Positions 1 to 64,000 of a DNA stretch of 64,000 bases are shown in pieces. The DNA is from Obrimoposthia wandeli. Taxonomy: Eukaryota. The DNA lies in the NCBI GenBank assembly GCA_977020255.1, contig CDROCS010005180.1, positions 62,001 to 126,000 on the forward strand. The letters run 5' to 3'. Made by a program: the position numbers and the translations under genes. The notes under the pieces were generated by a model. That model had not been told where the DNA came from. It did no database searches and saw nothing but the letters and a program-made list of their open reading frames with translations. How positions within the stretch are numbered: position 1 is the first letter of the stretch; the number at the start of each line of letters is the position of its first letter.

Positions 1-44
1 CCACCTTCAACGGATGTACAGAAAAGTACGAAAATTGGAAGGCT

Positions 45-1385
45 ATGTTTCATGAACTAGTGGGAAAAGTATCAGCCGAAAAATCCAGCAAATTACTGCA
101 CTTACGACAGTATTTAGGACCAGAACCAATTAAATTAATTGAAAATTTGGGATTGTCGTCAGAAGCTTACGACGTAGCCATAGAAAGACTGAACCGAAGA
201 TATGGGGGTAACGAAAGATGTTATCGAAACATTCTTAATGAAGTCGATAACTTCAAAGTGATACGGGAAGAAGATATCAGAGAGTTTGAAAAGTTCACGG
301 AGCTGTTGGAAAGGACTCAAATGAAATTGAAAGTCTTAAATAAGGAAGAAGATTTAGGAAATAGTTACTTGTACCAGACCTTTTTAAAGAAGATGCCTAG
401 ACAATTAATTATGGAATGGACAAAATGGAAAAGACAAGAAGAAAAGACGGATTCAATGGAAGAAATGTTAAAATGGGCCCAGCAAAAGACAGATGATTTA
501 AGAGAAGCAGAAGAAGTCTGTCAAGGAAATAAGAGAAAACCTGAGCAAAGGGATAATTTTATAGAAAATAATAAATATAATCAAAGACGAACATACCCAA
601 GCAAGAATGTATATTTTAGTAACGCACCAAAAAACATAGTTCCAGAACAATCAAAGTTCACATCACAAAAAGGGATTCCTGAAACATGGAAAAAATGTTA
701 CAATTGTGGAGGAACACATTACACCGACCAATGTTTTAAGTTCAAAGAAATGAAAATAGAAGAAAGATGGGCAACAGTCAAGCAAAAGAAATTGTGTAAT
801 AACTGCCTAAAGCCAGGTCATTGGGTTAAAGAATGTAGAAGAGAACCAGTATGCAAGATAGATGGGTGCAAGAACAAACATCATTGGCTATTACACGTGA
901 AGAAAGACAGTTCCAGAAATCAAACAAATCTACATGTTGATAACAAGTCAACTGTGATGTTAAGAACAGTTCCAGTGATAATAAAGAATGGAGGGAGAGA
1001 AATAAAAATTAATGCATTATTGGATGATGCGAGCACAGTAAGTTACATTAGTAAGACAGCAGCCGATTATTTAAAATTACAAGGTGAGGAAGAAAAAACA
1101 CTAGTAGGAGTCATCGGAGGACAGGTAAAAAACCTGGATTGTAAAAAGGTATCATTTCTAATTCAAAACTTAGGAAGATCATTTAGAAGAAAGATTCAAG
1201 CATTAGCGTTAAAAGAAGTTACAGGAGACTTACGTGTAGTTGATTGGAATAGTATTAACAAGAGATGGAAACATTTAAAAGATATCAAGTTCCCAGTAAG
1301 TGAGAACAGAAATCAAGTCAATATGCTAATAGGAGCAGATTTAATTGAGATGCACAAAAGCATTGAGGAACGATGGGGGGTCTAA
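45..1385 (+). pseudogene. BEL/Pao gag + aspartic protease
   Basis: CYNCGGTHYTDQC, CNNCLKPGHWVKEC and CKIDGCKNKHHWLLH knuckles; INALLDDASTVSYI protease motif. Frame shifts in the G6 run at 1375-1380. Confidence 0.9.
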
Positions 1386-2565
1386 AGATCCGATAGCAAG
1401 AAGAACACCATTAGGGTGGACATGTGTAGGTAGAGCAAATCTAGGAAGGTCATATCAAAATCAAACAAACTTCATCCGAAGTTATTTGGGGAACACTGAA
1501 TTAGATAATCAGCTACGTCGATTTTGGGAAATTGAAAATAATTGTGAAGATGTAAAAATAATGAATAAAACAGATAAGCTGAGTTACGATAATAGTGTAA
1601 AAGCAATGATAATGGAAGAAGGAAGGTATGAAGTGAAGATTCCATGGAAAGAAGGTATTATGGAACTTCAAATAGATGAGCAAATGGCAATGAGAAGATT
1701 GCAGAGTTTACAAAGAAGATTAAATAAAGATAAGGAATTATCAGAAGATTACTCAAAGATCATAGAGGATCAAGAAAAGAAAGGGTATATAAGATTACTT
1801 AAAATAGAAGCTACGAAAGATACACGATGGTATTTACCGCAATTCCCAGTAGTAAAGCGGGATAGAAATACTACTAAGGTGAGAATAGTTTTCGACGCAG
1901 CCGCAAAAGATTGTGGAAAATGTTTAAACGATTTTATCGATAGCGGGCCAAAGTTACAGGGAATAGTTTTCGACGCAGCCGCAAAAGATTGTGGAAAATG
2001 TTTAAACGATTTTATCGATAGCGGGCCAAAGTTACAGGGAGATTTGATGGAAATACTTCTAAAATTTCGTGAAAAAAGAATCGCATTAGCTTGTGATATT
2101 ACAGAAATGTATTTACAAGTAAAAGTAAATAATTCAGATCGAAAATGGTTGCGTTTCTTATGGGACGATAAAGAAGGAAATATAGTAACCTATGAATACG
2201 AACGGATAGTGTTCGGATTAAATGTATCTCCGTTTTTGGCACAGATGGTATCGAGGGAAAATGCTAAAAAATATCAAGAGAAATATCCAGAGAGTGCGAG
2301 ATTGATCTTGGAAAACACATACATGGATGATACATTGTGCTCAGTAGATACAGAAGATCTAGCGAATAGTACAATTTTAGAAGTAAAAGAAATATGGAAA
2401 GGAGCAAAGAGGGAAGCCAAAAAATGGATAACGAGTAGTGAGGAGATAAATAAACAGATTCCATTATCAGATCAAGCAAAAGTATTACAAATCGATGACG
2501 AAGCACGTCAAGTAAAAACGTTAGGTATTCAATGGGATCCTCAAGAAGATTATTTTACCTTTTAA
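1345..2565 (+). pseudogene. BEL/Pao reverse transcriptase
   Basis: KVRIVFDAAAK, CLNDFIDSGPKLQ, CDITEMYLQV, FGLNVSPFLA, TYMDD, TLGIQWD. Ends at a premature TAA in frame with the next ORF. Confidence 0.92.
1883..2038 (+). repeat. Perfect 78-bp in-frame tandem duplication within BEL RT
   Basis: 1883-1960 equals 1961-2038; duplicates IVFDAAAKDCGKCLNDFIDSGPKLQG. Confidence 0.97.
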
Positions 2566-3123
2566 ACTAAAGTAGATTATGGGATTAATATTAGTAAGCG
2601 AGAATTTTTGAGTATATTGTCTACAGTATTTGACCCTTTAGGATTTGTGAGTCCGTTTATTGTAAAAGCGAAAATATTGATGCAAAAAGTATGGTTAAGT
2701 GGCTTAGGTTGGGATGAAAAGATAGAAGGAGATTTAAGGAAAGAGATAATGACGTGGATTTCACAGTGTAAAGATTTGGATCAAGTTCGAATTCCAAGAT
2801 GGGTCGGAATAGAACCGGATAAAGAAGAAGAGATTCACGTTTTTGTAGACGCTTCATCAGAAGCTTATGGTTCAGTGGCATATCTGAGGACAAGGAAAAA
2901 AGGAAAAATAAAAGTTGTGTTAATATCAGCGAAGTCAAAAGAACCGTTAAAAATAGATGATGTTGTGTTGGTATTAGAGAAGAAAAATGAGCGAGGTAAA
3001 TGGCCGTTAGCTAGAATAATAGAGTTGATAAAAGGACATGATGGATTAGTACGAGTAGTTAGATTGATGGTGGAAGGTAAGGAAAAGACGAAGTCGATAA
3101 GAAATTTGTGTTGGGTATTATGA
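2566..3123 (+). pseudogene. BEL/Pao RNase H N-part fused to integrase C-terminal (DUF5641-like) tail
   Basis: VFDPLGFVSP, HVFVDASSEAYGSVAYLR and SAKSK are joined directly to EPLKIDDVVLV..KWPLARI..GHDGLVRVV. Confidence 0.88.
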
Positions 3124-3222
3124 GAGATTTTTTTTTTTGGTTCTCTGTAGCTGTATTTTAACTAGTTAATCAGCAATAAATTGTGACATACCTCTGGTTG
3201 TGTTATTGATTAATGTTTAATC

Positions 3223-3240
3223 AAGGAGGGGTATGTTGCA
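3223..3240 (+). other. Candidate polypurine tract and start of 3' LTR
   Basis: aaggagggg (3223-3231), then ta, then TGTTGCA (3234), about 110 nt after the ORF end. BEL LTRs start with TGTT. LTR end not identified. Confidence 0.5.
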
Positions 3241-4573
3241 ATTAGAATTGCACCTTATAGTTTAAATTTGTTTTATTGCATCAAAAAATAAAAAGATGGA
3301 TGCATAAATAACAAATGGCTACCTAGTATAAATAGGTTAGATAGCCATGTTGTTATTCACAATTTTTAATGTAAAATTTTTAGGTAAGATTTTTATTATC
3401 ACAATTTTTAATGTAAAATTTTTAGTTTTGTTATGAAATCTGTTATGAGAAATGCGAAGAATGATGTTGATAATAAGAAGTATTTACACTATCTAATTAT
3501 TAAATTAATACTATCAATCAATGAAGATGATGTAACAATCTGATGAAAATTATTTTAAAAATTATGAAAAAATTACATATTTTACCTCAATGTTAAAGTT
3601 AACCTTTCATACACATTCACGCAATTAAATAATTAAAATGTCTTATCTCGTTTGATAACATTCCTTAATTGAAATATTTTAAAATAATTAGATAAATTTG
3701 AATTATTTATTTTTATATAAATTGGTTATAAAAAAATATATTCATAAATATAATTGAAATTATCATTATTCGTTTCTCTTTTTAACTATTCGAAAATATA
3801 TTTATATATACAAATTTAATAAATTAACTCAACAAACAATTTTATTCTCTGTGTATCGAATATTGCAAAATTATTTTCAAAGACATGAAAAAAATAGTAA
3901 ACAAATTGAAAGCTTTGTCAATAAATTATAATACCAAATCATTAATCACATTGTTTAATATGGAAATAAAACAAATTATTCAAACATCTTAATACCTCTA
4001 TATTTTTCAACTTTCTAAATAATTAAGAGTCGTAAGTGAATAAGAGTTAGAGAGTATGATTTAAAATGCTGCTAAGTGATAGCAAGAGTAAGTAAAAACA
4101 AGTTAACATTATTGAATGTATATGTAAATGCACTAGTGTTAGAAAGCATGACTGAAATTGTAACTGATGTAAATGATGAAATTGTAACTTTATCCGTCTC
4201 AACATATTTTGTATGAAAATTTACAAGCTTATACTATAATGACGAACTTTAAACATATTAGAGAATTCAAAATTTTAAATATTTATTAAATCTATTTTCC
4301 AATACATAAAAGTAAATATTAAATTAAAAAAATTAAATATCCCAAAAATACATAGTGTCAGAATCTCGAAATCACGCATACTAACTCAAGGCAATAGGTC
4401 CCCCCGCGGTGGTACCCTTTACTGCAAAACCATTTTGACTTATTATGCACGACTTCAAGACCATTTCAAATATCGCTCTATTTCTTACCGTTTAAAACAA
4501 AACGTGAAACGTGTTAAAAAGAAGAAATGTGTTAAAAAACATCAGACATGTAGAAACTCAAAGGAAACATCAT

Positions 4574-4663
4574 GCATTCCATAATAAAACTCGTATGCAA
4601 AATAAATTAACTGCTAATTGTGGTACTGTATGTCTTTTATGGTTGTATCATCAAGTTTCTTAA
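4574..4663 (+). pseudogene. Adenain-like cysteine protease C-terminal fragment (Polinton)
   Basis: Manual translation AFHNKTRMQNKLTANCGTVCLLWLYHQVS* fits the Q-x5-C-G-x2-C catalytic motif; lies next to pPolB. Confidence 0.55.
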
Positions 4664-4889
4664 TAACCTTTTACGAATTTAAACGACTTATTTTATTAAA
4701 GTATATATAGATTATAAATAATAATAATTTCAATAAAATTTTTAAAATACATTTATAAATTACATGTTTTACAATCGTTTACAAATTATTTTATGAAATT
4801 TAAAAATTCTAAAAAATACTGTATGATCAAAATAATATATTACTGTATAAAAAAAAGATCTTAGTTGGGGTAGTGCAGTAAAATCATTA

Positions 4890-6150
4890 AAACATAAAGT
4901 AGAATTGATACATGATCCGGAAATGCTTAATCTATTTGAAACAGGTATTAGAGTAATTATGACTTTTGTTAATAAACATTAGTGTAAGTCCGATGATAGT
5001 ACATCACTTCTCTATATAGATGTGAATAACTTATACGGATGGGCTTTAAGTCAACCTTTACCACGTAGGAAATTTAAATGGGTGCATGATAATTTTGATG
5101 ATATTTTGAATTTAGTTAGAAGTGAAAAGAATTTAAATAAAACCGTATGGGGTTTTCTTGTTGTAGTAGACTTACATATTCCAGATCGTATACATAATAA
5201 AGTTGATGACTTACCTATTGGACTACATAAGATGTGTCCACCAAACTCAAAAACTCCTAAATTACTTTTAACACATTATGATAAAGAGCAATGTAATACA
5301 TTTCCGTTTACTACAATTCTATGTTTTTCTTGGTGCTGAAATCTTAAAAATTCATAGGGCTATTCGGTTTAGACAAGCACCCGTTTTAAAACAATATATA
5401 GATCTTAATTCAAACAAGCGGGCAACTAGTGTTATTAAGTTTAAATATGAGTTTTACAAATTAAAATAAGAATTCATTTTACGGTAAAACGGTTGAGAAT
5501 CTTAAGAGGCGGCTTGATATCAGATTATTTAATAACGAAAAACGGTTTGAAAAATTAGTTTTGAGTCCTTGGTTTAAACGTCATACTCAAATAAATGATG
5601 ATTTAAATTAGTTTTTTATGAAGAAACAAGAAAATATGTTTAGATCGGCCTTCATATATTGGTCAAATTGTACTTGATTTATCTAAATTATGAATGTATC
5701 AATTACAATATGTTGAGCTTGAACAGTATAGGCAAACTTTTAATTGTAGTATTCGAATTGTAGCTATGAACACAGATTCTTTTTTCCTTGAATGTGTGAA
5801 TATTAATAAGGATAAATTACTCAAATAAATGATTAAAGATGGGTATTTAGATAAGAGTAAGTATCCTAAAACACATCCCTTGTATTCAGAAAACTTTAAA
5901 GCTGTAATTGGAAAATTTAAAGATGAACGTGAGGGTACTGATTATAATGAATGGGTTTTCTTAAAACCAAAATGTTATTCACTTCAAAATAAATTAAGGG
6001 CTAAGGGTATTTCTTTAAAACAAACTAATTTAAGACATTAAGACTACCTCAATTGTTATGAAAATGAAGATTATGATGGTTAACCATCAGCTTCATACAA
6101 CATTTACTTCTAAAGTTGCTCTACAATGTTTTGACGATAATGGGTTAGTA
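4890..6150 (+). pseudogene. Protein-primed family B DNA polymerase (C-terminal half), heavily disrupted
   Basis: YIDVNNLYGWALSQPLP (motif A), KL..NSFYGKTVEN (motif B), AMNTDSFF (motif C with D to N), IGKFKDE, FLKPKCYS, RAKGI, spread over several frames. Confidence 0.9.
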
Positions 6151-6639
6151 AGAATAAAAGCCTTGCTTATGGTCATTTTAATTTAACTTAATATTTTTTT
6201 TTAAATAATATATATAGTTTGTTATTGCTGTTTGTTGTTGTTATTATTATTTAATGTATATCATCATTTGTATATTATTATCATTATTCATCCATTCACT
6301 TGTATATAATAATACAACTTTTGTGTTTAATCGCTTTATTTATTATATAGGATTATTTTGATTAGTTGGCCAATTATATTGAAGTTAGGTTTTTATATAA
6401 TCGAAACACTTAAGTTTTAAAATCATTTCATCATTATGACTCTAAGTACTTTAGATATATTATGTGCTCTTCGCACCAACCTTAAAGAAGACATTTTCAA
6501 ACTTTATACATCTCAATATTTTTCAATAGCTTTTGTAGAGCTATTTTATATAATTTTAAAATAACTTATTCAATGAATAATTGCACATGTGAAGCTCTCA
6601 ACATTGTCATAATTATAATTATTCAAGTAATTTAAATTT

Positions 6640-7130
6640 TATTATATCTCCCAAAGATTTTCTATAGAATTGAGGTCAGGGGATTTGGAAGACCAGGATA
6701 TAAAATCAACACATACTCTAGCAAACGGTCAAAGCGGCTCTAGAAATTGAAAACTCGGTCACAGTGTCATAATCTTCGATCCTTATATTTTGTGCACAGT
6801 CGTCTTCTGCTATCTTCTCTGGTATTGATTTACAATTTTCCGCCAACTTACGCACTGCCTACTATCCCACAATTATTTTTAATTCGACCAATATGCAAAA
6901 TGTTTCGTTTTCCGAAGAGATGGAGTCAAGGCTATCATCTATCTAGGTATATTTTAGTATTGTCTCTGCAGCCCTCAGAAGTAGGATTAATTTCTGCGTT
7001 CATACGAGAGACTTACTGAGCAAGAAATATCAATTCGTTTATGCCAAACACTAACTTACAATACTCATGAGTGACCACAATTATGTCACTTCTCCACCAT
7101 AAGAAACCCTGTCACAATCTGTATTTTGTT
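6640..7130 (-). pseudogene. Tc1-like transposase remnant
   Basis: Minus strand 6647-6697 translates WSSKSPDLNSIENLWEI, the Tc1 WPxxSPDLNPIENLW motif. Extent approximate. Confidence 0.6.
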
Positions 7131-7287
7131 GTTTACAACACTTAAAGATACATTTCTGAAATACTGTTCGGAATGTTTTACGGGCGCATAATACAAAATT
7201 TTGATAATTCCCTTAATTAGGAAAAAACCTTTAATTAGAAAAATAATTGAATAATGTACTTTAGCATTTCCATGTTTTTGTCGTTTA

Positions 7288-7340
7288 GTCCCCGACAGTT
7301 ATAAACTATTTCGGCCTAACCAGGGTCTCGTCAGGGTGAC
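7288..7340 (-). ncRNA. Type I hammerhead ribozyme
   Basis: RNA reads GUCACC-CUGACGA-GACC CUGGUUA GGCC-GAAA-UAGUU UAU AACUG-UC-GGGGAC. Full catalytic core, stems I-III present with one mismatch each in I and II, GUC cleavage site at 7294/7293. Confidence 0.82.
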
Positions 7341-7458
7341 GGCAAGCAAAACGCCGCGAAGAAAGAGATGAGAAATGGGGATTTTCACCTTTACCATGTG
7401 CCGATAATATGCACCAGCACTTTGCATTAATGTGCACACATGCACAAACTGTAAGCTT

Positions 7459-7477
7459 CACACACACACACACACAC
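7459..7477. repeat. (CA)n microsatellite followed by degenerate CACT-rich repeats to about 7545
   Basis: Directly visible. Confidence 0.9.
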
Positions 7478-7775
7478 CAATCATATACGCACTCATTCAC
7501 TCACTTACTCAATCAATTACTCACTCTTTCACTCTATACTCACATCTGTGTATATGCGATTACATGGATTTTGTGTAGATCCCTAACTTTCCAGTTGATG
7601 CGGTTATCTATTTGACATTGGCATCAATTTAGTGTAAACACACAAACGGACAGGCACGGAAATTGCATAATTGCATCCCTTTGGTGTCACATTTTCCAGT
7701 GCAGTATTAGTGCATCATCGAGACTGCGTATTTCTATGTGCTGCTGTTGTTGTATACTACTTGTCGCTTGTCGGC

Positions 7776-7782
7776 TATAAAA
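7776..7782 (+). promoter_or_regulatory. Candidate TATA box
   Basis: ggcTATAAAAgc upstream of the spliced gene at 8.2-9.6 kb. Confidence 0.35.
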
Positions 7783-8189
7783 GCAGTACAACGTTTTAGT
7801 AGTAGAAGTGATGACTTCGAGAACACCCCCGAGAAAGGAAAGATACTCCCGAGTACGTAATCTGTTGTCATAGAAACTTCATGTGTGTCACCATGACAAC
7901 GAACACGCACAGTCTCCATGGTTTGTGTGTTTAACTTTTTTTCCATTTAAGTATTTAAATCTAGATACACTCAAAAAGCAAGTTTTTTCCTACATTATAC
8001 CCTCCAAAAATGCACAGTCGAGAAAATATTACGATTTTTTTAATAATATTTTTAATCCAATGATATACATGTATTCAATCATCGTCATAAAACTTAAGAA
8101 AATAATATAAATGTTCAAATAAATTATTTGAATAATACGCTCTCATTGGATGTTGAACTCAATAAGCAAAATTCAATAAGCTTTTCCCC

Positions 8190-9560
8190 GATGAGATTCC
8201 GTCGGATCAGGAGGAGGATTTGACTCCATTCATTGACGAATAGATCCCGCAAAGTCTCGGAGCACCAGACAACACATCTTCCGAAAACGAGTCATTGGTG
8301 GCAGAATTGGACAACGAAGAGTGGCGGCTATTAATTGACGAATTGGATGGCCTCACTCCATATGCTACTCCAACTCCAATAGCAGACAATACAGTGCCTG
8401 GACCATTCAGAAGGCCACAATATCCGATACGGGCAGTTAAGAAAATAAAGGCGACGAATGAGGTTAGTCTATTAATTTATTTAAAATGTTTTTTAATTTC
8501 ATTTTCAGAAACTTTAATTTGATTACCACTGGGACCACGGTGAGAGGCTGATAAAACTGCAGTACTTGACGAGTCAATGCAGCCAGGAGGAGCCAAGGAG
8601 TGAGCACCAATACATTGCGACTCTGGATAATATCAAGGTAAATTATTTTAAATTAGATAATAATTTTAATTATTCACATAGGAAGCCAACTTGGTGGATG
8701 AAGTTATGAAGGATGCAACTCTCAAACTACCAATGGAAAGGAAGCAGGTTGTGGTTAGGAAACCATGAAGACATCGGGTCAAAACCCAGACGGTCCACCG
8801 GAAGAAGGCTAAGTTGGTGAAACAGGCAAACCTGCCTGTTATTAAGGTAAATTATTTATATGTTTAAATTTTATTGATTGTTTTTGCTGGAACCAATACA
8901 ATTAACTGAGGAGACGTGGGGAAAATATTTATATTTTCTCGCTAAGACGAATGAAGCGGGCCGGAAGACAAGGCGCTCTAAAAAGGTGAAATCCTGTCTA
9001 CTCAAATCTACCGAGGTATCGATGTAGCGACAGGAAAAACTTTCTTATCCTATTATTGAGGTAAATTTTTAAATTTTTAATAACATTTTTTTAAATAAAT
9101 ATATTTTAGTAAATTTTATTAATGTTTTTTGCAGGAACCGGTCCAGATAATTGAGGAGACATGGGGAGAAATTTATTCTTTCCCGCGGAGACAAATGAAG
9201 CGAGCAGAGGTGCTGAAGACAAAGCGCTCCAGAAAATTTAGCACCGCAAACCTCAATTCTTTTGAGGCAGAGATTGGCCGAATGTGATTGGATTAAAAAT
9301 ATTTCAAATTTACATAAATAGGTTAAAATTTATTTACCTCTTCATAAATAAAAACATGGAATTTACTAAAATGCAAAGTCTCGTGACGAAAAAAGAAGAA
9401 AACATCAGAAGAAATGGGAAGAAAGGAAATTTAAGAAAGAGAATCCTGAATAAGAATTTGTACGCTGCTGTCGCGACCAAGTGGAATCGACGGGTGAAGA
9501 TTCAAGGCAGGATCCTGGACTGGAATAGGAAGGTAGAATTGGAGCAAAGCTGAAAAATAA
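8190..9560 (+). pseudogene. Spliced acidic-repeat gene of unknown function (copy A)
   Basis: Coding-like exons (QEEDLTPFIDE*, WRLLIDELDGLTPYATPTP..FRRPQ) separated by introns 8463-8508, 8638-8681, 8847-8889 (acceptor TG) and 9061-9134. Homologous to 21.3-23.2 kb (-). Confidence 0.65.
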
Positions 9561-10055
9561 GAGTGTAGATGGAGGACAATCGGCTAGAGGCAAGAAAGAG
9601 AATCCTCCAGATTAAACCTGAAGAAGGTCCTTCTTCTAAAAAATAAATATTTGAAAATTATTTTTTCTTTTGATTTTATTGATTATGTATAGTTTTACAT
9701 AACCATACTAAATATAAACAATTTAATATATAATGTTTTTTATAAGATGTATGATAAAATACATTTAAATAAATTATACACTAAATTATCTCCAGAAGGT
9801 TATGGAAAAAATTATTTCTCAAAAAATGATACCCCGGAAATTGTTGCAGATAAAATATGTAATTTACTTTCAAAATATTTAGGTAGGTTTACATTTAATA
9901 TATTTATTTAAATATTCATAGAAGAATTGAAAATATGTACCAATCTTAACGAAAAAAATGAATCCGGAGTACTTTCATATTTTAATAAATTTTGATTTAT
10001 GGTTTTTATTTTTATTCATTAAAAATAAAGGGATTTGCTACATATTTGGGTAATA

Positions 10056-10540
10056 ATGCAAGAATATATCATAGACTTTAAGGCTTTCATTAACAAAAAT
10101 GGAGATTATATTATAAAAGAATTATGTATTATGGATATATACGATGTTTTTCATGCGTTGCATTTCATATTCCATGCAGATATCCCGTTTAGGAGTTTAG
10201 ATTATAAGAAAAAATTTACTATTTATATCTCACTAATTATTATCTTTTATTAAAATGGAAAAAAGGACATAAGGTTTTTTGTGAAATATGTATTTTCGAT
10301 ACAATTAAATCTAATTTTGATATTTAAAATGGAATTTTTTTATGTTTATATGAAATGGATTGCAACACGTATAAGACTTTAAAAAAATATTTACATAAAT
10401 TGAGATTGAATACCTTAAATATTTCACATGATCATCTATTAAAAACCCACGAAACATTTGCTGTCCATATCGTGATCATGGTGACCATTGCGCATATAAA
10501 AAGTGTATAAGTCTATCTTACTATTACTTGACATGTAGAT
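10056..10540 (+). pseudogene. Viral/Polinton-associated ORF, possibly DnaQ/DEDD-like fold, disrupted
   Basis: YIIDFKAFINKNGDYIIKEL N-terminus and ICCPYRDHGDHCAYKKC C-terminus resemble a small ORF family seen in invertebrate endogenous DNA viruses. Fold assignment is from recall and unverified. Confidence 0.4.
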
Positions 10541-10790
10541 AAACAATACTTCTAATTGGAGAAATACAATATTTACAAAATAAAATTTTCAATCAATAAC
10601 AAAATACCTAAAAAAACAAATGAACAATCCTTTTAATTGGAGGAATAAAATATATAAAAATTAATATTATCAACCAATAACAGATAAACAATCCTTATCA
10701 TTGGAGGAATAAATTCAATATTTTCATTCAATAAGAAAAGAGCATATATGCATAAAATTTAGTATATAAATTCACACATTTTTCATTTCA
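10541..10790 (+). promoter_or_regulatory. Three repeated ATTGG (inverted CCAAT) units plus TATA box
   Basis: aacaatc/acttNtaATTGGag repeated at about 10542, 10623 and 10687; TATATAAA at 10763; ATG at 10810 followed by a GTAAG donor. Confidence 0.5.
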
Positions 10791-10809
10791 ATCGTCGATT
10801 TTTTAAATA

Positions 10810-11730
10810 ATGAATATGGTAAGAACCTTTATTTTTTATTCTTTATTAATATTTATTATTTCAAATTACTTATAACCTGTTTCCAGCATATTGTGGTGCT
10901 TCTGCTCCGCATGGAGCAGATTCATGCATGGCGATAATGTCCGCCTACTATCGGACAAAGTCACATAGGCGGGTGTACTTCATCTGCCCTTCTGCAGAAC
11001 TAAGACAAGGAGTTTCGAGACTTATTCAATGAACATCGAGATCACTTGTCCAGCTTTGTGGCTAACAACAAGAAGAGGACTGTCGTGCAAATAGTGTGCG
11101 ATTAGCTGGTCGGTCCAGCTCCTGTTCCAGTTGCAGCCTATCAACCTGTTTGCAGTCCTGAGATTGGTCCTTCCCTCCACTCTCCCGAATCTGCTGCTGC
11201 CTCATCCACTCAAATGACTAACAATGAGTATATGAACGTATCTTAAGAATATTTTGAGGATTTGGCGCCAGCAACCCAACTCTCGAACAATGAATGAATG
11301 AAAAATATCACCCAGTCAGATTTCGAGATGGAGCAGCCTCAGTGGAGCGACAACAGCTGGTTGGAGGACATCAAGGAATCAGACTTTGTCGAGTTAACAG
11401 ACGACATCTGGATGGATGCTGTCAATGAAGAAGACTTTCAACCATCTGCAGTTGGATTGCCTTCATCAGGTATTTTTTTATTACAATTGTTCTTATGATT
11501 TTTTTAAATTGTAATTGAATATGTCATATGCGGCAGCACCTTCTTCATCAGCTGCTATTGCCTCAACTTCAGCAGCACCGGCATCAACTGTTATTTTAAA
11601 TAGTTGTCTTCCCATTCAATTAGGGGGAGGTTTGTCAGCGACTCTAGGAAGAAAGAGGCGAGGCCAATTTCTTAATAAGGTTCCCCCAAAGAAACATAGG
11701 GAAAACGGTGCTTCTATAGATATCACCTAA
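10810..11730 (+). pseudogene. Spliced ORF with Trp/acidic repeats and a QLGGG motif, possibly the 5' extension of a pPolB gene
   Basis: GTAAG..TTCCAG first intron; repeats NNE*MKNITQSDF / DNSWLEDIKESDF / DDIWMDAVNEEDF; Ala/Ser linker, then IQLGGG. Confidence 0.45.
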
Positions 11731-11787
11731 ATAATAAATATGTTATAGTAAAGGTTCCATTAAGAAATAAAATTTTATTAAACGTTA

Positions 11788-12020
11788 GTGCAGATTCAAA
11801 TATTGAAAGTTTTTTTTAAATCAGAAGTGACTAAATTAGGTCAGGCTAAGGTTCAATTTTGCGCAACAGTGCAGTTTAAAAATGTCAATGAGGAGTCTAA
11901 AACTTGTGTAATTTCACATAAATATTATAATTTTGTAACTGAAATTGGAAGAATTCTTGATGAAAAAATTGCTAATTATAGCGAGTTAAGTAGTGGACTC
12001 TAGTTAGAATTCACGATGTT
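11788..12020 (+). pseudogene. Polinton pPolB N-terminal region fragment
   Basis: AKVQFCATVQFK..ILDEKIANYSELSSGL*LE resembles the KI..F...GSGW.L segment that precedes Polinton polymerase domains. Confidence 0.45.
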
Positions 12021-12136
12021 AGCTTTGTTGTGATGGCGCGAATTGTGGTCGCCCTGGGTGGTGCGTTGTGGTGACCCTTCATATTTTTTTGGTGAAGGGA
12101 CCCATCCCGTTCGTTGCTTTTTCAACAAAAAAATTA

Positions 12137-12240
12137 AAAATTTCACTCCACACACATACACGAAATTTCACTCCACACATATTCACGAAATTTCACACCA
12201 CACACAAATGCACGAAATTTCACTCCATACACATGCACGG
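12137..12240. repeat. Four to five copies of an ~24-bp unit (cacgaaatttcactccacacat)
   Basis: Directly visible imperfect tandem array. Confidence 0.9.
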
Positions 12241-12289
12241 TTTTAAAAGACAGTGGTAGCCTCCCCGGGGTGAGGGGTGGATTAAACCG

Positions 12290-12560
12290 GACATATCCAC
12301 CTACTAACAATATCAAGTTCATTATGTGCATGCTTCTTAAAAGTTGGTATTAGTTTATTATCCTTAGATGAAAGGTAGTGCTTTCCTAATGTTGATACAA
12401 ATCGTCCGAGTCTCTTCAAAAGAGAAAAGGCAAATCTACCTTATGTTTTAAGCCAGCCAGATCCATATTGTTTGCTAACAAAATATGGTAATTCTCCACC
12501 TTGTTGGCTTTGACTATAAGCTTCAATTTTTGCCGCTTTTTCGCCATTTTGTTTTCTTAA
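12290..12560 (-). pseudogene. Polinton small core/membrane-active protein-like gene (QxGG-LP-x-F, GxGW motif)
   Basis: QSQQGGELPYFVSKQYGSGWLKT*GRFAFSLLKRLGRFVSTLGK, directly downstream of penton; premature stop. Confidence 0.6.
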
Positions 12561-13479
12561 ATGTATTGTTAAACTTGTCTTGTCTTCGTATGTGAAATCT
12601 ATTAGGTGTCCGGAATCATCTCTAATATTTACTTCAATATTGTTTATAGAAAAGAGAACATCTGGAAGATACATTGGTTGATCTATACGAATACCGATAA
12701 AGTCCCCAATTTTAGTTTGACTTTGAGATATCTTTATTGTTCTTAAAGGTGGAACTCGTAGTCCTCCTACAAACGGGTTTTAAAGGTATTTATGTTTAAA
12801 CTGAGGTTTTTAGCGAGTTTATCATCAAATGAAACTCGTTTTACATAGCTCTTTACTGTAAATGTCAGTTTACCATTTTTTTAATGTTACACATTAATCC
12901 AAATATTCACTAAATTCCTTCTGTATAAATTTACATAAATTCACTTCATTATCTATTTTATAGTCTTTAGAAAACATTTTCAGTTCCACTACATCCTTTA
13001 CTCTCGTTTTAAGTAACAACACTCTTGCTACACTACCAGGAACATTTCTAACTGATTTAGATGAGACTATATCCCGTCTATTACTAGCTACTGTTTGCTC
13101 ACTATCAAAACCGAATTGAAGAGCTTATTTTTCAAATTCAAATGTAATTTGAATAACTTGAATAAACTTTAATCAATTTTTAAATCTGACTTTGTTATTT
13201 TCATATATTACTTTCACTTCTTTATCTTTACAATTGTAATAGAACTAGATCACAATTTCATTTGTTTTTTCATAATTAAATTATTTTGTAAACGAAATAT
13301 GTGAGTTTTTTTGATAGTAATTGGAGAATAATAAAAGAAGAAAATTCCGTTTAAGCCGCTTCCCATTCTCCTTGGAGATTTATAGGATTTTCCCAATCGA
13401 TACTAAAGCTACTAGCGTCATTATCCGGCTGAGTCTTCGGGCATCCGTTACTAGGTAAAACCATATACATAGACTTCAT
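12560..13479 (-). pseudogene. Polinton minor capsid (penton) gene, disrupted
   Basis: N-terminus MKSMYMVLPSNGCPKTQPDNDASSFSIDWENPINLQGEWEAA*TEF; C-terminus IEVNIRDDSGHLIDF..SLTIHLRK. Its ATG overlaps the integrase TGA (ATGA, 13479-13476). Confidence 0.78.
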
Positions 13480-14498
13480 ATTATATTAGATGCAGATATC
13501 CAAGTTGGATCTGAATAACCATGCCATTTAACATAGTATTGTTTATGTTTACCGGTACCCTTAGATTTTAATATTTTTTGAATACGTTAGGTTTAATTGA
13601 TATTACTTGTAGTTCTTGCTCGTAAAATTTACCGTAAACGATATTATTTGCAGCATGTTTTATAGTATACATTATTGGATTACTCTTTTGATCAATTTTA
13701 TTTATACAAAATATTTCATCGCTCCAATTCTGATCAAACATTTTAATAAATGGAGTAGATCTAATTTTAAAAATTCGAACATATTTGTTTTTCTTATATT
13801 TAGCTTTTTTAATATTTTCTTTTTTATTCCTGTCTATCCAAATATCCATAGAGATTTTATCAGTAACATCAACAAGTCTCATTCCCTTGAGACTTATATG
13901 TTCAGAGTGATTATATGCATGTATTATTTTAGGTAAAACTTGGATCCATTTTTTTATTTCCTTCTTTTGTAAAATACTTTTTTATTCGATCTCTTAAAGT
14001 ACGATTAAATCTTTCTACTACTGCTGCTTTGTACTGCAAAAACACCGAGTAGTGATTTATATTATTTTGTTTAAATAAAGATTGTACTTGCTTATTATAA
14101 AATTCTTTTCCTAACTCACTTTGCACATTTTGTGGAATGTCCTCTTTTAATATTTCTTTAATGGCTTCAAGCATAGCTCTTGAAGACTTTGCTTTAACTG
14201 GAATTTCACGAGCAAACCTACTCAATACATCAATACATGTTAAAATATATCGATATCCCTTATTAATGGAAGAATATGGAATCATCTCCATCAAATCCAT
14301 TTGCCATAAATTATTAGGACCGCTGGTTTTGTAAGCTCTAGTTGGAAACCTTCTTCTCGTCGGCTTGTTCAGGCTGTAGGCTAACTGATCGCTCAGCCAT
14401 TTCTGCGTTTTCTTGTAATTCTGCTTTGTTCTTTTTACCAATTTTGAAACTCCTGTGTAGCAAATTGGATCTTTTGGATTGAACCATATCTTCTCCAT
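13476..14498 (-). pseudogene. Polinton retroviral-like integrase with C-terminal chromodomain-like tail, frameshifted
   Basis: WQMDL, YILTCIDVLSRFA, KAAVVERFNRTL, QNWSDEIF, GKFYEQELQ and KGTGKHKQYYVKWHGYSDPTWI over three frames. Confidence 0.92.
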
Positions 14499-14569
14499 TA
14501 CAACAATTTGAATATATAGAAAATTTAAATTTAGGTAAAGAAGGGTTAGCACCCATATCTTTAGCTGAT

Positions 14570-14914
14570 TTTATAAATAATTGTTTATGAACGTGTTGCA
14601 GCTATAATATTACTGATAATTGAAGCAACAACTAGAATAACAGCCCTTATGAAACCACCATTATTTTTAAGAATAATATTTCATTTTCTTTTTTTACTTT
14701 TTACATGAGCAATATCTAGAAGAGTTTTTCTATTTTTCTTTAATACATTTTTCCGTTTTCCAACTTTTATTCGACCCAAAACTATATTATACAAAACTTC
14801 CAATAAATCATATACAACAAAATATGGAAAAGCTTTAAGAATACTCATTTTCTTATGAGAAGAGAATTTGACCAAAGCTTTAAAATAAGGTATGCTTCTT
14901 TGTATTTTCTTCAT
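14570..14914 (-). pseudogene. Small basic Polinton protein ending in a GGF + hydrophobic motif
   Basis: Lys-rich ORF continues past a stop as NIILKNNGGFIRAVILVVASII, a putative adenain-site pattern. Confidence 0.55.
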
Positions 14915-15114
14915 TTAAAAAAAGTTAAATTTTAATATTGTTTATATTCGAAACCATTTAAGTTTTCTTTTATTTCTTGATTAATTTATTCACTTCTTTT
15001 TTTTAATATTTTTTTTTTATTTCTTAGGCTTTGCTTTTACTTTACGTTTACGTTTCACTCTCAACAATTTAAAAGGCATTGCAAATTTATTTTTTATTAT
15101 TGTTCTCTATTTGT

Positions 15115-15731
15115 TTATAAACAGTTACTCCCTTAGAATTAAATATGACTGTTAATATACGTAAATCATCTGGACAAGCTTGTGTAAAATCAATAAATAT
15201 ATACTCATGTGCTTGTTTAGCAGCATGATGGAATGAATCAACTAGAAAGTTCTTATTTTGGGGAAATGCCTGTCTGGCTACGAAATCTACAACTGTTTAA
15301 TCTCTAGGATTTTTCAATAAAACTAAGTAATATACATTAAGATCTCTTGTTATATGATGACCTCCTTGGTGAAAAAGATTTTGAGTGATAAATATAACAG
15401 TTACTTCACGATGTCTTGCAATCTTTGTAAATAAATTATTAAAGTCTGATTCCTTGTTAGCCTCCCGATACAAATCATAATTTATTATTTCATCTTCTTT
15501 TTTCAATCTTTCGCACCAATTCGCATCAAATCATTCAATAAATTTTATTCCCTTCAACTTGCAAACTTCTGTTTGGGTTAATTCACTTTCCCCTCCTCCA
15601 TCATGATGCCAATAAATATTTTTGAAAATAGAATTGAAAAAAGATTCATTTTGCAACAATTTACATACGAAATGTGTTTTTCCACTTCCACTGGGACCAA
15701 CTATTTGAAATACGGCATTATTTAGCTCCAT
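15115..15731 (-). pseudogene. A32/FtsK-like DNA packaging ATPase, disrupted
   Basis: Walker A GPSGSGKT, RHREVTVIFITQNLF, YLVLLKNPRD, YIFIDF. Confidence 0.9.
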
Positions 15732-16101
15732 TACATATACTCTTTTATTTTAATATTGTTTATATTTTCATAGAAGTTTCCTTATTGAAAGGTATATTGT
15801 CAGAGCTAGTGTATATGAAATACAAAAATCAATTAACGATATTTGGCTATAATTTTATTTATTTGTGTTTGATTTCTAAATTCTAGAATAACATGTGATC
15901 TAACTAATATTTCAATATTATCTCTTGTTGTATCATTATTTTTTAATTCTGATAAAATTTGTTTACTCTTAATTTTTCCAGAAAAAAAAATTTGTTTACT
16001 ATTAATTTTTCCAGAAAAAAATTTCGTCGACAAGACGATCCACTTGTTTGTTTGTATTTATAGTATTATTCATTTGAAACAATAGGTTTAAACGGGTATG
16101 G

Positions 16102-16496
16102 TTATAGAAAAGATGACAAAATGTAATAAAATATATTTTCTAAAATCGATTCAACAATGTCTGGATAATCAAAATTTATCAATGCCAATATCATAACTTT
16201 ACCACTGGAAAATATATTTACACAAGCGGTTTAAACTTCAAATAACTGAGAGCAGGAAAAAATTCCTGTTCAAACTTGCATTCTTCTATCATTTTCTCTG
16301 CAATTTTATAAAGATTTATTTCTTACCCGTGATTAGCTGAAATTGTGATTGATTGTATGTCGCTGATTCAAATTCCAAATGGTAAATTGAACTCATTCAA
16401 TGGTTTCTTACATCCCATAACACGACAACTTCCGAAAAGAATTCAATATGAAAATAAAATCTAACCTAAGGGGAAAATAACAACTGTGAAATCATA
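16102..16496 (-). pseudogene. TBP (TATA-binding protein)-like gene, disrupted
   Basis: Manual translation TVVIFPLG..GSCRVMGCKKP..IQSITI..INLYKIA..CKFEQEFFPAL..FKP/CVNIFSSGKVMIL has two TBP-type half repeats (IFxxGxxxxMG, EPELFPAL, IFxSGKV). Two stops and one frameshift. Confidence 0.68.
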
Positions 16497-17684
16497 AAAA
16501 AAATTCACATATTGTCTCGGCCTCCAATCATTGAATGGTAAGTACGAAATTCCACCTCCAATCCTCCCTTATAATTTATATTTACGAGTTTCATTAAAGT
16601 AAAATTGTCTTCTGTAAATTCTTCTTTATATATTTTTTGAACCTGCTTTTTTATTGCACATTTCTTGTAAATGTCTTGCACACCTATTATAATTAGATGA
16701 TATATTTCTTCCAATCAATTTCGATTTTTAATATGGATTTAGTCCAATCAAATTCAATGCTTTAGTTATATTAACCAATGACATTCATGTTTTTGTTACA
16801 AATTAGTATAAAAGCATGCGCCATTGGGGGACAAATCATAATATATGCATTCATATCAAAGACAATTGTTAGAGCTAAATTTAAAAGAATATTAGAATAA
16901 CAAATATTTAAATTACTATCCTTAAAAAACTTTTAAGCAAATAAATAACAATTGTTTAAAGTTAATAATAAAGTTTATACCAAAATACTTATTAAAATGT
17001 TATGTAGTGACCCCCAATTAAGAATAATAGTTTAAAATATTAATTAATTTTGTGTAAAATTCACATTTTTACGAATAACCTTTGTAAGAAAAATCTTATA
17101 TCAAAATCTGAACTACACATAAATTAGTAATAAAATATCGATTTATTTCATGCATACTCGAAAGTTTTACAACTTTCGTATTAAAAAAGATCAACAAAAA
17201 TGTGAATTTTGTTAATGAAAACGTTAATTAATTAAACTTTAAAGAAGAATTTCTAGACATCTAAAATTCGCAAATAAATGAACAAAACACCATTTTAAAG
17301 CATAAATTATTTCCAATTGAAAAATGTACGGCTCATAAAAATCCCACCTTTTGGTAAAAATTTCCTATAGTATAAGAAAGTACATAAAACTTTACAATAC
17401 TTACAGGCAAACACACCTACTATGAACCTAAGTGGACAAATTATCTAAAGGACCAAACCCCATTTAGATTAAATTAATCAAAATCAAAAGCCCCGACAGG
17501 AAAACCCGGGCACTACATAGAAATAGAAGAATATAAAAATCCTGGTTTTGGGGAATAAATTCATTATTATTTCTACTGGACATCGTGCAATAATAAGAGT
17601 TTTAATTAAAAAGTTATTTTAATTATCCTTTGAATTGCAACCAAATATTTTTAATAAACTAAAAACCATCAACCCAACTCCACC

Positions 17685-17886
17685 GAAAAGTAATACAGGT
17701 GATTGATTTTTTGTTTATGCTAGTTTTATTTTTACTATTGTTTCTTGTTGTTGTTGTTAAAACTTATTATGAACTCTCAAAATTGTTGGCCCCCTGGCCA
17801 TTTTTGTTTTGTTGTAAATAATAAAATTTTATTATAATATTTATATAGAATAATTTTTAATATTTAAATTAAGCCCAACAATTTTG
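17685..17886. repeat. ~195-bp direct repeat, copy 1, with an internal 12-bp inverted repeat
   Basis: Near-identical to 19967-20166; caaaattgttgg (17778) pairs with ccaacaattttg (17875). Confidence 0.92.
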
Positions 17887-19966
17887 GTGTCTCCAGAGAG
17901 AAAATAATAAAATAGATTAATAATAAAATAATAACTCGACGTTTTGGAAAGTGATGTACTATCACTATTCGGACCCGCATAGACGGTGCCACAACGTTAT
18001 AAATAATTATAATCTACAAAAAATAGTTTTGAATAGAAATGATTATTTAGTGAAATAATTTTGAAATTAAGTTTCAGCTTTTAAACAAAACTTTTATTAA
18101 ATAGTTTACAAATAAAATTAAATAAATTATTTTAAACTAAAATTTATATTTACCTTGAAAATATTATATTAAAACCAAACTATGGCGAGGTCGTATAATA
18201 CTTAATATATAGATTATAACTTTCAATTAACAAATAAAACTAAAGAGTTGTATTTAATTGTTAAATATTTAACATATATATAATTTTATTTTGAAATAAG
18301 GAATAGAAAAATAGAAAAATGCAAGATTAGGTTTAAAGCGCGACAAAACAGAACTTATATTTATGAGTACATAAATTATAATATTGAAAGTGTCGGTCAT
18401 TTATTGTTGAAAATTTGATTAGAAACCGTTAAGTTTTAAAATTGACACTTTAGAAGTTTAAATAGTAAATATAAAGTAACCTTGTACAAAGACTATTGGA
18501 TATTTTCTAAATATAAAACATATATGAACGATTTTTAATTTATGGTAGCATAAATAAAGAAACATCAAAAGTATTTTCATTTACTGATCTTATTTGTAAT
18601 TATGTGTTCAAATAAATTTAGTTTGTTTGTGTTCAATTTTGCAACAGCTTATTTTTACTATCACACATTTGATTAAATTTTATATAAATAGTTAACCTGT
18701 AATTTAAAAAGTTCAAGTTAAGTCTGAGATGAGAATTGTATTTTATCTTGATTTTTAAATAAAAGTTATGATTTTTTCTAATCTCAAAAAAAAAGTGAAA
18801 TGAGTTAATCATTCAAAATAAATTTACGCTTTTAAATTATTTTAACTATTTGAATTTTAGTTTGTTGAATTTGTTTAAATACATTAATTATTTATAATAA
18901 AAAGAAAATTTAAATTCAAATTCAACAATATTGATAACATTCCATTTTATTTATGCAATTTGAGTTTTTGAAGTTATAATATGATCTAAAAGATTTTTTT
19001 AAAGAAATGGTAAACAATTTGGCAAAAATTTAAGACAACATAAGCCTTTTACAATCAAAAAATTAAATTAAGATTTTCTCAAAACTTTTGAGATCTGGAA
19101 TAAATACAAAATAACTGGTTATGCGTGAAATGAGCATTAAGCCGGTTAATGACATTGATTTCTACAATTAATATTTGATCAAGAAATATAATTTTGGCTT
19201 GATGTTTGCTTTTGCTCTTTAAAAATTCCAAAAATAAAACAATCTAAGTTAATCTTATATATTATTTTCATTCATTTTGTTGCATTATTCGCATGCTGTA
19301 TATTAAAAAAAATTAATGAACTTTTTGAAAAATTACTTTAAAAAAAAGAGAATTTTGCTCCAAACTAATAATATTCTGCAATTATATGTATCTAAACACA
19401 TTCGTTGTTGTTATAAACCAAATTTTTAAATGTTCAAAAATTCGACTGACAAAAAGTTTAAATAATTCGAAGAAAATTCATAAAGATTTTGTTTAAGATC
19501 AAAGTTTAATTTAGAGGTAAATGCAATTTAAAAGTAAATTTTGCAAACCTTATTGAAAGAGAAGTACAAGGTTGCCCAAGGACATCATTATCATAAGTGT
19601 AAATATCCAGGTTCGTGTTAGTTTCATAATGTACCAAAAAGAGTTAGTACTCTTAAAACTTAATCTAGGTCCTTCTGTTGAGGGATTTATTAACAAAATA
19701 TCGAGACCCTCGCACCAGGTTGTGAGAAAAAAATACACAGAGAACAAATTTCTAATTCATCAAAATGATTATTTCGGGAAATTTGGGGATTTGTATTCTG
19801 TGTAAATGTCCTAAAGCCCTTCTGACGAGGGTTATTAATTCAGCCAACCATCTGGGACCCAAGCTCATCGATCAGCTGTCTCCAAAGTTGATGTTGCAAA
19901 GACACCGGAAATTCTCCAATATTACTGAATGAATGGGAATATTAAATTCAAAAATTATTCCAATTG

Positions 19967-20166
19967 GAAAAGTTATACAGGTGATTGATTTTTTGTTTGT
20001 GCTATTTTTATTTTTACTATTGTTTCTTGTTGTTGTTGTTGTTGTTAAAATTTATTATGAACTCTCAAAATTGTTGCCCCTGGCCATTTTTGTTTTGTTG
20101 TAAATAATAAAATTTTATTATAATATTTATATAGAATAATTTTTAATATTTAAATTAAGCCCAACA
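19967..20166. repeat. ~195-bp direct repeat, copy 2
   Basis: Matches 17685-17881 and ends about 10 nt before the ATG at 20176. Confidence 0.92.
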
Positions 20167-20175
20167 CAATTATCA

Positions 20176-20628
20176 ATGATGAACGATATCCAACAGATAT
20201 TAAGCTGTGATGAAGATTTAGAAATGTTTGGAGAATCAGATAAAGATATGTATGAAGATATGAAACAATATTTCAAATACAAAGTCAGATTCTTGAAGGC
20301 TCGACTGATTGCTTTAGTAAATCCTGTGACAATTGAAAGAAGAACGTTCAGCTATTATCTATCAAATATTCAAAAACCAGATTTTCAATATCTAAAACAG
20401 AAAGTTGAAAATGAAGTTCCAAATTTTATTTTCAATAAGAACGAATTTTATATCCGAGGAGCTGATGCAGCATTTCTAGATGACTATGGAAGAAAAATAA
20501 ATGTTGATGCGTTTCCGAAAAAGAAGCAATGGACTGTAACAATTCGACTCTATGGTTACAAGAAAGATGAAATTGGAACAAAGATACCTATGTGGAAAAT
20601 TGAACGTGCTCATATCTCTATGTTTTAA
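20176..20628 (+). CDS. Intact 150-aa ORF, unknown function, possible beta-barrel/SSB-like C-terminus
   Basis: Uninterrupted ORF in very AT-rich DNA; AATAAA downstream; C-terminal motif shared with the next ORF. Confidence 0.6.
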   Translation: MMNDIQQILSCDEDLEMFGESDKDMYEDMKQYFKYKVRFLKARLIALVNPVTIERRTFSYYLSNIQKPDFQYLKQKVENEVPNFIFNKNEFYIRGADAAFLDDYGRKINVDAFPKKKQWTVTIRLYGYKKDEIGTKIPMWKIERAHISMF

Positions 20629-20792
20629 CTTTTTTCTTTCATTTTACATGTAATAAATTGTAATCGGTTTTATTCATTTTTACTATGTTTCTTTCATTTG
20701 GCAATTAATAATCAGTTTATTTTTCATGATATTTGTATCTTATATGTATTTTTTTATAAACATTGTTTTTTTAACAGTTTCTTTATTTTAGA

Positions 20793-21203
20793 ATGGATCC
20801 TCTCCTGAGATATGTAGGAAATTTTTATTATACAGAAATAATTTCAAAAGGAAAACTATGTAATATATTAAAGAGGCATCAAATTATACCAGTTATGAAT
20901 CCTGTGAAAATATCAAAAGTAAAGAATAAATATCTCATTGAAATTTTAACAACATCTGATATTGATCAATTGAAAAATATTTTGGGATTTTACATACCTG
21001 ATTACGTATATGAAGAAAATTCTTTCCAGTTTGAAACTGATCCCAGTTTGACTTTTAGAGATGATCTCAGATATTTGATTGCTCTAATTTTAGATGAAGA
21101 ATTATGGAATATTTTAATACGCCTCAATGGTTATTTTGCTGATGACGGCGAAATGCACTCTCTTTGGACTTTGAGTGAACCCAATGTGGTGTTTTATGTT
21201 TGA
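20793..21203 (+). CDS. Intact 136-aa ORF, probable paralog of 20176-20628
   Basis: WNILIRLNGYFADDGEMHSLWTL aligns with WTVTIRLYGYKKDEIGTKIPMWKI. Confidence 0.6.
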   Translation: MDPLLRYVGNFYYTEIISKGKLCNILKRHQIIPVMNPVKISKVKNKYLIEILTTSDIDQLKNILGFYIPDYVYEENSFQFETDPSLTFRDDLRYLIALILDEELWNILIRLNGYFADDGEMHSLWTLSEPNVVFYV

Positions 21204-21339
21204 TTTAAAAAATGCTTTGACTCATATTTTGATTTTTTATAAATTAAAAAAGACTAAATGTTACTTCTTAAAAATTATATTTTTATGAAAGAATTTGACG
21301 AAGTAATCATTAGGATCACACTCATTGGTATACCTCCAA

Positions 21340-23200
21340 CTTAGAGGGAGAGGTTCTGGTGGTACTGACTGCTTCTTCTTCGGTCGGCCGGGCGGGCATC
21401 TTCTTCGACTGAACACCTAGTGGTCGTTGTGCAGCAATTGCCGTCCAAGGCGGGTTTGGTAAAAGTTGCCACAACTTTTAGGTGCAGTCAATATAGATGG
21501 CCCACCCACTGAAGTTGAAGCTTTCTTCATCCATAGAGCCTTCTTCTTCTCCTTTTCACACTCCAGCTGCTGATAGAAAACAGAATATATGGCCTGGTAT
21601 TGCGGAGTCTCCAGTATCGCCAGAAAATTGTCCAACCGAGCTTCAAGCCAGGCCCTCTTCAAGTTCTGGCTTGTGGGGTACATAGGAAGAGGAGATGCAG
21701 CCTCCCTCGCTCTCACCAAGTTTTGAATTATGCTGGATGCTGCTGAATAACCGGTGGTGGTGACGGAGTAGAGATGGCCTGCAATGTCTCCTGCAATCGA
21801 CACTGGCCGGGAGAAGGAGTTATCCTGATTGGAGCAACGGGTATCCTCTCGTACAAGATCAACCAGTCCACCGTTGAAGGAAGTTTCTCCTGCTGCTCAA
21901 TCGTCACCTAGGTAGACTCGAGCAGACTAGTGGTCGGATTCCTTCTCTTCTTTTTTGAACCACCGCTCGATGCTTGCACCTTGGTAGGATAGGAGTAGCC
22001 TTTCTCAACAAGTCCTCCAGTAGCTGCACCTGATCTGGTTCCTGCATTAAAAAACATTAATAATTTTTTAAATATTAAAAGTTTACCTCTATTATTGGTA
22101 GTTTCGTCTGTTTCACCTTCTTGCTTGGTATGATTTTCGTTGTTATCTTGTGTTTCTTCTGCATAACTGCTTGTTTTCAATCGATCGGTAAGAGCAGCGT
22201 CTTCCAGCCCGTCCTCCACCTGATCGGCTTTCTAAATAATTAATTATATATTTCTAAATAATTTACCTGAATTTTATTGAAGAACGTCAGATATTGCAGT
22301 TGAGTGCTTGGCAACTCCTAGCTGCATTTATTGGTGACGATCTCTGGTTCAAGCAGCATCTCCACTGAAGTCACTAACAGTACCATATCCAGTTGATGTT
22401 TCTGTAAAAAATAAAAATCAATGAATTAAATAAATAATCCAGCATAATTCGTCAACTTTATTATCCTGTCTCGTCTCACAAGAGTCTGTGGCCTTCGGAA
22501 TACTTCAGGCATCGTATCGTCTGCAGTATGAGTTGGAGTAGCAGAAGGGGTAAGACTGTCCCATTCGTCTGTGAAGAGACGCCACTAAATATCGTCCAAC
22601 TCGACGATGATTGAGTTGTTTGTGACTGGAGCGCTGCTGCTTGGCGGGAAACTTGGGTGTCTTATTCATCAAGGAAAGGAGTGATATCCTAGTCCTTGTC
22701 AAATTCGATAATGATACTGTTGCTGATTTATAGGGTTACAGTGTTGCATGGGAGAACCGGAGCCACACCGTCCCATTCGTCGATGAAAGGAGTCAGATCC
22801 TCCTCCTGTGTCGGCGGTATGAAACTCGTATCATTCACGGTCGGTTCTTCGAAGAGATCCTCATTAGAGTCTGGAGCGAGAATTGTCTCCGGCTGAGACA
22901 ACGGGATCAACTTCTACGATCAATTAATACCCTCTTCGATATTGTTGAAGATATTACTCCTCGGTGGTCTCCTTGCTGCTTCCGCTGAAATTGATGGACG
23001 AGGTACTATATTATGTCGAGAAGTACAGTCTTCAATTGACTCCTGACTAATCAGGTCAATATATTGGGATTTCTGTATCGCTCCTATTGGTTCTCTTGGA
23101 GTCGAAGTGACGAAAGGACCGTTCATCAGTTCTTGACTTACTCCTTGGCTCACCACCGTCGAGTCTTGACTAAGTAAATTAATTACTATACATTAATCAT
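21340..23200 (-). pseudogene. Spliced acidic-repeat gene of unknown function (copy A', paralog of 8.2-9.6 kb)
   Basis: QEEDLTPFIDEWDG and WRLFTDEWDSLTPSATPT..FRRPQ; introns ending at 22402, 22266-22232 and 22086-22042; TATAAATA at 23494-23487. Confidence 0.65.
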
Positions 23201-25433
23201 AATCATCAAGTGACCAGAGTGGTGAGTTGAAGAAATACCAGACCAATAGAAGAAGTGACACACAGAGGAGAATAGAAAATCAGTGGACGAAAATAATGAT
23301 TAATCAGGAATAACCAGAAAATTGATATGAAAGAAGCATTACCTCTACAAGAAAATAAAAAATATCTTGGACACCATACAGAAGAAGAAGAATTTTAAAG
23401 GAAGCCGCAAGAAGGTCGACTCAACCAAGAACAGGTTGCAACAAGAGAATTGAATCATACGACAAGCAGCACTACAGAAGGACCGATATTTATACGGTGA
23501 GTAATCCTATATTGTAATTTTAAATCTAAACTTCGAAATTGAGCAAATTACAATTTAAACTAGTAAAATTGTGTTTATTTATCCTGTAGCAGGATCATTA
23601 TTTTTGGTAAAAATAAAATCTGGGTAAAATTCTTAAGCATGAAACACGCTCAAGCCTTCTTTAACTTTTAACCCTATTGTTTAGTCAAAATAAAATCAGC
23701 CTGTAAACGACACAAAACACATTATCCCAGACACATATTGATCAATTGGTCAGAGTTTACGTGATTCTTTTTAACATTGTTGTTGTGTAAAATTCTAGTT
23801 TTAACCGACTTATTATATTTAATATTTTGATTTTGGTAATAAAATAAAGCACTTTATATTTTGAAAAAAATCGTTCTAAAATTCGACAAATAAGACAAAG
23901 ACAATACGATAATTTTTGAGAATATTTTTGTCGTACACGTTTTAAAACATAGAGAATAACCCTACGGTTTTAGCCGAAAAACATAAATTTTTAAAAGTCA
24001 TCGACTCTCTGATTAAGCGAAGATTTACAATTAAATGAGGTATAAAAAACGTATACCTTCAGATAATTTTTGAGACGAATAAGAGGATAGGCCGTCTATA
24101 CAAGTCCTATCAATTTAAAAAACTCACGCACCAGAGGCTTCCCTAAGTAGCGTTACAACTCTGGTTCCAACACCTTCATTATCTAAATTCTGTAAGCTGT
24201 GTAAGTGGGAAAATGTGTATTTCAAACATTACAATAATATTGGGTTTGGTATTGGTTTGTCATATTTTTGAAAAATAGAAAAAACTTTAAATTATTTTTT
24301 AAATTGGAAAATGTAGACTAAAGAATTTTTTTTTATTTTTTCACTTTTGAATTTAAGCAAAAATTTCAAGATTAATAAATAAAAATGTTGCAAATATCCC
24401 AGTAATAGGAAAATGGTTAGACCAGAGCACTATCTAAAAAGGGAGTAATAACAACGTTTTGGGTTGTGGTCTGGTCTATCCAATTTCCTATTACTATCTT
24501 TGTAGGGCAAGCCCAGTGTGTTGGAGTAACAACTAATGAAACTAATAGGTTTAAACACTAACCTTTGAGATTGTAGTAGATTTATTAAAATTAGTCTTCT
24601 AAATAAAAAATTGCAACATAAATAAGCATTTGAACTTAATCTAATCAATTCTAGAATCTAATTCTTTCCAGTATGATACCCCAACAATTCAAATTAATGT
24701 TAAATCATTTTATTCCATATCTCTAGTGATAAATTTACCAATGTCATCAATTTTTATATAATGTCTTTCTCAAGCTTTTAATTAGTTAAATAAGGCTATT
24801 TTGTTGGCTAAGTATCAATGGAAATAAAAATAATATACCTGGTATTTTCGAGATTTTGTAATTCTAATTCCAACGGGTGAATTTTTTTAAATGAAAAAGT
24901 AATAAGATTTATAAAATTTGCTTGAACTAATACACACTACAAATGAATATAATTTTCGTTATTACATAATTTATTATAAAGTTTAAAATGCAAATAATAA
25001 TAAAATATTTATTTTATATTCGAAACATTTTTATTAGCATTTATTTACTTCAAAATTAAATATATTAAATGTAATTATATTTCTTTGCTAGTCCCCTAAG
25101 AAAATTTATCTTTAAGAAATAATAAGTAATGCATGTTTACTGAATTTTATAACCTTTTTTTAATTAAAATTTAGTTAGATAAAACAGAAACTTGTATTTT
25201 TTAAATTTTACACAATTTGCAAATATTTAGAGTCTATATTGAAAGTTATTTTAAATTTAACATGGTACTGAGGAATTGTTTTTATTTTCTTGTTTAGTTG
25301 TACCATTTGTTTATATCTGTTTAAATTGTTTTCGAAAGTGTAATTACACAAAGAAATACTGTGTAAATTGTAAATTATTATAATTTTAAGCCCCTTAATA
25401 TATTTATTTAGATTTCAAAATTAACCCATAGAA

Positions 25434-27363
25434 ATGAACATTCAAGGAGGAGATCAGAATGACCAAGCCCTGTGGAAACAGTATCTAAATATACCAGAAA
25501 AAGATTCGAGACTTAAAACTGTTGATGTAACTGCAACCCAAGGAAATTCATTTGACGATTTTTGTCTCAAAAGAGATATTTTGAAAGGAATTTATGAAAA
25601 AGGCTGGGAGATGCCATCTCCCATTCAAGAGGCCAGTATTCCTATTTCACTAATTGGTAGAGATATTTTAGCCAGAGCTAAGAATGGTACTGGTAAGACT
25701 GGTGCTTATTCTATCCCATTGTTGGAAAAAATTGACCCAAACATTAATCAAATTCAAGGTATAATATTAGTTCCAACTCGGGAATTGGCCTTACAAACTA
25801 GTCAAATTTGTACAGAATTGGCCAAACATACCGAGACAAAAGTAATGGTAACTACTGGAGGCACAAGTTTAAAAGATGATATTGTGAGATTGCAGCAATC
25901 TGTTCATATTATAATTGCAACACCCGGTAGAGTTCATGATTTAATTAAACGAGATATTATATCGACAAACTTTTGTAAAATTCTAGTAATTGATGAAGCT
26001 GATAAACTTCTTTCAGCCGACTTCGAACAAGTTCTTGACTTCATCATTAATAAACTACCAAATCAGAGGCAAATCATGCTGTATTCAGCAACCTTTCCCC
26101 AAACTGTACAGTCCTTTTTAGTAAAGCACATGAAAGATCCTTACGAAATCAATCTCATGGATGAATTAACCTTGAAAGGTATAACCCAATATTACGCTTA
26201 CGTTCAAGAAAGACAGAAGGTCCACTGTTTAAATACATTATTTTCTAGATTACAGATAAATCAGTCAATTATTTTTTGTAACACTGCTCAGCGTGTAGAA
26301 TTGCTTGCAAAGAAAATAACCGACTTGGGATATTCGTGCTATTATATCCACGCCAAAATGAATCAAGTTTACAGAAATAGAGTTTTCCATGAGTTCAGAA
26401 ATGGAAATTGTCGAAATCTAGTCTGCACTGATCTGTTTACCCGTGGTATAGATATACCGTCTGTTAATGTTGTGATAAATTTTGATTTTCCAAAATATGC
26501 CGAAACATATCTCCACCGGATTGGAAGATCGGGTCGATTCGGTCACCTTGGTATTGCAATTAACCTTATTACGTACGAAGATCGCTTTGCGTTGAAGAAT
26601 ATAGAAACGCAATTAAATACGGAAATCAAGGCTATCCCTAAAGCAATTGATAAACGGCTATACGTGGCTGAGTGTCAGAATGAAAAAGAGCTTGATGCGC
26701 GAACCCGAGATGCGCTCGCTCGTGGTGAAGGCCAACTTCTCGAGCTGGATCCAATACAGTGAGTTAATAAAATTATTTTAATAGAACCCCAAACTACGCT
26801 TTTATAATTTATAAACTTATTTTGTTATGTATTGTATAAGGCTCTAAAATCTATAGATTTTCATGATACTTACAGAAATATTGAAAGCCGTAAATTTTCT
26901 TCTGTCTTGGTTTAAATTTTAAATAATAATAATTCAGTTTTAAATTGAAATTTTCAGCATTTCTTTTATTGTTATTACATAATAGGTGTGCTATTTTATG
27001 AAAATAAATGCTGGTCGCTATTCTTAAAACAATATCTAATTTAAATTGTAAATTAGTTATTTTTGTCTTCAATTTTTTAAAATATATATTTTAAAACCCG
27101 ATTAATTTTGAAAATACATTTAAAGACCACTTTGTGTTACATTTTTGATTAGACTTGCAGAATATGATTATGTTAATATCTTCATTTGCCAGTTAATAAT
27201 CAATTTCTTTCTCAGACAAGCTATGGCGAATGGGCCAATTACCAATGTACAGAAACCGAACCCACCCGTTCAGAAGCAAAACCCCATGAATCAAGGCGCG
27301 CGCAACGACTTTAATAACGCCTACTCTCAACGGCAGCTTCCCCAACAAAATATTCGACAGTAA
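25434..27363 (+). CDS. DDX6: DEAD-box RNA helicase DDX6/Me31B/Dhh1; exons 25434-26758 and 27216-27363
   Basis: [37 protein letters not shown] and RLYVAE are intact. GTGAGT donor at 26759 and CTCAG acceptor at 27215 join in frame to a Q/N/P-rich exon. Confidence 0.97.
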
Positions 27364-27799
27364 TACCTTGTCAAACCGGTGCTTTTGTACAGTAACTTTC
27401 ACAGTTTCATCAATTACTACTATTGACTTACTCAAGTATGAAATTGAAATCAAGCTAGATTAATTTATTATTCAATTCGATTGAAGTAATTTTTCCTGTT
27501 TCAAAAACTTTTTTCTCTGTTGAATTTTTTGTTACTTTGCGCCAATTTCAATTGGTATTCAATGAAATTCTTAATACGTTTAGACTATTGTGAGATCTAT
27601 ATTTTGTAAGTTTATTTCTTAATTGTTTGATGATACCCACAAAACAATGCTACATACATACGTTTCAGATTTATCATGTCTGGTTGGAATTTTCAATTGT
27701 TTTAACATTTTGTATAGTAATCATACATGAAGCATTTAATTTGTTGGTTTTTAAACAAAAAATTGTGCACTAATCGATTTAATAGTGGGTGTTGTGTGC

Positions 27800-30300
27800 T
27801 TAGTGATAATGAAAGTGAAAACCGTTAAAACTCATTGTTGTTTTTACCCCGGGGTGTTTTCTGAACATTCCAATTATTTGTGAGGCTGCAACTATTCTGA
27901 ATTGTACAGTATATTCTGGCCAATTATGACTGGTTGTAACCTCAGAAATCAGTGATGTACCTGCTAGTTAATGTGAAGGATTTTAGCCTTTTGTGATGGT
28001 CGCAGGTCGAGTGCAAAGATTGTAGATTAAGAAGCAATTTGTCGAGTGTCTTATTGTTGGTTGGCAAATTGTGTTGACTTTTTGAGATGGGATGAGAATG
28101 TTAATTTTTAAATTTTGGAGAAAGTTTTGAGTGAAGTATACTGGAGAACGATTAATAAATGTTTGAAGCTTTTATTTGTTATTATTTGATCCAATTATCT
28201 ATGTTTCAGTATTGATTGATATATACAAAGAAACTAATTTAATTATTATTTAAATCTTTATTATAATGACGATAAACTGATTAATTTCAAGGTGTCCTTA
28301 GAATTTAATATGCAATTGATCAAGTTTACATAATCCAAAGTTAGTAAGCCGTATGAAGTCCACTATTCTGGGATATTGATTAAATATACTTGAATGTATT
28401 TATACAAATTGTGTTTTTTTTAATTGTATTTCATTATGTTAATAAAAAAGGTATTATGGATTAAATTTAACCGTTTTGATTTACATTCCGATACACGGTG
28501 AATGTATCGATGTTTTTTAGTATGGTAATAAACGTTACATTTCAATCAAATTTCTTAACTGAAATTTTATATGCCTTATTTTTGAACTTTATTATTTTAA
28601 AATTTACTTTTCATATGCTGAAGATGAAGCATGATTTTTTAGATGAACAAAATTTGTTAAAGGACTTTTCTGATACGCGTTTCACATACTGAGTCTTCAT
28701 TTCGATACTGCTGTCAGTCTTGAATCTCAGAGGTATATACAGTTCGTGCCATTAAAAACGACACAAAGCATATGTCTATAGAAACTAATTGTTGAGACTT
28801 ACATGACGTAAATTATGTCTTTTAAGACTGCTTGAAAACAATGCTAGCCTTTTTGTATTATGAAGGATGAGTTGATTTGATAGCTAATCAAATTTATAAG
28901 ATAGGTACAAAATTGGTTAGTAAAGTCGTAAGTGAATTTTAGTTGATAGTTTTCTGTTTATAGATAAGTTGTTCTAGATTCTCCTTTCAGTTGTGATTTT
29001 CCATGAAATTTTTATTATGAAATCCACGTATGGATGCCCACAACATAAGTTGTATAGAGATAGGACTTATGAATATTTGTGGTTTACCTTGTTCAACTTA
29101 ATCAGAAAGTATTTGTAGTGCGTGTAGGTCTTGGTTGCTGCCGGTTAGGATTTAAATTAAAAAATAACCTGGCTGATTCTAAACTAGAATAATGGACAGT
29201 TATGGGCTGGACGATTCGACTTTTCTGTTATACAGTGCGAGCTTTTTTTAACTTTCAGGGGCGTAACGCGTATTGGTGAAAACTAGTTTTATTTATTCAG
29301 TCTCAAATTAATAATACTTATGACAATAATGATTATAAATACGAAAATCCTATCAACAGCGGATACGAACTTCTATATTACGCTACTTCAGGTTGCTTTA
29401 TCTGCCCAATTTGTTAAAACAGGCGGAACGATGTGTTATGGCGATCAAATGCGATAGATGTAAAAAATTATGATTATTATAAAGTAGGTGTAAAATCCAA
29501 CGTTACGATGACTAAGGTTACTGTAATTACGATTTAAATTTACAATGGAAATGATAAATTTCAATTTTAGACTACTACAATTATGATGTACAATTTTAAT
29601 TATGTTTATAATTACTATAATATTGAGCTCGCTGCTTACTGGTATTCGATAATTGTTCATTTGGTTTTCTTTGTGATTGTGCTGCTGCTCCGATACTAGT
29701 TGGTTCACTGTCATTTCGTTAGTCCGATTATTTATTTGGTTCGAGCTGGTGTTGAAGTCCTTCGTCCTAATTGATATATTTTACGGGTACTTGTATATTT
29801 TTTGAGTCTGAGTCCTCGTTATTTCGATTTCTCCAATTGTGGTTCTGATGATTATCTGGTTCGTCTTGAACCACATGTTTTCACTGGCTTGAATTTATGT
29901 AGCAGATCTGGTCCGGTTAGTTATTTTGGACTTAACTGTTCTGCGAAACTACGAATTCCGATGTTGATTATCCATTGAATCACTATTTTTGTTCTGTCGG
30001 AAGTTGGTGGTAAACGCCAGTTGACTGCTGATGGGGCTAACTGATCCAACTAAATACCAAATGAATGGGCCGGTTTAACTGGAAGCCGGATATTTGGTTT
30101 TCGTGTGAATTTGTCGCATTACTGTAGTAGTTTGACTCAGTTTACTGTTTCTTTCCGTGCAAACGTTTCGCCTCAATAACTATTATGTATGTGGTTTCTT
30201 GGTTTTGTCCCATGTAAAATTATCTGTGCAACTGTTTGATTTGTCAAGGCCATAATTAACTTGCTACTTAATTTTTTACAATTTTTTAAGTATATTACAT
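27800..30300 (-). mobile_element. Very degraded Ty3/gypsy-like remnant
   Basis: Weak traces only, e.g. AHNCPLFLV resembling the RT start and RKHPG.KN resembling the RNase H end. No intact motif. Confidence 0.3.
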
Positions 30301-30659
30301 TTGTTATAAATAGTTTAATTTTTTTTCTATTAATTTTTTCACACTTTAATACTGTTATGGTTCACAGCAATAATATACTGAATAAGTCGGTTTTGGTGTG
30401 AAAGCCAGGATTTTTGAATTTTATTTGGTAAACTGGGTTGAATTAAATGAAGTGGGAAAAGCTGCTAGATAAATGCAGAAAACCAGCAACGGTGTTTAAA
30501 TGTAGTCAGAAGTGATTATGACGTTAAGTGCTGAAAAGTATGAGGTGAGTGTATTCTCTGTGTACATCGAATAATGCAGATATAGAACTGGAAGTTCAGA
30601 TTAACGACTGGAAATAGTGGGGGATTTTCTACCAAATAAAAATGTCGACTTTGGCATGG

Positions 30660-31900
30660 CTAATAGAATGCATATATAGTAACGTATAGTGATTCAAGAA
30701 ATTCAAGAACAACACAGAACACAACTAACTCAAAAACATGTATGGCTGGCTGTTGAAGCTCAATAATGAAGGAAGAGTTATAGTGTTAATCAGGATACGA
30801 GCCAATGTGGAGAGATATATAACGAATAGGTGAATGATATGGAAGCTGTAGGTGCACTGAAACCTTAGAAGAAAAATTAGTGTTAAAGCAAGACAGTAGT
30901 AATTTCATTGTTTTATTTGAATCACAGGTGTAGAGGCTCGTGACGCAAATTTTACCCAATTATAATTATTAAATCTGACAGAGAAAACAGAAAACGAGTC
31001 TGTTTCTTCGTGATGTCTAATTGCTATTATTATTGCAACATGTAAAGTATTCACATCATTTCTAATCCAGCAACTGAAAGTATGAATATACGAAAATAAA
31101 CTGATTCATCCGATGCGAAAGAGTACTCGGAGATTTGAGGGCTTTACTGGACATTTTCTTCTAACTTATCAATACAATTGAGTATGAAAGTGATGTAAGT
31201 TCTTCTTGTGTCCTAAGAAAGTACAGGTACATTTAGAAGCATGCAGATTGAGTATGTTATTGGTCAGTGTATGGGTGTCGAGAGGCGTTCTGACAATCTA
31301 ATTAAGAACTTCTAAACCGACAGTGGCTCAAAATATTTCTGTGACTCAATAATGACTATGTCCATTCCAATCAACTGCGGAATTCTTCAAGATTTCTTCA
31401 ACATCGGTATCAACGCCATCATGGAGGAGATTTGCAAAGTGTTCTTTGGGGGTGTACATATCTGCAGTAAAGTCATCGACAGGCTATCGTAAGCATATGA
31501 CCTGCGCTGGTGGCATAGAGAAGCGTCCTTCTACAGGGCATTGTTCGATAGAAATTACACGCTGGAGTGGATTCATATTTTAGTCTAATAAATGCAGCTA
31601 CGATCAACGATGAGAGAATATAAAAAAAATGCCCATAAAATCCACAAACTGACTGACAAATGGATAGGAGTATCTGAACCTCGAGTCTGATAACCTTGTC
31701 ACAACATCAAGGTATAGGTCATTGTTACTGACATGAGCAACATAGATAAGATCAGGGACAATGTACTGTAATCATAATAGAAACTGTACGGGCACAAATT
31801 GTTAATTTCCTCTGGCCTAATGCTCGCGCTGAATGAACGTGGTAGAGCTGAACGCCTAAACTAGACACAACCTAGTTAGACGTATGCTGGTAGTAAAGGG
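30660..31900. mobile_element. Very degraded non-LTR retrotransposon-like remnants
   Basis: Plus-strand IVTYSDSRNS and VLIRIRANV resemble RNase H; weak minus-strand RT-like traces at 31.3-31.9 kb. Confidence 0.25.
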
Positions 31901-34900
31901 CTGCAATACAAATGAGAGGAGTACTGAAAATCTTAAAAAGGCAAAAGACGGACTAAACTCGAAGTTTCATTGTATAATCGGTCTTGGGTTTGTGCATGAA
32001 GAGTAAGATGTTCAATTGAATCTCTTGTACGTATTAAACTTTCATTTTTCTCGATAAAAATGTTTTGCATGTTGCATTTGAAGAACTGAAAAAACGTCAA
32101 TTTGAAACATAGAGATCAGCTCGTGTTTGTGCTCTATAATGACTTTCGAAAAGTTGAAAATGGAGAACCGTAAGTAAAACTATCAGAATCAGAACAGTTG
32201 GAGTACTGCACTATTTAATTTGTTAATAAAGAAACATCACAAACAATTTTTTTCTTGCCTGTAGGTGTGTGACAGCATGCATTCTATAGTAGGTAATTAT
32301 TCAGTTTTTACGGCAACATTCATTTTGGATAGATGCTGTTTTTTATCGGTAAGTTTTACTATGTATTGTTATTAATCTCATCTTATACTATAGGATGGTG
32401 TGCCGACTTTTTACAACGGCAGTAATCAGTTGGATTCGGTGTACAAACATGTATGATTTCATTTATAAAGTGTAATTGTGTACACACTCAGTTAAAGATA
32501 TAAGCAATACGAGCTATATGTGTACAAGGTAATGTGTGTGCACAAATGGATAATAATATCAAACATTCTCAATTATCTAAATCAAATGTGTTAATAACAT
32601 GGACACTAGTTAGAAATGTACTAGTTTTACTCAATTATTATAAAACCTATTTTAGAGAAGTTTATATTAATGACGATAATACAGAACAGCACCCTAGGAG
32701 ACGCAGAAAACGTAAAGAGTTATACGAACTGCCGAGATATGCTAACACAAAAAGTTAAATCCTGGCATTAAAAATTCTGTAACCGGTATTGTCAGGCATT
32801 CTTTTGAAAGTTTTTCTGCAGAGCATTTTCATATTTGAATATAAGAATTCTGTATAAAAGACATCGATAAAAAGGTATGTTCATCAGTTGAATTGGACAG
32901 TATTAAAATAAGTTTGCTCGCCAGACAATCATTTGTGTTTTTTCATAAGATTAATTTCCTTCAACATGCATTTTCTTAGCAACAGTTTCTTTTCTTACAA
33001 CTTTCTATCCAGTTAATTTCCAGTTTATCATTATCTAGATAATCAAATTCCTTTCCATACATTTGAACTTTTATAAGAAACATTCATCAGATATTGGCAG
33101 TTTCTCGTTTCGAGTCATACAAAAAATGTCCAAGAGCATTATCTACCTTCTCAGTTTTGAAATTTAATATCTTTAGCAATCTCCTGCATATATTGTCTTT
33201 AGTTCCTTAGCATGCTTTAGATATTCTGACTTTCTCCTTTTCTATATTAATGTTGTATTTTACTTTTGAATTAAGTCTCCTCGACATTCTTAAATATAGG
33301 TCTATGATAAATAAAACATGTCGCTCAATAAACGTATTTACAAAATATTGTAATATTCAAAAATGAACTAAAATAATAAAAAAATTAAAATATTGATTAT
33401 TTTAATAAATACTAAATTATTTTTTAACTTATCATTTATATATATTTTTTCTAATCAACATGTGACGAAATAGGTGAATAAATATCATATTGAGATCGTT
33501 TTTATGTCAAAACCGACGATTTGCTGAGATATACATACTTTTTCAATATACTATATAGGGAGAGTTAAACATAGAAAATAATTTTTGACAAGTTAGACAA
33601 ACTGGCGTGTTATGCGGTTTATAGTGTATTAGTTTATTCGAATATTCTGAAATAAATATTAATAACAATTACATAATATACTGATACACAAAGAAGAGAA
33701 TTGATCGATTATAGTTTCTTTAGATAGTAGTGATGAGTGACGAGAAATATCAATATTACTATCCTTGCATTGTTTTAATTTTCACCATCCTGTTCTCACT
33801 CTGATAACAGTTTATATTGGAAATATGTTGCTGCATTTGCAACTAGGTAATAAGATGGAAAATGTACAAGTCAAACAAAAGTCGAGATTCTACAAATACA
33901 AAAATATTTTAATCGATAATCACATAATATAGACAAATATATAGAACCAACTAAACTTGTTATATCTAAAGTGGAAAATGTTAAAAAAATCTTCTAAGGA
34001 ACAACTGTAGAATGGTTTACATAAAATAAACTGTTTTATTTATCGAATACCCACCAGGATATCATTGGAATTTGAGAGTAATAAATTTGATTTTCTAAGT
34101 TGAGATTTATTTTAGAAACACTGTTTTTCAGAAAATGGAAGAAAAAGTTTTACAAATACAAAATTGTTTTATTTCTAACCATAAACTCTTTAGAAATTAG
34201 TGAAATTTTGTTCAAATGTATATAATGATTTAAACATTATATATTATTGAATTTTATCAATAATATATTGTTTTAAAATCAATTCAAAAACAGAGAAAAT
34301 CTCGCATAAAGAAAGTAGCGACTATAATTTAAGTCCCCTTTTTTCAGAGACTGTTGTGATAGTGCTTCTAAAAAGGAGTTGAAGGAAATTGGGTTTAAAG
34401 ACGAAGCTAATGCTGATACGGTCGTCGCTTGGGTGATACATCAGCTTGCAGTACTTCATGACTGGAACCATAATGTGGTCGTTCTTGTTGTGAACGATGT
34501 TGTCTTTCCTGCAATGTTAGTGTACCCGATAATGATTTTGTAACAGACTTGTTATATCAGTGGTACATATTTATAAAGTATGTTTTACATTGTTTTGTAC
34601 ATAATCCGTATTTGCTTTATTAAAACTCGGGTCTCCAATATAACCTCGGCATATTGAAATAAATTAAAAATAATCTGAATCTTTAATTGTGCCAGGATAT
34701 CCGATGAAAATTATCTCCACCACAAGCATGGCTTTAATATGTAATAAATTAAAATGTTTATTTCAAAATACCTATAGATGTGTTCTTTGTTATTATTTAA
34801 TTGTATTTTCCGTAAATCAACTGTAATAAAAGTGTATAATTTTATTTTAAATGAATTTAACTCGGATCTCCAACAGAATAAATCAAACATAACCTGGGGT

Positions 34901-35298
34901 TCTATTGAAGGATAAACGGCATATTCTAGTGTAACGGCTGTGTCACTTTGTCATTCCTATAGATTCAACTATAGTCACGAATGGTAGTGAAAGTGTTAAT
35001 GAAACAATATTGTGAGAGTTTGCATTGCATTGCTTACCTAAATGTGTGTAAAAAGCATTATCCTGCTTTAAAATGCTATTTGAATTTGAAACTTTGATAT
35101 AGTTGGAAATATATTTTTGTTTACATATTTTATTTGAATAAATTCAATGCATATTATTTTTCGAATTGAAACGCATATTCATTTTGACGTATATAGTACG
35201 ATCAATTTGTAAAAATGAAATATTTCCAATATAGACTCTGAAATGAGTCAGGGATATTTAATTTTTAGTTAATTTGCAGATTTTAAAATATTTCTCGG

Positions 35299-37088
35299 CT
35301 AGTTTGTTGCTTTAGTTAGCCTTGACAGTGGTGCGTGACTCACCAATAGAAGATAGTCGCACAACCGATGTGCTCCATAGAGGAGCAACATTTCTGAACC
35401 ATATTGAAGCAGAAGAGCGCCGAATCCCCGAAAGACGGAGTCGTGAGGCTGTGGAGTTGCTGTCGAAGCTGAGGAGACCACAGAGGCAGCATGAAACAAA
35501 CCTTGGTAACTGTAGGTGACGGCCAGCATTTGGTGGGGCTTATCCACATTGTCAATGAGGATGCGAGTGCCCTGTACACAAAGTCTATTCACGAGCAACT
35601 CCAGCGGGTATAGTACCGCATCGGCCATGCCCACTCCAGCTATACTGGCTGTCAGTTGTTGCAGGTGGCGATGGTAGGCATCTTCCAGCTCCGGTTCCGA
35701 GTCACCACCCGCTGTAGTAGCCGCAGTAGTGACGGCCTGCGGTGACAGTCGATTGTTTAAATAACTAAAACATAAAGTCATTCGTAATCCTTATAAAACA
35801 CAACATATATAAATATTAAATGAAATGAATGTGCTAAAACAGATAAAGTTATTTCTGATTAAATTATGAAACTATAGTACAGTACTAGAGCAGGTAAGTA
35901 TAACGAGACTAACAGATGACTCCCGTTGATTGGAGGAGAGGAAGCGATAAACCAAGAAATGAGCAACACTCCTGACGACATAATGCAGAACAATATATGA
36001 TGAGATGGCAGGAACAATCTTCCACACGGGTAAAAGATGACTGACAGGCTCATGTCTAGTTGTAGCCAACCTTTTTAGTCCATCAGTGAACAGACAGAGC
36101 ACATTGGAGGAATCACCCGCTAAGTCACTCTACATTAGGAAGGAGAAAATTCATTTAAAACAGGAAAATAACTAATTTAAATAATAACCTAAGTGGATAG
36201 GGATTATAGTTACACAAAGAAGATAAACCTGCAAAATACTTATAGCGACTTATTGTATCTCTTAGCAACTCCTAATGAATAAAAATTTCCTTGATCATTA
36301 TTAGTTCAAAAATACCACTAAAGTTCCATTTGTAAAACTCTTACTAATAATAAACCCATTAAAATGATCAATCAACCTGTACAGTTTGTACTAAGCATGC
36401 TGCATAGAACGGAGCCATCAGAGCTGCAGAAACACTGTAAATAACGATTAAATTATGAGACAACCTAATAACCTCTTCAAAATGAGATGTTGAGACATTT
36501 TTTTCACCGAACTATGTTTTGTTACTTTCCTGCATAAATTAAACAAATTAGTGCATCAGAATAAGTACTTAGGCAAGTTGAATGTATCTCCAATTATCGA
36601 TTCGACTGACGATGTAGTTAGCCAGAAGCATAAAGAGCTTCCAATTCCCTTCCATAGACTTTGAAACCCCTATATTTATTATAAGATTACATAAAACAAC
36701 AGATTTTGATTACTTGACATCTGACTAATTTGAAAACAACAGGAATAACTGAAAATGGGGTCCAGTGATATCTATACGGGACATTAGTAATTTGGCATTG
36801 TCTCCGAATTGTTATAAGAGGATGCGGCAATATTATCTCAGTACATACCCTATATATTTTATTAAAATATATTTTGAAACAAAAACCTTGTAGCAGTAGC
36901 AATTACATTTGCAAGTTCGAAATAATTAAGCTTAACGTCATTAGCTAAACTATATTTTAAAAAATAAAAAATTAGTTGAAACCATTATCTCCTTGTGAAT
37001 TAATTTCATCATTAGTATTGTTAGATACTTCGGATGTATCTTGTAATTCTCGCTCATATTGCTCAGATAAATCTTTCCAGGTAGACAT
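35299..37088 (-). CDS. SLC25A46: Mitochondrial outer-membrane carrier-like protein SLC25A46; exons 37088-36983, 36944-36887, 36849-36714, 36669-36569, 36529-36473, 36434-36377, 36129-35914, 35736-35299
   Basis: All GT-AG junctions are phase-compatible. Motifs HPLITIRRQCQ, SLWKGIGS, HLILKS, PFYAACLVQTVQS, LYPLE..RLCVQGTRILIDN and FRGFGALLLQY match SLC25A46 in order. Confidence 0.92.
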
Positions 37089-38703
37089 TTAAAATTAATT
37101 AAATCAAAAGAACACTTTTTGAAATTTTCAGTTAAAAATTTTAGAAATCTTAAAAATTATTAATATTTTAACTTTTTTTAAAAAAGACGCCCTAAATGAT
37201 GTGTTAAATTAAAATATCGATTGTAAAAGGTTAACATATAAAAAGATATAATCATATGTGATAAACGTATACCAAATTTTACATTAATAGTTAAACATTA
37301 TGGAATGCTTTTCACATGGGGGAATTTATTAAAATTTTTATTCAGAGGTGAAATAGAATCGCTAAATATTTCAAACAAAATTTTACTATCGACAAATAAT
37401 TGGAAATTTTGAATAGTATTCTAGATATGCTCAATGAGTTTTTTTGTGAGACTTGTTCTGAGGGTCAATGTCATCTAATGTGATAACTTAGACTCACTTA
37501 TATTCAAAAAAATTCATTAATAAAAATTCATTTTAAAACTCAATTAAAGTTATTAATTAAAATTTTTAAAATTGGTTCGAAAACGTTTATGATAACTTTA
37601 TAGATATGACAATTACATTGAAATGGTTTAAAGCAATTTGCATAAATAGAAAGAAAAATATTTATTGAGTATTTAACAATTAAATGGTGGCAATTTTTAT
37701 CATCCTATAAAATCAAATTTATTATGATGTTTTATTAAATGAAACGGTATGTTCTTTGAAATTTATTAAATTGACTTTATTAATTTACTAAATTGAAAAA
37801 TTGAGAAAGCTTTTATGAAAAAAAAATTTAAAACTTGTATTGTTTGAAAAAAACCTAAATTCATAGTATTTTTAAATGACAAATTAATATTAATAAAATG
37901 ATTTTTATACTAATGAAAATAAGAAGAAGTGTAAGATCATTTGAAGCCTAAACTATTATGAAAAATGAGATTAAATATATTCTACTACTTCTTTCCTTGA
38001 AGTATCATATTTAAATAGTTAATTTTATCATATAAGGTTGACTTTCTATTAACCCTCAAAATCCATAGAAATTTTGCTTGATGAGAGAAAGTTATTTTAA
38101 ATATGTTGTTTTGTAAAGCGATTTCTATAGAATACATAAAATATTAATTTTGTATTCTTGATATTTGAAGAACTTAGGTTATGTGTGAAATGAAAACAAT
38201 GAAGAAAAAAATATTTCAGTTCAAATGATATTAATAACATATATTTAATAAATTGTAAAGGAAATAAATGAATTAAAAAAAGAATTAAAACAAATATCTA
38301 AATTTACATTTTACGTAATATTTGTGGATGAGAATTGATCTACATTTACAAAATTATATGCTATATGGCAAAATACATTTATTTTTAACATTTTTCAAAA
38401 AAACAAAACGCAAATCGTAGTATAGACAATTTTCATGTTTTGTATAATTATTTGATTATTTATATGTTTTATCTTAGCAATAAAACTAAAAACACTAAGT
38501 AAGGCATTGGATATTATTTTTAATAATTAAAATGCTCTAAACAATTAAAAAATGTTATTGAAATGTCACTACAACAAAAATATATGCGTTGCAAAACATG
38601 TATTATTTCATTGTACAAAAATTTAAGTAATGAAAACGTTTAGAACGTATTCACTTTGCTGCAATGAAAATTCATGAAAAGACTCCAGGTTAACGCTATA
38701 TAT

Positions 38704-40087
38704 CAGTGGTTCTCAAACTTTTTTTACTCGCGGCCCCTTTTAAAAAGTTCAACCTACCTGCAGCCCCCCTACGAACAAACACTTATAAAACTTGTTGCGT
38801 AACATTATATTAAAAAATACAGTAAGACTATTAATGAGAGGGATGGTGCTGCATTTTCAACGCGAGTTCACTAATATTGTGCTTGGTTGTCGATAACGCA
38901 CATCGGAGATCGGATTCCACTAGTAATCGATTACGAGATTTCGTTTTCAAGGTTAAAAGGGAAGAAAATCCAGATTCGCATTACTAAGTGGTGCTGAAGG
39001 TTAAAATTATACGCAAGGCAATATCACCAAGAATGGGATACTTTGCAGCCATTTTGATCCAGAAATGGTGAAGGGACAAATCATCGAATAGCAGTTTATT
39101 ATATGACTCACTGACCATGTCTATGAACTGTTCTTGGGATTTAAGAGTGCAGTTTGGTACATCTTCTACCTCACAGCCAAAAGGATTTTTAACAAATTTG
39201 TGCAACTTTTCCGTGAACAAGTTTATAGGAAAATAATGACTGAAGTTATCGAAAAGTGATTGCATAAGGATTCTCATGTTTGTTTTGACGTTTTCATCCA
39301 CAATGACATTCTTCTGTTTCAGAAATGATGCAGTTGTAGGAAACATGACATAAGAATTTCGTGCAACCCCAGATGTCCATAACTTCAATTTGAGACTGAA
39401 TGCTTTTACCTTGTCTGAAGCGTCAATAATGGTCATTTGCTTGCCTTGTAACAAGAGATTTAGATAATTTATGTGGTTAAATATATCAACTAAATAAGCC
39501 AGATATAATACCCATTTGTTGTCGTCGGCTATTGCTGCCCATTCATATTTCTTTTTCTTTTCGAAAAACTCCGCAATCTCTTCCCTCAAACTGTAGACAC
39601 GCTGTAAGACTTTTCCTCTGGACAACCACCGGACGTGTGAAAAATATAATAATGCTTCGTAATCGCTTCCCATTTCAACACATAATTTTTGAAAAATACT
39701 ACTGTTTAATGCCGATTTCTTTATGTTGTTCACCACTTTAATGACATCATTCATCACTGATAACATCGGGGCCGGCATTGTTTTTGATGCTAGCATTTGC
39801 CTGTGAAACATATAACAATTAAACAAAAATAGCACTTGCCTGTGAATCATACAATGGGTGTGAATAACATTTGGAGATATTTCCTTAACTTTCTGTTGAA
39901 ATCCGGACTTTATACCAACCATGTTGGGAGCTCCATCTGTACATATTCTGCATAGATTTTCCCAATTAATGCCATTAACTTCGAAGAATACGTTGACTTT
40001 GTTGAATATATCTTGTGCCGTAGTCGTAGACTCTAGTTCGCTGCAGAACAAGAACTCATCCTTGATTTCCGAATTAGATTCCAGCAA
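38704..40087 (-). mobile_element. hAT transposon, Buster/SPIN (ZBED8/SCAND3-like) type, 5'-truncated
   Basis: TIR CAGTGGTTCTCAAAC at 38704; CTDGAPNM, HCMIHRQ, HVRWLSRGKVL, LAYLVDIF, FSTT then frameshifted CESGFS. Confidence 0.93.
39801..39839 (-). other. 39-nt GC-AG intron-like insertion in the hAT transposase
   Basis: CAG|GCAAGTgctatttttgtttaattgttatatgtttCACAG|G; removal restores HCMIHRQMLASK. Confidence 0.6.
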
Positions 40088-40630
40088 TATGAAACCATCC
40101 TGTTTATAAGAGTTGCAAAGATTTGGTTGCCAGAAAATATTTTGATTGTTCTCATGTTATATTTGATTTTTATTTCAAACTAATTCATTAGCAATAATTT
40201 CTGTCTTCAGTAGTAACAGCAACAAATAATGATCAGCAAAATTATATTTTCAGCAATAACAATAAAATAATGATCACTTAAAATTCTGTTTTAATCAGTA
40301 AATGCAATAACAATGGTCAGCAATAATTCCTGTATTCTGTAATAACAATAATAAATATGGTCAGTAATATTCTCTGTATTTTTTAATAACAATAAAAAAT
40401 ATGGTTAGTAATATTCTTTTTTCTTTAGCAATTTAAAAAAGTAATTTTAGAAATTATATCAAAGCTCTCTATGCCAAACAATTTTATATTCATTTTTCTA
40501 TCATAAGTGAGATTACATAAATTTGCAGACACACACATGTAAATCGGCCCCACTACACAGATAGAAGCAGTAAAATAACACGTGTTTTTAAAATTGGATA
40601 GTCAGAAAATCGATAGAGGATGCAGTCATT

Positions 40631-40748
40631 TCTTCTGTGTTATCTCCTATTTCGCGGGCAATTTTTCTACCGTGAAGCACAAGATAAAAACTCTACATCA
40701 CTGACAAAAATTGCTGTTCGACTGTGGTCATTTCGATAAATTGATTTA
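40631..40748. repeat. Dispersed direct repeat, copy 1
   Basis: tcttctgtg..catcactgacaaaaattgctgttc..cgataaattgatttaa also present at 47507-47607. Confidence 0.9.
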
Positions 40749-41486
40749 AATGAAAGTCAGACCTCTGTAGTTGAAGTAATAAAATCATAAAATTATCATA
40801 ATTAAATAAAACTTTCTTTTACATTAAAACTTAATTTGTATAAATAATTATAATACCCATTACATTCGTAATCAAAAAAATTAAATATGTCTTATGTTAG
40901 GTTTAGGAATTGTAAAAAATTAAATAATGAAGTGAATTTATAGTAAATAAAAATCCTTGAAAGCAAGGTTAGAATTAAATAAATTTTATATCAAAATTAA
41001 AATTGTCAAGTTTAAATAGTAAATAAATATTAAAGGACCACGAAGGTCGTGTGTAATGCGTGAGTATATATTAAGTTAAAATCAAAACAAAAGGGCACAA
41101 CAAAAAGAGAACACGAGAACTAAACGAATTAGAAGAATTAATCAAAAAGGAATCTTGTAATTATTACCGAAGAAGAAACATTACAATTATTATCGTGGGA
41201 GCCAGAACAGTTGCAGCAGTCGTCAATTTCCACATCAAAAGTAAGCGGAATCAATTAGTGAATTAACTGACATCTAATTGTCAGTTCCCACGGAATCCCA
41301 ATTCTTCGCAGTCAGCGACAATCGACATCGTGATCGAGAGATTTGACGGGATCAGTAGAATCCTGCACACCAACTACCGAAGTGATATTCGCAACCAATT
41401 AGAGGAGGTAAAGAATTTTACATATATAGAAACTGAGATAACTTCTATTTTGCAGTTGCCGATTCCGAACAGTTTACCCATTACAA

Positions 41487-41645
41487 GAAGCTACTGATTA
41501 CGAGAAGCTACTGATTACGAAAAGCTACTGATTTCGAGAAGCTACTGATTACGAGAAGTTATTGATTTCGAGAAGTTATTGATTCCGAGAAGATACATTG
41601 ATTTCGAGAAGTTACTGATTTCGAGAAGCTACCGATTCCGATAAG
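41487..41645. repeat. 17-bp tandem array (gaagctactgattacga), about 9 copies
   Basis: Directly visible, degenerating rightwards. Confidence 0.95.
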
Positions 41646-41695
41646 AAACTAAGGTAAAACACACAAATTCCCAATAGAGTTAATAGAATTAATAG

Positions 41696-41879
41696 AAGGA
41701 TTCGGATCGAGCCATCTCTCCGACAAACTCACTACTACGCTAAGGATTCGGATCGAGCCATCTCTCCGACAAACTCACTACTACGCTAAGGATTCGGATC
41801 GAGCCATCTCTCCGACAAACTCACTACTACGCTAAGGATTCGGATCGAGCCATCTCTCCGACAAATTCGCTACTGCGCT
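41696..41879. repeat. 46-bp tandem array, three perfect copies plus one variant
   Basis: aaggattcggatcgagccatctctccgacaaactcactactacgct at 41696, 41742, 41788 and 41834. Confidence 0.97.
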
Positions 41880-41949
41880 ACCGAGCCAACAAGCGGACAG
41901 CACCCCGCACGGATTTAGACCTAGGAGTTTTAAAGTGGAGGTGAGCCGA

Positions 41950-43620
41950 TAAATAGGAGTGAAATTATTTGGATTAAAATAGAAAGGAATTTTCACAGTT
42001 TTAATTGAATTAAAGTATTTCACAGTTTTTGAATTAAAGTAAAAAAGGAATTTTCATAGTCTTATTTGGATTAAAGTAGAAAGGAATTTTCACAGTTTTT
42101 GAATTAAAGTAAAAAAGGAATTTTCACAGTTTTTGAATTAAAGTAAAAAAGGAATTTTCACAGTCTTATTTGGATTAAAGTAGAAAGGAATTTTCACAGT
42201 TTTAATTGAATTAAAGTATTTCACAGTTTTTGAATTAAAGTAAAAAAGGAATTTTCACAGTCTTATTTGGATTAAAGTAAAAAGGGAATTTTCACAGTTT
42301 ATTGAATTAAAGTAAAAAAGGAATTTTCACAGTTTTTGAATTAAAGTAAAAAAGGAATTTTTACAGTCTTATTTGGATTAAAGTAGAATGGAATTTTCAC
42401 AGTTTTTGAATTAAAGTAAAAAAAGAATTTTCACAGTTTTTGAATAAAAGTAAAAAAGGATATTTTACAGTCTTATTTGTATTAAAGTAGAAAGGAATTT
42501 TCACAGTTTTAATTGAATTAAAGTATTTCACAGTTTTTGAATTAAAGTAAAAAAGGAATTTTCATAGTCTTATTTGGATTAAAGTAGAAAGGAATTTTCA
42601 CAGTTTTTGAATTAAAGTAAAAAAGGAATTTTCACAGTCTTATTTGGATTAAAGTAGTAAGGAATTTTTACAGTCTTATTTGGATTAAAGTAGAAAGGAA
42701 TTTTCACAGTTTTTGAATTAAAGTAAAAAAGGAATTTTCACCGTTTTAATTGAATTAAAGTATTTCACAGTTTTATTATGTTTAAAGTAAAAAAGGAATT
42801 TTCACAGTTTTTGAATTAAAGTAAAAAAGGAATTTTTACAGTCTTATTTGGATTAAAGTAGAAAGGAATTTTCACAGTTTTAATTGAATTAAAGTATTTC
42901 ACAGTTTTTGAATTAAAGTAAAAAAGGAATTTTCATAGTCTTATTTGGATTAAAGTAGAAAGGAATTTTCACAGTTTTTGAATTAAAGTAAAAAAGGAAT
43001 TTTCACAGTCTTATTTGGATTAAAGTAAAAAAGGAATTTTCATAGTCTTATTTGGATTAAAGTACAAAGGAATTTTCACAGTTTTATTTGAATTAAAGTA
43101 GAAAGGAATTTTCACCGTTTTAATTGAATTAAAGTATTTCACAGTTTTATTTGGTTTAAAGTAAAAAAGGAATTTTCACAGTTTTTGAATTAAAGTAAAA
43201 AAGGAATTTTTACAGTCTTATTTGGATTAAAGTAGAAAGGAATTTTCACAGTTTTAATTGAATTAAAGTATTTCACAGTTTTTGAATTAAAGTAAAAAAG
43301 GAATTTTCACAGTCTTATTTGGATTAAAGTAAAAAAGGAATTTTCATAGTCTTATTTGGATTAAAGTAGAAAGGAATTTTCACAGTTTTATTTGAATTAA
43401 AGTAGAAAGGAATTTTCACCGTTTTAATTGAATTAAAGTATTTCACAGTTTTATTTGGTTTAAAGTAAAAAAGGAATTTTCACAGTTTTAATTGAATTAA
43501 AGTATTTCACAGTTTTATTTGGATTAAAGTAAAAAAAAAGAAGAAATTTCACAGTTTTATTGAAATTAAAGTAGAAAAGGAATTTTCATAGTTTTATTTG
43601 AATTAAGGTAGAAAAGAAAT
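41950..43620. repeat. Minisatellite of roughly 50 interleaved 27/34/36-bp variant units
   Basis: Units cacagtttttgaattaaagtaaaaaaggaatttt, catagtcttatttggattaaagtagaaaggaatttt and cacagttttaattgaattaaagtattt. Confidence 0.97.
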
Positions 43621-44604
43621 TTTATTGATTGCATTGTGAAACTAATTATCAAATAAAATTGAATTGCCCATAATTACGTTAAATTGCCGAAATTGTATTG
43701 AGATTACCCCGCAATTGAAATTGGAATATTCCGCATTATTGCCTAAATTAGAGCAGCAACTCTACTGAACTTCATCCCGTGCTAGAGCAACAGCTCGGTA
43801 AACTACTCGTACTTTAGAGCAACACTCTGCGAACTTGCCGCAATTTTAGAGAAAAAACTCTAGCATCAACCAACCCTAATACCTAAAATCGATACGTGGT
43901 TCATCCCCACTAGTGTAGAGACTTTCAGAAGTCTTAGGAATTTTACTACAACTTTTTAGAAAATACGTACGTAAACGTATTGTTTTGTTTAGTCTAGTGT
44001 GTTAACAATAAACGATTTCCTACATTAGAAAGCATTGTTCTAAACCCTTCAGATTAAGACACAACAAAAAACCTTCAGATAAGAATTGAGACAGGCACCT
44101 ATAACCTTAAGTAGGCCACAACCATCCCTAAGACCTGCTTCTATATAACTCACGTTAGGGCCCTCCACATTCAAGAGGATCTATAAGTTTCATATAGAAA
44201 CCCCAACACTTACTACACTATGAAAGGGCCTCAGAATATTGCATATAATTAGAATAAGAATGTCCGTGTTCATGCAAATGTAAAATGTATTTTTAATTAA
44301 AAAAATAATAAAAGGATTCATAATAATTGTTTGCGTTACGTAGTCAATCAGTAAGAATAAAAAAATCCAATATAAAATTGTGTTATTTTCCAAAAACAAA
44401 TAATCTTTTAACTACGAGAATTATATAATTTTTTATATTACCAATATTATTATTTTTATTGTCGTCATTTTTTTGTTGTTGTGTTTTTTAAAAAAATATA
44501 ATTTTATTATTATTCAGTTAACAGCTTTTTATTTACTAATTACTTCATGTAAGTATTTTTTAAAATTTCAAATATAAGATTACATTTTTTGTTACTCAAG
44601 TTTA

Positions 44605-45075
44605 TTAGTTTTCTTTAATTACTTGTTGACATAAATTTATGTGTACTCTTATTTCTTTTAGTTTTCGGTCATTTTCAAGTTTGGCTGTTATATTAATTCC
44701 GTAATTACTAATTATTGTATATGAACTTTTGTATAGCATAGATAATTTGTGATATAGACCGACTGTAATTTGTGAGTTGTGATTCATTATTTTATTTCCA
44801 AATTTTAATTCTGACGATCTAGTTGGTCTGTTGTAATATTCTTTATAGTTTTTTTAAATATTTTTTATAAATAACTTAGCTTTTACAAATGTAAGTTTTA
44901 GTTTTTTTCTAATTTCTTTTTTATATTCTGTTATTTCTAGAAAGTGTGTTGTAGGTTGTATTAATGTGAAATTAATATACATTTGAGCATCTCTAAGGAA
45001 CATAAGGTAGAATGGTGTTTCTCCAGTAGTAAAGGTATCTTTAAAAATTAAAATATTGACTATTAGTAGTGTTTT
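44605..45075 (-). pseudogene. Gypsy integrase C-terminal region
   Basis: TTGETPFYLMFLRDA, YKEYYNR, GLYHKLSMLYKSSYTII (GPY/F-like) and RVHINL. Confidence 0.8.
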
Positions 45076-45426
45076 CCATAGTGCAGGTTTTACTATTGAG
45101 TTGTGACTATGCTGCTCACAATATGTTATGAATGTCTCTATGCGTACTCTACAATCAAAATCTTCTGCATATATAAAATCTGTTTCTTGGTTTACTTGAT
45201 ATAATTTTGTATTTTAAATTTTAATTTCTTTTAGGTCAGCCTCTGTGCATTGTTGCAAATCCATTAAGGAAAATTTGTTTTGTATTTTATATTTTGGACA
45301 GTCATAAACTTCTAGAGCATTAATTAGTTTTATCATGTTCATAAATAGACATATTGTTAATATTATCTTTATAAATTTCCATAAACTTTGTATAATTTTG
45401 TTGAATTTTTTTGTGTTTTTAAACAT
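45076..45426 (-). pseudogene. Signal peptide plus N-terminus of a chuvirus-type (class III) glycoprotein
   Basis: Hydrophobic leader, then LEVYDC..FSLMDLQQC..KLYQVNQ..FDCRVRIETFITYCEQHSHNSIV. The YDC/SL-D-C/C-x-V/C-x-x-HSH-x-S pattern is recognised from recall. Confidence 0.62.
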
Positions 45427-46811
45427 TTTTGATTCGTTTTTTCTTGTGTGTTTGCTTTCTTTTCCTGAGTTTGAGTAATTTGGTTTGTTTTTGTTGTTGT
45501 ATATTTATTATTTTGCAATGTTAGACAACCATCTCTAAACATGTCTTTAAATTCGGATTGTAAGTTTGTTTTCTCTGTATTCGGTTCATTGTTATGGTAT
45601 TGTTGATGCATTTCTCTGTAGCGATTATCCATTTCTTTAAGTCTTAATTTTAATAACGCAAATTCATCTGTGTTTGGAGTTGTTTCTGCATTTTCAATAG
45701 TGTGTATAGGGTTTCTAGGAGTATATTATTGATCTTGAGTATTGAATTGTACTGTTTTTTGAATTTGTGGTTATTGATTTATTGTTGTGTTTCCAAATTG
45801 ATTCATAATTGTGTTTAATTTTCTACAGTCATCGGTGTTGTCATTTTTCATATTACATATCTTACAAAAAAATTTATTGTTATTAAAATATCTATTTTGA
45901 TTATTGTAATTATTGTTTGATTTATTGAAATTATTATTCCTTGGTAGAGTATTATTACTTTACCTATTTATTAGTTTTCTACAAGTTTCAATCGTGTGAT
46001 TGTTGTTTTTGCAAAATCAGCAAAATTTTATGTTACTTAATTTTTGACAATTTTTTATTGTGAGATTTTGGAGTCCACAATTTGTGCATTTTTGAAAAGA
46101 TCTTTGTGTAAATTGTGAGTTTGTGAAATTTCGAATTGACTGATTTTTATAAAAACTATTTATTGGTGGTCTAAATTGTTGATGATTTTGAAATTTATAT
46201 TGAGTATCTGGGTTAAAATTCTGAGTTTGGTTGTAGTTTGGTGGTCGTTGTATTTTTTTCAAAAGATAGTGATGAGACTTCGGTTTACTGTAACATATTT
46301 AGTCTTGCTTCTACTAGCTGAGCTTTTCCTGTAGCTTGTTGAAAGTTTTCCACTTCTAGTAATGCTGGGTGATCTCTGATTTTATTATTTAAACAATATA
46401 AGAACTGATTTAAAAGTAATAATTCTCTTTGTGCTTCCTCAATTTCTTGAAATGATTTTGAAGCTAATCATCGCAATTCGACTACAAAGAAAATCGTGGG
46501 TTCTCCTATATGTTGTTCACGTTGTCTGAATTAATTTATGTAAATTTGTTCTGTTTGTACTCCTAGAATTATATTTTGAAAATTTTGTACTAAATGTTCC
46601 CATGTGTCTTTTTGTTGCTCAGTTAATCCTCTATAAATAGTTAAGGCTCTCTTTAGATACTCTTTAGATATGCGGGGAAACCTCTAAATTTTTCTGGGTA
46701 AGTTCATTCAAATGCCTGAGCAAATGAATCGTATATATTCAAGAATTCTTGCAAAGAAGATTTATCGCCATTAAAAGCGTCTGGTGGTACATTCATTCTA
46801 TGACCTGCCAT
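45369..46811 (-). pseudogene. Ty3/gypsy gag with three Cys/His knuckles, disrupted
   Basis: PDAFNGDKSSLQEFL..YLK..ALTIY..W..L..F..RQREQHIGE..FVVELR.LA..LLNQF; knuckles CTNCGLQNLTIKNC, C*FCKNNNHTIETC and CKICNMKNDNTDDC. Confidence 0.85.
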
Positions 46812-47506
46812 CTGAAGTACTTCGTTTATTGGTTCGTTATATTATTTCTATGTTAGGTGATTCTGGTAGTGCCACTGTTTCTGTTGTCTCTGACGAATTG
46901 TCTGAGTCAGATGTTTGTGGTAAAGATAACATTCTGTTTCAGAAGTTTATGTTAGGTTTGGATCTGATAATTGTTTCAAATGTTTAAATCGTAAGAATGT
47001 TTATTAAACTTGCTGAATCACTAGAGAATGTTTGATATTTGTCTTGAGAAAAGGATGGAGTTCAGGGAAAATTTTGTTTTTGCTTATTTATCTTGTTAAA
47101 TTAATATGTGCAAATTTCTTGTTTGTTTGTGTTTATTCGTATAATCTTCAAATTTAGTTTGATTTTATAATCGTCGAGTGTGTTTAAGAGTTATCCGTTA
47201 TATTCTTAAATGAGTATGTGATAGATTATAGTATCAATGCCTCAATAGTATTTTGCAACTATTTAACTATAATTATGTTTAAGTCTAAATTAAGGAATCC
47301 AAATAGTTATTTATAAGTTATTGCAGATTAGTAATTTTTTTAAAAATTGTGAATTAAAGTTTGCTGCTCTTTGAAAGAATTTCTAAATTGAACACACAAT
47401 ATTTTATTAACAGTGTCGTCTCTATAAATGCTTAAGTATAAGATTTTAATTGAGAAAAAATGTAAATATAGTACTCAGATGCGAGTAGTTAAGATAGTTA
47501 AGGTAG

Positions 47507-47607
47507 TCTTCTGTGATATCTCCTACTTCGCGAAGCACAATATAAAACCTAGACATCACTGACAAAAATTGCTGTTCAACTGTGGGCATTTCGATAAATT
47601 GATTTAA
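47507..47607. repeat. Dispersed direct repeat, copy 2
   Basis: Matches 40631-40748 minus an ~18-nt segment. Confidence 0.9.
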
Positions 47608-48857
47608 TTTTAAATTGTAATATTTTAATTCCCAACACTCATGTAAATTAAAATTTTACAAGTAAAGCAAGGGAATAAATGGATCAAGATAATTTCAAGA
47701 TCTTATCCAAAAAATAATGTTAACTGTGCCACTATAAATTTAATAAATTTTGAAGACTTATAGCCATAGAAGTGTAAAATTTCTGTAAATAATTGCGAAA
47801 CTGGAAGAACATTATAAATTGTTTTGAAATTGTTACTTTATTTTTAGTAAAACAACTTGGAAAGTATTGTAACTTTTGCTTATAAAGATTTTGACGAGCT
47901 GTTCATAACACTTTCCTTATTGTATTTGTGTTTAATCCATGTCAATCAATTGGAAGTAAAATAAGAATATCCAACTTACCTCTGAATAAAATAGTGATAA
48001 AATTTTATTCTATATTTTGTCATATGATAAATTTACTTAAATTTGTTCAATCAGATATCTTTCAATAAGATTATAGAGAATGAAAGATAACTCTTTAATT
48101 GAAATGTTGCATTACCTGCTAGTTTAAAATATTTATATTTATTGGAAAACAATACTATTTACGATATAATGGACGGATTTTAAACTATCTAGCATACTGG
48201 TTCCCAAACTAAATTCTAACATGTAATGTCTAAAATAAAACTATCCAAGATAAAGAACAATTTATCAATGAACTCTAAAAGTCGTTGGGTTGAAGTTCAA
48301 TGATATAAATATGATGGGATGATTTCAAAAAAATGTATGTAGCCTTGACTTAATAGTTGAACTAGAAATGTAAAGTTAAAATGAAATTTAATTTAATTCT
48401 TTGACGTTATTTTTTTTACTGTACATTTTTTCATTACTTTGGTTGGATTTATTTATTGTCAAAGTATTTGCATTTCTAATTGTTTAGGTATATTTATATT
48501 TTTCATTAACATTTATATTTAATTTAAATTAATCATGTGAAACATTTATATTTTGTTATAAATATACTGCTCTCTTAAAAATAATTTATTGGAGTAAAAT
48601 GACGTTTATTTAATTCTTTTAAATACAACTAAATTAATACTAAATATTAATATATGTTTTAGTTTGACAATATGAATAATTTATTAAAAGTCAACTTTGT
48701 TTGAAAATATCTAAAAAATATTTGAATTTTTTATTTTTTTTATTCAAGTTTGAGTCTTTGAGATTTAGTAGAATATTTAAGGAAACTTTGGCGTTATTTT
48801 TTCATTTAAATAAATTTCAGTCTTAATTTGATTTAAATTACTATAATTATTGTAGGG

Positions 48858-51800
48858 ATGGAGAGTGCTAGGAAATCTCCAATAAACTTTAATCACAAGC
48901 TGGAATCTGAGCGTGCAAAAATGAAACGCACGAAAGTAAAAAAGCAAACCTATGAGACTCAGATGTTGCAACCTTCCGACAACAGAGACATTTTAGTCAA
49001 AGAAGAAAGAAAGCCATTGTGTGATGACAACAAAAAGGAGTCAAATAACTTTCGATCAAATTATGGTTGGTAACCTTTTGTTTAATATGTTAAATATTAT
49101 TTAGCCTATGACGGTCCGCAGGCATATGAAATGATAAATCCAGATGGAATTACATCTACACACGTTCAGGTTCTTCGTGTAAATCCTGAAAAAGTTGAGC
49201 CAGAAAATGAATTCGTAGGTCAGTGGCTCAGTTACAGTTTACTTTGTTACATGGCTTGAAAAAATAAATTATAAAAAAATGTAGGTAATTATCAACTAGG
49301 GTGAGATATAAGCAATTTCTTTTCATATTTCATTTCATATTTTACTATCCTAGTTTGATTTGATAATATGAACAACTATTAACCATCAGTACAATTTTCA
49401 TTCTATAAATCATAAAATTTGCCCAAATTAATTCATAATTTTTAAAGTTTTGTGATTTTCATTTTAAATTAAGTAAAATTAAATTAACTTAAGCGATTTT
49501 AAAAAATAATTTGTGAAACTCAAAATTATTACCTGGTATTAAACTGACTAAATAAGTTGATGCGTACTTTATTTCAACGAATTAGTTATTTTGTGATAGG
49601 ATTACAGATTAGTATTAAATATACACTTGAATTTGATGCTTTTGAATGAGTAGATACTAACCTACAGACAAACACTTAATTAAACATGCAGTCTTGTATT
49701 AATTCCGTTTCATTTTTTAAATATCAAAACAAAGACTAAGTTATTTTATTTTTAGTGCAATTAACAATTTATTTTATCTGACGTAATTAAAAAATTAAAG
49801 GACAAACTTTTTAAGATCTAAAACCTGACTAAATTATGACAAAGTTAAAAGAATATGACTTTTTATGACAACAAACATAAAATGAAGAAAAACACAAATA
49901 ATTAATTTTCTATACTATGTATTAGGTTACGTATGAAATGTCGTACTTTTTATTAAAAATCAAAAGCTAATAACTTTCCAAAACTAAGTTTATTTAATCA
50001 CAAAAGGGTCATAAGCATCAGTACATTGCTGTCATTTATGCAAAAGTTTATTTATTACATTTTGATAAAATTCTAAATCTTTGAAGTCTAAAAAATCCAA
50101 AAAGGCACTTTTGACAGACCTGTCGTCTCTGAACACTCTACCGTCGATAAATGTCTGAAATTGATTGAAAAAATAATAATCTATTGGTGCTAAGTCTGGA
50201 GAGTAAGGAGAGGGATGTAAGACTTCATATCAAAGTTGCTTAAGCTTCAGACTAGTAACTTTAGAAATACGTGGTCTAGCATTGTCATGTAAAATAATAT
50301 GACCTGTTCTATTAACTAATGAAGGCTGTTTAATCAAAAATTTTCTGTGCATTTCTTCTATTTCTACACAGTACTTTTCGGATTCAATAGTTTCACCAGA
50401 ATTTAGAAAGTTTTAATGAACAATGCCAGCTGCTGACAACCATACAGTAACCATTATCTTTTTTCTTGAACTTCAGATTTTGGAAAGTGTTTAGGAGGTT
50501 CATTTTTATAAACCCATTGAGCCGAGTGACGTCGATTGTTATATTTAATCCACTTTTCGTCACAGGTTACAAATCGATTCACAAAAGATTCATTTTCATG
50601 TCGTTGAAGCAAAGAAAAACAAATTTCATATTGTCCTATTTTTTTTAAATTAAGTTCATGAGGAACCCACTTATCTAGCTTTTTGACTTTTCCTATAGAT
50701 TTTAAATTCTGAGATATTGTTCCATTTGATACTTGTAAAACGGCAGCAAGTTCTTTGAGACTTTGGCGAGGATCAGACTCTACTAAGTCCTTCAAAACTG
50801 TGTCATCAACAACGGACTCCGGACAGCCTCGGTCTATATTTCGAAGACTTGTATCTCCATCATTAATTTTTTAAAATCAACGTTGAAGGATTCTAACGTT
50901 AGCTGTACTCTCTCCAAATGTATATCTATGTTTATGGTTGCGTCAGATGCATTATGACCGAGTTTCCATTCATAAAAATAAATCGAACAAATTTGAATGT
51001 TTTCCATCTTAAAATTCTATCTAAAATAATGTCAGTAATTTAAAATAGTATGAAACGAAACTTATATATTTAAAATGTTTAAATTTCAAAGATATTAACT
51101 GATATCTTAAAACAAAAAATGTTTCATTTTCAAAAAAAATCTGAAGTTGAAAATTATATGTTAAAAATACGACATTCCATATTGTTCTATATTAAAATAA
51201 ATAACAAAATATTTTTCGTACAAATTGTCTATCACTTGTAATCAGTTTATTTAGCATTAAAAATATCTTTCCACTGCTGCAGATGTAGCCTGACATTTTT
51301 AAAGCTTTGCGTATAGGGTTGGTGATATTGTTGGTCTAGTATATTAACTATATCCAAAACGTAATTTGAGTTTAATCGTTTAGTTAAATATCTTTTAATA
51401 TCGCATATACACACCCAAATTAAATTTAACAATTTAACGGCTTCAATTGTAATTATGGGGTTCGAATTTTATTACTAGTTCAAAGATTTTCATATAACCT
51501 CTTTGTATGTCATAAGTCTTTATCTACTTAATTTACACTCTTTAGCCAAGTTCTCCACCTTGTTACAACTGGTTGAGTGGCATTCCAATTTCATGAAATA
51601 AATCACGGCCATACTTGTTTTACAATCAATAGTTTTATTGAACTTATTAAGTTATCAACAGATTCAAAATATTAAATTTTTATTTTTATAACACAATTAC
51701 GTAACTAATGCAAAGACACGTTATATGAAAAAGATTATTTGGAAATTATTTATTTCAACCCCTAATTCACGAACACTATCATCTTTTGTACGTTCAATTA

Positions 51801-54800
51801 CATCAGATGTAACTGAAAAAGATTTTGGTCCACACAAACAAATAGGGTTTTTGAGGGTCATCAATTGTTTCTACTGACGTGCGGATATGTTTGGTATCAT
51901 CAACAGATTTTTCATCAAGCATCATAATCATATTTTCAGATTTAATTTTAGATTTCAAACTTTCAATTATAAATATCACCAACCCTACTACGACATGAGG
52001 TAACAGATGTGCATCTGTTTTCATTTTTGGTCAATAATTCTGAATTAAAGGATTATTTAATTTATGCAGCGGATATTAGCACTTGGAAATGCTTTTGTCA
52101 CATTTTCCGTGTTATCATCAGTTACAAGGTATTTTTCAATCTTTGGAGCATTGACATTTAATTTGCCTTTATGGTTCTTATCTCGCCTCTGCTGCTCTAC
52201 ACGGAACCTCTTATCATAGCGAATTTACTGTGACATAGTTTGCAGAATAAATGGCCATCGTCACAGTCTGACTAATATAACTGATGGTGCTGGCATCAAC
52301 CAATAAAGCAATTATTAATTTATTTTCTTCTCTCTATTTTTAATAATCACGGGAGTTGTTCGCAAAGTCACGATCATCTTCTGTTGAAGCTGCAAATACG
52401 TCTGATACATCGGATTAGTCTGTCTTCCTATATTGCTTTGATATTTTGTTTGTATTTTAGTGTGTAAAAGCCAAGAATGCCTTTGACTACATTCATCTAT
52501 ATGATAAAAAAACAGATATCAATTTTGCAATACAGTTCATTAAAAACACAGGTCATTATTTTGACCAGTATGCAGGTCTGTTGTCGTATTAGAGGGAATT
52601 TCACTTGTCAGGTGTACTCTGGTGAGGTTGTTTGCTGTATATTCAAATTATATTCGTTTATGAATGAGAGTAAATATCAATATATTAGTGAATATAACAA
52701 AAATCATAAAATCATAGAAAAATGAACTTTAAAAAAGTATATTTTTATTGAGTAAATACTATTTTGAAAATTAAACCAAAGTGAAAATAAAAAAAATATT
52801 TTAAATGGCTTAATAAATGGGTGACTTTCTCAGTGAAATTGTTAGGTAATTTTTTTCAAAACAGTTCATATAAATTATTTATTAACCTTTATAAATGTTT
52901 TTTTGATTTCTTAAATTTTTTTCTTCATCTTAAAACTCTTATAAAACAGCATTCAGAAGCTTTAGTCGAATGATACCGCTGTTCATCACCTGCAGATCCA
53001 TCACTTTCTGGTGGTAATTTATATTTAACAACATTAACAACAGGCTTAGATATTTTTTAGAAATGCTCTATATTTTAAACCGCGGCTTACAGCTTATTAA
53101 AAGGGAAATATTATGGTTAGAATAGCATTCGAAACCAAATTTCTCAGAACTGTTTTCGAGCTAATTATATAAAGATCTATAAACAGATATATTGTGGGAA
53201 TTCATGTTTGATGTTTCTGAAACATTTCCACCACATTCATATGTGCTGTAGAAATAGAATTAAAATGTTAAATTTGAAACTTTTTAATCAACAAATATAT
53301 ATTGCAATGACATATTTCAGAGTTTAATTCTTGAAAACATTTCTGGGAGTGACATAGGGTTGCCATTGACTACAGAACCTGCTAGTCACACTTCCCCGGT
53401 TGTATTGCACCCTCCATCCTCGCCATATGGAGCAGTTGCTATGTCGTCTTCGTCCAGCAAGATGGATCCACGTCATAAGCAAGACACATATGATGAGGAG
53501 ATCGAAACCATCGATACGAGCTTCTCACCACCAAGCGATGGAGAACCAAACACCGATCTCAAACATGATCTGGTACGTTCTGAAACTTTTATTTAATATT
53601 TCTCCTTTGATTTGAATTTTTTAAAGATTTTTTAAATTTACTGCTCTTTTATAACCTGTCTGTAAGTGGCAGTAGAAAATTTTAGCGATAATGCTATATT
53701 TGTGAAATGGACAATTGTCTGGACAACAAGAATATTATTGTAGATATCAAACCGAAAGTAACAATCTATTTTTGTCCCCTGCCATTATGTTTGCTTTCTC
53801 CACCTAGCAGGGTGTCTAATAAAGAAATGAGACTATAAATTGTTTTTAACGTCCCTGTTTAATTGACTCCCAGTCATAAAAACCAGACTTTTATTTTCAA
53901 ATAGTTAGTTTTAACATGATGGGATACATTAATCTTCGTGAAATTATACTTAAAAGTACGAATTCTCAAAAGAATTTTCACCAAGTTTGTTGAATTTCTC
54001 CAAAGACAAAAAGGACCAATTCTCCAAAAATGACATTGTTTCAAATTTGCATTTAACATTTCTTCAGCATCTAGTAATGTAATAAAGATCAGCGATGCAG
54101 AAAAGGTTTGAGGTACGAATCTAACGAATCTTTTCATTTTACCAACTTTAGCAGATTTGAAGCTTTTTTAACTGATGTTTCTTTTTATTTCTTGTTGTAA
54201 TTGCCTTTTTGTCATTCAACAATATATATTATTCTTGCTTTAGGACAAGTGTTCTTAAAACGTTTTGATTATATGTTTAAGACTAGTTCTGTGTCACTTT
54301 ATTCCTATTTGTACAACATTATAACTGAAGTATCACTGTCGTTGCAAGCAAAAAAGCATACTAAATACGCTACTTACATTTGAAATGACACTTCCATTTT
54401 GCAACAAAACCGAATTTATTAAAATTATATTAATATTTTTTAAATTGTCAAGTATTTTAATTTGATCACAACTACATGTATTTTAATCTCTCAGACTTTT
54501 TACAAATATTTTTAAATTACATTTTAGCAATAATATCTCACATTTTGCATTTGTATGAATCTTTTTAATTTAATCACAGAGTTTAACAACTTGAAACAAT
54601 TAACATTCGGAAAGTTTTTTAATAACATATAAAAAAGATCACACTTTACATATATAATTTTAAAACCGGCCATAATTGTAAGAATTTTATTGAAATAAAT
54701 TTACTATTAGAAAGAAAGACAATTTTAAAAAACTCTAACAATTTGAAATTATAACATCTCAGCGTATTTAGAGTACTCTGAAATGAAAATGACCTGTTTT

Positions 54801-57800
54801 TAAAATTTGAAAGACTTTTTTAAAGGGGCATATATGATTTAATAATAGAAAATAAAGTGATATTTTTTACAATGTGTATTATTTTGTAACAAATATTTTA
54901 TTCTGTATCTATGTTTGCTTAATTATGATATATTTGTCAAGTTTATTCAACTGATACCCATTTCATATTGAAGTACATGATTTTGCACAGGCTGCCAATG
55001 TCCATTTGGACTTGGCTGTGCTTTAATTGACCAGGTGACTGAAATCAATTATACATGCTCTCTGATTTGGCTACTATATACGCAAGTGGCGGTGTTAATT
55101 AAAAAAATGTACAATTTCATGTCCACTTTATATCATCTGGCTCGTGTTCAATTAAACAATTTTACTCACGTTTTAACAAGTGTTTTTCAACGTTGAATAT
55201 AAACCCAATTGAAAATCCGATAAATTGATTTTTAAAAGCAAGTTTGAAATAATTTAAGTGGAAATGCAAAATAAAACGATTATTTTGAATACAATGTGTT
55301 TGGAATATATACCAGTTTTCACATTGCCATTGTTTGTTTTGTTGTAGAACAAACAATGAAGAAAACTTTACATACATTTAATAATTACTTAACAAAATAT
55401 AAATTTATTATAGCGTCAATTTCAATTGTAAAAATAATTAGTTAAAGACCATATATTTGAGTAGTTAACTGTAGTGTTATAAATAAATATGCATTGATGT
55501 ATCGTCTAAATGCTTCGATATTATTACACTTTTTTATTGTTAATGACAAACTATTGTAAAGCTTATGTGCTTGTATGGGAAACATGTTGTCTTCTTTTTT
55601 CGTTTTACATCTTTGAAATACCAGTCTATTATCGTCATTTCCTCGCAAGTTTTTATTTAATAATATAGTAACATAATGTGAAGAAGTGAACAGATTTGAG
55701 GCATTTTTAGAGGTTTGAGAAGAGGAGTTACAAGTATTGAAAGAAGAAAACAGATTACTAGAGACAAAGATGTGTTTCAGACGTATATTTTTGAAGTTTG
55801 CAGAGAAAGAAGAAGATAAATTCCGGTCTAGTTTGTGTCATGTTTTAAAATGAATGGATTGATATTATTTATATCCGAGGTTATATGTAAGATAGTCAAA
55901 AGGAATAGATGGTAAGACTGTTTATGTTACAATCGAAGATATAGAACGCTTACAACGATAGTAGCACCAGTGGGATGGATGAGAGAAGTTGAAGAAGAAA
56001 GGAAACTTTAAGGGTGTGTTTTGAAGCATGTGGAGGATCAGAGTGTTTGTGATTAGATAAGGGATCCCAAGGCTTCACATTACCAGAGGGGGCAGCAACA
56101 GATGATTATGATTGAAACTTTCTGCGTCTTCGTGACTTATGATTAGACTTGTGACTTGACATATTTACAAAAAATGAAATTTAAATTAAACGAAACACAA
56201 GAGTCTATTAACATTAATTATCATTAAAAGAAAAATCTAAATCTAAACAAGAATAGAGAAAAACAAAATATTCAAAGATAAATTCAACAAAAAATGAGAA
56301 ATAAAATGTTTTTTGATACCCACTTTAATAATTTTGCATTATGTATTGCGTGCTAGGTAATAAATGACGTTATATAAATATTTAGTCATTTTGTGTGATC
56401 AAATTTCGAGTAATTTCTGAACAACCCTTGTATGATCTTCTTTTATATTTTTAACTGTTAGAATTTGGATGGAATTTACATCGAAGATTGTCATTAAAAG
56501 GGTAAATATATGGATAGTGCGAATATAATTTGAAATATAGGTTTAATATGTGCAGTATAATAGAATAATATAATTACGAATATGAGGCTCTATTTAACAA
56601 GAAACGACTACAACTGTTAGATAATCTAATCACAGATATGTAAATGTGGATCCTTTGCAACTTCTGAATATCTAACGGGAGAGTATATATTGCAATGAAA
56701 TAGCTCCATACCACCGGTTATTGCACTTGCACCAAAACCAGAAGATATGATACCGTATCATATTAAATCTGATAAAGTTGCAATGAAATCGACAAAGTGT
56801 AACAGATTTGCTGTAAATCAAAACAATTAAAATTGCAAAGTAAATTAAAAAAAAAATCAAAAAAATATTATATTTAAAATTTTCACAGCAAATGTGAAAC
56901 ATATCGATACACATAGAAACAGTAAATAATGTACACATATTAAACAGAAACACAGAAACATCACATTCACCGCTTCTGAATAGAATAAGTATAGTAACTG
57001 TCTAATCAACAACATGTGACAATTATAGGAATGACGTCTATTTGACCGTGGAAGTTGAATTTCTTGAGTGGGGAAGTATCAACATGATCTGAACTAGAAG
57101 AATGGGTTTGAAAATGATATCTGTCTGCAGAGTTCTCCTCGTTAAGTCCGAAATCACTTGTATTTTCTTCTTTAGCGTCAACGTCATCAATGATAGTATC
57201 AGATTGGCATGTTGGTTCAGGTGCCATATTTCTCACTGAAACGGTTGGAATCACGGTCGTATTGAAAATAAAAGCGAATGTGTAGTGAGAATTAGCTTCT
57301 GATAACTCAACTTCTTCAATAGCTGGATCGTAATTCGACTGATGTACCGGTCCCGGCTTTGTCAATCATGCGGTATAGTTGATCCATTTGATGAATTTCT
57401 ATAATAGTTAGACGATCGTTCACGATGGGATACATAATAGCAAACAGATGGTTATGGTCGAACGTGCTTGATTCAGACTTATGGTCTCTTATGAGTGTCA
57501 AATTTCCTCCAGTTAGATATTGTTTCCATTTACAACAATGTTTCTAAAATTACACAAGTTTCTTTTTCTATTGATGGATATTTTTGTTCACTCGGTGATA
57601 GAGTATGAGATATAAATATCTTAATAAATCTTCTGTTTTGTTTTAAAGTCGCTGCAATATCATAGTCAGACCCGTCGGTTTCGACTGTAAATGGTACGAA
57701 CTCATTAATAAATTTGACTGCATCATTTAAGGGGAATGAATTCTGCAAAGCTAAAGAATAAACCTTTTCGGAGAATCAGTGAATGAATTTAGAATAGTAA

Positions 57801-60800
57801 GAAAACAATCCAAGGCTCGACTAAGTGAGGCCCTGTCGTTAGAAACGGGTAGTTTGCGCACTGATTTGAATCTACCTGTCCAGTGTGATTTTCCTATTTG
57901 ATACTGTGTAACCAAGATACATTTTTCATTCATTTGAAATGTTTGATTTTTTACATTGAACGTAAATTTAGATGTAGATGCTACCCTAGGAACCTAGCCA
58001 ACTTCGCAGTATGCTCAGATTTAGATTTTCTGCAAATCAATATATCATCAATGTATGCGTATGTTTCAGTGAAACCATTAATTTTGATGAAGTTATCCGT
58101 AGTTATTTGAAATTGAGCTACTGAGTATGTTAATCTGAATGCCAAACGACAAAATCGATACTAATATCCGCAGCTTCAACGACCCGTGTAAAGTTTGTCA
58201 TAATCTGAAATCGGTATTTGAGGATACGTTATTCAGGAAGCGTCAAGTTCAGTAAAACGATTTATGGTTCTCGAGTAATCTTAAATCATGCATTTTTGTT
58301 GTGATCTTGCGATTCAATTATTACTATTTGGGATCTCCATGGTAAGTAGCTCGATTCAATTATACCATCAGAAAGTAATGGAAAAACTTCGTTTTGATAA
58401 ACTTGTTATCTGGTTCACTGCAACGACGTGAGTTTGTAGTGACATGTTTACAATCCGTAGTAGGAAAGAATAATGTTGGAGTATCTATATTTAAAACAGA
58501 TGTCAAGGCGCATTTGATCTTTAGCTGTTTTCGTTTCGCCAAAGTAAAATGTTACAGTCATGTTGACTTAGAAAGTCTCGGCCCAAGACACTGTCATAAA
58601 TTCAATAATATGGAGAGATCTACGTTTGGACATTCAAAATATTGAATAGTTACTTTAACTGTACTGCACCCGGTATTTTTATTTTTACAGATGAATCAGC
58701 CAAGATAACACTACCAATTGATGGGATTAAAGTCATTTCGCATGACTGGGTGACATCTTTCTTAATGAACTTGTCTGAACTTCCAGTATCAACCAACACT
58801 TTTCATGATTTACCATTAATCTTTATTGAAATGATTGACTTTTTAGATTCAGATAAGGATCATTAGTAGTTGTTTATTACGACGTTGTTGAAGGAGAATT
58901 CATAATGTGTGTTGTAGCTGAATAGGGATTGTTAGGCCGTGAAGACGGTCGCGATCAGTTATAAACTTTAAAGAAGTGACCTTGAAACATATCATATCGG
59001 GAGAGCTTGTAAAGGTTTCTTTGGAACTAGTTAGTCAGCTATGACTAACATGGCTAATACATATATTTATTAATCACCATACCCGGTTACTTGTATGATT
59101 TAGAGGTACGACTTTTGTACGACTTTTGATGCTATTTACGATAATACGATTTTAGAAGAAGTTAAAATAAAAATATTTTTGAATTATTATACGGTATCTC
59201 TAAAACAGTACAAGCATTAGTTTGCCAACTGTGAATGAATAAACGCTTTCATTAGTTTATTTTAATGTAAATGTAATATGCATTAAAAAGATAAAATCCT
59301 CTACACGAATCGTGCATAATTGGGTTACACAGTTACGAACTCAATAAAATAAAAAAACTTGCCTTAAATGTCCATGTATAATTTACGATTAGTACGATGG
59401 TTGCAATAATGTACCAAATTATGATTAAGTTTTGTAGATAACTAATGCACATTACAGAGGAAATTTATAGAAATAAGCACACCGGACGGTAATTTTTTGG
59501 TTTTTCACAAATGAACAGTATTACTTTGCTCATATATTTAATTTATGAATTTTTCTGGAATCATTGAATACAGTGGAAGTATGCTGAATCCTTTCTCTGA
59601 TTAATTAGTTCCAGAATTTTTACCATTTGTAAAATGTATCAAAGATATCAACATTTTAAAGTTGTTCGTTTATATAACATTTCAATTAATATATCCTCTA
59701 ATTCCTGTTTTATTTTTATAAACTTCAGTTTATCGTATTGTTTCTTTTATGATATGATCATATATTTCTGGCGTTCTTTGAAGGTGTTTCATAAGAATTT
59801 TCGTGCACCATGATCTCTGGTTTTCTCCCTTCTCCCTTCTTTCTGCTAATTGTCTGATTTCACAAAAATACCAGTCCTTGGATTTAGCCTCGAAAACTCC
59901 ACACACCCATTTCCCACATCATCAAGATCATTGAAGTGCCTTCCTTTCAGAAAAGATTCCATCGATCTAAAGAGGTGGTTCTCTGAAGAAGCTAAGTCTG
60001 GGTTATAAGGTGGATGTGGTAACAATTCGATGTCATAAAAACCTTGTAGTTTTCAGACATTTTTTAGAGGTAATCAAAACTATTTTGGAAAATTCAATTG
60101 GAATTGACTACAATTTCATCGGTTGACGTCTATAAACTAATATGAATATGATTTCACGTATTATGATTTTAATATTACTAGTTAAAAAGAAAATTAAAGC
60201 ACCGTAAAGAGTTAAACGTCACAAATCGCTCATATAATTTTGAATTTTAAAATAAATTACATTTTTGTTGTTGTTTTCATTAGCTTTAAAAATTCATTTG
60301 ATATTCAAAAAACATTTTAAAATTTTATTATAAATTTTTATTTTTATTATATTTTTTTAAATTAGAGCTTATAAGTTTAATTATGATTTCATTATTAATT
60401 TATCATTGATAAATTCAATATCATTTATTTGCACTTGATATTAAACTCAATATTTTTTTATAAATGACGGATGGACATCTGTATACAGATTAATTACGGG
60501 AATGCTGTGAAAATAAGGCGGTTAGTTGAGTATATGTTGGGAGCTAAATTAGGTATTATGCTAAATTTGGCGATTGTGACTTTGTTTATTTATTACCTTG
60601 CAAACGCCATCAAAGATCTATAAATCACAAAATACGAAGACAATTCTGGATTTTGATAGTTTTAAATAATGTTTGGCAGTCGCTGTAATTGCAGACTGAG
60701 TTGCTACAGTTGAATTCTCGCAACTCGATACATAGCACCATATCATTGGATGTGCTCAGATTCGCCATGTGGGTGGTGCCGAATTGTTTCTGGAATTCAG

Positions 60801-63540
60801 TTCTCTAGGATATCGTTCATGCCCATAACCACGAACTCTTTCAGATTCATGTCTTGTGAGACCACGTTGAAGGCATTCGTGAAGAAGATGACGTAGAAGC
60901 TGCGAACTCGGGCCATATATGCATTAATATTCTGGATATTCTCTGCAATCTGGTGGAAATTATCCATTTTCTGTTATATTTACGCGGCAAATCCACGTCA
61001 TTCTTATATAGCAAAATGAACTCTACTATTATTGTATCGCTCGACATTGTACCTTTTGTATTGCTCCTGAGGGGGTCATACGTGTGATTTCATTTTTGTA
61101 TTATACTTTATGTATGTAGTGTATGTTTTATAGAAAATTTGTTATTAAACACTCGGGAGAATTCTTTAAAAGTGTAAATATTTCTTAAAAATCGATCATA
61201 GTCGAAATTTTGCAATAATTTTATTGATGACTTCAACTATTCACATGCTACTTTTTGTCTATTTGTATCATGTGAATGATTGTGTGTAAAATTTTGCTTT
61301 CAATGATGGAATTTTTTCTGAGATTTTTATCAGAAATATATTGCAAAACATATCATCATATCTATTGTTTCGAAGGCAAAATGGGTTTCATTTGTTTTGT
61401 TCCACTCAAAATAATCTATTCACGAGAATATAATAACTGCTGAGGCATCAGTAAATTTAAGAAAATTTAAAACTTCGTTTGTTTAATTTAATAGAAATTG
61501 CAATTGATCTCCATTAATATTTACAAATTTCTATTCTCAAATTTATGGGATTTAAAAGGTTTTAATTTTATCGTAATGATCATTTTTTGCAATAATTTAC
61601 GGTATATTTTATTTTCCAGTTCCTGACGAGTTTCATTTATTTTGTATATTTAGATATTTCTCTAATTATTAGAGATTCCAAATTAGTTGTTTTGCCGGGC
61701 ATTACAGATTTTATTTCTCTTTCTTCAAACGAGGTACATGACGGCGTTGTTATTTGGTTCTTTGCCACGTTTCTGATAAATTGTTACGCACTCCTTAATA
61801 TGTTGTGATGTGGATATGACTGTTTCTATCTTTACATTTTCGTCTTTCGCAGTGGCAAAATTGCGTTTTTACTTTTCACTAAGATTAATTTTATCTTTGA
61901 GTTAACATTTTTTAAAGTGTAAATATCAGTTTTAATAATAGAAAAATCACAAAATAATTTTTAATAATACGACAGAGGGACCTGTTATTTAGTCGTTTCG
62001 ATTTTTTTCAAAGAGGATTATTATTAAATAACCTGTAAGTTCAATGTGACTTACAGGTTATGTTCGAAATAAATAGTAATAAAAATCTATATGCTAAACT
62101 TTTTTCCATATTCAATTGATATGCAATAACAACCAAATTCATTAAAAGATAACAACTATTGACTGACTTTAGGACATTCAATTTTTAATGAGATGCATGC
62201 TACTGTGTAAATGCTTTAATGAGTTTTCCAAAATCTAGATAAATTGTACTCGTGGCAATTCACACAATATAATGTAAATTGGCATCTTTCAACTGGGACC
62301 TACACCTAGACTTGTTTATTTCCATATTTGAAAAGGGTTGTTAATTTATATTGAAGCAAACAAGACCGACATCTTACTTGAAAATGTTTTCAGACTGAAA
62401 TTTTAGCATATAAGATAGTAGTTCAGTATTGTTCTTTGAAAATAATTTCGTTAGTCTAAAAACTCCACTTGCAATTTTGTAACAGCATTGTAAATGTCGA
62501 ATGATAGAGGCGCAGTGGAAATTATAAAGAACTGGAAAGCAGGTCCATTTGCGTTTTCAGAACCTACATATGGACATAATTGCTGTTCTCCTAACTGACT
62601 GGTTCCACTTCACAGTCATCGTTAGCAAACTTGCTAAATTCGACATCACTGTTGACCAGACCCAATGCTGACTGTCTCCGAGATTTGACACACCTGTCAA
62701 CCCAAACACAAAGATGCACTCATTGAAGACGGGTTTGGTCAACTCCGAGATAAAATTACATCCATTGTCTAAGGTTGGCCATCCCGAAATTAAACAAATG
62801 GTCCGCCATAGCCTTAAACTAAACTAATGAAAACTGGACATAATAATTGCTATATACATTTGTCCATTTGTACATATTATCCCATTTCCAAGAAGTGTCA
62901 AAACAGGTTTGGAATTTCCGTGAATCAGCTAATTAATATTTTAACAAGTATTTTCTGTCATCAAAACTAGATAAAACTTATGATGCAATGAGCACTAAAG
63001 TTTCGGCTATTTAACATACAATTATTTAGCGAAATATTTGTCTCTAAATGATTGTGTTGTTAAAGATTAAAGACTACCTATTCTGTAATCAACTGAGTCG
63101 AAATCTGAACACAGAAGCCGTGTCTGCCGTGGGCAGAGCATACGGCTGATACAAGCAACATGGGTCTGGTACAAGACAGCATAGAAAGTCTGAAAGTCAG
63201 TAAAATGTCTTCTGTGAAGCCAAGAAGAAGACGTCGTTGCAGACGTCCCCATGACGACAACACAATGCTAGAATCTGCGGAGGAGGAGCACCTAAGTCGA
63301 GAAGAGCAGCCTCACCAGAAGCACGAGCAGCAGTCTCAAAATAAAGCTGGTAAAGATAATGAGTCAGTAATTGTAGAGAATGGAAGCACTGACAGCACCG
63401 GCTACACAAAAGCTGCCTTGTTTCAGGCGGTGCCAGAAATATGTGACAGCGGCAATGGTGCAACTAAATCCAGTACAACTTTGAAGAGCGTTCTTTCCAA
63501 GGGAGACTGTAACAATAGCAGTAGCAATTGCTCCTTTAAG
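48858..63540 (+). CDS. Partial unidentified host gene; putative exons 48858-49065, 49105-49218, 53358-53572 (or 53321), 63115-63540; continues beyond window
   Basis: Open, GC-richer exons with phase-compatible GT-AG sites (first intron 39 nt). Low-complexity product with an Arg cluster KPRRRRRCRR; no domain recognised. Linking into one gene is inferred. Confidence 0.5.
49922..51189 (-). mobile_element. Full-length decayed mariner (D,D34D) element; transposase about 51007-49997
   Basis: WVPHEL, TCDEKW, LHDNARP and YSPDLAP; diverged TIRs ttaggttacgtatgaaatgtcgt and acgacattccatattgttcta; TA at 49920. Confidence 0.93.
51230..52100 (-). pseudogene. hAT-like transposase remnant
   Basis: QPVVTRWRTWLKEC at about 51545-51578 and upstream MMLDE. 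Extent approximate. Confidence 0.45.
55442..55900 (-). mobile_element. 3' end remnant of a CR1/L2-like LINE
   Basis: RGNDDNRLV..FPIQAHKLYNSLSLTIKKCNNIEAFRRYI fits the post-RT LxNSLP..IK...F pattern. Confidence 0.45.
56900..59050 (-). mobile_element. Degraded Ty3/gypsy gag-pol remnant
   Basis: Protease LVDTGSSDKFI (about 58790), PWRSQIV and RTINRFTELDA, RT YAYIDDILI (58055-58044), RNase H FTVETDGSDYDIAATL..IEKE, IN tail TVSVRNMAP. Integrase core largely missing. Confidence 0.85.
59810..60060 (-). pseudogene. mariner transposase C-terminal fragment
   Basis: LPHPPYNPDLASSENHLFRSMESFLKGRHF..WYFCEIRQL. Confidence 0.8.
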
Positions 63541-64000
63541 GTACTACTAAAAATTTGGTTCTGGTTTTGTTCGGTTCTGTTTTTTCTTACGGTGTATTGC
63601 TATAGGGAATATTAGTACCTACATGTGTTTACTATGGATATAGATTTCAAATCTTATCTTATTTGTAGAAGTTAATATTAACGAATTTACTCTTATACAT
63701 TTACTTCAAAATGATGACAAAGAAATAATTGAAGTTATAATTGCTGGTATAGAAGGTTTTACAAGGCCATTTAAGAATTCTTTATAGTACATTTCATAAT
63801 ATATTTATGGAAAAAATACTATACAGTTCCATAAATTCCAAAGCTTACTTGCTGTCCAGTGTGTGCAGTAAATGTTTTTGATGGAATTCTGATATACAAC
63901 TATTATTAGAATTTACATAACCGTTTTGGTAAAAGTTTTTTTTAATCTCAACAGTGGTACCAACAAATCGGACACATGGAAATATCTTTACACGTTTATT

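Follow-up and report, generated by a model that had tools for sequence, protein, structure and literature searches.

An antisense type I hammerhead motif in the LTRs of an env-bearing Gypsy-type retroelement family of Obrimoposthia wandeli

A type I hammerhead sequence is carried by the LTRs of an abundant, protein-coding Gypsy-type family in the genome assembly of Obrimoposthia wandeli (GCA_977020255.1), on the strand opposite to that of the element's genes. Comparison of the copies makes it highly probable that the LTR context, the fixed antisense orientation, and an invariant core with covarying stems hold jointly for this motif. The window, a stretch of 64,000 nucleotides from contig CDROCS010005180.1 (positions 62,001 to 126,000, forward strand), contains one such motif in a truncated LTR (Table 1).

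Table 1 Features of the window.
Feature	Positions	Strand	Remarks
Truncated LTR, type A, likely U3 part, of the gag-env-pol Gypsy family	7166–7798	+	
LTR 5' terminus, variant of the family start TGTTGGG	7166–7176	+	
Type I hammerhead motif	7288–7340	-	Full core, 2 unpaired stem positions, predicted cut after C7294
Hairpin remnant	7341–7375	-	In types A, B, D, E, a hairpin stands upstream of the ribozyme; loose contig ends at 7347
(CA)n + (CTCA)n tract	7458–7535	+	Belongs to the LTR in types A, B
TATA-like box TATAAAAG	7776–7783	+	Shared with type B LTRs
Broken internal fragment of the same family: gag, env-like, orfX pieces	44608–46811	-	62–85% aa identity
Other high-copy repeat beside the LTR piece	7940–8173		3,021 candidates, about 90% identity
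Exon-like repeated segments	8190–9300		After the repeat at 7940–8173
Broken Pao/BEL element	1345–3123	+	RVT_1, Peptidase_A17, DUF5641
Integrase core fragment	13568–14570	-	
DDX6/me31B helicase frame, stop-free, 445 aa	25425–26762	+	91% identical to the Dugesia japonica protein; 76% or less to the other animals listed
Array of about 36-bp units	41965–43623		47 copies, higher-order periods
Weak Tc1/mariner transposase fragment	50454–50870	-	

The hammerhead motif and its LTR in the window

Read on the minus strand from 7340 to 7288, the motif consists of the stem I 5' arm, CUGACGA, stem II, GAAA, stem III, GUC, and the stem I 3' arm. The hammerhead core (CUGANGA, GAAA, NUH) is thus accompanied by an open stem I and closed stems II and III. 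A sequence check and a descriptor match bore out the core and three helices of the initial annotation, and the layout of the minus strand places the predicted cut at the same nucleotide. The single mismatches it listed are also present, in stem I (7337 versus 7291) and stem II (7326 versus 7314). A U follows the 6-bp stem I and an A closes loop II, as in most relatives. The full type I descriptor (core plus three stems) matched the 64-kb window once, at this motif; it also matched 2 of 200 Markov-simulated windows. The Rfam search that had been proposed as a check gave a divided result: no match was obtained for the whole window at E ≤ 5, but with 7230–7430 (201 nt) as the query RF00163 aligned to exactly the 53 positions of the motif, weakly (14.3 bits, E 1.1). 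The best sister copy, the single match among five loci submitted, scored 32.4 bits (E 9.5e-5), and neither copy reached the gathering score of 34.

Folding predictions were unfavorable for this copy. The MFE was −14.7 kcal/mol versus −2.5 kcal/mol for the hammerhead fold (z −0.97), and the three-way junction was not formed in silico, the hammerhead fold lying 12 kcal/mol above the MFE. Stem III was predicted to be stable (mean pair probability 0.91), so that its 3-nt loop, from which a requirement for dimeric folding had been suggested, gives no ground for invoking a dimer. Monomeric cleavage has been described for most type I motifs of invertebrates whose helix III is stable (PMC7761336). The mismatches had been taken as decay, and the copy is indeed worn: two stem positions are unpaired, the hairpin upstream is shortened, and the hammerhead fold is unfavorable. 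The stem I mismatch, however, is common to most copies of LTR types A and D and is therefore not decay of the window copy. Judged by its sequence, we regard the motif as a genuine type I hammerhead, but as a worn copy, and the folding predictions indicate that this copy is likely inactive or slow.

The surrounding LTR is 81% identical over 662 nt to the relatives L002/L104, and its distal part (7579–7798) is 82–86% identical to young type B LTRs. The ribozyme is located about 125 nt inside the 5' end, and the upstream hairpin is about 20–25 nt shorter than in relatives. The (GT)n tract noted upstream of the motif in the initial annotation is present at about 7460–7478, and in types A and B it lies within the LTR. 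The TATA-like box is a candidate sense promoter, and homology to the family stops about 15 nt past it, at 7798. Neither a matching 3' end nor a target duplication was seen for the window LTR. CA plus ATAC at 8386–8391 was considered as the closing end and rejected, as 7800–8390 has no similarity to any LTR. No PPT-like GGAT precedes 7166, which suggests that this was once a 5' or a solo LTR. The internal fragment at 44608–46811 is 37 kb away and unlinked to it. Contigs of four sequencing runs (one sample) on 7050–7950 pile up at the ribozyme and the TATA region, and those of one run bridge both LTR ends (7166 and 7798); these contigs carry no strand, end, or expression information. The RT of the Pao/BEL element at 1345–3123 is unrelated. 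Judged by the DDX6/me31B frame at 25425–26762, the host is a triclad planarian or close to one.

The Gypsy-type family and the orientation of the ribozyme

The 281 nt around the motif gave 40 scored matches of 471 genome candidates (72–88% identical, including an array on contig C6912), and the genome copies that the initial annotation proposed to look for were thereby found. The next 321 nt of the window are also repeated, in 20 young copies at 82–86%. By the descriptor, 17 of these 20 carry a different hammerhead, fully or nearly fully paired. All of them end sharply about 100–185 nt 3' of the ribozyme. On the other strand they start with TGTTGGG and end with ACA after 1.17–1.44 kb, although no far end was recognised in 5 of the 20. 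Matching 4-bp flanks, as of solo LTRs, were found in 10 copies, which represent 7 independent sites. A PBS-like sequence, TGGTGAGCC, directly follows three of the copies, and GGAGGAT directly precedes two.

A complete element of 13.4 kb (C3802:22902–36342) has LTRs that are 93% identical and is bordered by TATT on both sides. It encodes, in order, gag, an env-like protein, protease, RT, RNase H, integrase, orfX, a short ORF, and an exonuclease. The ribozyme is on the other strand from all of them. The env-like ORF between gag and protease matched PF24664 with an E value of 2.7e-58. The order of gag, env-like gene, and pol is the same in seven full elements (C3802, C31, C453, C1706, C685, C2465, and C2132), which are about 13 kb long with a coding interior of about 11 kb, and at least 97 pol copies are 97–100% identical in protein. 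At the family level, the features of Ty3/Gypsy elements are present: TG...CA LTRs with a 4-bp target duplication (not in the truncated window copy), a PBS after the 5' LTR, a purine tract before the 3' LTR (short, ending in GGAT), and the PR-RT-RNase H-integrase order. A search for the primer tRNA of the PBS with one guessed pattern gave 0 matches.

The 604-aa orfX (L096:6372–8183, minus strand) lies directly behind integrase. It has no Pfam family and no usable Atlas match, and its N-terminal part is also present in distant relatives. The exonuclease ORF (PF00929; L096:4439–5152, minus strand) is just ahead of the 3' LTR. Its identity between LTR types is 42–80% at the amino acid level, it diverges much faster than pol, and on these comparisons it seems to travel with the LTR. 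Between types B and C, pol is 87–88% and gag-env 81% identical in DNA. The RT of C2465 appeared to be only 52% identical, but this value is an artefact of many indels (93% nucleotide identity to C453), and no deep divergence of pol is therefore claimed. Viral contigs gave no match for pol, the env alignment, or the ribozyme pattern. Relatives from other hosts have the same gene order, with RT at 59–69%; the hammerhead core was found in none of 10 such loci, of which three are long and in which the LTRs may be missing. Such elements can, on this count, do without a hammerhead. In the metagenome relatives L206, L207, and L208, a single open frame of 3,184–3,703 aa spans the env-like region, pol, and orfX; two of the three have the exonuclease, and their available DNA contains no hammerhead core.

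Type A, to which the window LTR belongs, is old and rare, with 32 pattern matches genome-wide, 14 of them in the C6912 array. Among 20 type A loci taken with 5-kb flanks, 5 have a linked exonuclease/orfX or PBS-gag-env in the same arrangement and the other 15 show no family gene linked within that distance. Four of the linked loci (L118, L121, L122, and L127) stand behind an exonuclease, with a GGAT/TGTTGG junction in three, and L131, whose match covers 7346–7565 and excludes the ribozyme, stands before a PBS-like site, gag, and env. Two LTRs are chimeric, combining a type A ribozyme part with a type B distal part: that of the window (distal part 7579–7798) and L104:7175–7928, whose distal part is 96% identical to type B. 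Their composition points to recombination between LTR types.

The tandem arrangement that the initial annotation proposed to look for exists in one place, while most copies are dispersed LTRs. The array (G000:C6912:181671–204244; L032–L034) has units of about 700 and 1,220 nt and holds 16 intact type A ribozyme cores together with degenerate units. Each unit consists of an LTR start and about 750 nt matching no other fetched locus, and from its make-up we take the array to be an LTR piece turned into a retrozyme-like satellite.

A Penelope pLTR or a non-autonomous non-LTR retrozyme had been suggested as the host of the motif. The type I topology, the C6912 array, and the solitary state of most type A copies are in line with this suggestion, but it is largely refuted and, in our estimation, extremely improbable: it is contradicted by the TG...CA ends, the 4-bp duplications, the PBS, and the gag-env-pol genes, and the roughly 750 nt of the C6912 unit fit an amplified LTR piece with its flank. 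No ORF with RT and GIY-YIG domains was found upstream on the ribozyme strand (pieces of at least 115 aa; PF01541 profile), and 76 of the 77 ORFs scanned around 22 sister copies gave no GIY-YIG or RT family match. The PF01541 profile may miss PLE endonucleases. A search of the assembly for GIY-YIG gave 64 matches, and the 44 examined look bacterial. The top 30 loci do so by their ORFs, and the 14 further ones fall under UvrC, fusions of an exonuclease with GIY-YIG, or isolated domains within gene-dense DNA. Many gene-dense contigs of the assembly (L066–L095 and L274–L287) look bacterial, with UvrC and typical operons. The description as a non-autonomous ribozyme-bearing repeat family holds in that the motif is indeed part of a repeat family; the repeat, however, is the LTR of a protein-coding Gypsy-type element.

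Across the family, the ribozyme lies about 65–190 nt inside the LTR 5' end. It was seen in 13 of the 14 LTRs of the seven full elements, always antisense to the genes. A 27-letter pattern of core and stem II has 5,216 exact matches in the genome, in the younger LTR types (control, 0). The first 100 of these include 18 same-strand pairs 11–14.5 kb apart versus 2 opposite-strand pairs, and 1 pair only within 1.5 kb. A sample of 20 was formed from every fifth of these first 100 matches (contigs C1–C65), and is thus selected for stem II. The LTR start TGTTGGG was found 99–190 nt away in all 20. Family genes are linked in 13, as nine 3' LTRs behind the exonuclease and four 5' LTRs before PBS and gag, and the ribozyme is antisense in each of the 13. 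Seven have neither neighbor, six of these with a candidate duplication, and a sense-oriented ribozyme occurs in none of the sample. At L022, L049, L132, L134, L137, and L180, LTRs of different types adjoin, which puts two ribozymes 350–850 nt apart and mimics a retrozyme monomer.

The fixed antisense orientation rules out the usual role of hammerheads, the processing of a transposition intermediate: the genomic RNA would hold the complement of the ribozyme, which could not process it. A sense hammerhead would be expected to cut the genomic RNA in the 3' U3, so that only the antisense orientation would fit a normal LTR cycle.

Conservation of the ribozyme and its possible roles

The LTRs contain 43 distinct ribozyme strings in about six types, 25 of which were picked to span the types for a covariation analysis. 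All 25 variants agree in the 11 core letters of CUGANGA, GAAA, and GU, 95.1% of the cells are paired, and 9 of 14 pairs have changed on both sides, which are the compensatory changes that the initial annotation named as a check. None of 500 shuffles matched the pairing, the double-change cells, or the score (7 of 500 matched the number of pairs), and slid controls gave 32–52% pairing; this test counts sequences rather than events and ignores kinship, the variants belonging to about six related types. Types B, C, and D align with one another almost only over 55–117 nt at the ribozyme, and their linked exonucleases are 42–46% identical in amino acids. In the strings, U1.7 is kept in 51 of 55 and the last A of loop II in 50 of 55; a contact between the loop II A and U1.7 is noted for two hammerhead crystal structures (PMC11875169). 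As it is in hammerheads, position 7 is free to vary (C 22, T 18, A 15). G-U pairs number 40 on the ribozyme strand, against 14 A-C pairs.

In the sample of 20 young copies, all 15 pairs are kept in 19, and 13 adopt the hammerhead fold in isolation. With 75 nt of upstream and 20 nt of downstream sequence, the hammerhead was the MFE structure in none of seven copies, so that activity would rest on kinetic or tertiary folding.

These data bear on whether the motif is of any use to the element. It may be a passenger, the end of a retrozyme or Penelope element that was inserted once in an ancestral LTR and survived there owing to its reversed orientation. In animals, PLEs and non-LTR retrozymes are known carriers of type I hammerheads (PMC7761336, PMC7229834), of the two orientations only the antisense one would be harmless, and the core is absent from the 10 loci of distant relatives, where LTRs may be missing. 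Within type A (22 copies), moreover, the ribozyme is conserved to 84.9% and the adjacent LTR end to 83.0–83.5%, with no excess for the ribozyme. A neutral piece, however, should decay like the rest of U3, yet the core is invariant, the three stems have been rebuilt with other pairs across LTR types that are otherwise mostly dissimilar, and U1.7 and the loop II A, both unpaired, persist. A donor element was also not found by the GIY-YIG search or among the ORFs beside the 22 copies. We consider a useless passenger quite unlikely.

It is very improbable, in our view, that selection acts instead on the sense RNA or the DNA (for example, on U3 structure near the PPT or on integrase or transcription factor sites), leaving the likeness to a hammerhead as a relic. 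Such selection would agree with the good conservation of the whole first 175 nt of the type A LTR and with similar folding energies on the opposite strand. The conserved unpaired letters, though, spell a catalytic core on the antisense strand only, the freedom of position 7 is that of hammerheads, and the wobble pairs favor the antisense strand.

We tentatively favor, at somewhat less than an even chance, the view that the antisense ribozyme serves the LTR as a guard, cutting antisense RNA before the coding region and so lowering silencing triggers. The substrate would be antisense RNA that crosses the LTR toward the outer end of U3, arising either at a promoter inside the LTR or through transcription that continues in from flanking DNA. 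Intact copies would cleave as monomers, aided by the contact of the loop II A with U1.7. At a 3' LTR, the cut would fall just before the antisense transcript reaches the exonuclease and the other genes, and the 3' product, with a 5'-OH and no cap, would decay. Less long antisense RNA over the exonuclease, orfX, pol, env, and gag could weaken piRNA or dsRNA silencing, and weaker silencing would explain selection on the element. Planarian transposon piRNAs are described as mostly antisense, with LTR elements as the main targets (PMC8532177), and ribozyme-cut reporter RNAs were reported to be rapidly degraded in yeast (PMC3241649). Against a guard stand, besides the folding of flanked copies, the conservation within type A, the relatives that lack the core, and the unlinked type A loci, two further points. 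A 5'-OH end is described as a poor substrate of Rat1/Xrn2, and cleavage as not ending transcription (PMC3241649, PMC2702688), so that cleavage would not stop antisense transcription; and no conserved antisense TATA was found across 8 LTRs. The full claim, that an env-bearing, protein-coding animal LTR element keeps an active antisense U3 hammerhead as an RNA counter-defence, is in our judgment somewhat unlikely. If it is true, backward transcripts would be cut before the genes, the piRNA pathway would be starved of antisense precursor, and this would be the first case of a ribozyme acting against silencing in a retrovirus-like element.

Alternatively, the ribozyme may shape a defined antisense RNA, either by forming the 3' end of a short LTR-born promoter regulator or by releasing a retrozyme-like LTR-to-LTR circle, a possibility we hold to be unlikely. 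Two direct-oriented ribozymes per full element reproduce the geometry described for plant LTR retrozymes (PMC4918200), LTRs of types A, B, D, and E have a hairpin ahead of their ribozyme, and the tandem units of C6912 with their 16 intact cores would suit such an RNA. On the other hand, the PBS is present on the ribozyme strand only as its complement, which would exclude for a circle the tRNA priming that has been proposed in plants. The unit would be 12–14 kb versus 0.6–1 kb in plants, the first 100 matches include a single pair within 1.5 kb, and the lack of a conserved antisense TATA in the 8 LTRs applies here as well. A role as a guard specifies where and on which strand the cut would fall and what should happen to antisense RNA and piRNAs. 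The purpose of a retroelement ribozyme can therefore be tested directly, and RNAi and small-RNA methods are established for the host animal group.

Comparison with known ribozyme-bearing and env-bearing elements

Plant LTR retrozymes are described as having a hammerhead in each LTR, a PBS, a PPT, a 4-bp target duplication, Ty3/Gypsy ends, and solo LTRs (PMC4918200), all of which are shared with the present family. With Gypsy elements, the plant retrozymes have nothing but the end boxes in common (PMC4918200). Their ribozymes are of type III and not type I, and they are non-coding elements of 0.6–1 kb (PMC4918200), whereas the present family resides in an animal and encodes gag, an env-like protein, and pol in about 13 kb. 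The ribozyme is here opposite to the PBS strand in all linked cases, while binding of tRNA through the PBS is described for the plant circle, a polarity that we infer from the text of that paper (PMC4918200).

The PLE pLTR hammerheads and animal non-LTR retrozymes share the type I topology, the animal genome, and the location in repeats (PMC7761336, PMC7229834), and animal type I motifs have been assigned to PLEs, Terminons, and non-LTR retrozymes (PMC7761336, PMC7229834, 10.64898/2026.07.22.740005). These are described as minimal motifs or as tandem arrays with units of 150–400 nt, and they lack an LTR end, a PBS, and a PPT (PMC7761336, PMC7229834). Unlike them, the ribozyme reported here has a full 5-bp stem III within a true LTR; in place of the tandem units without LTR ends, PBS, or PPT that define animal non-LTR retrozymes, we found dispersed LTRs. 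Scattered "retrozyme-like" hammerheads of animal genomes can thus be solo LTRs.

In its genes, the family fits the GAG-ENV-POL errantiviruses reported from flatworms. These elements (Platyhelminthes, Nematoda, and Bryozoa; HSV/gB-type ENV) share the gag-env-pol order, the chuvirus/mononegavirus-like glycoprotein PF24664, a flatworm host, and LTRs with a PBS in many near-identical copies (PMC13524379); orfX and the exonuclease are extra in the present family. The words "ribozyme" and "hammerhead" do not occur in the main text of that paper, and the PBS string of the family is absent from those of its supplements that were searched. Burro/GYPSM1, a giant Gypsy element of planarians, also has a mononegavirus-like env between gag and pol and thousands of copies (PMC6431247). 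It exceeds 30 kb and has apoptosis and ubiquitin domains, versus about 13 kb here, and the passages on Burro in this review mention no LTR ribozyme (PMC6431247). The rotifer LTR elements Vesta and Juno share an extra 3'-5' exonuclease ORF behind pol, but there the DEDDy exonuclease ORF3 is described as standing in place of env (PMC5408684); neither "ribozyme" nor "hammerhead" occurs in the paper.

A search of openly accessible papers gave no account of a hammerhead in the LTRs of protein-coding animal LTR elements. The arrangement of the present family, in which the LTRs of an abundant Gypsy element with an env-like gene keep an antisense type I hammerhead, thus appears to be undescribed for such elements. 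As summarized in reviews, genomic hammerheads fall into two sets, one of type III, carried by plant LTR retrozymes that do not code for protein, and one of type I, carried by animal Penelope-like or non-LTR elements, and the role of the animal type I hammerheads is called unknown. The present family breaks this split, as it combines a type I hammerhead with true LTRs, coding capacity including an env-like gene, and thousands of copies.

Follow-up and report, generated by a model that had tools for sequence, protein, structure and literature searches.

The window analysed here, 64,000 nt of contig CDROCS010005180.1 from Obrimoposthia wandeli, carries on its minus strand (16594-16102) a dead copy of a two-exon gene for a TBP-family protein of about 150 amino acids, here called mini-TBP. 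The gene lies in a decayed Maverick element with the following features:

7948-21237: decayed Maverick copy, the extent common to sister copies when seven sister stretches are aligned
11782-12003, plus strand: 5′ remnant of a protein-primed DNA polymerase B gene, matching the N-terminal part of the L058 polymerase (E 9.5e-6)
12030-12305: 276 bp ending in a terminal-repeat-like piece, in place of 4.4-5 kb of two sister copies
12285-13547, minus strand: PZ-like gene and a small ORF, with YATAAACA at 13547 and 12648
13479-14501, minus strand: rve integrase gene, frameshifted (Pfam rve, E 4.1e-10)
14338-15119, minus strand: three small ORFs (a basic ORF, a PW-like ORF and one reading MGANP...), with YATAAACA at 15119, 14946 and 14589
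15099-15764, minus strand: packaging ATPase gene (ATG at 15731; YATAAACA at 15764), its product 56-72% identical to the ATPases of relatives
15835-16073, minus strand: small ORF between the TBP and ATPase genes, its YATAAACA degraded in the window copy
16102-16433, minus strand: mini-TBP exon 2 (end of lobe 1 and the C-terminal lobe), matching Pfam TBP, with two stops and one frameshift
16434-16466, minus strand: probable spliceosomal intron, short and in phase 1 within a Gly codon, with a non-canonical acceptor in the window copy
16467-16594, minus strand: mini-TBP exon 1 (reduced N-terminal lobe), frameshifted in the window copy
16624-16632, minus strand: TATA box of canonical type, TATATAAAG, 38 nt before the TBP ATG
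16711-16779, minus strand: three reverse CCAAT (ATTGG) boxes, spaced 31 and 33 nt
16868-20162: nested 3.3-kb insertion, missing at that site from the sister copies that span it
20140-20628, plus strand: conserved neighbour ORF, divergent from the TBP gene in the window and co-directional with it in relatives
20755-21203, plus strand: ORF with YATAAACA at 20755

The two TBP-type half-repeat motifs that a sequence-only reading had placed at this site are present, and the minus-strand translation runs VVIFPLG, the insert, SCRVMG...INLYKIA...FEQEFFPAL...KPL, a frameshift, CVNIFSSGKVMIL and a stop codon (16104-16102). That reading had put the gene directly upstream of the ATPase gene; the two are indeed on the same strand, but the small ORF (ATG at 16073) stands between them. 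We set the start at the ATG at 16594, about 100 nt upstream of the start noted earlier and at the first TBP strand (MKLVNINYKG), because intronless homologues begin at the VNINYKG motif; 27 of 30 copies have an ATG at the homologous position. A start at the ATG near 16662 was rejected, since this ATG is 5′ of the TATA box, homologues begin at the later motif, and indels in that stretch run at 0.60 per row per 100 nt (exon 1, 0.13). In the window copy, in-frame stops fall at about 16370 and about 16325, and the frame shifts near 16565 and near 16224. Read with X at four stops, one frame matches Pfam TBP with E=1e-4 and 22.5 bits (cut-off 22.9), and the short tail of the gene alone gives E=0.13. 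Exons of sister copies score 44.8 and 49.3 bits against the same profile (PF00352), above the 22.9 cut-off; the naturally open exon 2 of two sister copies matches Pfam TBP with E=1.1e-11 and 4.6e-13, and two first exons tested alone had no Pfam TBP match. That the gene is a TBP homologue is almost certain. The mini-TBP copy in the window is itself inert, and its value lies in the family that it reveals.

We searched the genome (1.35 Gb, 6912 contigs) with the DNA of the gene and obtained at least 40 scored matches among 5452 candidates, namely the window itself and 39 others of 88-90% identity; the best 30 matches were cut out for comparison as a sister-copy set, whose members are not independent of one another. 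A 25-nt word spanning the junction of the insert with exon 2 has 498 exact occurrences in the genome (control, 0), so the family numbers at least 498 copies. Pairwise identity among the 30 copies is 88-98% (median 91%), and substitution rates at the three codon positions are flat (0.046, 0.056 and 0.059), which indicates that the copies decay neutrally and led us to reject selection among them. Both exons are open and both splice ends canonical in six of the 30.

The surrounding element is incomplete in the window. Its own termini were not found there; in sister copies, a repeat of about 170 bp ends the element on either side and is inverted in one stretch. The 4.4-5 kb that the 276-bp piece replaces holds, in the two sister copies, a PF03175 polymerase gene with an endonuclease-VII-like domain, a protease-like ORF and an ORF of about 410 amino acids. 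The homologue of this last ORF at locus L058, 58% identical, has a TM-score of 0.84 to the PF21738 double-jelly-roll cluster (the capsid profile had no sequence match in the PDB), and the major capsid gene is deleted in the window copy. Sister copy L039 matches PF03175 PolB with E 4.7e-13 and 3.6e-12. The window ATPase is 69% identical to the L058 protein, which matches Pox_A32 above the cut-off (E 1.8e-6). The protease-like and minor-capsid candidates are conserved ORFs at the expected places and have no Pfam match; from its position, the PZ-like gene would encode the minor capsid protein. We use PW, PZ, protease and minor capsid protein as putative designations. The nearest Atlas clusters to the neighbour ORF are hypothetical proteins, mostly of Nucleocytoviricota (score 0.94, recognition below the bar), and our impression is of a resemblance to an OB-fold DNA-binding protein. 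We class the element as a decayed Maverick whose polymerase is of the Alpha type described in PMC8502044. It shares with the Alpha-type adintoviruses or Mavericks of that study a PF03175 polymerase, an rve integrase, an A32-like ATPase, a double-jelly-roll capsid protein and putative terminal repeats.

Other parts of the window hold further remnants. Positions 4860-6200 (plus strand) carry another decayed piece of a polymerase B gene, distinct from the first and derived from a different Maverick copy or family, and 10030-10530 (minus strand) a decayed ORF without a Pfam match, homologous to L062:9591 and L065:5870, whose N-terminal IDF/IDY-type motif suggests an exonuclease. Two stretches, 8285-8700 and 22212-22621, form a diverged, element-related inverted pair (67-71% identity), and 21268-23187 resembles the left part of the element and may be a second, older copy. 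An intact single-frame DEAD-box helicase gene at 25425-26762 (plus strand), which we assume to be DDX6-like, is probably a host gene adjoining the element. The repeats at 1345-3123 (plus strand), 38984-40156 (minus strand), 50000-50900 (minus strand) and 41461-43610 comprise a retroelement pol remnant (RVT_1), two remnants that we take to be transposase-like, and tandem arrays with units of 17, 46 and about 36 nt.

Mini-TBP is found well beyond this genome. A profile search returned 50 proteins at E<=1e-30; relaxing the limit to 1e-10 gave 531, cellular TBPs among them. Six intact homologues of 146-157 amino acids were present among 25 candidates. The 47 metagenome loci that we recovered divide into 27 close relatives (37-58% identity) and 20 weak matches (24-29%), and in none of the latter was an element gene seen. 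Among the close relatives, nine have ATPase, integrase or capsid genes and nine have the neighbour ORF, with one locus in both groups; the remaining 10 are on contigs shorter than 2.2 kb. Loci L058 and L062 have the order TBP, ATPase, integrase, capsid genes and protease, followed by the protein-primed polymerase gene on the opposite strand, and L071 shares this order as far as the capsid gene. The link to a Polinton-type ATPase thus recurs in relatives, where mini-TBP adjoins Maverick core genes. The genome that contains the window has at least two further, intronless mini-TBP families with open frames of about 150 amino acids, 92-100% and about 73-78% identical to L111; one intronless family scores 63.8 bits against Pfam TBP (cut-off 22.9). 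In L111 (1306-1740) and L112 a polymerase-like ORF flanks the gene on one side and the ATPase gene on the other, and in these further families the neighbour ORF is downstream, not upstream, of mini-TBP. Searches of viral_contigs for relatives of the TBP, the ATPase or the capsid protein returned none, as did phage records. In L062 (5616-7687) the PZ-like gene is duplicated in tandem, and in L064 the neighbour ORF is. We built a quick tree from 109 rows and 109 columns, in which a branch with 97% support divides the 88 mini-TBP rows, without exception, from 21 cellular rows that include two host paralogues; 60 of 106 inner branches of this tree are unresolved, and its rows do not include the main host TBP or NCLDV TBPs. 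The element-encoded origin proposed in the sequence-only reading is borne out by this separation from host TBPs together with the synteny in relatives.

The predicted fold agrees with the family assignment. Profile-profile comparison with cellular TBP gave 99.3% probability (E 2.4e-20, 122 columns), with a 12-residue gap where helix H2 lies. The fold was predicted for a homologue, the metagenomic protein P0005: the AF2 model from a 69-sequence alignment has a pLDDT of 96.6 and a pTM of 0.87, and the five models agree. A first fold on six sequences was weak (one of five models good; its top viral fold matches were NCLDV TBPs) and was replaced by this run. The P0005 model is a TBP saddle that superimposes on human TBP with Z 13.2 and an rmsd of 2.6 Å over 149 residues (VIA); the best 38 VIA rows are all TBP-containing chains (Z 10.7-13.2, rmsd 2.6-3.0 Å), the first non-TBP row has Z 6.9, and Foldseek gave E 4.9e-9 and TM 0.72. 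With cellular and archaeal TBPs (PF00352; 7egb_P, 1ytb, 1mp9) the predicted model shares the two-lobed saddle over 149-151 aligned residues. At about 150 residues mini-TBP is smaller than cellular TBP (about 180): there is only a 3-residue turn at the place of H2, a helix that carries regulator-binding surfaces, and H1 is shortened.

Residue frequencies were taken over 84 full-length homologues, with yeast numbering from Table 1 of PMC12529657; the hhalign comparison does not reach positions 69, 71 and 99, which were assigned from the multiple alignment and the structural register. The equivalents of N69 (87%), F116 (96%), F190 (100%), P191 (87%), F207 (99%) and E188 (96%) are kept, so that three of the four intercalating phenylalanines are present in 96-100% of homologues, whereas the F99 position has no conserved aromatic residue among the 84. 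The DNA face differs from that of cellular TBP elsewhere: V71 is replaced by N (75%), V122 by R (94%), T124 by M (98%), N159 by S (85%), V161 by T (76%) and L205 by N (96%), making the V71, V122, V161 and L205 positions polar in this protein encoded by a mobile element. The acidic TFIIB stirrup is kept, with E at yeast position 188 (96%) and at position 186 (93%), which we take to be a stirrup residue; the equivalent of 184 is not conserved. The acidic TFIIB residues named in PMC12529657 are E184 and E188.

Viral TBP-like factors offer precedents. Among the TBP mimics of beta- and gammaherpesviruses, KSHV ORF24 (PMC12529657) uses a TBP fold for late promoters with host Pol II and, like mini-TBP, has a polar-rich DNA face, the V122, V161 and L205 positions being polar in both; ORF24 is, however, a 752-residue multidomain protein that lacks the acidic TFIIB residues and reads TATT, whereas mini-TBP is a bare saddle with the stirrup kept. 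The poxvirus factor VITF-3 (PMC12917281) is likewise a viral TBP-like factor for a stage-specific promoter, the role proposed here for mini-TBP. NCLDVs and poxviruses, however, have an RNA polymerase of their own, and a TFIIB-like protein forms part of VITF-3; the Maverick loci examined showed neither an RNA polymerase nor such a partner.

Two kinds of upstream word distinguish the mini-TBP gene from the genes that follow it. The TATA box TATATAAAG is exact in 17 of the 30 copies (TATAAAG in 22), and 27 copies have at least two reverse CCAAT boxes upstream of the TBP gene. The word YATAAACA marks the packaging and structural genes. Between 12306 and 16867 it occurs six times on the coding strand, against 0.7 in shuffled sequence and one on the opposite strand, a density of 1.3 per kb compared with 0.09 per kb per strand in the 24-64 kb part of the window. 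The ATPase gene and three small genes each have it 32-40 nt ahead of their ATG, within an overall range of about 32-44 nt; the distance to an ATG is less clear for the sites before the PZ-like gene and the next ORF. Five sister stretches contain 31 coding-strand copies (3.3 shuffled; 4 on the opposite strand), and five other elements, a sum that leaves out the near-duplicate L060, contain 39 when the last base may be A or G (9.2 shuffled; 4 against 6.8 on the opposite strand). In these other elements 24 of the 39 words are 29-52 nt before an ORF, and 15 have no ORF of at least 55 amino acids within 15-70 nt. In 21 of the 30 copies the word of the small ORF overlaps the TBP stop codon, and YATAAACA is absent from the 60 nt upstream of the TBP ATG in all 30 and from the 110 nt upstream in 16 of 16 relatives. 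Nine of these 16 relatives have a TATA-like word upstream of TBP, a count made without a chance control, and none has more than one CCAAT box near the gene. In L062 a mere 2 nt separate the start of the TBP gene from a preceding ORF with YATAAACA upstream of it, which blurs the division between early and late genes.

We propose that working copies of mini-TBP serve as the element's own promoter reader for packaging and capsid genes; this is the best explanation overall, with a probability of roughly 0.62, and a late-promoter role through YATAAACA specifically seems fairly probable. Host Pol II would transcribe the mini-TBP gene early from its CCAAT and TATA promoter, and the host spliceosome would remove the intron. 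The protein would then bind the minor groove of YATAAACA with its three kept phenylalanines and a surface more polar than that of host TBP, preferring this word over TATAAAAG, and its retained acidic stirrup would bring host TFIIB, and with it Pol II, to the late genes. Without H2 it would escape the regulators that dock there. The intronless ATPase, integrase and capsid genes would then be transcribed late. An element-encoded transcription module had already been suggested in the sequence-only reading; it gains support from the strand-biased word before the packaging and structural genes, with binding and activation inferred.

The main rival to this late-promoter model is that mini-TBP is a real element gene whose product is a decoy or repressor that ties up TFIIB or blocks host TATA boxes, while host TBP or a Forkhead-type factor reads YATAAACA. 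Loss of H2 and of the F99 equivalent could prevent normal nucleation of the pre-initiation complex, and the word resembles TATAAA: its ATAAACA core is a TATA variant that host TBP might read and also fits a Forkhead-type site. On the other hand, the spacing between YATAAACA and the ATG is fixed, as for a TATA box, and the first base of the word may be C. The DNA-face changes, moreover, are family-wide and polar, as in ORF24 (PMC12529657), and we regard the decoy as unlikely. It is improbable that mini-TBP instead bends DNA during replication, integration or packaging and has no part in transcription: the gene does adjoin those for the ATPase and integrase, and TBP-like folds occur in rolling-circle initiators (Z 6.0-6.4), but the acidic TFIIB stirrup is kept in 93-96% of the 84 homologues and a dedicated upstream word exists.

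The sequence-only reading had also described a 33-nt insert (16466-16434) with a non-canonical acceptor whose splicing would restore the motif; the insert is as described, and its interpretation as an intron is upheld by canonical ends in most copies and by homologues that are continuous across the site. Among the 30 copies its length is 32-40 nt (38 nt in 14), and the donor is canonical in 24, the acceptor in 25 and both in 20, a few of the misses possibly being anchor offsets. Indels number 1.67 per row per 100 nt in the insert, for which T runs are partly responsible, against 0.13 and 0.20 in the exons. Removing the insert restores colinearity with intronless homologues: the junction is continuous in 24 of the 25 relatives (of 27) that could be scored there. 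At the remaining locus, L071, the same Gly codon is interrupted in the same phase by a 40-nt insert that is unrelated in sequence and canonical at both ends. When L071 and the intron family were constrained to a single origin, p-AU was 0.065 for exon 2, 0.27 for the ATPase and 0.016 for the integrase, the integrase set containing half-filled, probably frameshifted rows; on these alignments a single intron origin is neither shown nor cleanly rejected. Since the trees do not join L071 to the family, either an old intron has been lost repeatedly or there have been two gains at a CAG/G-type site.

Introns and intron candidates of comparable size occur in other genes. Two host TBP-gene introns are 47 and 48 nt long. 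All six relatives checked have a 43-46-nt intron candidate in the neighbour ORF, each time following the same three bases. The 5′ region of the polymerase gene in sister copy L040 (1002-1196) has candidates of 62 and 47 nt; none turned up in the window or in the part of L039 that was scanned. In L058, L062, L065 and L071 the ATPase, integrase and capsid genes each consist of one ORF. The polymerase gene seems to begin in small upstream exons that are acidic and rich in Ala, Ser and Thr (window 11294-11800, plus strand), and the acidic ORF near 11294-11498 may be one of these. The exact junction word of an intron-free DNA copy occurred at 0 places, for the one variant tried, which does not imply absence; two contig runs from one sample, its kind unrecorded, gave no intron match among the 15 joints listed of 308, a neutral result. 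Homologues that start at a Met after the intron site were considered as a sign of further introns, a reading we rejected because P0067 clusters with full-length P0172 and P0075 with full-length P0173. We conclude that the insert is very probably a spliceosomal (U2-type) intron. Alternatively, it could be an insertion that inactivated the gene in the founder of a non-autonomous family, which intronless sister families then spread. Such sister families with open frames do occur in the same genome, and the unspliced reading is blocked in 29 of the 30 copies. We nonetheless consider an inactivating insertion very improbable, given the canonical ends in most copies, the L071 insert at the same codon and phase, the 43-62-nt candidates in other genes of the clade beside host introns of similar size, and the retention of the family's conserved residues in both exons.

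Lastly, Mavericks can carry intron-bearing host cargo (10.1101/2022.07.12.499685) and this host has several TBP-family genes, but it is hardly credible that mini-TBP is a processed or captured host copy carried as cargo, since the host genes, on four other contigs, are 31-41% identical to P0005 (over 32-72 residues), whereas the corresponding values for the exons of L019, a sister copy, are 42% and 54%. In addition, the two host paralogues that the tree includes group with the cellular rows, host TBP frames are continuous at the intron position, and the gene is syntenic in distant Mavericks. A processed host TBP pseudogene is excluded by these comparisons, because the gene branches apart from host TBPs and adjoins Maverick core genes in relatives. 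Of the host genes (L098, L099, L100/L103, L101 and L102), two share a contig in head-to-head orientation, another is more divergent, and a near-identical pair, both without introns, is split between contigs.

A TBP-labelled gene in the broad Maverick virus group is not wholly unreported. The label "TBP" appears once in the main text of a study of adintoviruses, in the Fig. 5 legend on MELD viruses (Starrett 2021, PMC8502044), and in two legends of the preprint 10.1101/697771; the main text of the former has no mention of "promoter" or "splic", and one of its supplement files has 0 TBP matches. In a nematode Maverick, core genes are described as intronless and intron-bearing genes as cargo (10.1101/2022.07.12.499685). 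Our literature search, judged mostly on titles and the beginnings of abstracts, found no paper devoted to a Maverick TBP or its promoter. Compared with the Mavericks as presented in PMC8502044, mini-TBP is here a conserved lineage marker, split by an intron in some members and accompanied by a candidate late promoter. Mini-TBP is a real, lineage-wide viral TBP variant, here intron-split and dead.

More tentatively, and at somewhat less than even odds, this widespread animal-type Maverick lineage may run an early/late cascade that would be the smallest viral late-transcription system known, built on a TBP of 150 amino acids whose intron is gained and lost. Its spliced early genes would be under host CCAAT and TATA control and would gain and lose introns at the same site; the TBP, with a re-tooled DNA face, would have kept the TFIIB contact and shed H2, and would direct host Pol II to YATAAACA ahead of packaging and capsid genes that have no introns. 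How a Maverick without its own RNA polymerase times its capsid genes bears on whether Mavericks and Polintons are real viruses. A dedicated TBP with a matching word would, if true, amount to a virus-style late programme made of one small protein and an 8-bp word, and the intron, if spliced, would bind its expression to the host nucleus and spliceosome. Mini-TBP is, in addition, a natural minimal TBP of apparently changed specificity, and as such bears on which parts of TBP are needed for Pol II to start.

What the first reader, a model, noticed from the sequence alone, without database searches (positions are those of the whole stretch)
44605..46811. Gypsy-like element with apparent gag-env-pol order and a chuvirus-type glycoprotein
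On the minus strand gag is overlapped at its end by a signal-peptide ORF reading YDC..SLMDLQQC..C-x-V..YCEQHSHNSIV. After HSHNSIVKP the same frame runs into the gypsy integrase tail (TTGETPFYLMFLRD..GPY/F-like). The simplest history is gag-glycoprotein-pol, with one in-frame deletion removing most of env and pol. Chuvirus-like glycoprotein capture is known for BEL/Pao elements, and env normally follows pol. A gypsy-type element with this class III fusogen placed before pol would be an unusual, potentially infectious retroelement lineage.
Basis: partly seen in the sequence, partly recalled or inferred. Interest (0 to 1): 0.8.

Follow-up and report, generated by a model that had tools for sequence, protein, structure and literature searches.

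The report
Dead planarian gag-env-pol gypsy retroelement
This is a broken, internally deleted copy of a flatworm retrotransposon whose virus-like envelope gene sits between gag and pol, an arrangement that is real but already described in planarians and nematodes.

Summary
On the minus strand are a decayed gag, the first ~95 of 653 profile positions of a Monjiviricetes (chuvirus-type) fusion glycoprotein (Pfam PF24664, E 1e-11) and, in the same frame, a gypsy integrase tail. Three public polyproteins match all three pieces in this order within one chain. In 10 of 10 relatives that carry both the glycoprotein and a pol domain, the glycoprotein comes first. So the window holds a gag-env-pol element that lost about 4.7-5.7 kb. 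Two corrections: the env/integrase junction lies about 20 codons later than stated (45030-45022), where both reading registers overlap on two to three codons, suggesting a microhomology deletion; and the gag/env 'overlap' is probably decay of one long ORF. The arrangement is not new. A neighbouring DDX6 gene points to a triclad planarian host. In-frame env between gag and pol was reported for planarian Burro (PMC6431247). GAG-ENV-POL gypsy elements with gB-type env are catalogued in Platyhelminthes (six in Schmidtea), Nematoda and Bryozoa (PMC13524379). This copy has nine internal stops, at least one shown frameshift and no intact LTR pair. It is dead; infectivity is untested. Low interest.

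The parts
46288..46826 (-). gag capsid-like region, decayed (frame change near 46650; 3 internal stops in the homologous frames)
   Evidence: tblastn to P0035 residues 17-74 and 75-193 in two frames, E 2e-10; phmmer to P0238/P0239/P0237 residues about 51-212, E 7e-17 to 1e-15 for the second frame; stops
45369..46298 (-). gag C-terminal part and spacer: Asn/Gln-rich, three degenerate Cx2C knuckle-like motifs (46088, 46022, 45866), 4 internal stops
   Evidence: No Pfam or phmmer support; the assignment rests on position and a by-eye likeness to the same part of P0035
45022..45432 (-). N-terminal piece of a Monjiviricetes/chuvirus-type (gB-like) fusion glycoprotein with its hydrophobic signal segment; one internal stop at 45216-45214
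   Evidence: Pfam PF24664 E 1.2e-11; hydropathy peak at residues 37-55; alignment with 17 relatives
45022..45030 (-). env/integrase deletion junction; both registers overlap on these codons; about 4.7-5.7 kb missing
   Evidence: env register F158 12/17, T160 9/17, G161 10/17; integrase register T160 13/13, P164 13/13; missing 1564, 1662 and 1886 residues against P0008, P0020 and P0007
44605..45030 (-). gypsy integrase C-terminal tail (end of core plus degenerate GPY/F region); one internal stop at 44856-44854
   Evidence: matches residues about 2050-2185 of P0008 and 2897-3031 of P0238
46827..47300 (-). probable 5' leader of the element (same A-rich strand bias as the coding part)
   Evidence: A 0.39-0.52 against T 0.24-0.29 on the minus strand from about 47250 to 44500; boundary not defined
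47507..47607 (-). upstream copy of a 101-nt direct repeat, possible 5' LTR remnant (uncertain)
   Evidence: 9 mismatches in 101 aligned nt plus one 18-nt indel against 40749-40631; no TG/CA ends
40631..40749 (-). downstream copy of the same repeat, possible 3' LTR remnant (uncertain)
40895..44208 (+). later insertion downstream of the integrase stop: candidate 3.3-kb solo LTR of another element (TGTT...AACA ends, 4-bp duplication, internal tandem arrays)
   Evidence: 1 of 2 TGT...ACA pairs with a matching flank in the scanned ranges

Best explanation
A dead, internally deleted copy of a triclad-planarian Ty3/gypsy LTR retrotransposon of the known GAG-ENV-POL type. Shown here: the three pieces and their order, and the existence of single polyproteins Gag-Env-PR-RT-RH-IN that match all three. 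Inferred for the intact progenitor: one long ORF. Gag stays in the cytosol; the internal hydrophobic segment just before the YDC motif acts as a signal that sends the glycoprotein ectodomain into the ER; a transmembrane helix about 530-570 residues later returns the chain to the cytosol; the aspartic protease that follows releases Pol. The class III-type glycoprotein would let particles fuse with other cells (established for such viral fusogens, untested for this family). Inferred for this copy: a deletion joined a (T/S)TG stretch early in env to the matching stretch at the end of the integrase core, most simply by reverse-transcriptase template switching or microhomology repair. Stops, frame changes and a solo-LTR insertion followed.
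For: PF24664 hit. The top two library hits and P0020 match both the env piece and the integrase tail and are G-PR-RT-RH-IN single chains. P0237, P0238 and P0239 match gag, env and integrase pieces in order in one chain. G precedes pol in 10 of 10 proteins with both, among 113 examined. A profile of the relatives finds Ty3 Gag-Pol as best PDB match, E 3e-183. Register overlap at the junction. Continuous A-rich strand bias across gag, env and integrase. Second hydrophobic peak in P0007, P0008, P0020 and P0035. Host DDX6 is 91% identical to a Dugesia japonica protein, next best 76%. Same architecture published for planarians.
Against: Identities to relatives are only 26-38%, and no DNA of an undeleted copy was obtained (searches found none in prokaryotic contigs), so nucleotide microhomology is inferred from protein registers. 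Residues 143-155 score poorly in both registers. 17 of 27 G-bearing proteins carry no pol domain, so relatives with env as a separate ORF after pol cannot be seen by this test. The integrase-tail tree puts the window beside 5 of 6 G-upstream elements with only SH-aLRT 81 on a long branch, quick method, 25 of 92 hits dropped as short. No intact LTR pair or PPT was found; no PBS search was run.
Confidence: 0.88

Rival explanations
1. Chimera: the gag-env piece and the integrase tail come from two different GAG-ENV-POL (or one env-less) gypsy families, joined by recombination at the short shared stretch.
For: Best-scoring relatives differ by piece: P0012/P0015/P0018 for env, P0009/P0010/P0007 for integrase, P0238/P0239 for gag. 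The tree placement of the tail is weak.
Against: Single proteins match all pieces in order. Strand bias is continuous. Several of the best piece-wise hits are fragments that cannot show the other pieces.
Confidence: 0.08
2. A gag-pol-env element was rearranged, or a chuvirus glycoprotein EVE was inserted into an env-less gypsy, giving a false gag-env-pol order.
For: Chuvirus-type glycoprotein EVEs often lie beside gypsy fragments in arthropods without proven capture (PMC10084718). Gypsy elements with this glycoprotein next to pol exist in insects (PMC13524379 methods).
Against: 0 of 10 relatives have pol before G. The env frame aligns with polyprotein relatives upstream of the signal segment. 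The published screen's columns give ENV-POL 830/253 against POL-ENV 0/4 for Schmidtea and 16/5 against 0/0 for Dugesia.
Confidence: 0.03
3. The env-integrase fusion frame was selected or domesticated by the host, for example as a receptor decoy.
For: The junction keeps the frame. Solo glycoproteins have been proposed as antiviral in mosquitoes (PMC7642597).
Against: Two internal stops in the fused frame, the first 30 codons after YDC. An in-frame junction is expected if env and pol share one ORF and the join uses matching codons.
Confidence: 0.01

Closest known systems
GAG-ENV-POL 'errantiviruses' with HSV/gB-type ENV in Platyhelminthes, e.g. Smed_errantivirus_1-6 (Chary and Hayashi, PMC13524379)
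   Same: Ty3/gypsy pol, gB/Chuviridae-like env placed before pol, flatworm host. By eye, the window's env residues 98-161 follow the start of the six Schmidtea env rows (YQE-DF, C, CG-HSH-S, F-TG pattern). This comparison was not computed.
   Different: Those are intact and multicopy (1-215 copies). This copy is deleted and full of stops. Identity to any named element was not measured.
Burro/GYPSM1 giant gypsy elements of Dugesiidae (Arkhipova and Yushenova, PMC6431247)
   Same: Env in frame between gag and pol in one polyprotein, with hits to mononegavirus fusion glycoproteins; planarian host; decaying fragments noted in Dugesia japonica.
   Different: Burro has a 4,873-5,140-residue ORF with MATH, SUMO-like and BCL2 domains between gag and env. 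Here gag start to env signal spans only about 1.4 kb (about 470 codons; P0035 has about 540), so there is no room for them.
Non-canonical nematode ERVs (Sacco et al. 2022, doi 10.1099/jgv.0.001739)
   Same: Metavirus with an RNA-virus glycoprotein and ENV before POL, according to its title and the description in PMC13524379.
   Different: Nematode hosts. The paper itself is not held, so details were not compared.
Anakin (BEL/Pao with chuvirus glycoprotein, PMC7642597)
   Same: Same kind of glycoprotein in an LTR retrotransposon.
   Different: BEL/Pao backbone and mosquito hosts, whereas the pol of the relatives here is Ty3/gypsy type.

Membership tests
GAG-ENV-POL gB-type gypsy elements (PMC13524379) | Ty3/gypsy-type pol | tested here: met
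   The window keeps only the integrase tail, which matches gypsy-type polyproteins; the relatives' profile hits Ty3 Gag-Pol best, E 3e-183
GAG-ENV-POL gB-type gypsy elements (PMC13524379) | Env of chuvirus/gB (class III) type by sequence family | tested here: met
   PF24664 above cut-off. For relative P0065, the nearest Atlas clusters are PF24664 (0.95-0.96), then rhabdovirus G, gp64 and herpes gB clusters (0.91-0.95) (calibration not measured for protein parts)
GAG-ENV-POL gB-type gypsy elements (PMC13524379) | gB-like five-domain trimer fold and cysteine-bridge class | tested here: inconclusive
   Single-sequence model of relative P0065 failed (pLDDT 33); no fold search was run; the window keeps only about 15% of env
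GAG-ENV-POL gB-type gypsy elements (PMC13524379) | Order gag, env, pol | tested here: met
   Window order; 10 of 10 relatives with both G and pol; 3 proteins match all three pieces
GAG-ENV-POL gB-type gypsy elements (PMC13524379) | Intact ORFs with full RT and integrase (the paper's inclusion rule) | tested here: not met
   RT, RH, PR and most of env and integrase are missing; 9 internal stops. The copy is a remnant, not a catalogue-grade element
GAG-ENV-POL gB-type gypsy elements (PMC13524379) | Flanking LTR pair | tested here: inconclusive
   Only a 101-nt, 91% direct repeat without TG/CA ends
GAG-ENV-POL gB-type gypsy elements (PMC13524379) | Placement in the published Platyhelminthes RT clades | not testable with these tools
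Burro/GYPSM1 | Env in frame between gag and pol | tested here: inconclusive
   In frame with the integrase tail in the window, and with gag in relatives, but the window changes frame between gag and env
Burro/GYPSM1 | Giant ORF with MATH, SUMO-like and BCL2 accessory domains between gag and env | tested here: not met
   About 470 codons from gag start to env signal; no Pfam hit in the spacer
Anakin (BEL/Pao) | BEL/Pao pol backbone | tested here: not met
   The integrase tail and the relatives' pol are gypsy type

The most novel reading that the evidence does not exclude
The remnant belongs to a compact triclad lineage, distinct from Burro, in which Gag, a class III fusogen and Pol are made as one membrane-threaded polyprotein with two or three aspartic-protease-like domains (one after the integrase in several relatives). 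The env-integrase microhomology deletion may define a non-autonomous sub-family that was copied in trans. If so, the lineage offers a tractable case of how an envelope is cut out of the middle of Gag-Pol and whether such elements move between planarian cells.
Probability: 0.2. Interest if true: 0.4.

Novelty: new member of a known kind. Interest (0 to 1): 0.15.

Why it matters
Little on its own: it is one more decayed copy of an architecture already published for planarians. It adds a likely microhomology deletion between env and integrase, and points to public single-chain Gag-Env-Pol proteins (P0237-P0239) with extra protease-like domains. These bear on an open point for the family: how the fusogen is processed and whether it works without partner glycoproteins, which PMC13524379 calls unknown.

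Tried and rejected
Word-indexed homolog search with the env piece against longer proteins: 0 of 83 candidates scored. PDB sequence search with the fused frame: 0 hits. Two scans of prokaryotic genome contigs for DNA of relatives: 0 of 192 and 0 of 21 pattern matches confirmed. Cluster-member look-up for ten relatives could not be made, so their host taxa stay unknown; P0008 carries a bacterial MAG label on a 9,084-nt contig, which I read as a mis-binned eukaryotic element (inference). Single-sequence fold of P0065 was unusable. The careful integrase tree did not finish; only the quick tree is reported. LTR search upstream against downstream found only the 79/101-nt repeat; the other hits were AT-rich, 58-75% identical. 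tblastn of 109 relatives found no further env, protease or RT piece of this element elsewhere in the window; other hits were an integrase at 13.9-14.4 kb and an RT/RH remnant at 57.5-58.4 kb. A paper search for 'Monjiviricetes' with retrotransposon and envelope gave 0 papers. Sacco et al. 2022 is not held. Rejected: junction directly after HSHNSIVKP; separate env ORF with its own start; BEL/Pao backbone; novelty of the gene order.

Full report
Observation. Read with X at stops, residues 47-143 (45366-45076) match Pfam PF24664 Monjiviricetes_fusion at E 6.3e-11, profile positions 5-100 of 653; the piece alone scores E 1.2e-11, against a cut-off of 27 bits. The gag pieces and the integrase tail had no significant Pfam hit and were identified through relatives. 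A word-indexed search (0 of 83 candidates) and a PDB search (0 hits) found nothing.

Relatives. An exhaustive phmmer search of 1.84 billion representatives returned 109 proteins at E up to 0.001. The two best, P0007 (2,855 aa) and P0008 (2,627 aa), and P0020 (3,243 aa) match both the env piece and the integrase tail. Pfam on 30 of the 109 shows these three as single chains with PF24664 first, then protease, RT, RNase H and integrase. A search with the env region of P0008 among proteins of 1,444-4,598 aa gave 5 hits of 3,412 candidates, four of them new, on contigs of 12-20 kb. P0237, P0238 and P0239 (3,700-3,771 aa) are Gag-G-PR-RT-RH-IN chains and match the window's gag (E 7e-17 to 1e-15), env (9e-15 to 1e-9) and integrase tail (9e-19 to 2e-15) in that order (E-values for a 13-protein set). 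P0035 runs capsid, knuckle, Asn-rich spacer, signal, G, start of protease, with G starting near residue 549, close to the window's spacing of about 470 codons. Across all 113 proteins, 27 carry G, 10 carry G and a pol domain, and G is first in 10 of 10. The limit of this test: env encoded as a separate ORF after pol cannot appear in a single protein, and 17 of the 27 have no pol domain. A profile of 11 relatives finds Ty3 Gag-Pol as best solved match (E 3e-183). For relative P0065 the nearest Atlas clusters are PF24664, then rhabdovirus G, gp64 and herpes gB; its single-sequence fold failed (pLDDT 33), so the class III fold was not shown here.

Junction. Aligning the window with 17 env and 13 integrase stretches and scoring both registers without gaps shows the env register holding through HSH (9/17, 13/17, 9/17) and again at F158 (12/17), T160 (9/17) and G161 (10/17). 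The integrase register is negative from 141 to 158 except one residue, and starts at T159/T160 (2/13, 13/13), with P164 13/13. Residues 143-155 fit neither register well. The missing stretch is 1,564, 1,662 or 1,886 residues against P0008, P0020 and P0007 (4.7-5.7 kb). That a short shared sequence guided the deletion is inference; no undeleted DNA was found. A quick tree of the tail (67 of 92 hits kept) places the window, on a long branch, beside a group holding 5 of 6 G-upstream elements with SH-aLRT 81; this is weak.

State of the copy. Nine internal stops lie in the homologous frames: 1 and 2 in the capsid part, 4 in the spacer, 1 in env, 1 in the tail. One frame change near 46650 is shown by tblastn. 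Two more, near 46290 and within 45504-45369, are inferred from the single ORF of relatives; the env frame aligns with relatives upstream of its ATG. An A-rich minus-strand bias runs from about 47250 to 44500. No intact LTR pair exists; a 101-nt repeat (47607-47507 and 40749-40631, 9 mismatches, one 18-nt indel) may be a remnant. Between the integrase stop and the downstream repeat lies a 3.3-kb plus-strand segment, 40895-44208, with TGTT...AACA ends, a 4-bp flank duplication and tandem arrays, read as a solo LTR of another element.

Host. The DDX6-type helicase ORF at 25431-26762 is 91% identical over 99% of its length to a Dugesia japonica protein; the next best of 120 listed hits is 76%. The host is most likely a triclad planarian.

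How it worked. Shown: order and single-chain architecture in relatives, with a hydrophobic peak just before G and another about 530-570 residues later in P0007, P0008, P0020 and P0035. Inferred: the first segment acts as an internal signal, the second as stop-transfer anchor, and the protease behind it frees Pol, so Gag, Env and Pol come from one translation. That class III glycoproteins fuse membranes is established knowledge; for these elements the entry mechanism is stated to be unknown (PMC13524379 discussion). This copy can make none of these proteins.

What is known. PMC13524379 (seen: abstract and outline, passages, section 14 whole, first parts of sections 5, 6 and 9, search hits in supplementary files 1, 2 and 6; figures not held) states that elements in Nematoda, Bryozoa and Platyhelminthes carry only HSV/gB-type ENV arranged GAG-ENV-POL, and that this glycoprotein resembles Chuviridae envelopes. 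It lists 9 flatworm elements, 6 from Schmidtea mediterranea with 1-215 copies. Its screen columns for ENV-POL give 830/253 in Schmidtea, 59/20 in Girardia and 16/5 in Dugesia japonica (first 30 of 55 flatworm rows seen). By eye, the window's env residues 98-161 follow the start of the six Schmidtea env rows; this was not computed. PMC6431247 (passages) reports env in frame between gag and pol in planarian Burro, with hits to mononegavirus fusion glycoproteins, and decaying Burro fragments in D. japonica. Sacco et al. 2022 was seen only as a citation. PMC7642597 and PMC10084718 (passages) cover Anakin and arthropod glycoprotein EVEs; the latter found no clear gypsy capture in its arthropod set. 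PMC12440569 (first of five parts) was not relevant. The unread parts and figure supplements of PMC13524379 may already place this family.

Verdict. The element works like, and by order, env family and pol type belongs with, the published planarian GAG-ENV-POL gypsy elements, though it fails their intactness rule. It is not Burro proper, because the accessory domains are absent. Interest 0.15.

Noticed in passing
window 40895-44208 (+): Candidate 3.3-kb solo LTR with TGTT...AACA ends, a 4-bp flank duplication and 17-, 46- and about 36-nt tandem arrays; long LTRs with tandem repeats recall giant planarian gypsy elements.
   Followed up: partly
P0007, P0010, P0016, P0017, P0018, P0078, P0238, P0239: Relatives carry two or three aspartic-protease-like domains, in several cases one after the integrase; P0016 and P0236 also have ankyrin repeats, and P0065 a weak Bcl-2 hit before G, as in Burro.
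   Followed up: partly
P0008: A G-PR-RT-RH-IN polyprotein is labelled a Flavobacteriaceae MAG hypothetical protein on a 9,084-nt contig; probably a mis-binned eukaryotic retroelement.
   Followed up: no
window 25431-26762 (+): Uninterrupted DDX6/Me31B-type helicase ORF, 91% identical to a Dugesia japonica protein.
   Followed up: yes
window 1345-3123 (+): BEL/Pao remnant (RVT_1, Peptidase_A17, DUF5641) with an exact 78-nt tandem duplication at 1883-2038.
   Followed up: partly
window 13568-14570 (-): rve integrase in two frames; it looks Maverick/Polinton-like from memory, not tested.
   Followed up: no
window 17685-17880 and 19967-20166 (+): Near-identical direct repeats 2.28 kb apart ending in CCCAACA: a possible LTR pair of a small non-autonomous element, followed by three ORFs (20140-21896) with no Pfam hit.
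   Followed up: no
window 8196-8419 and 22487-22820: Inverted repeat arms 71-83% alike, 14 kb apart; possibly two copies of one gene or element in opposite orientation.
   Followed up: no
window 38984-40156 (-) and 50032-51016 (-): DNA transposon remnants: a 390-aa ORF that looks hAT-like from memory (no Pfam hit) and a Tc1/mariner-type transposase with weak Pfam hits.
   Followed up: no
window 57475-58405 (-): A separate decayed gypsy RT/RNase H fragment, 10 kb upstream of the element; no link shown.
   Followed up: no
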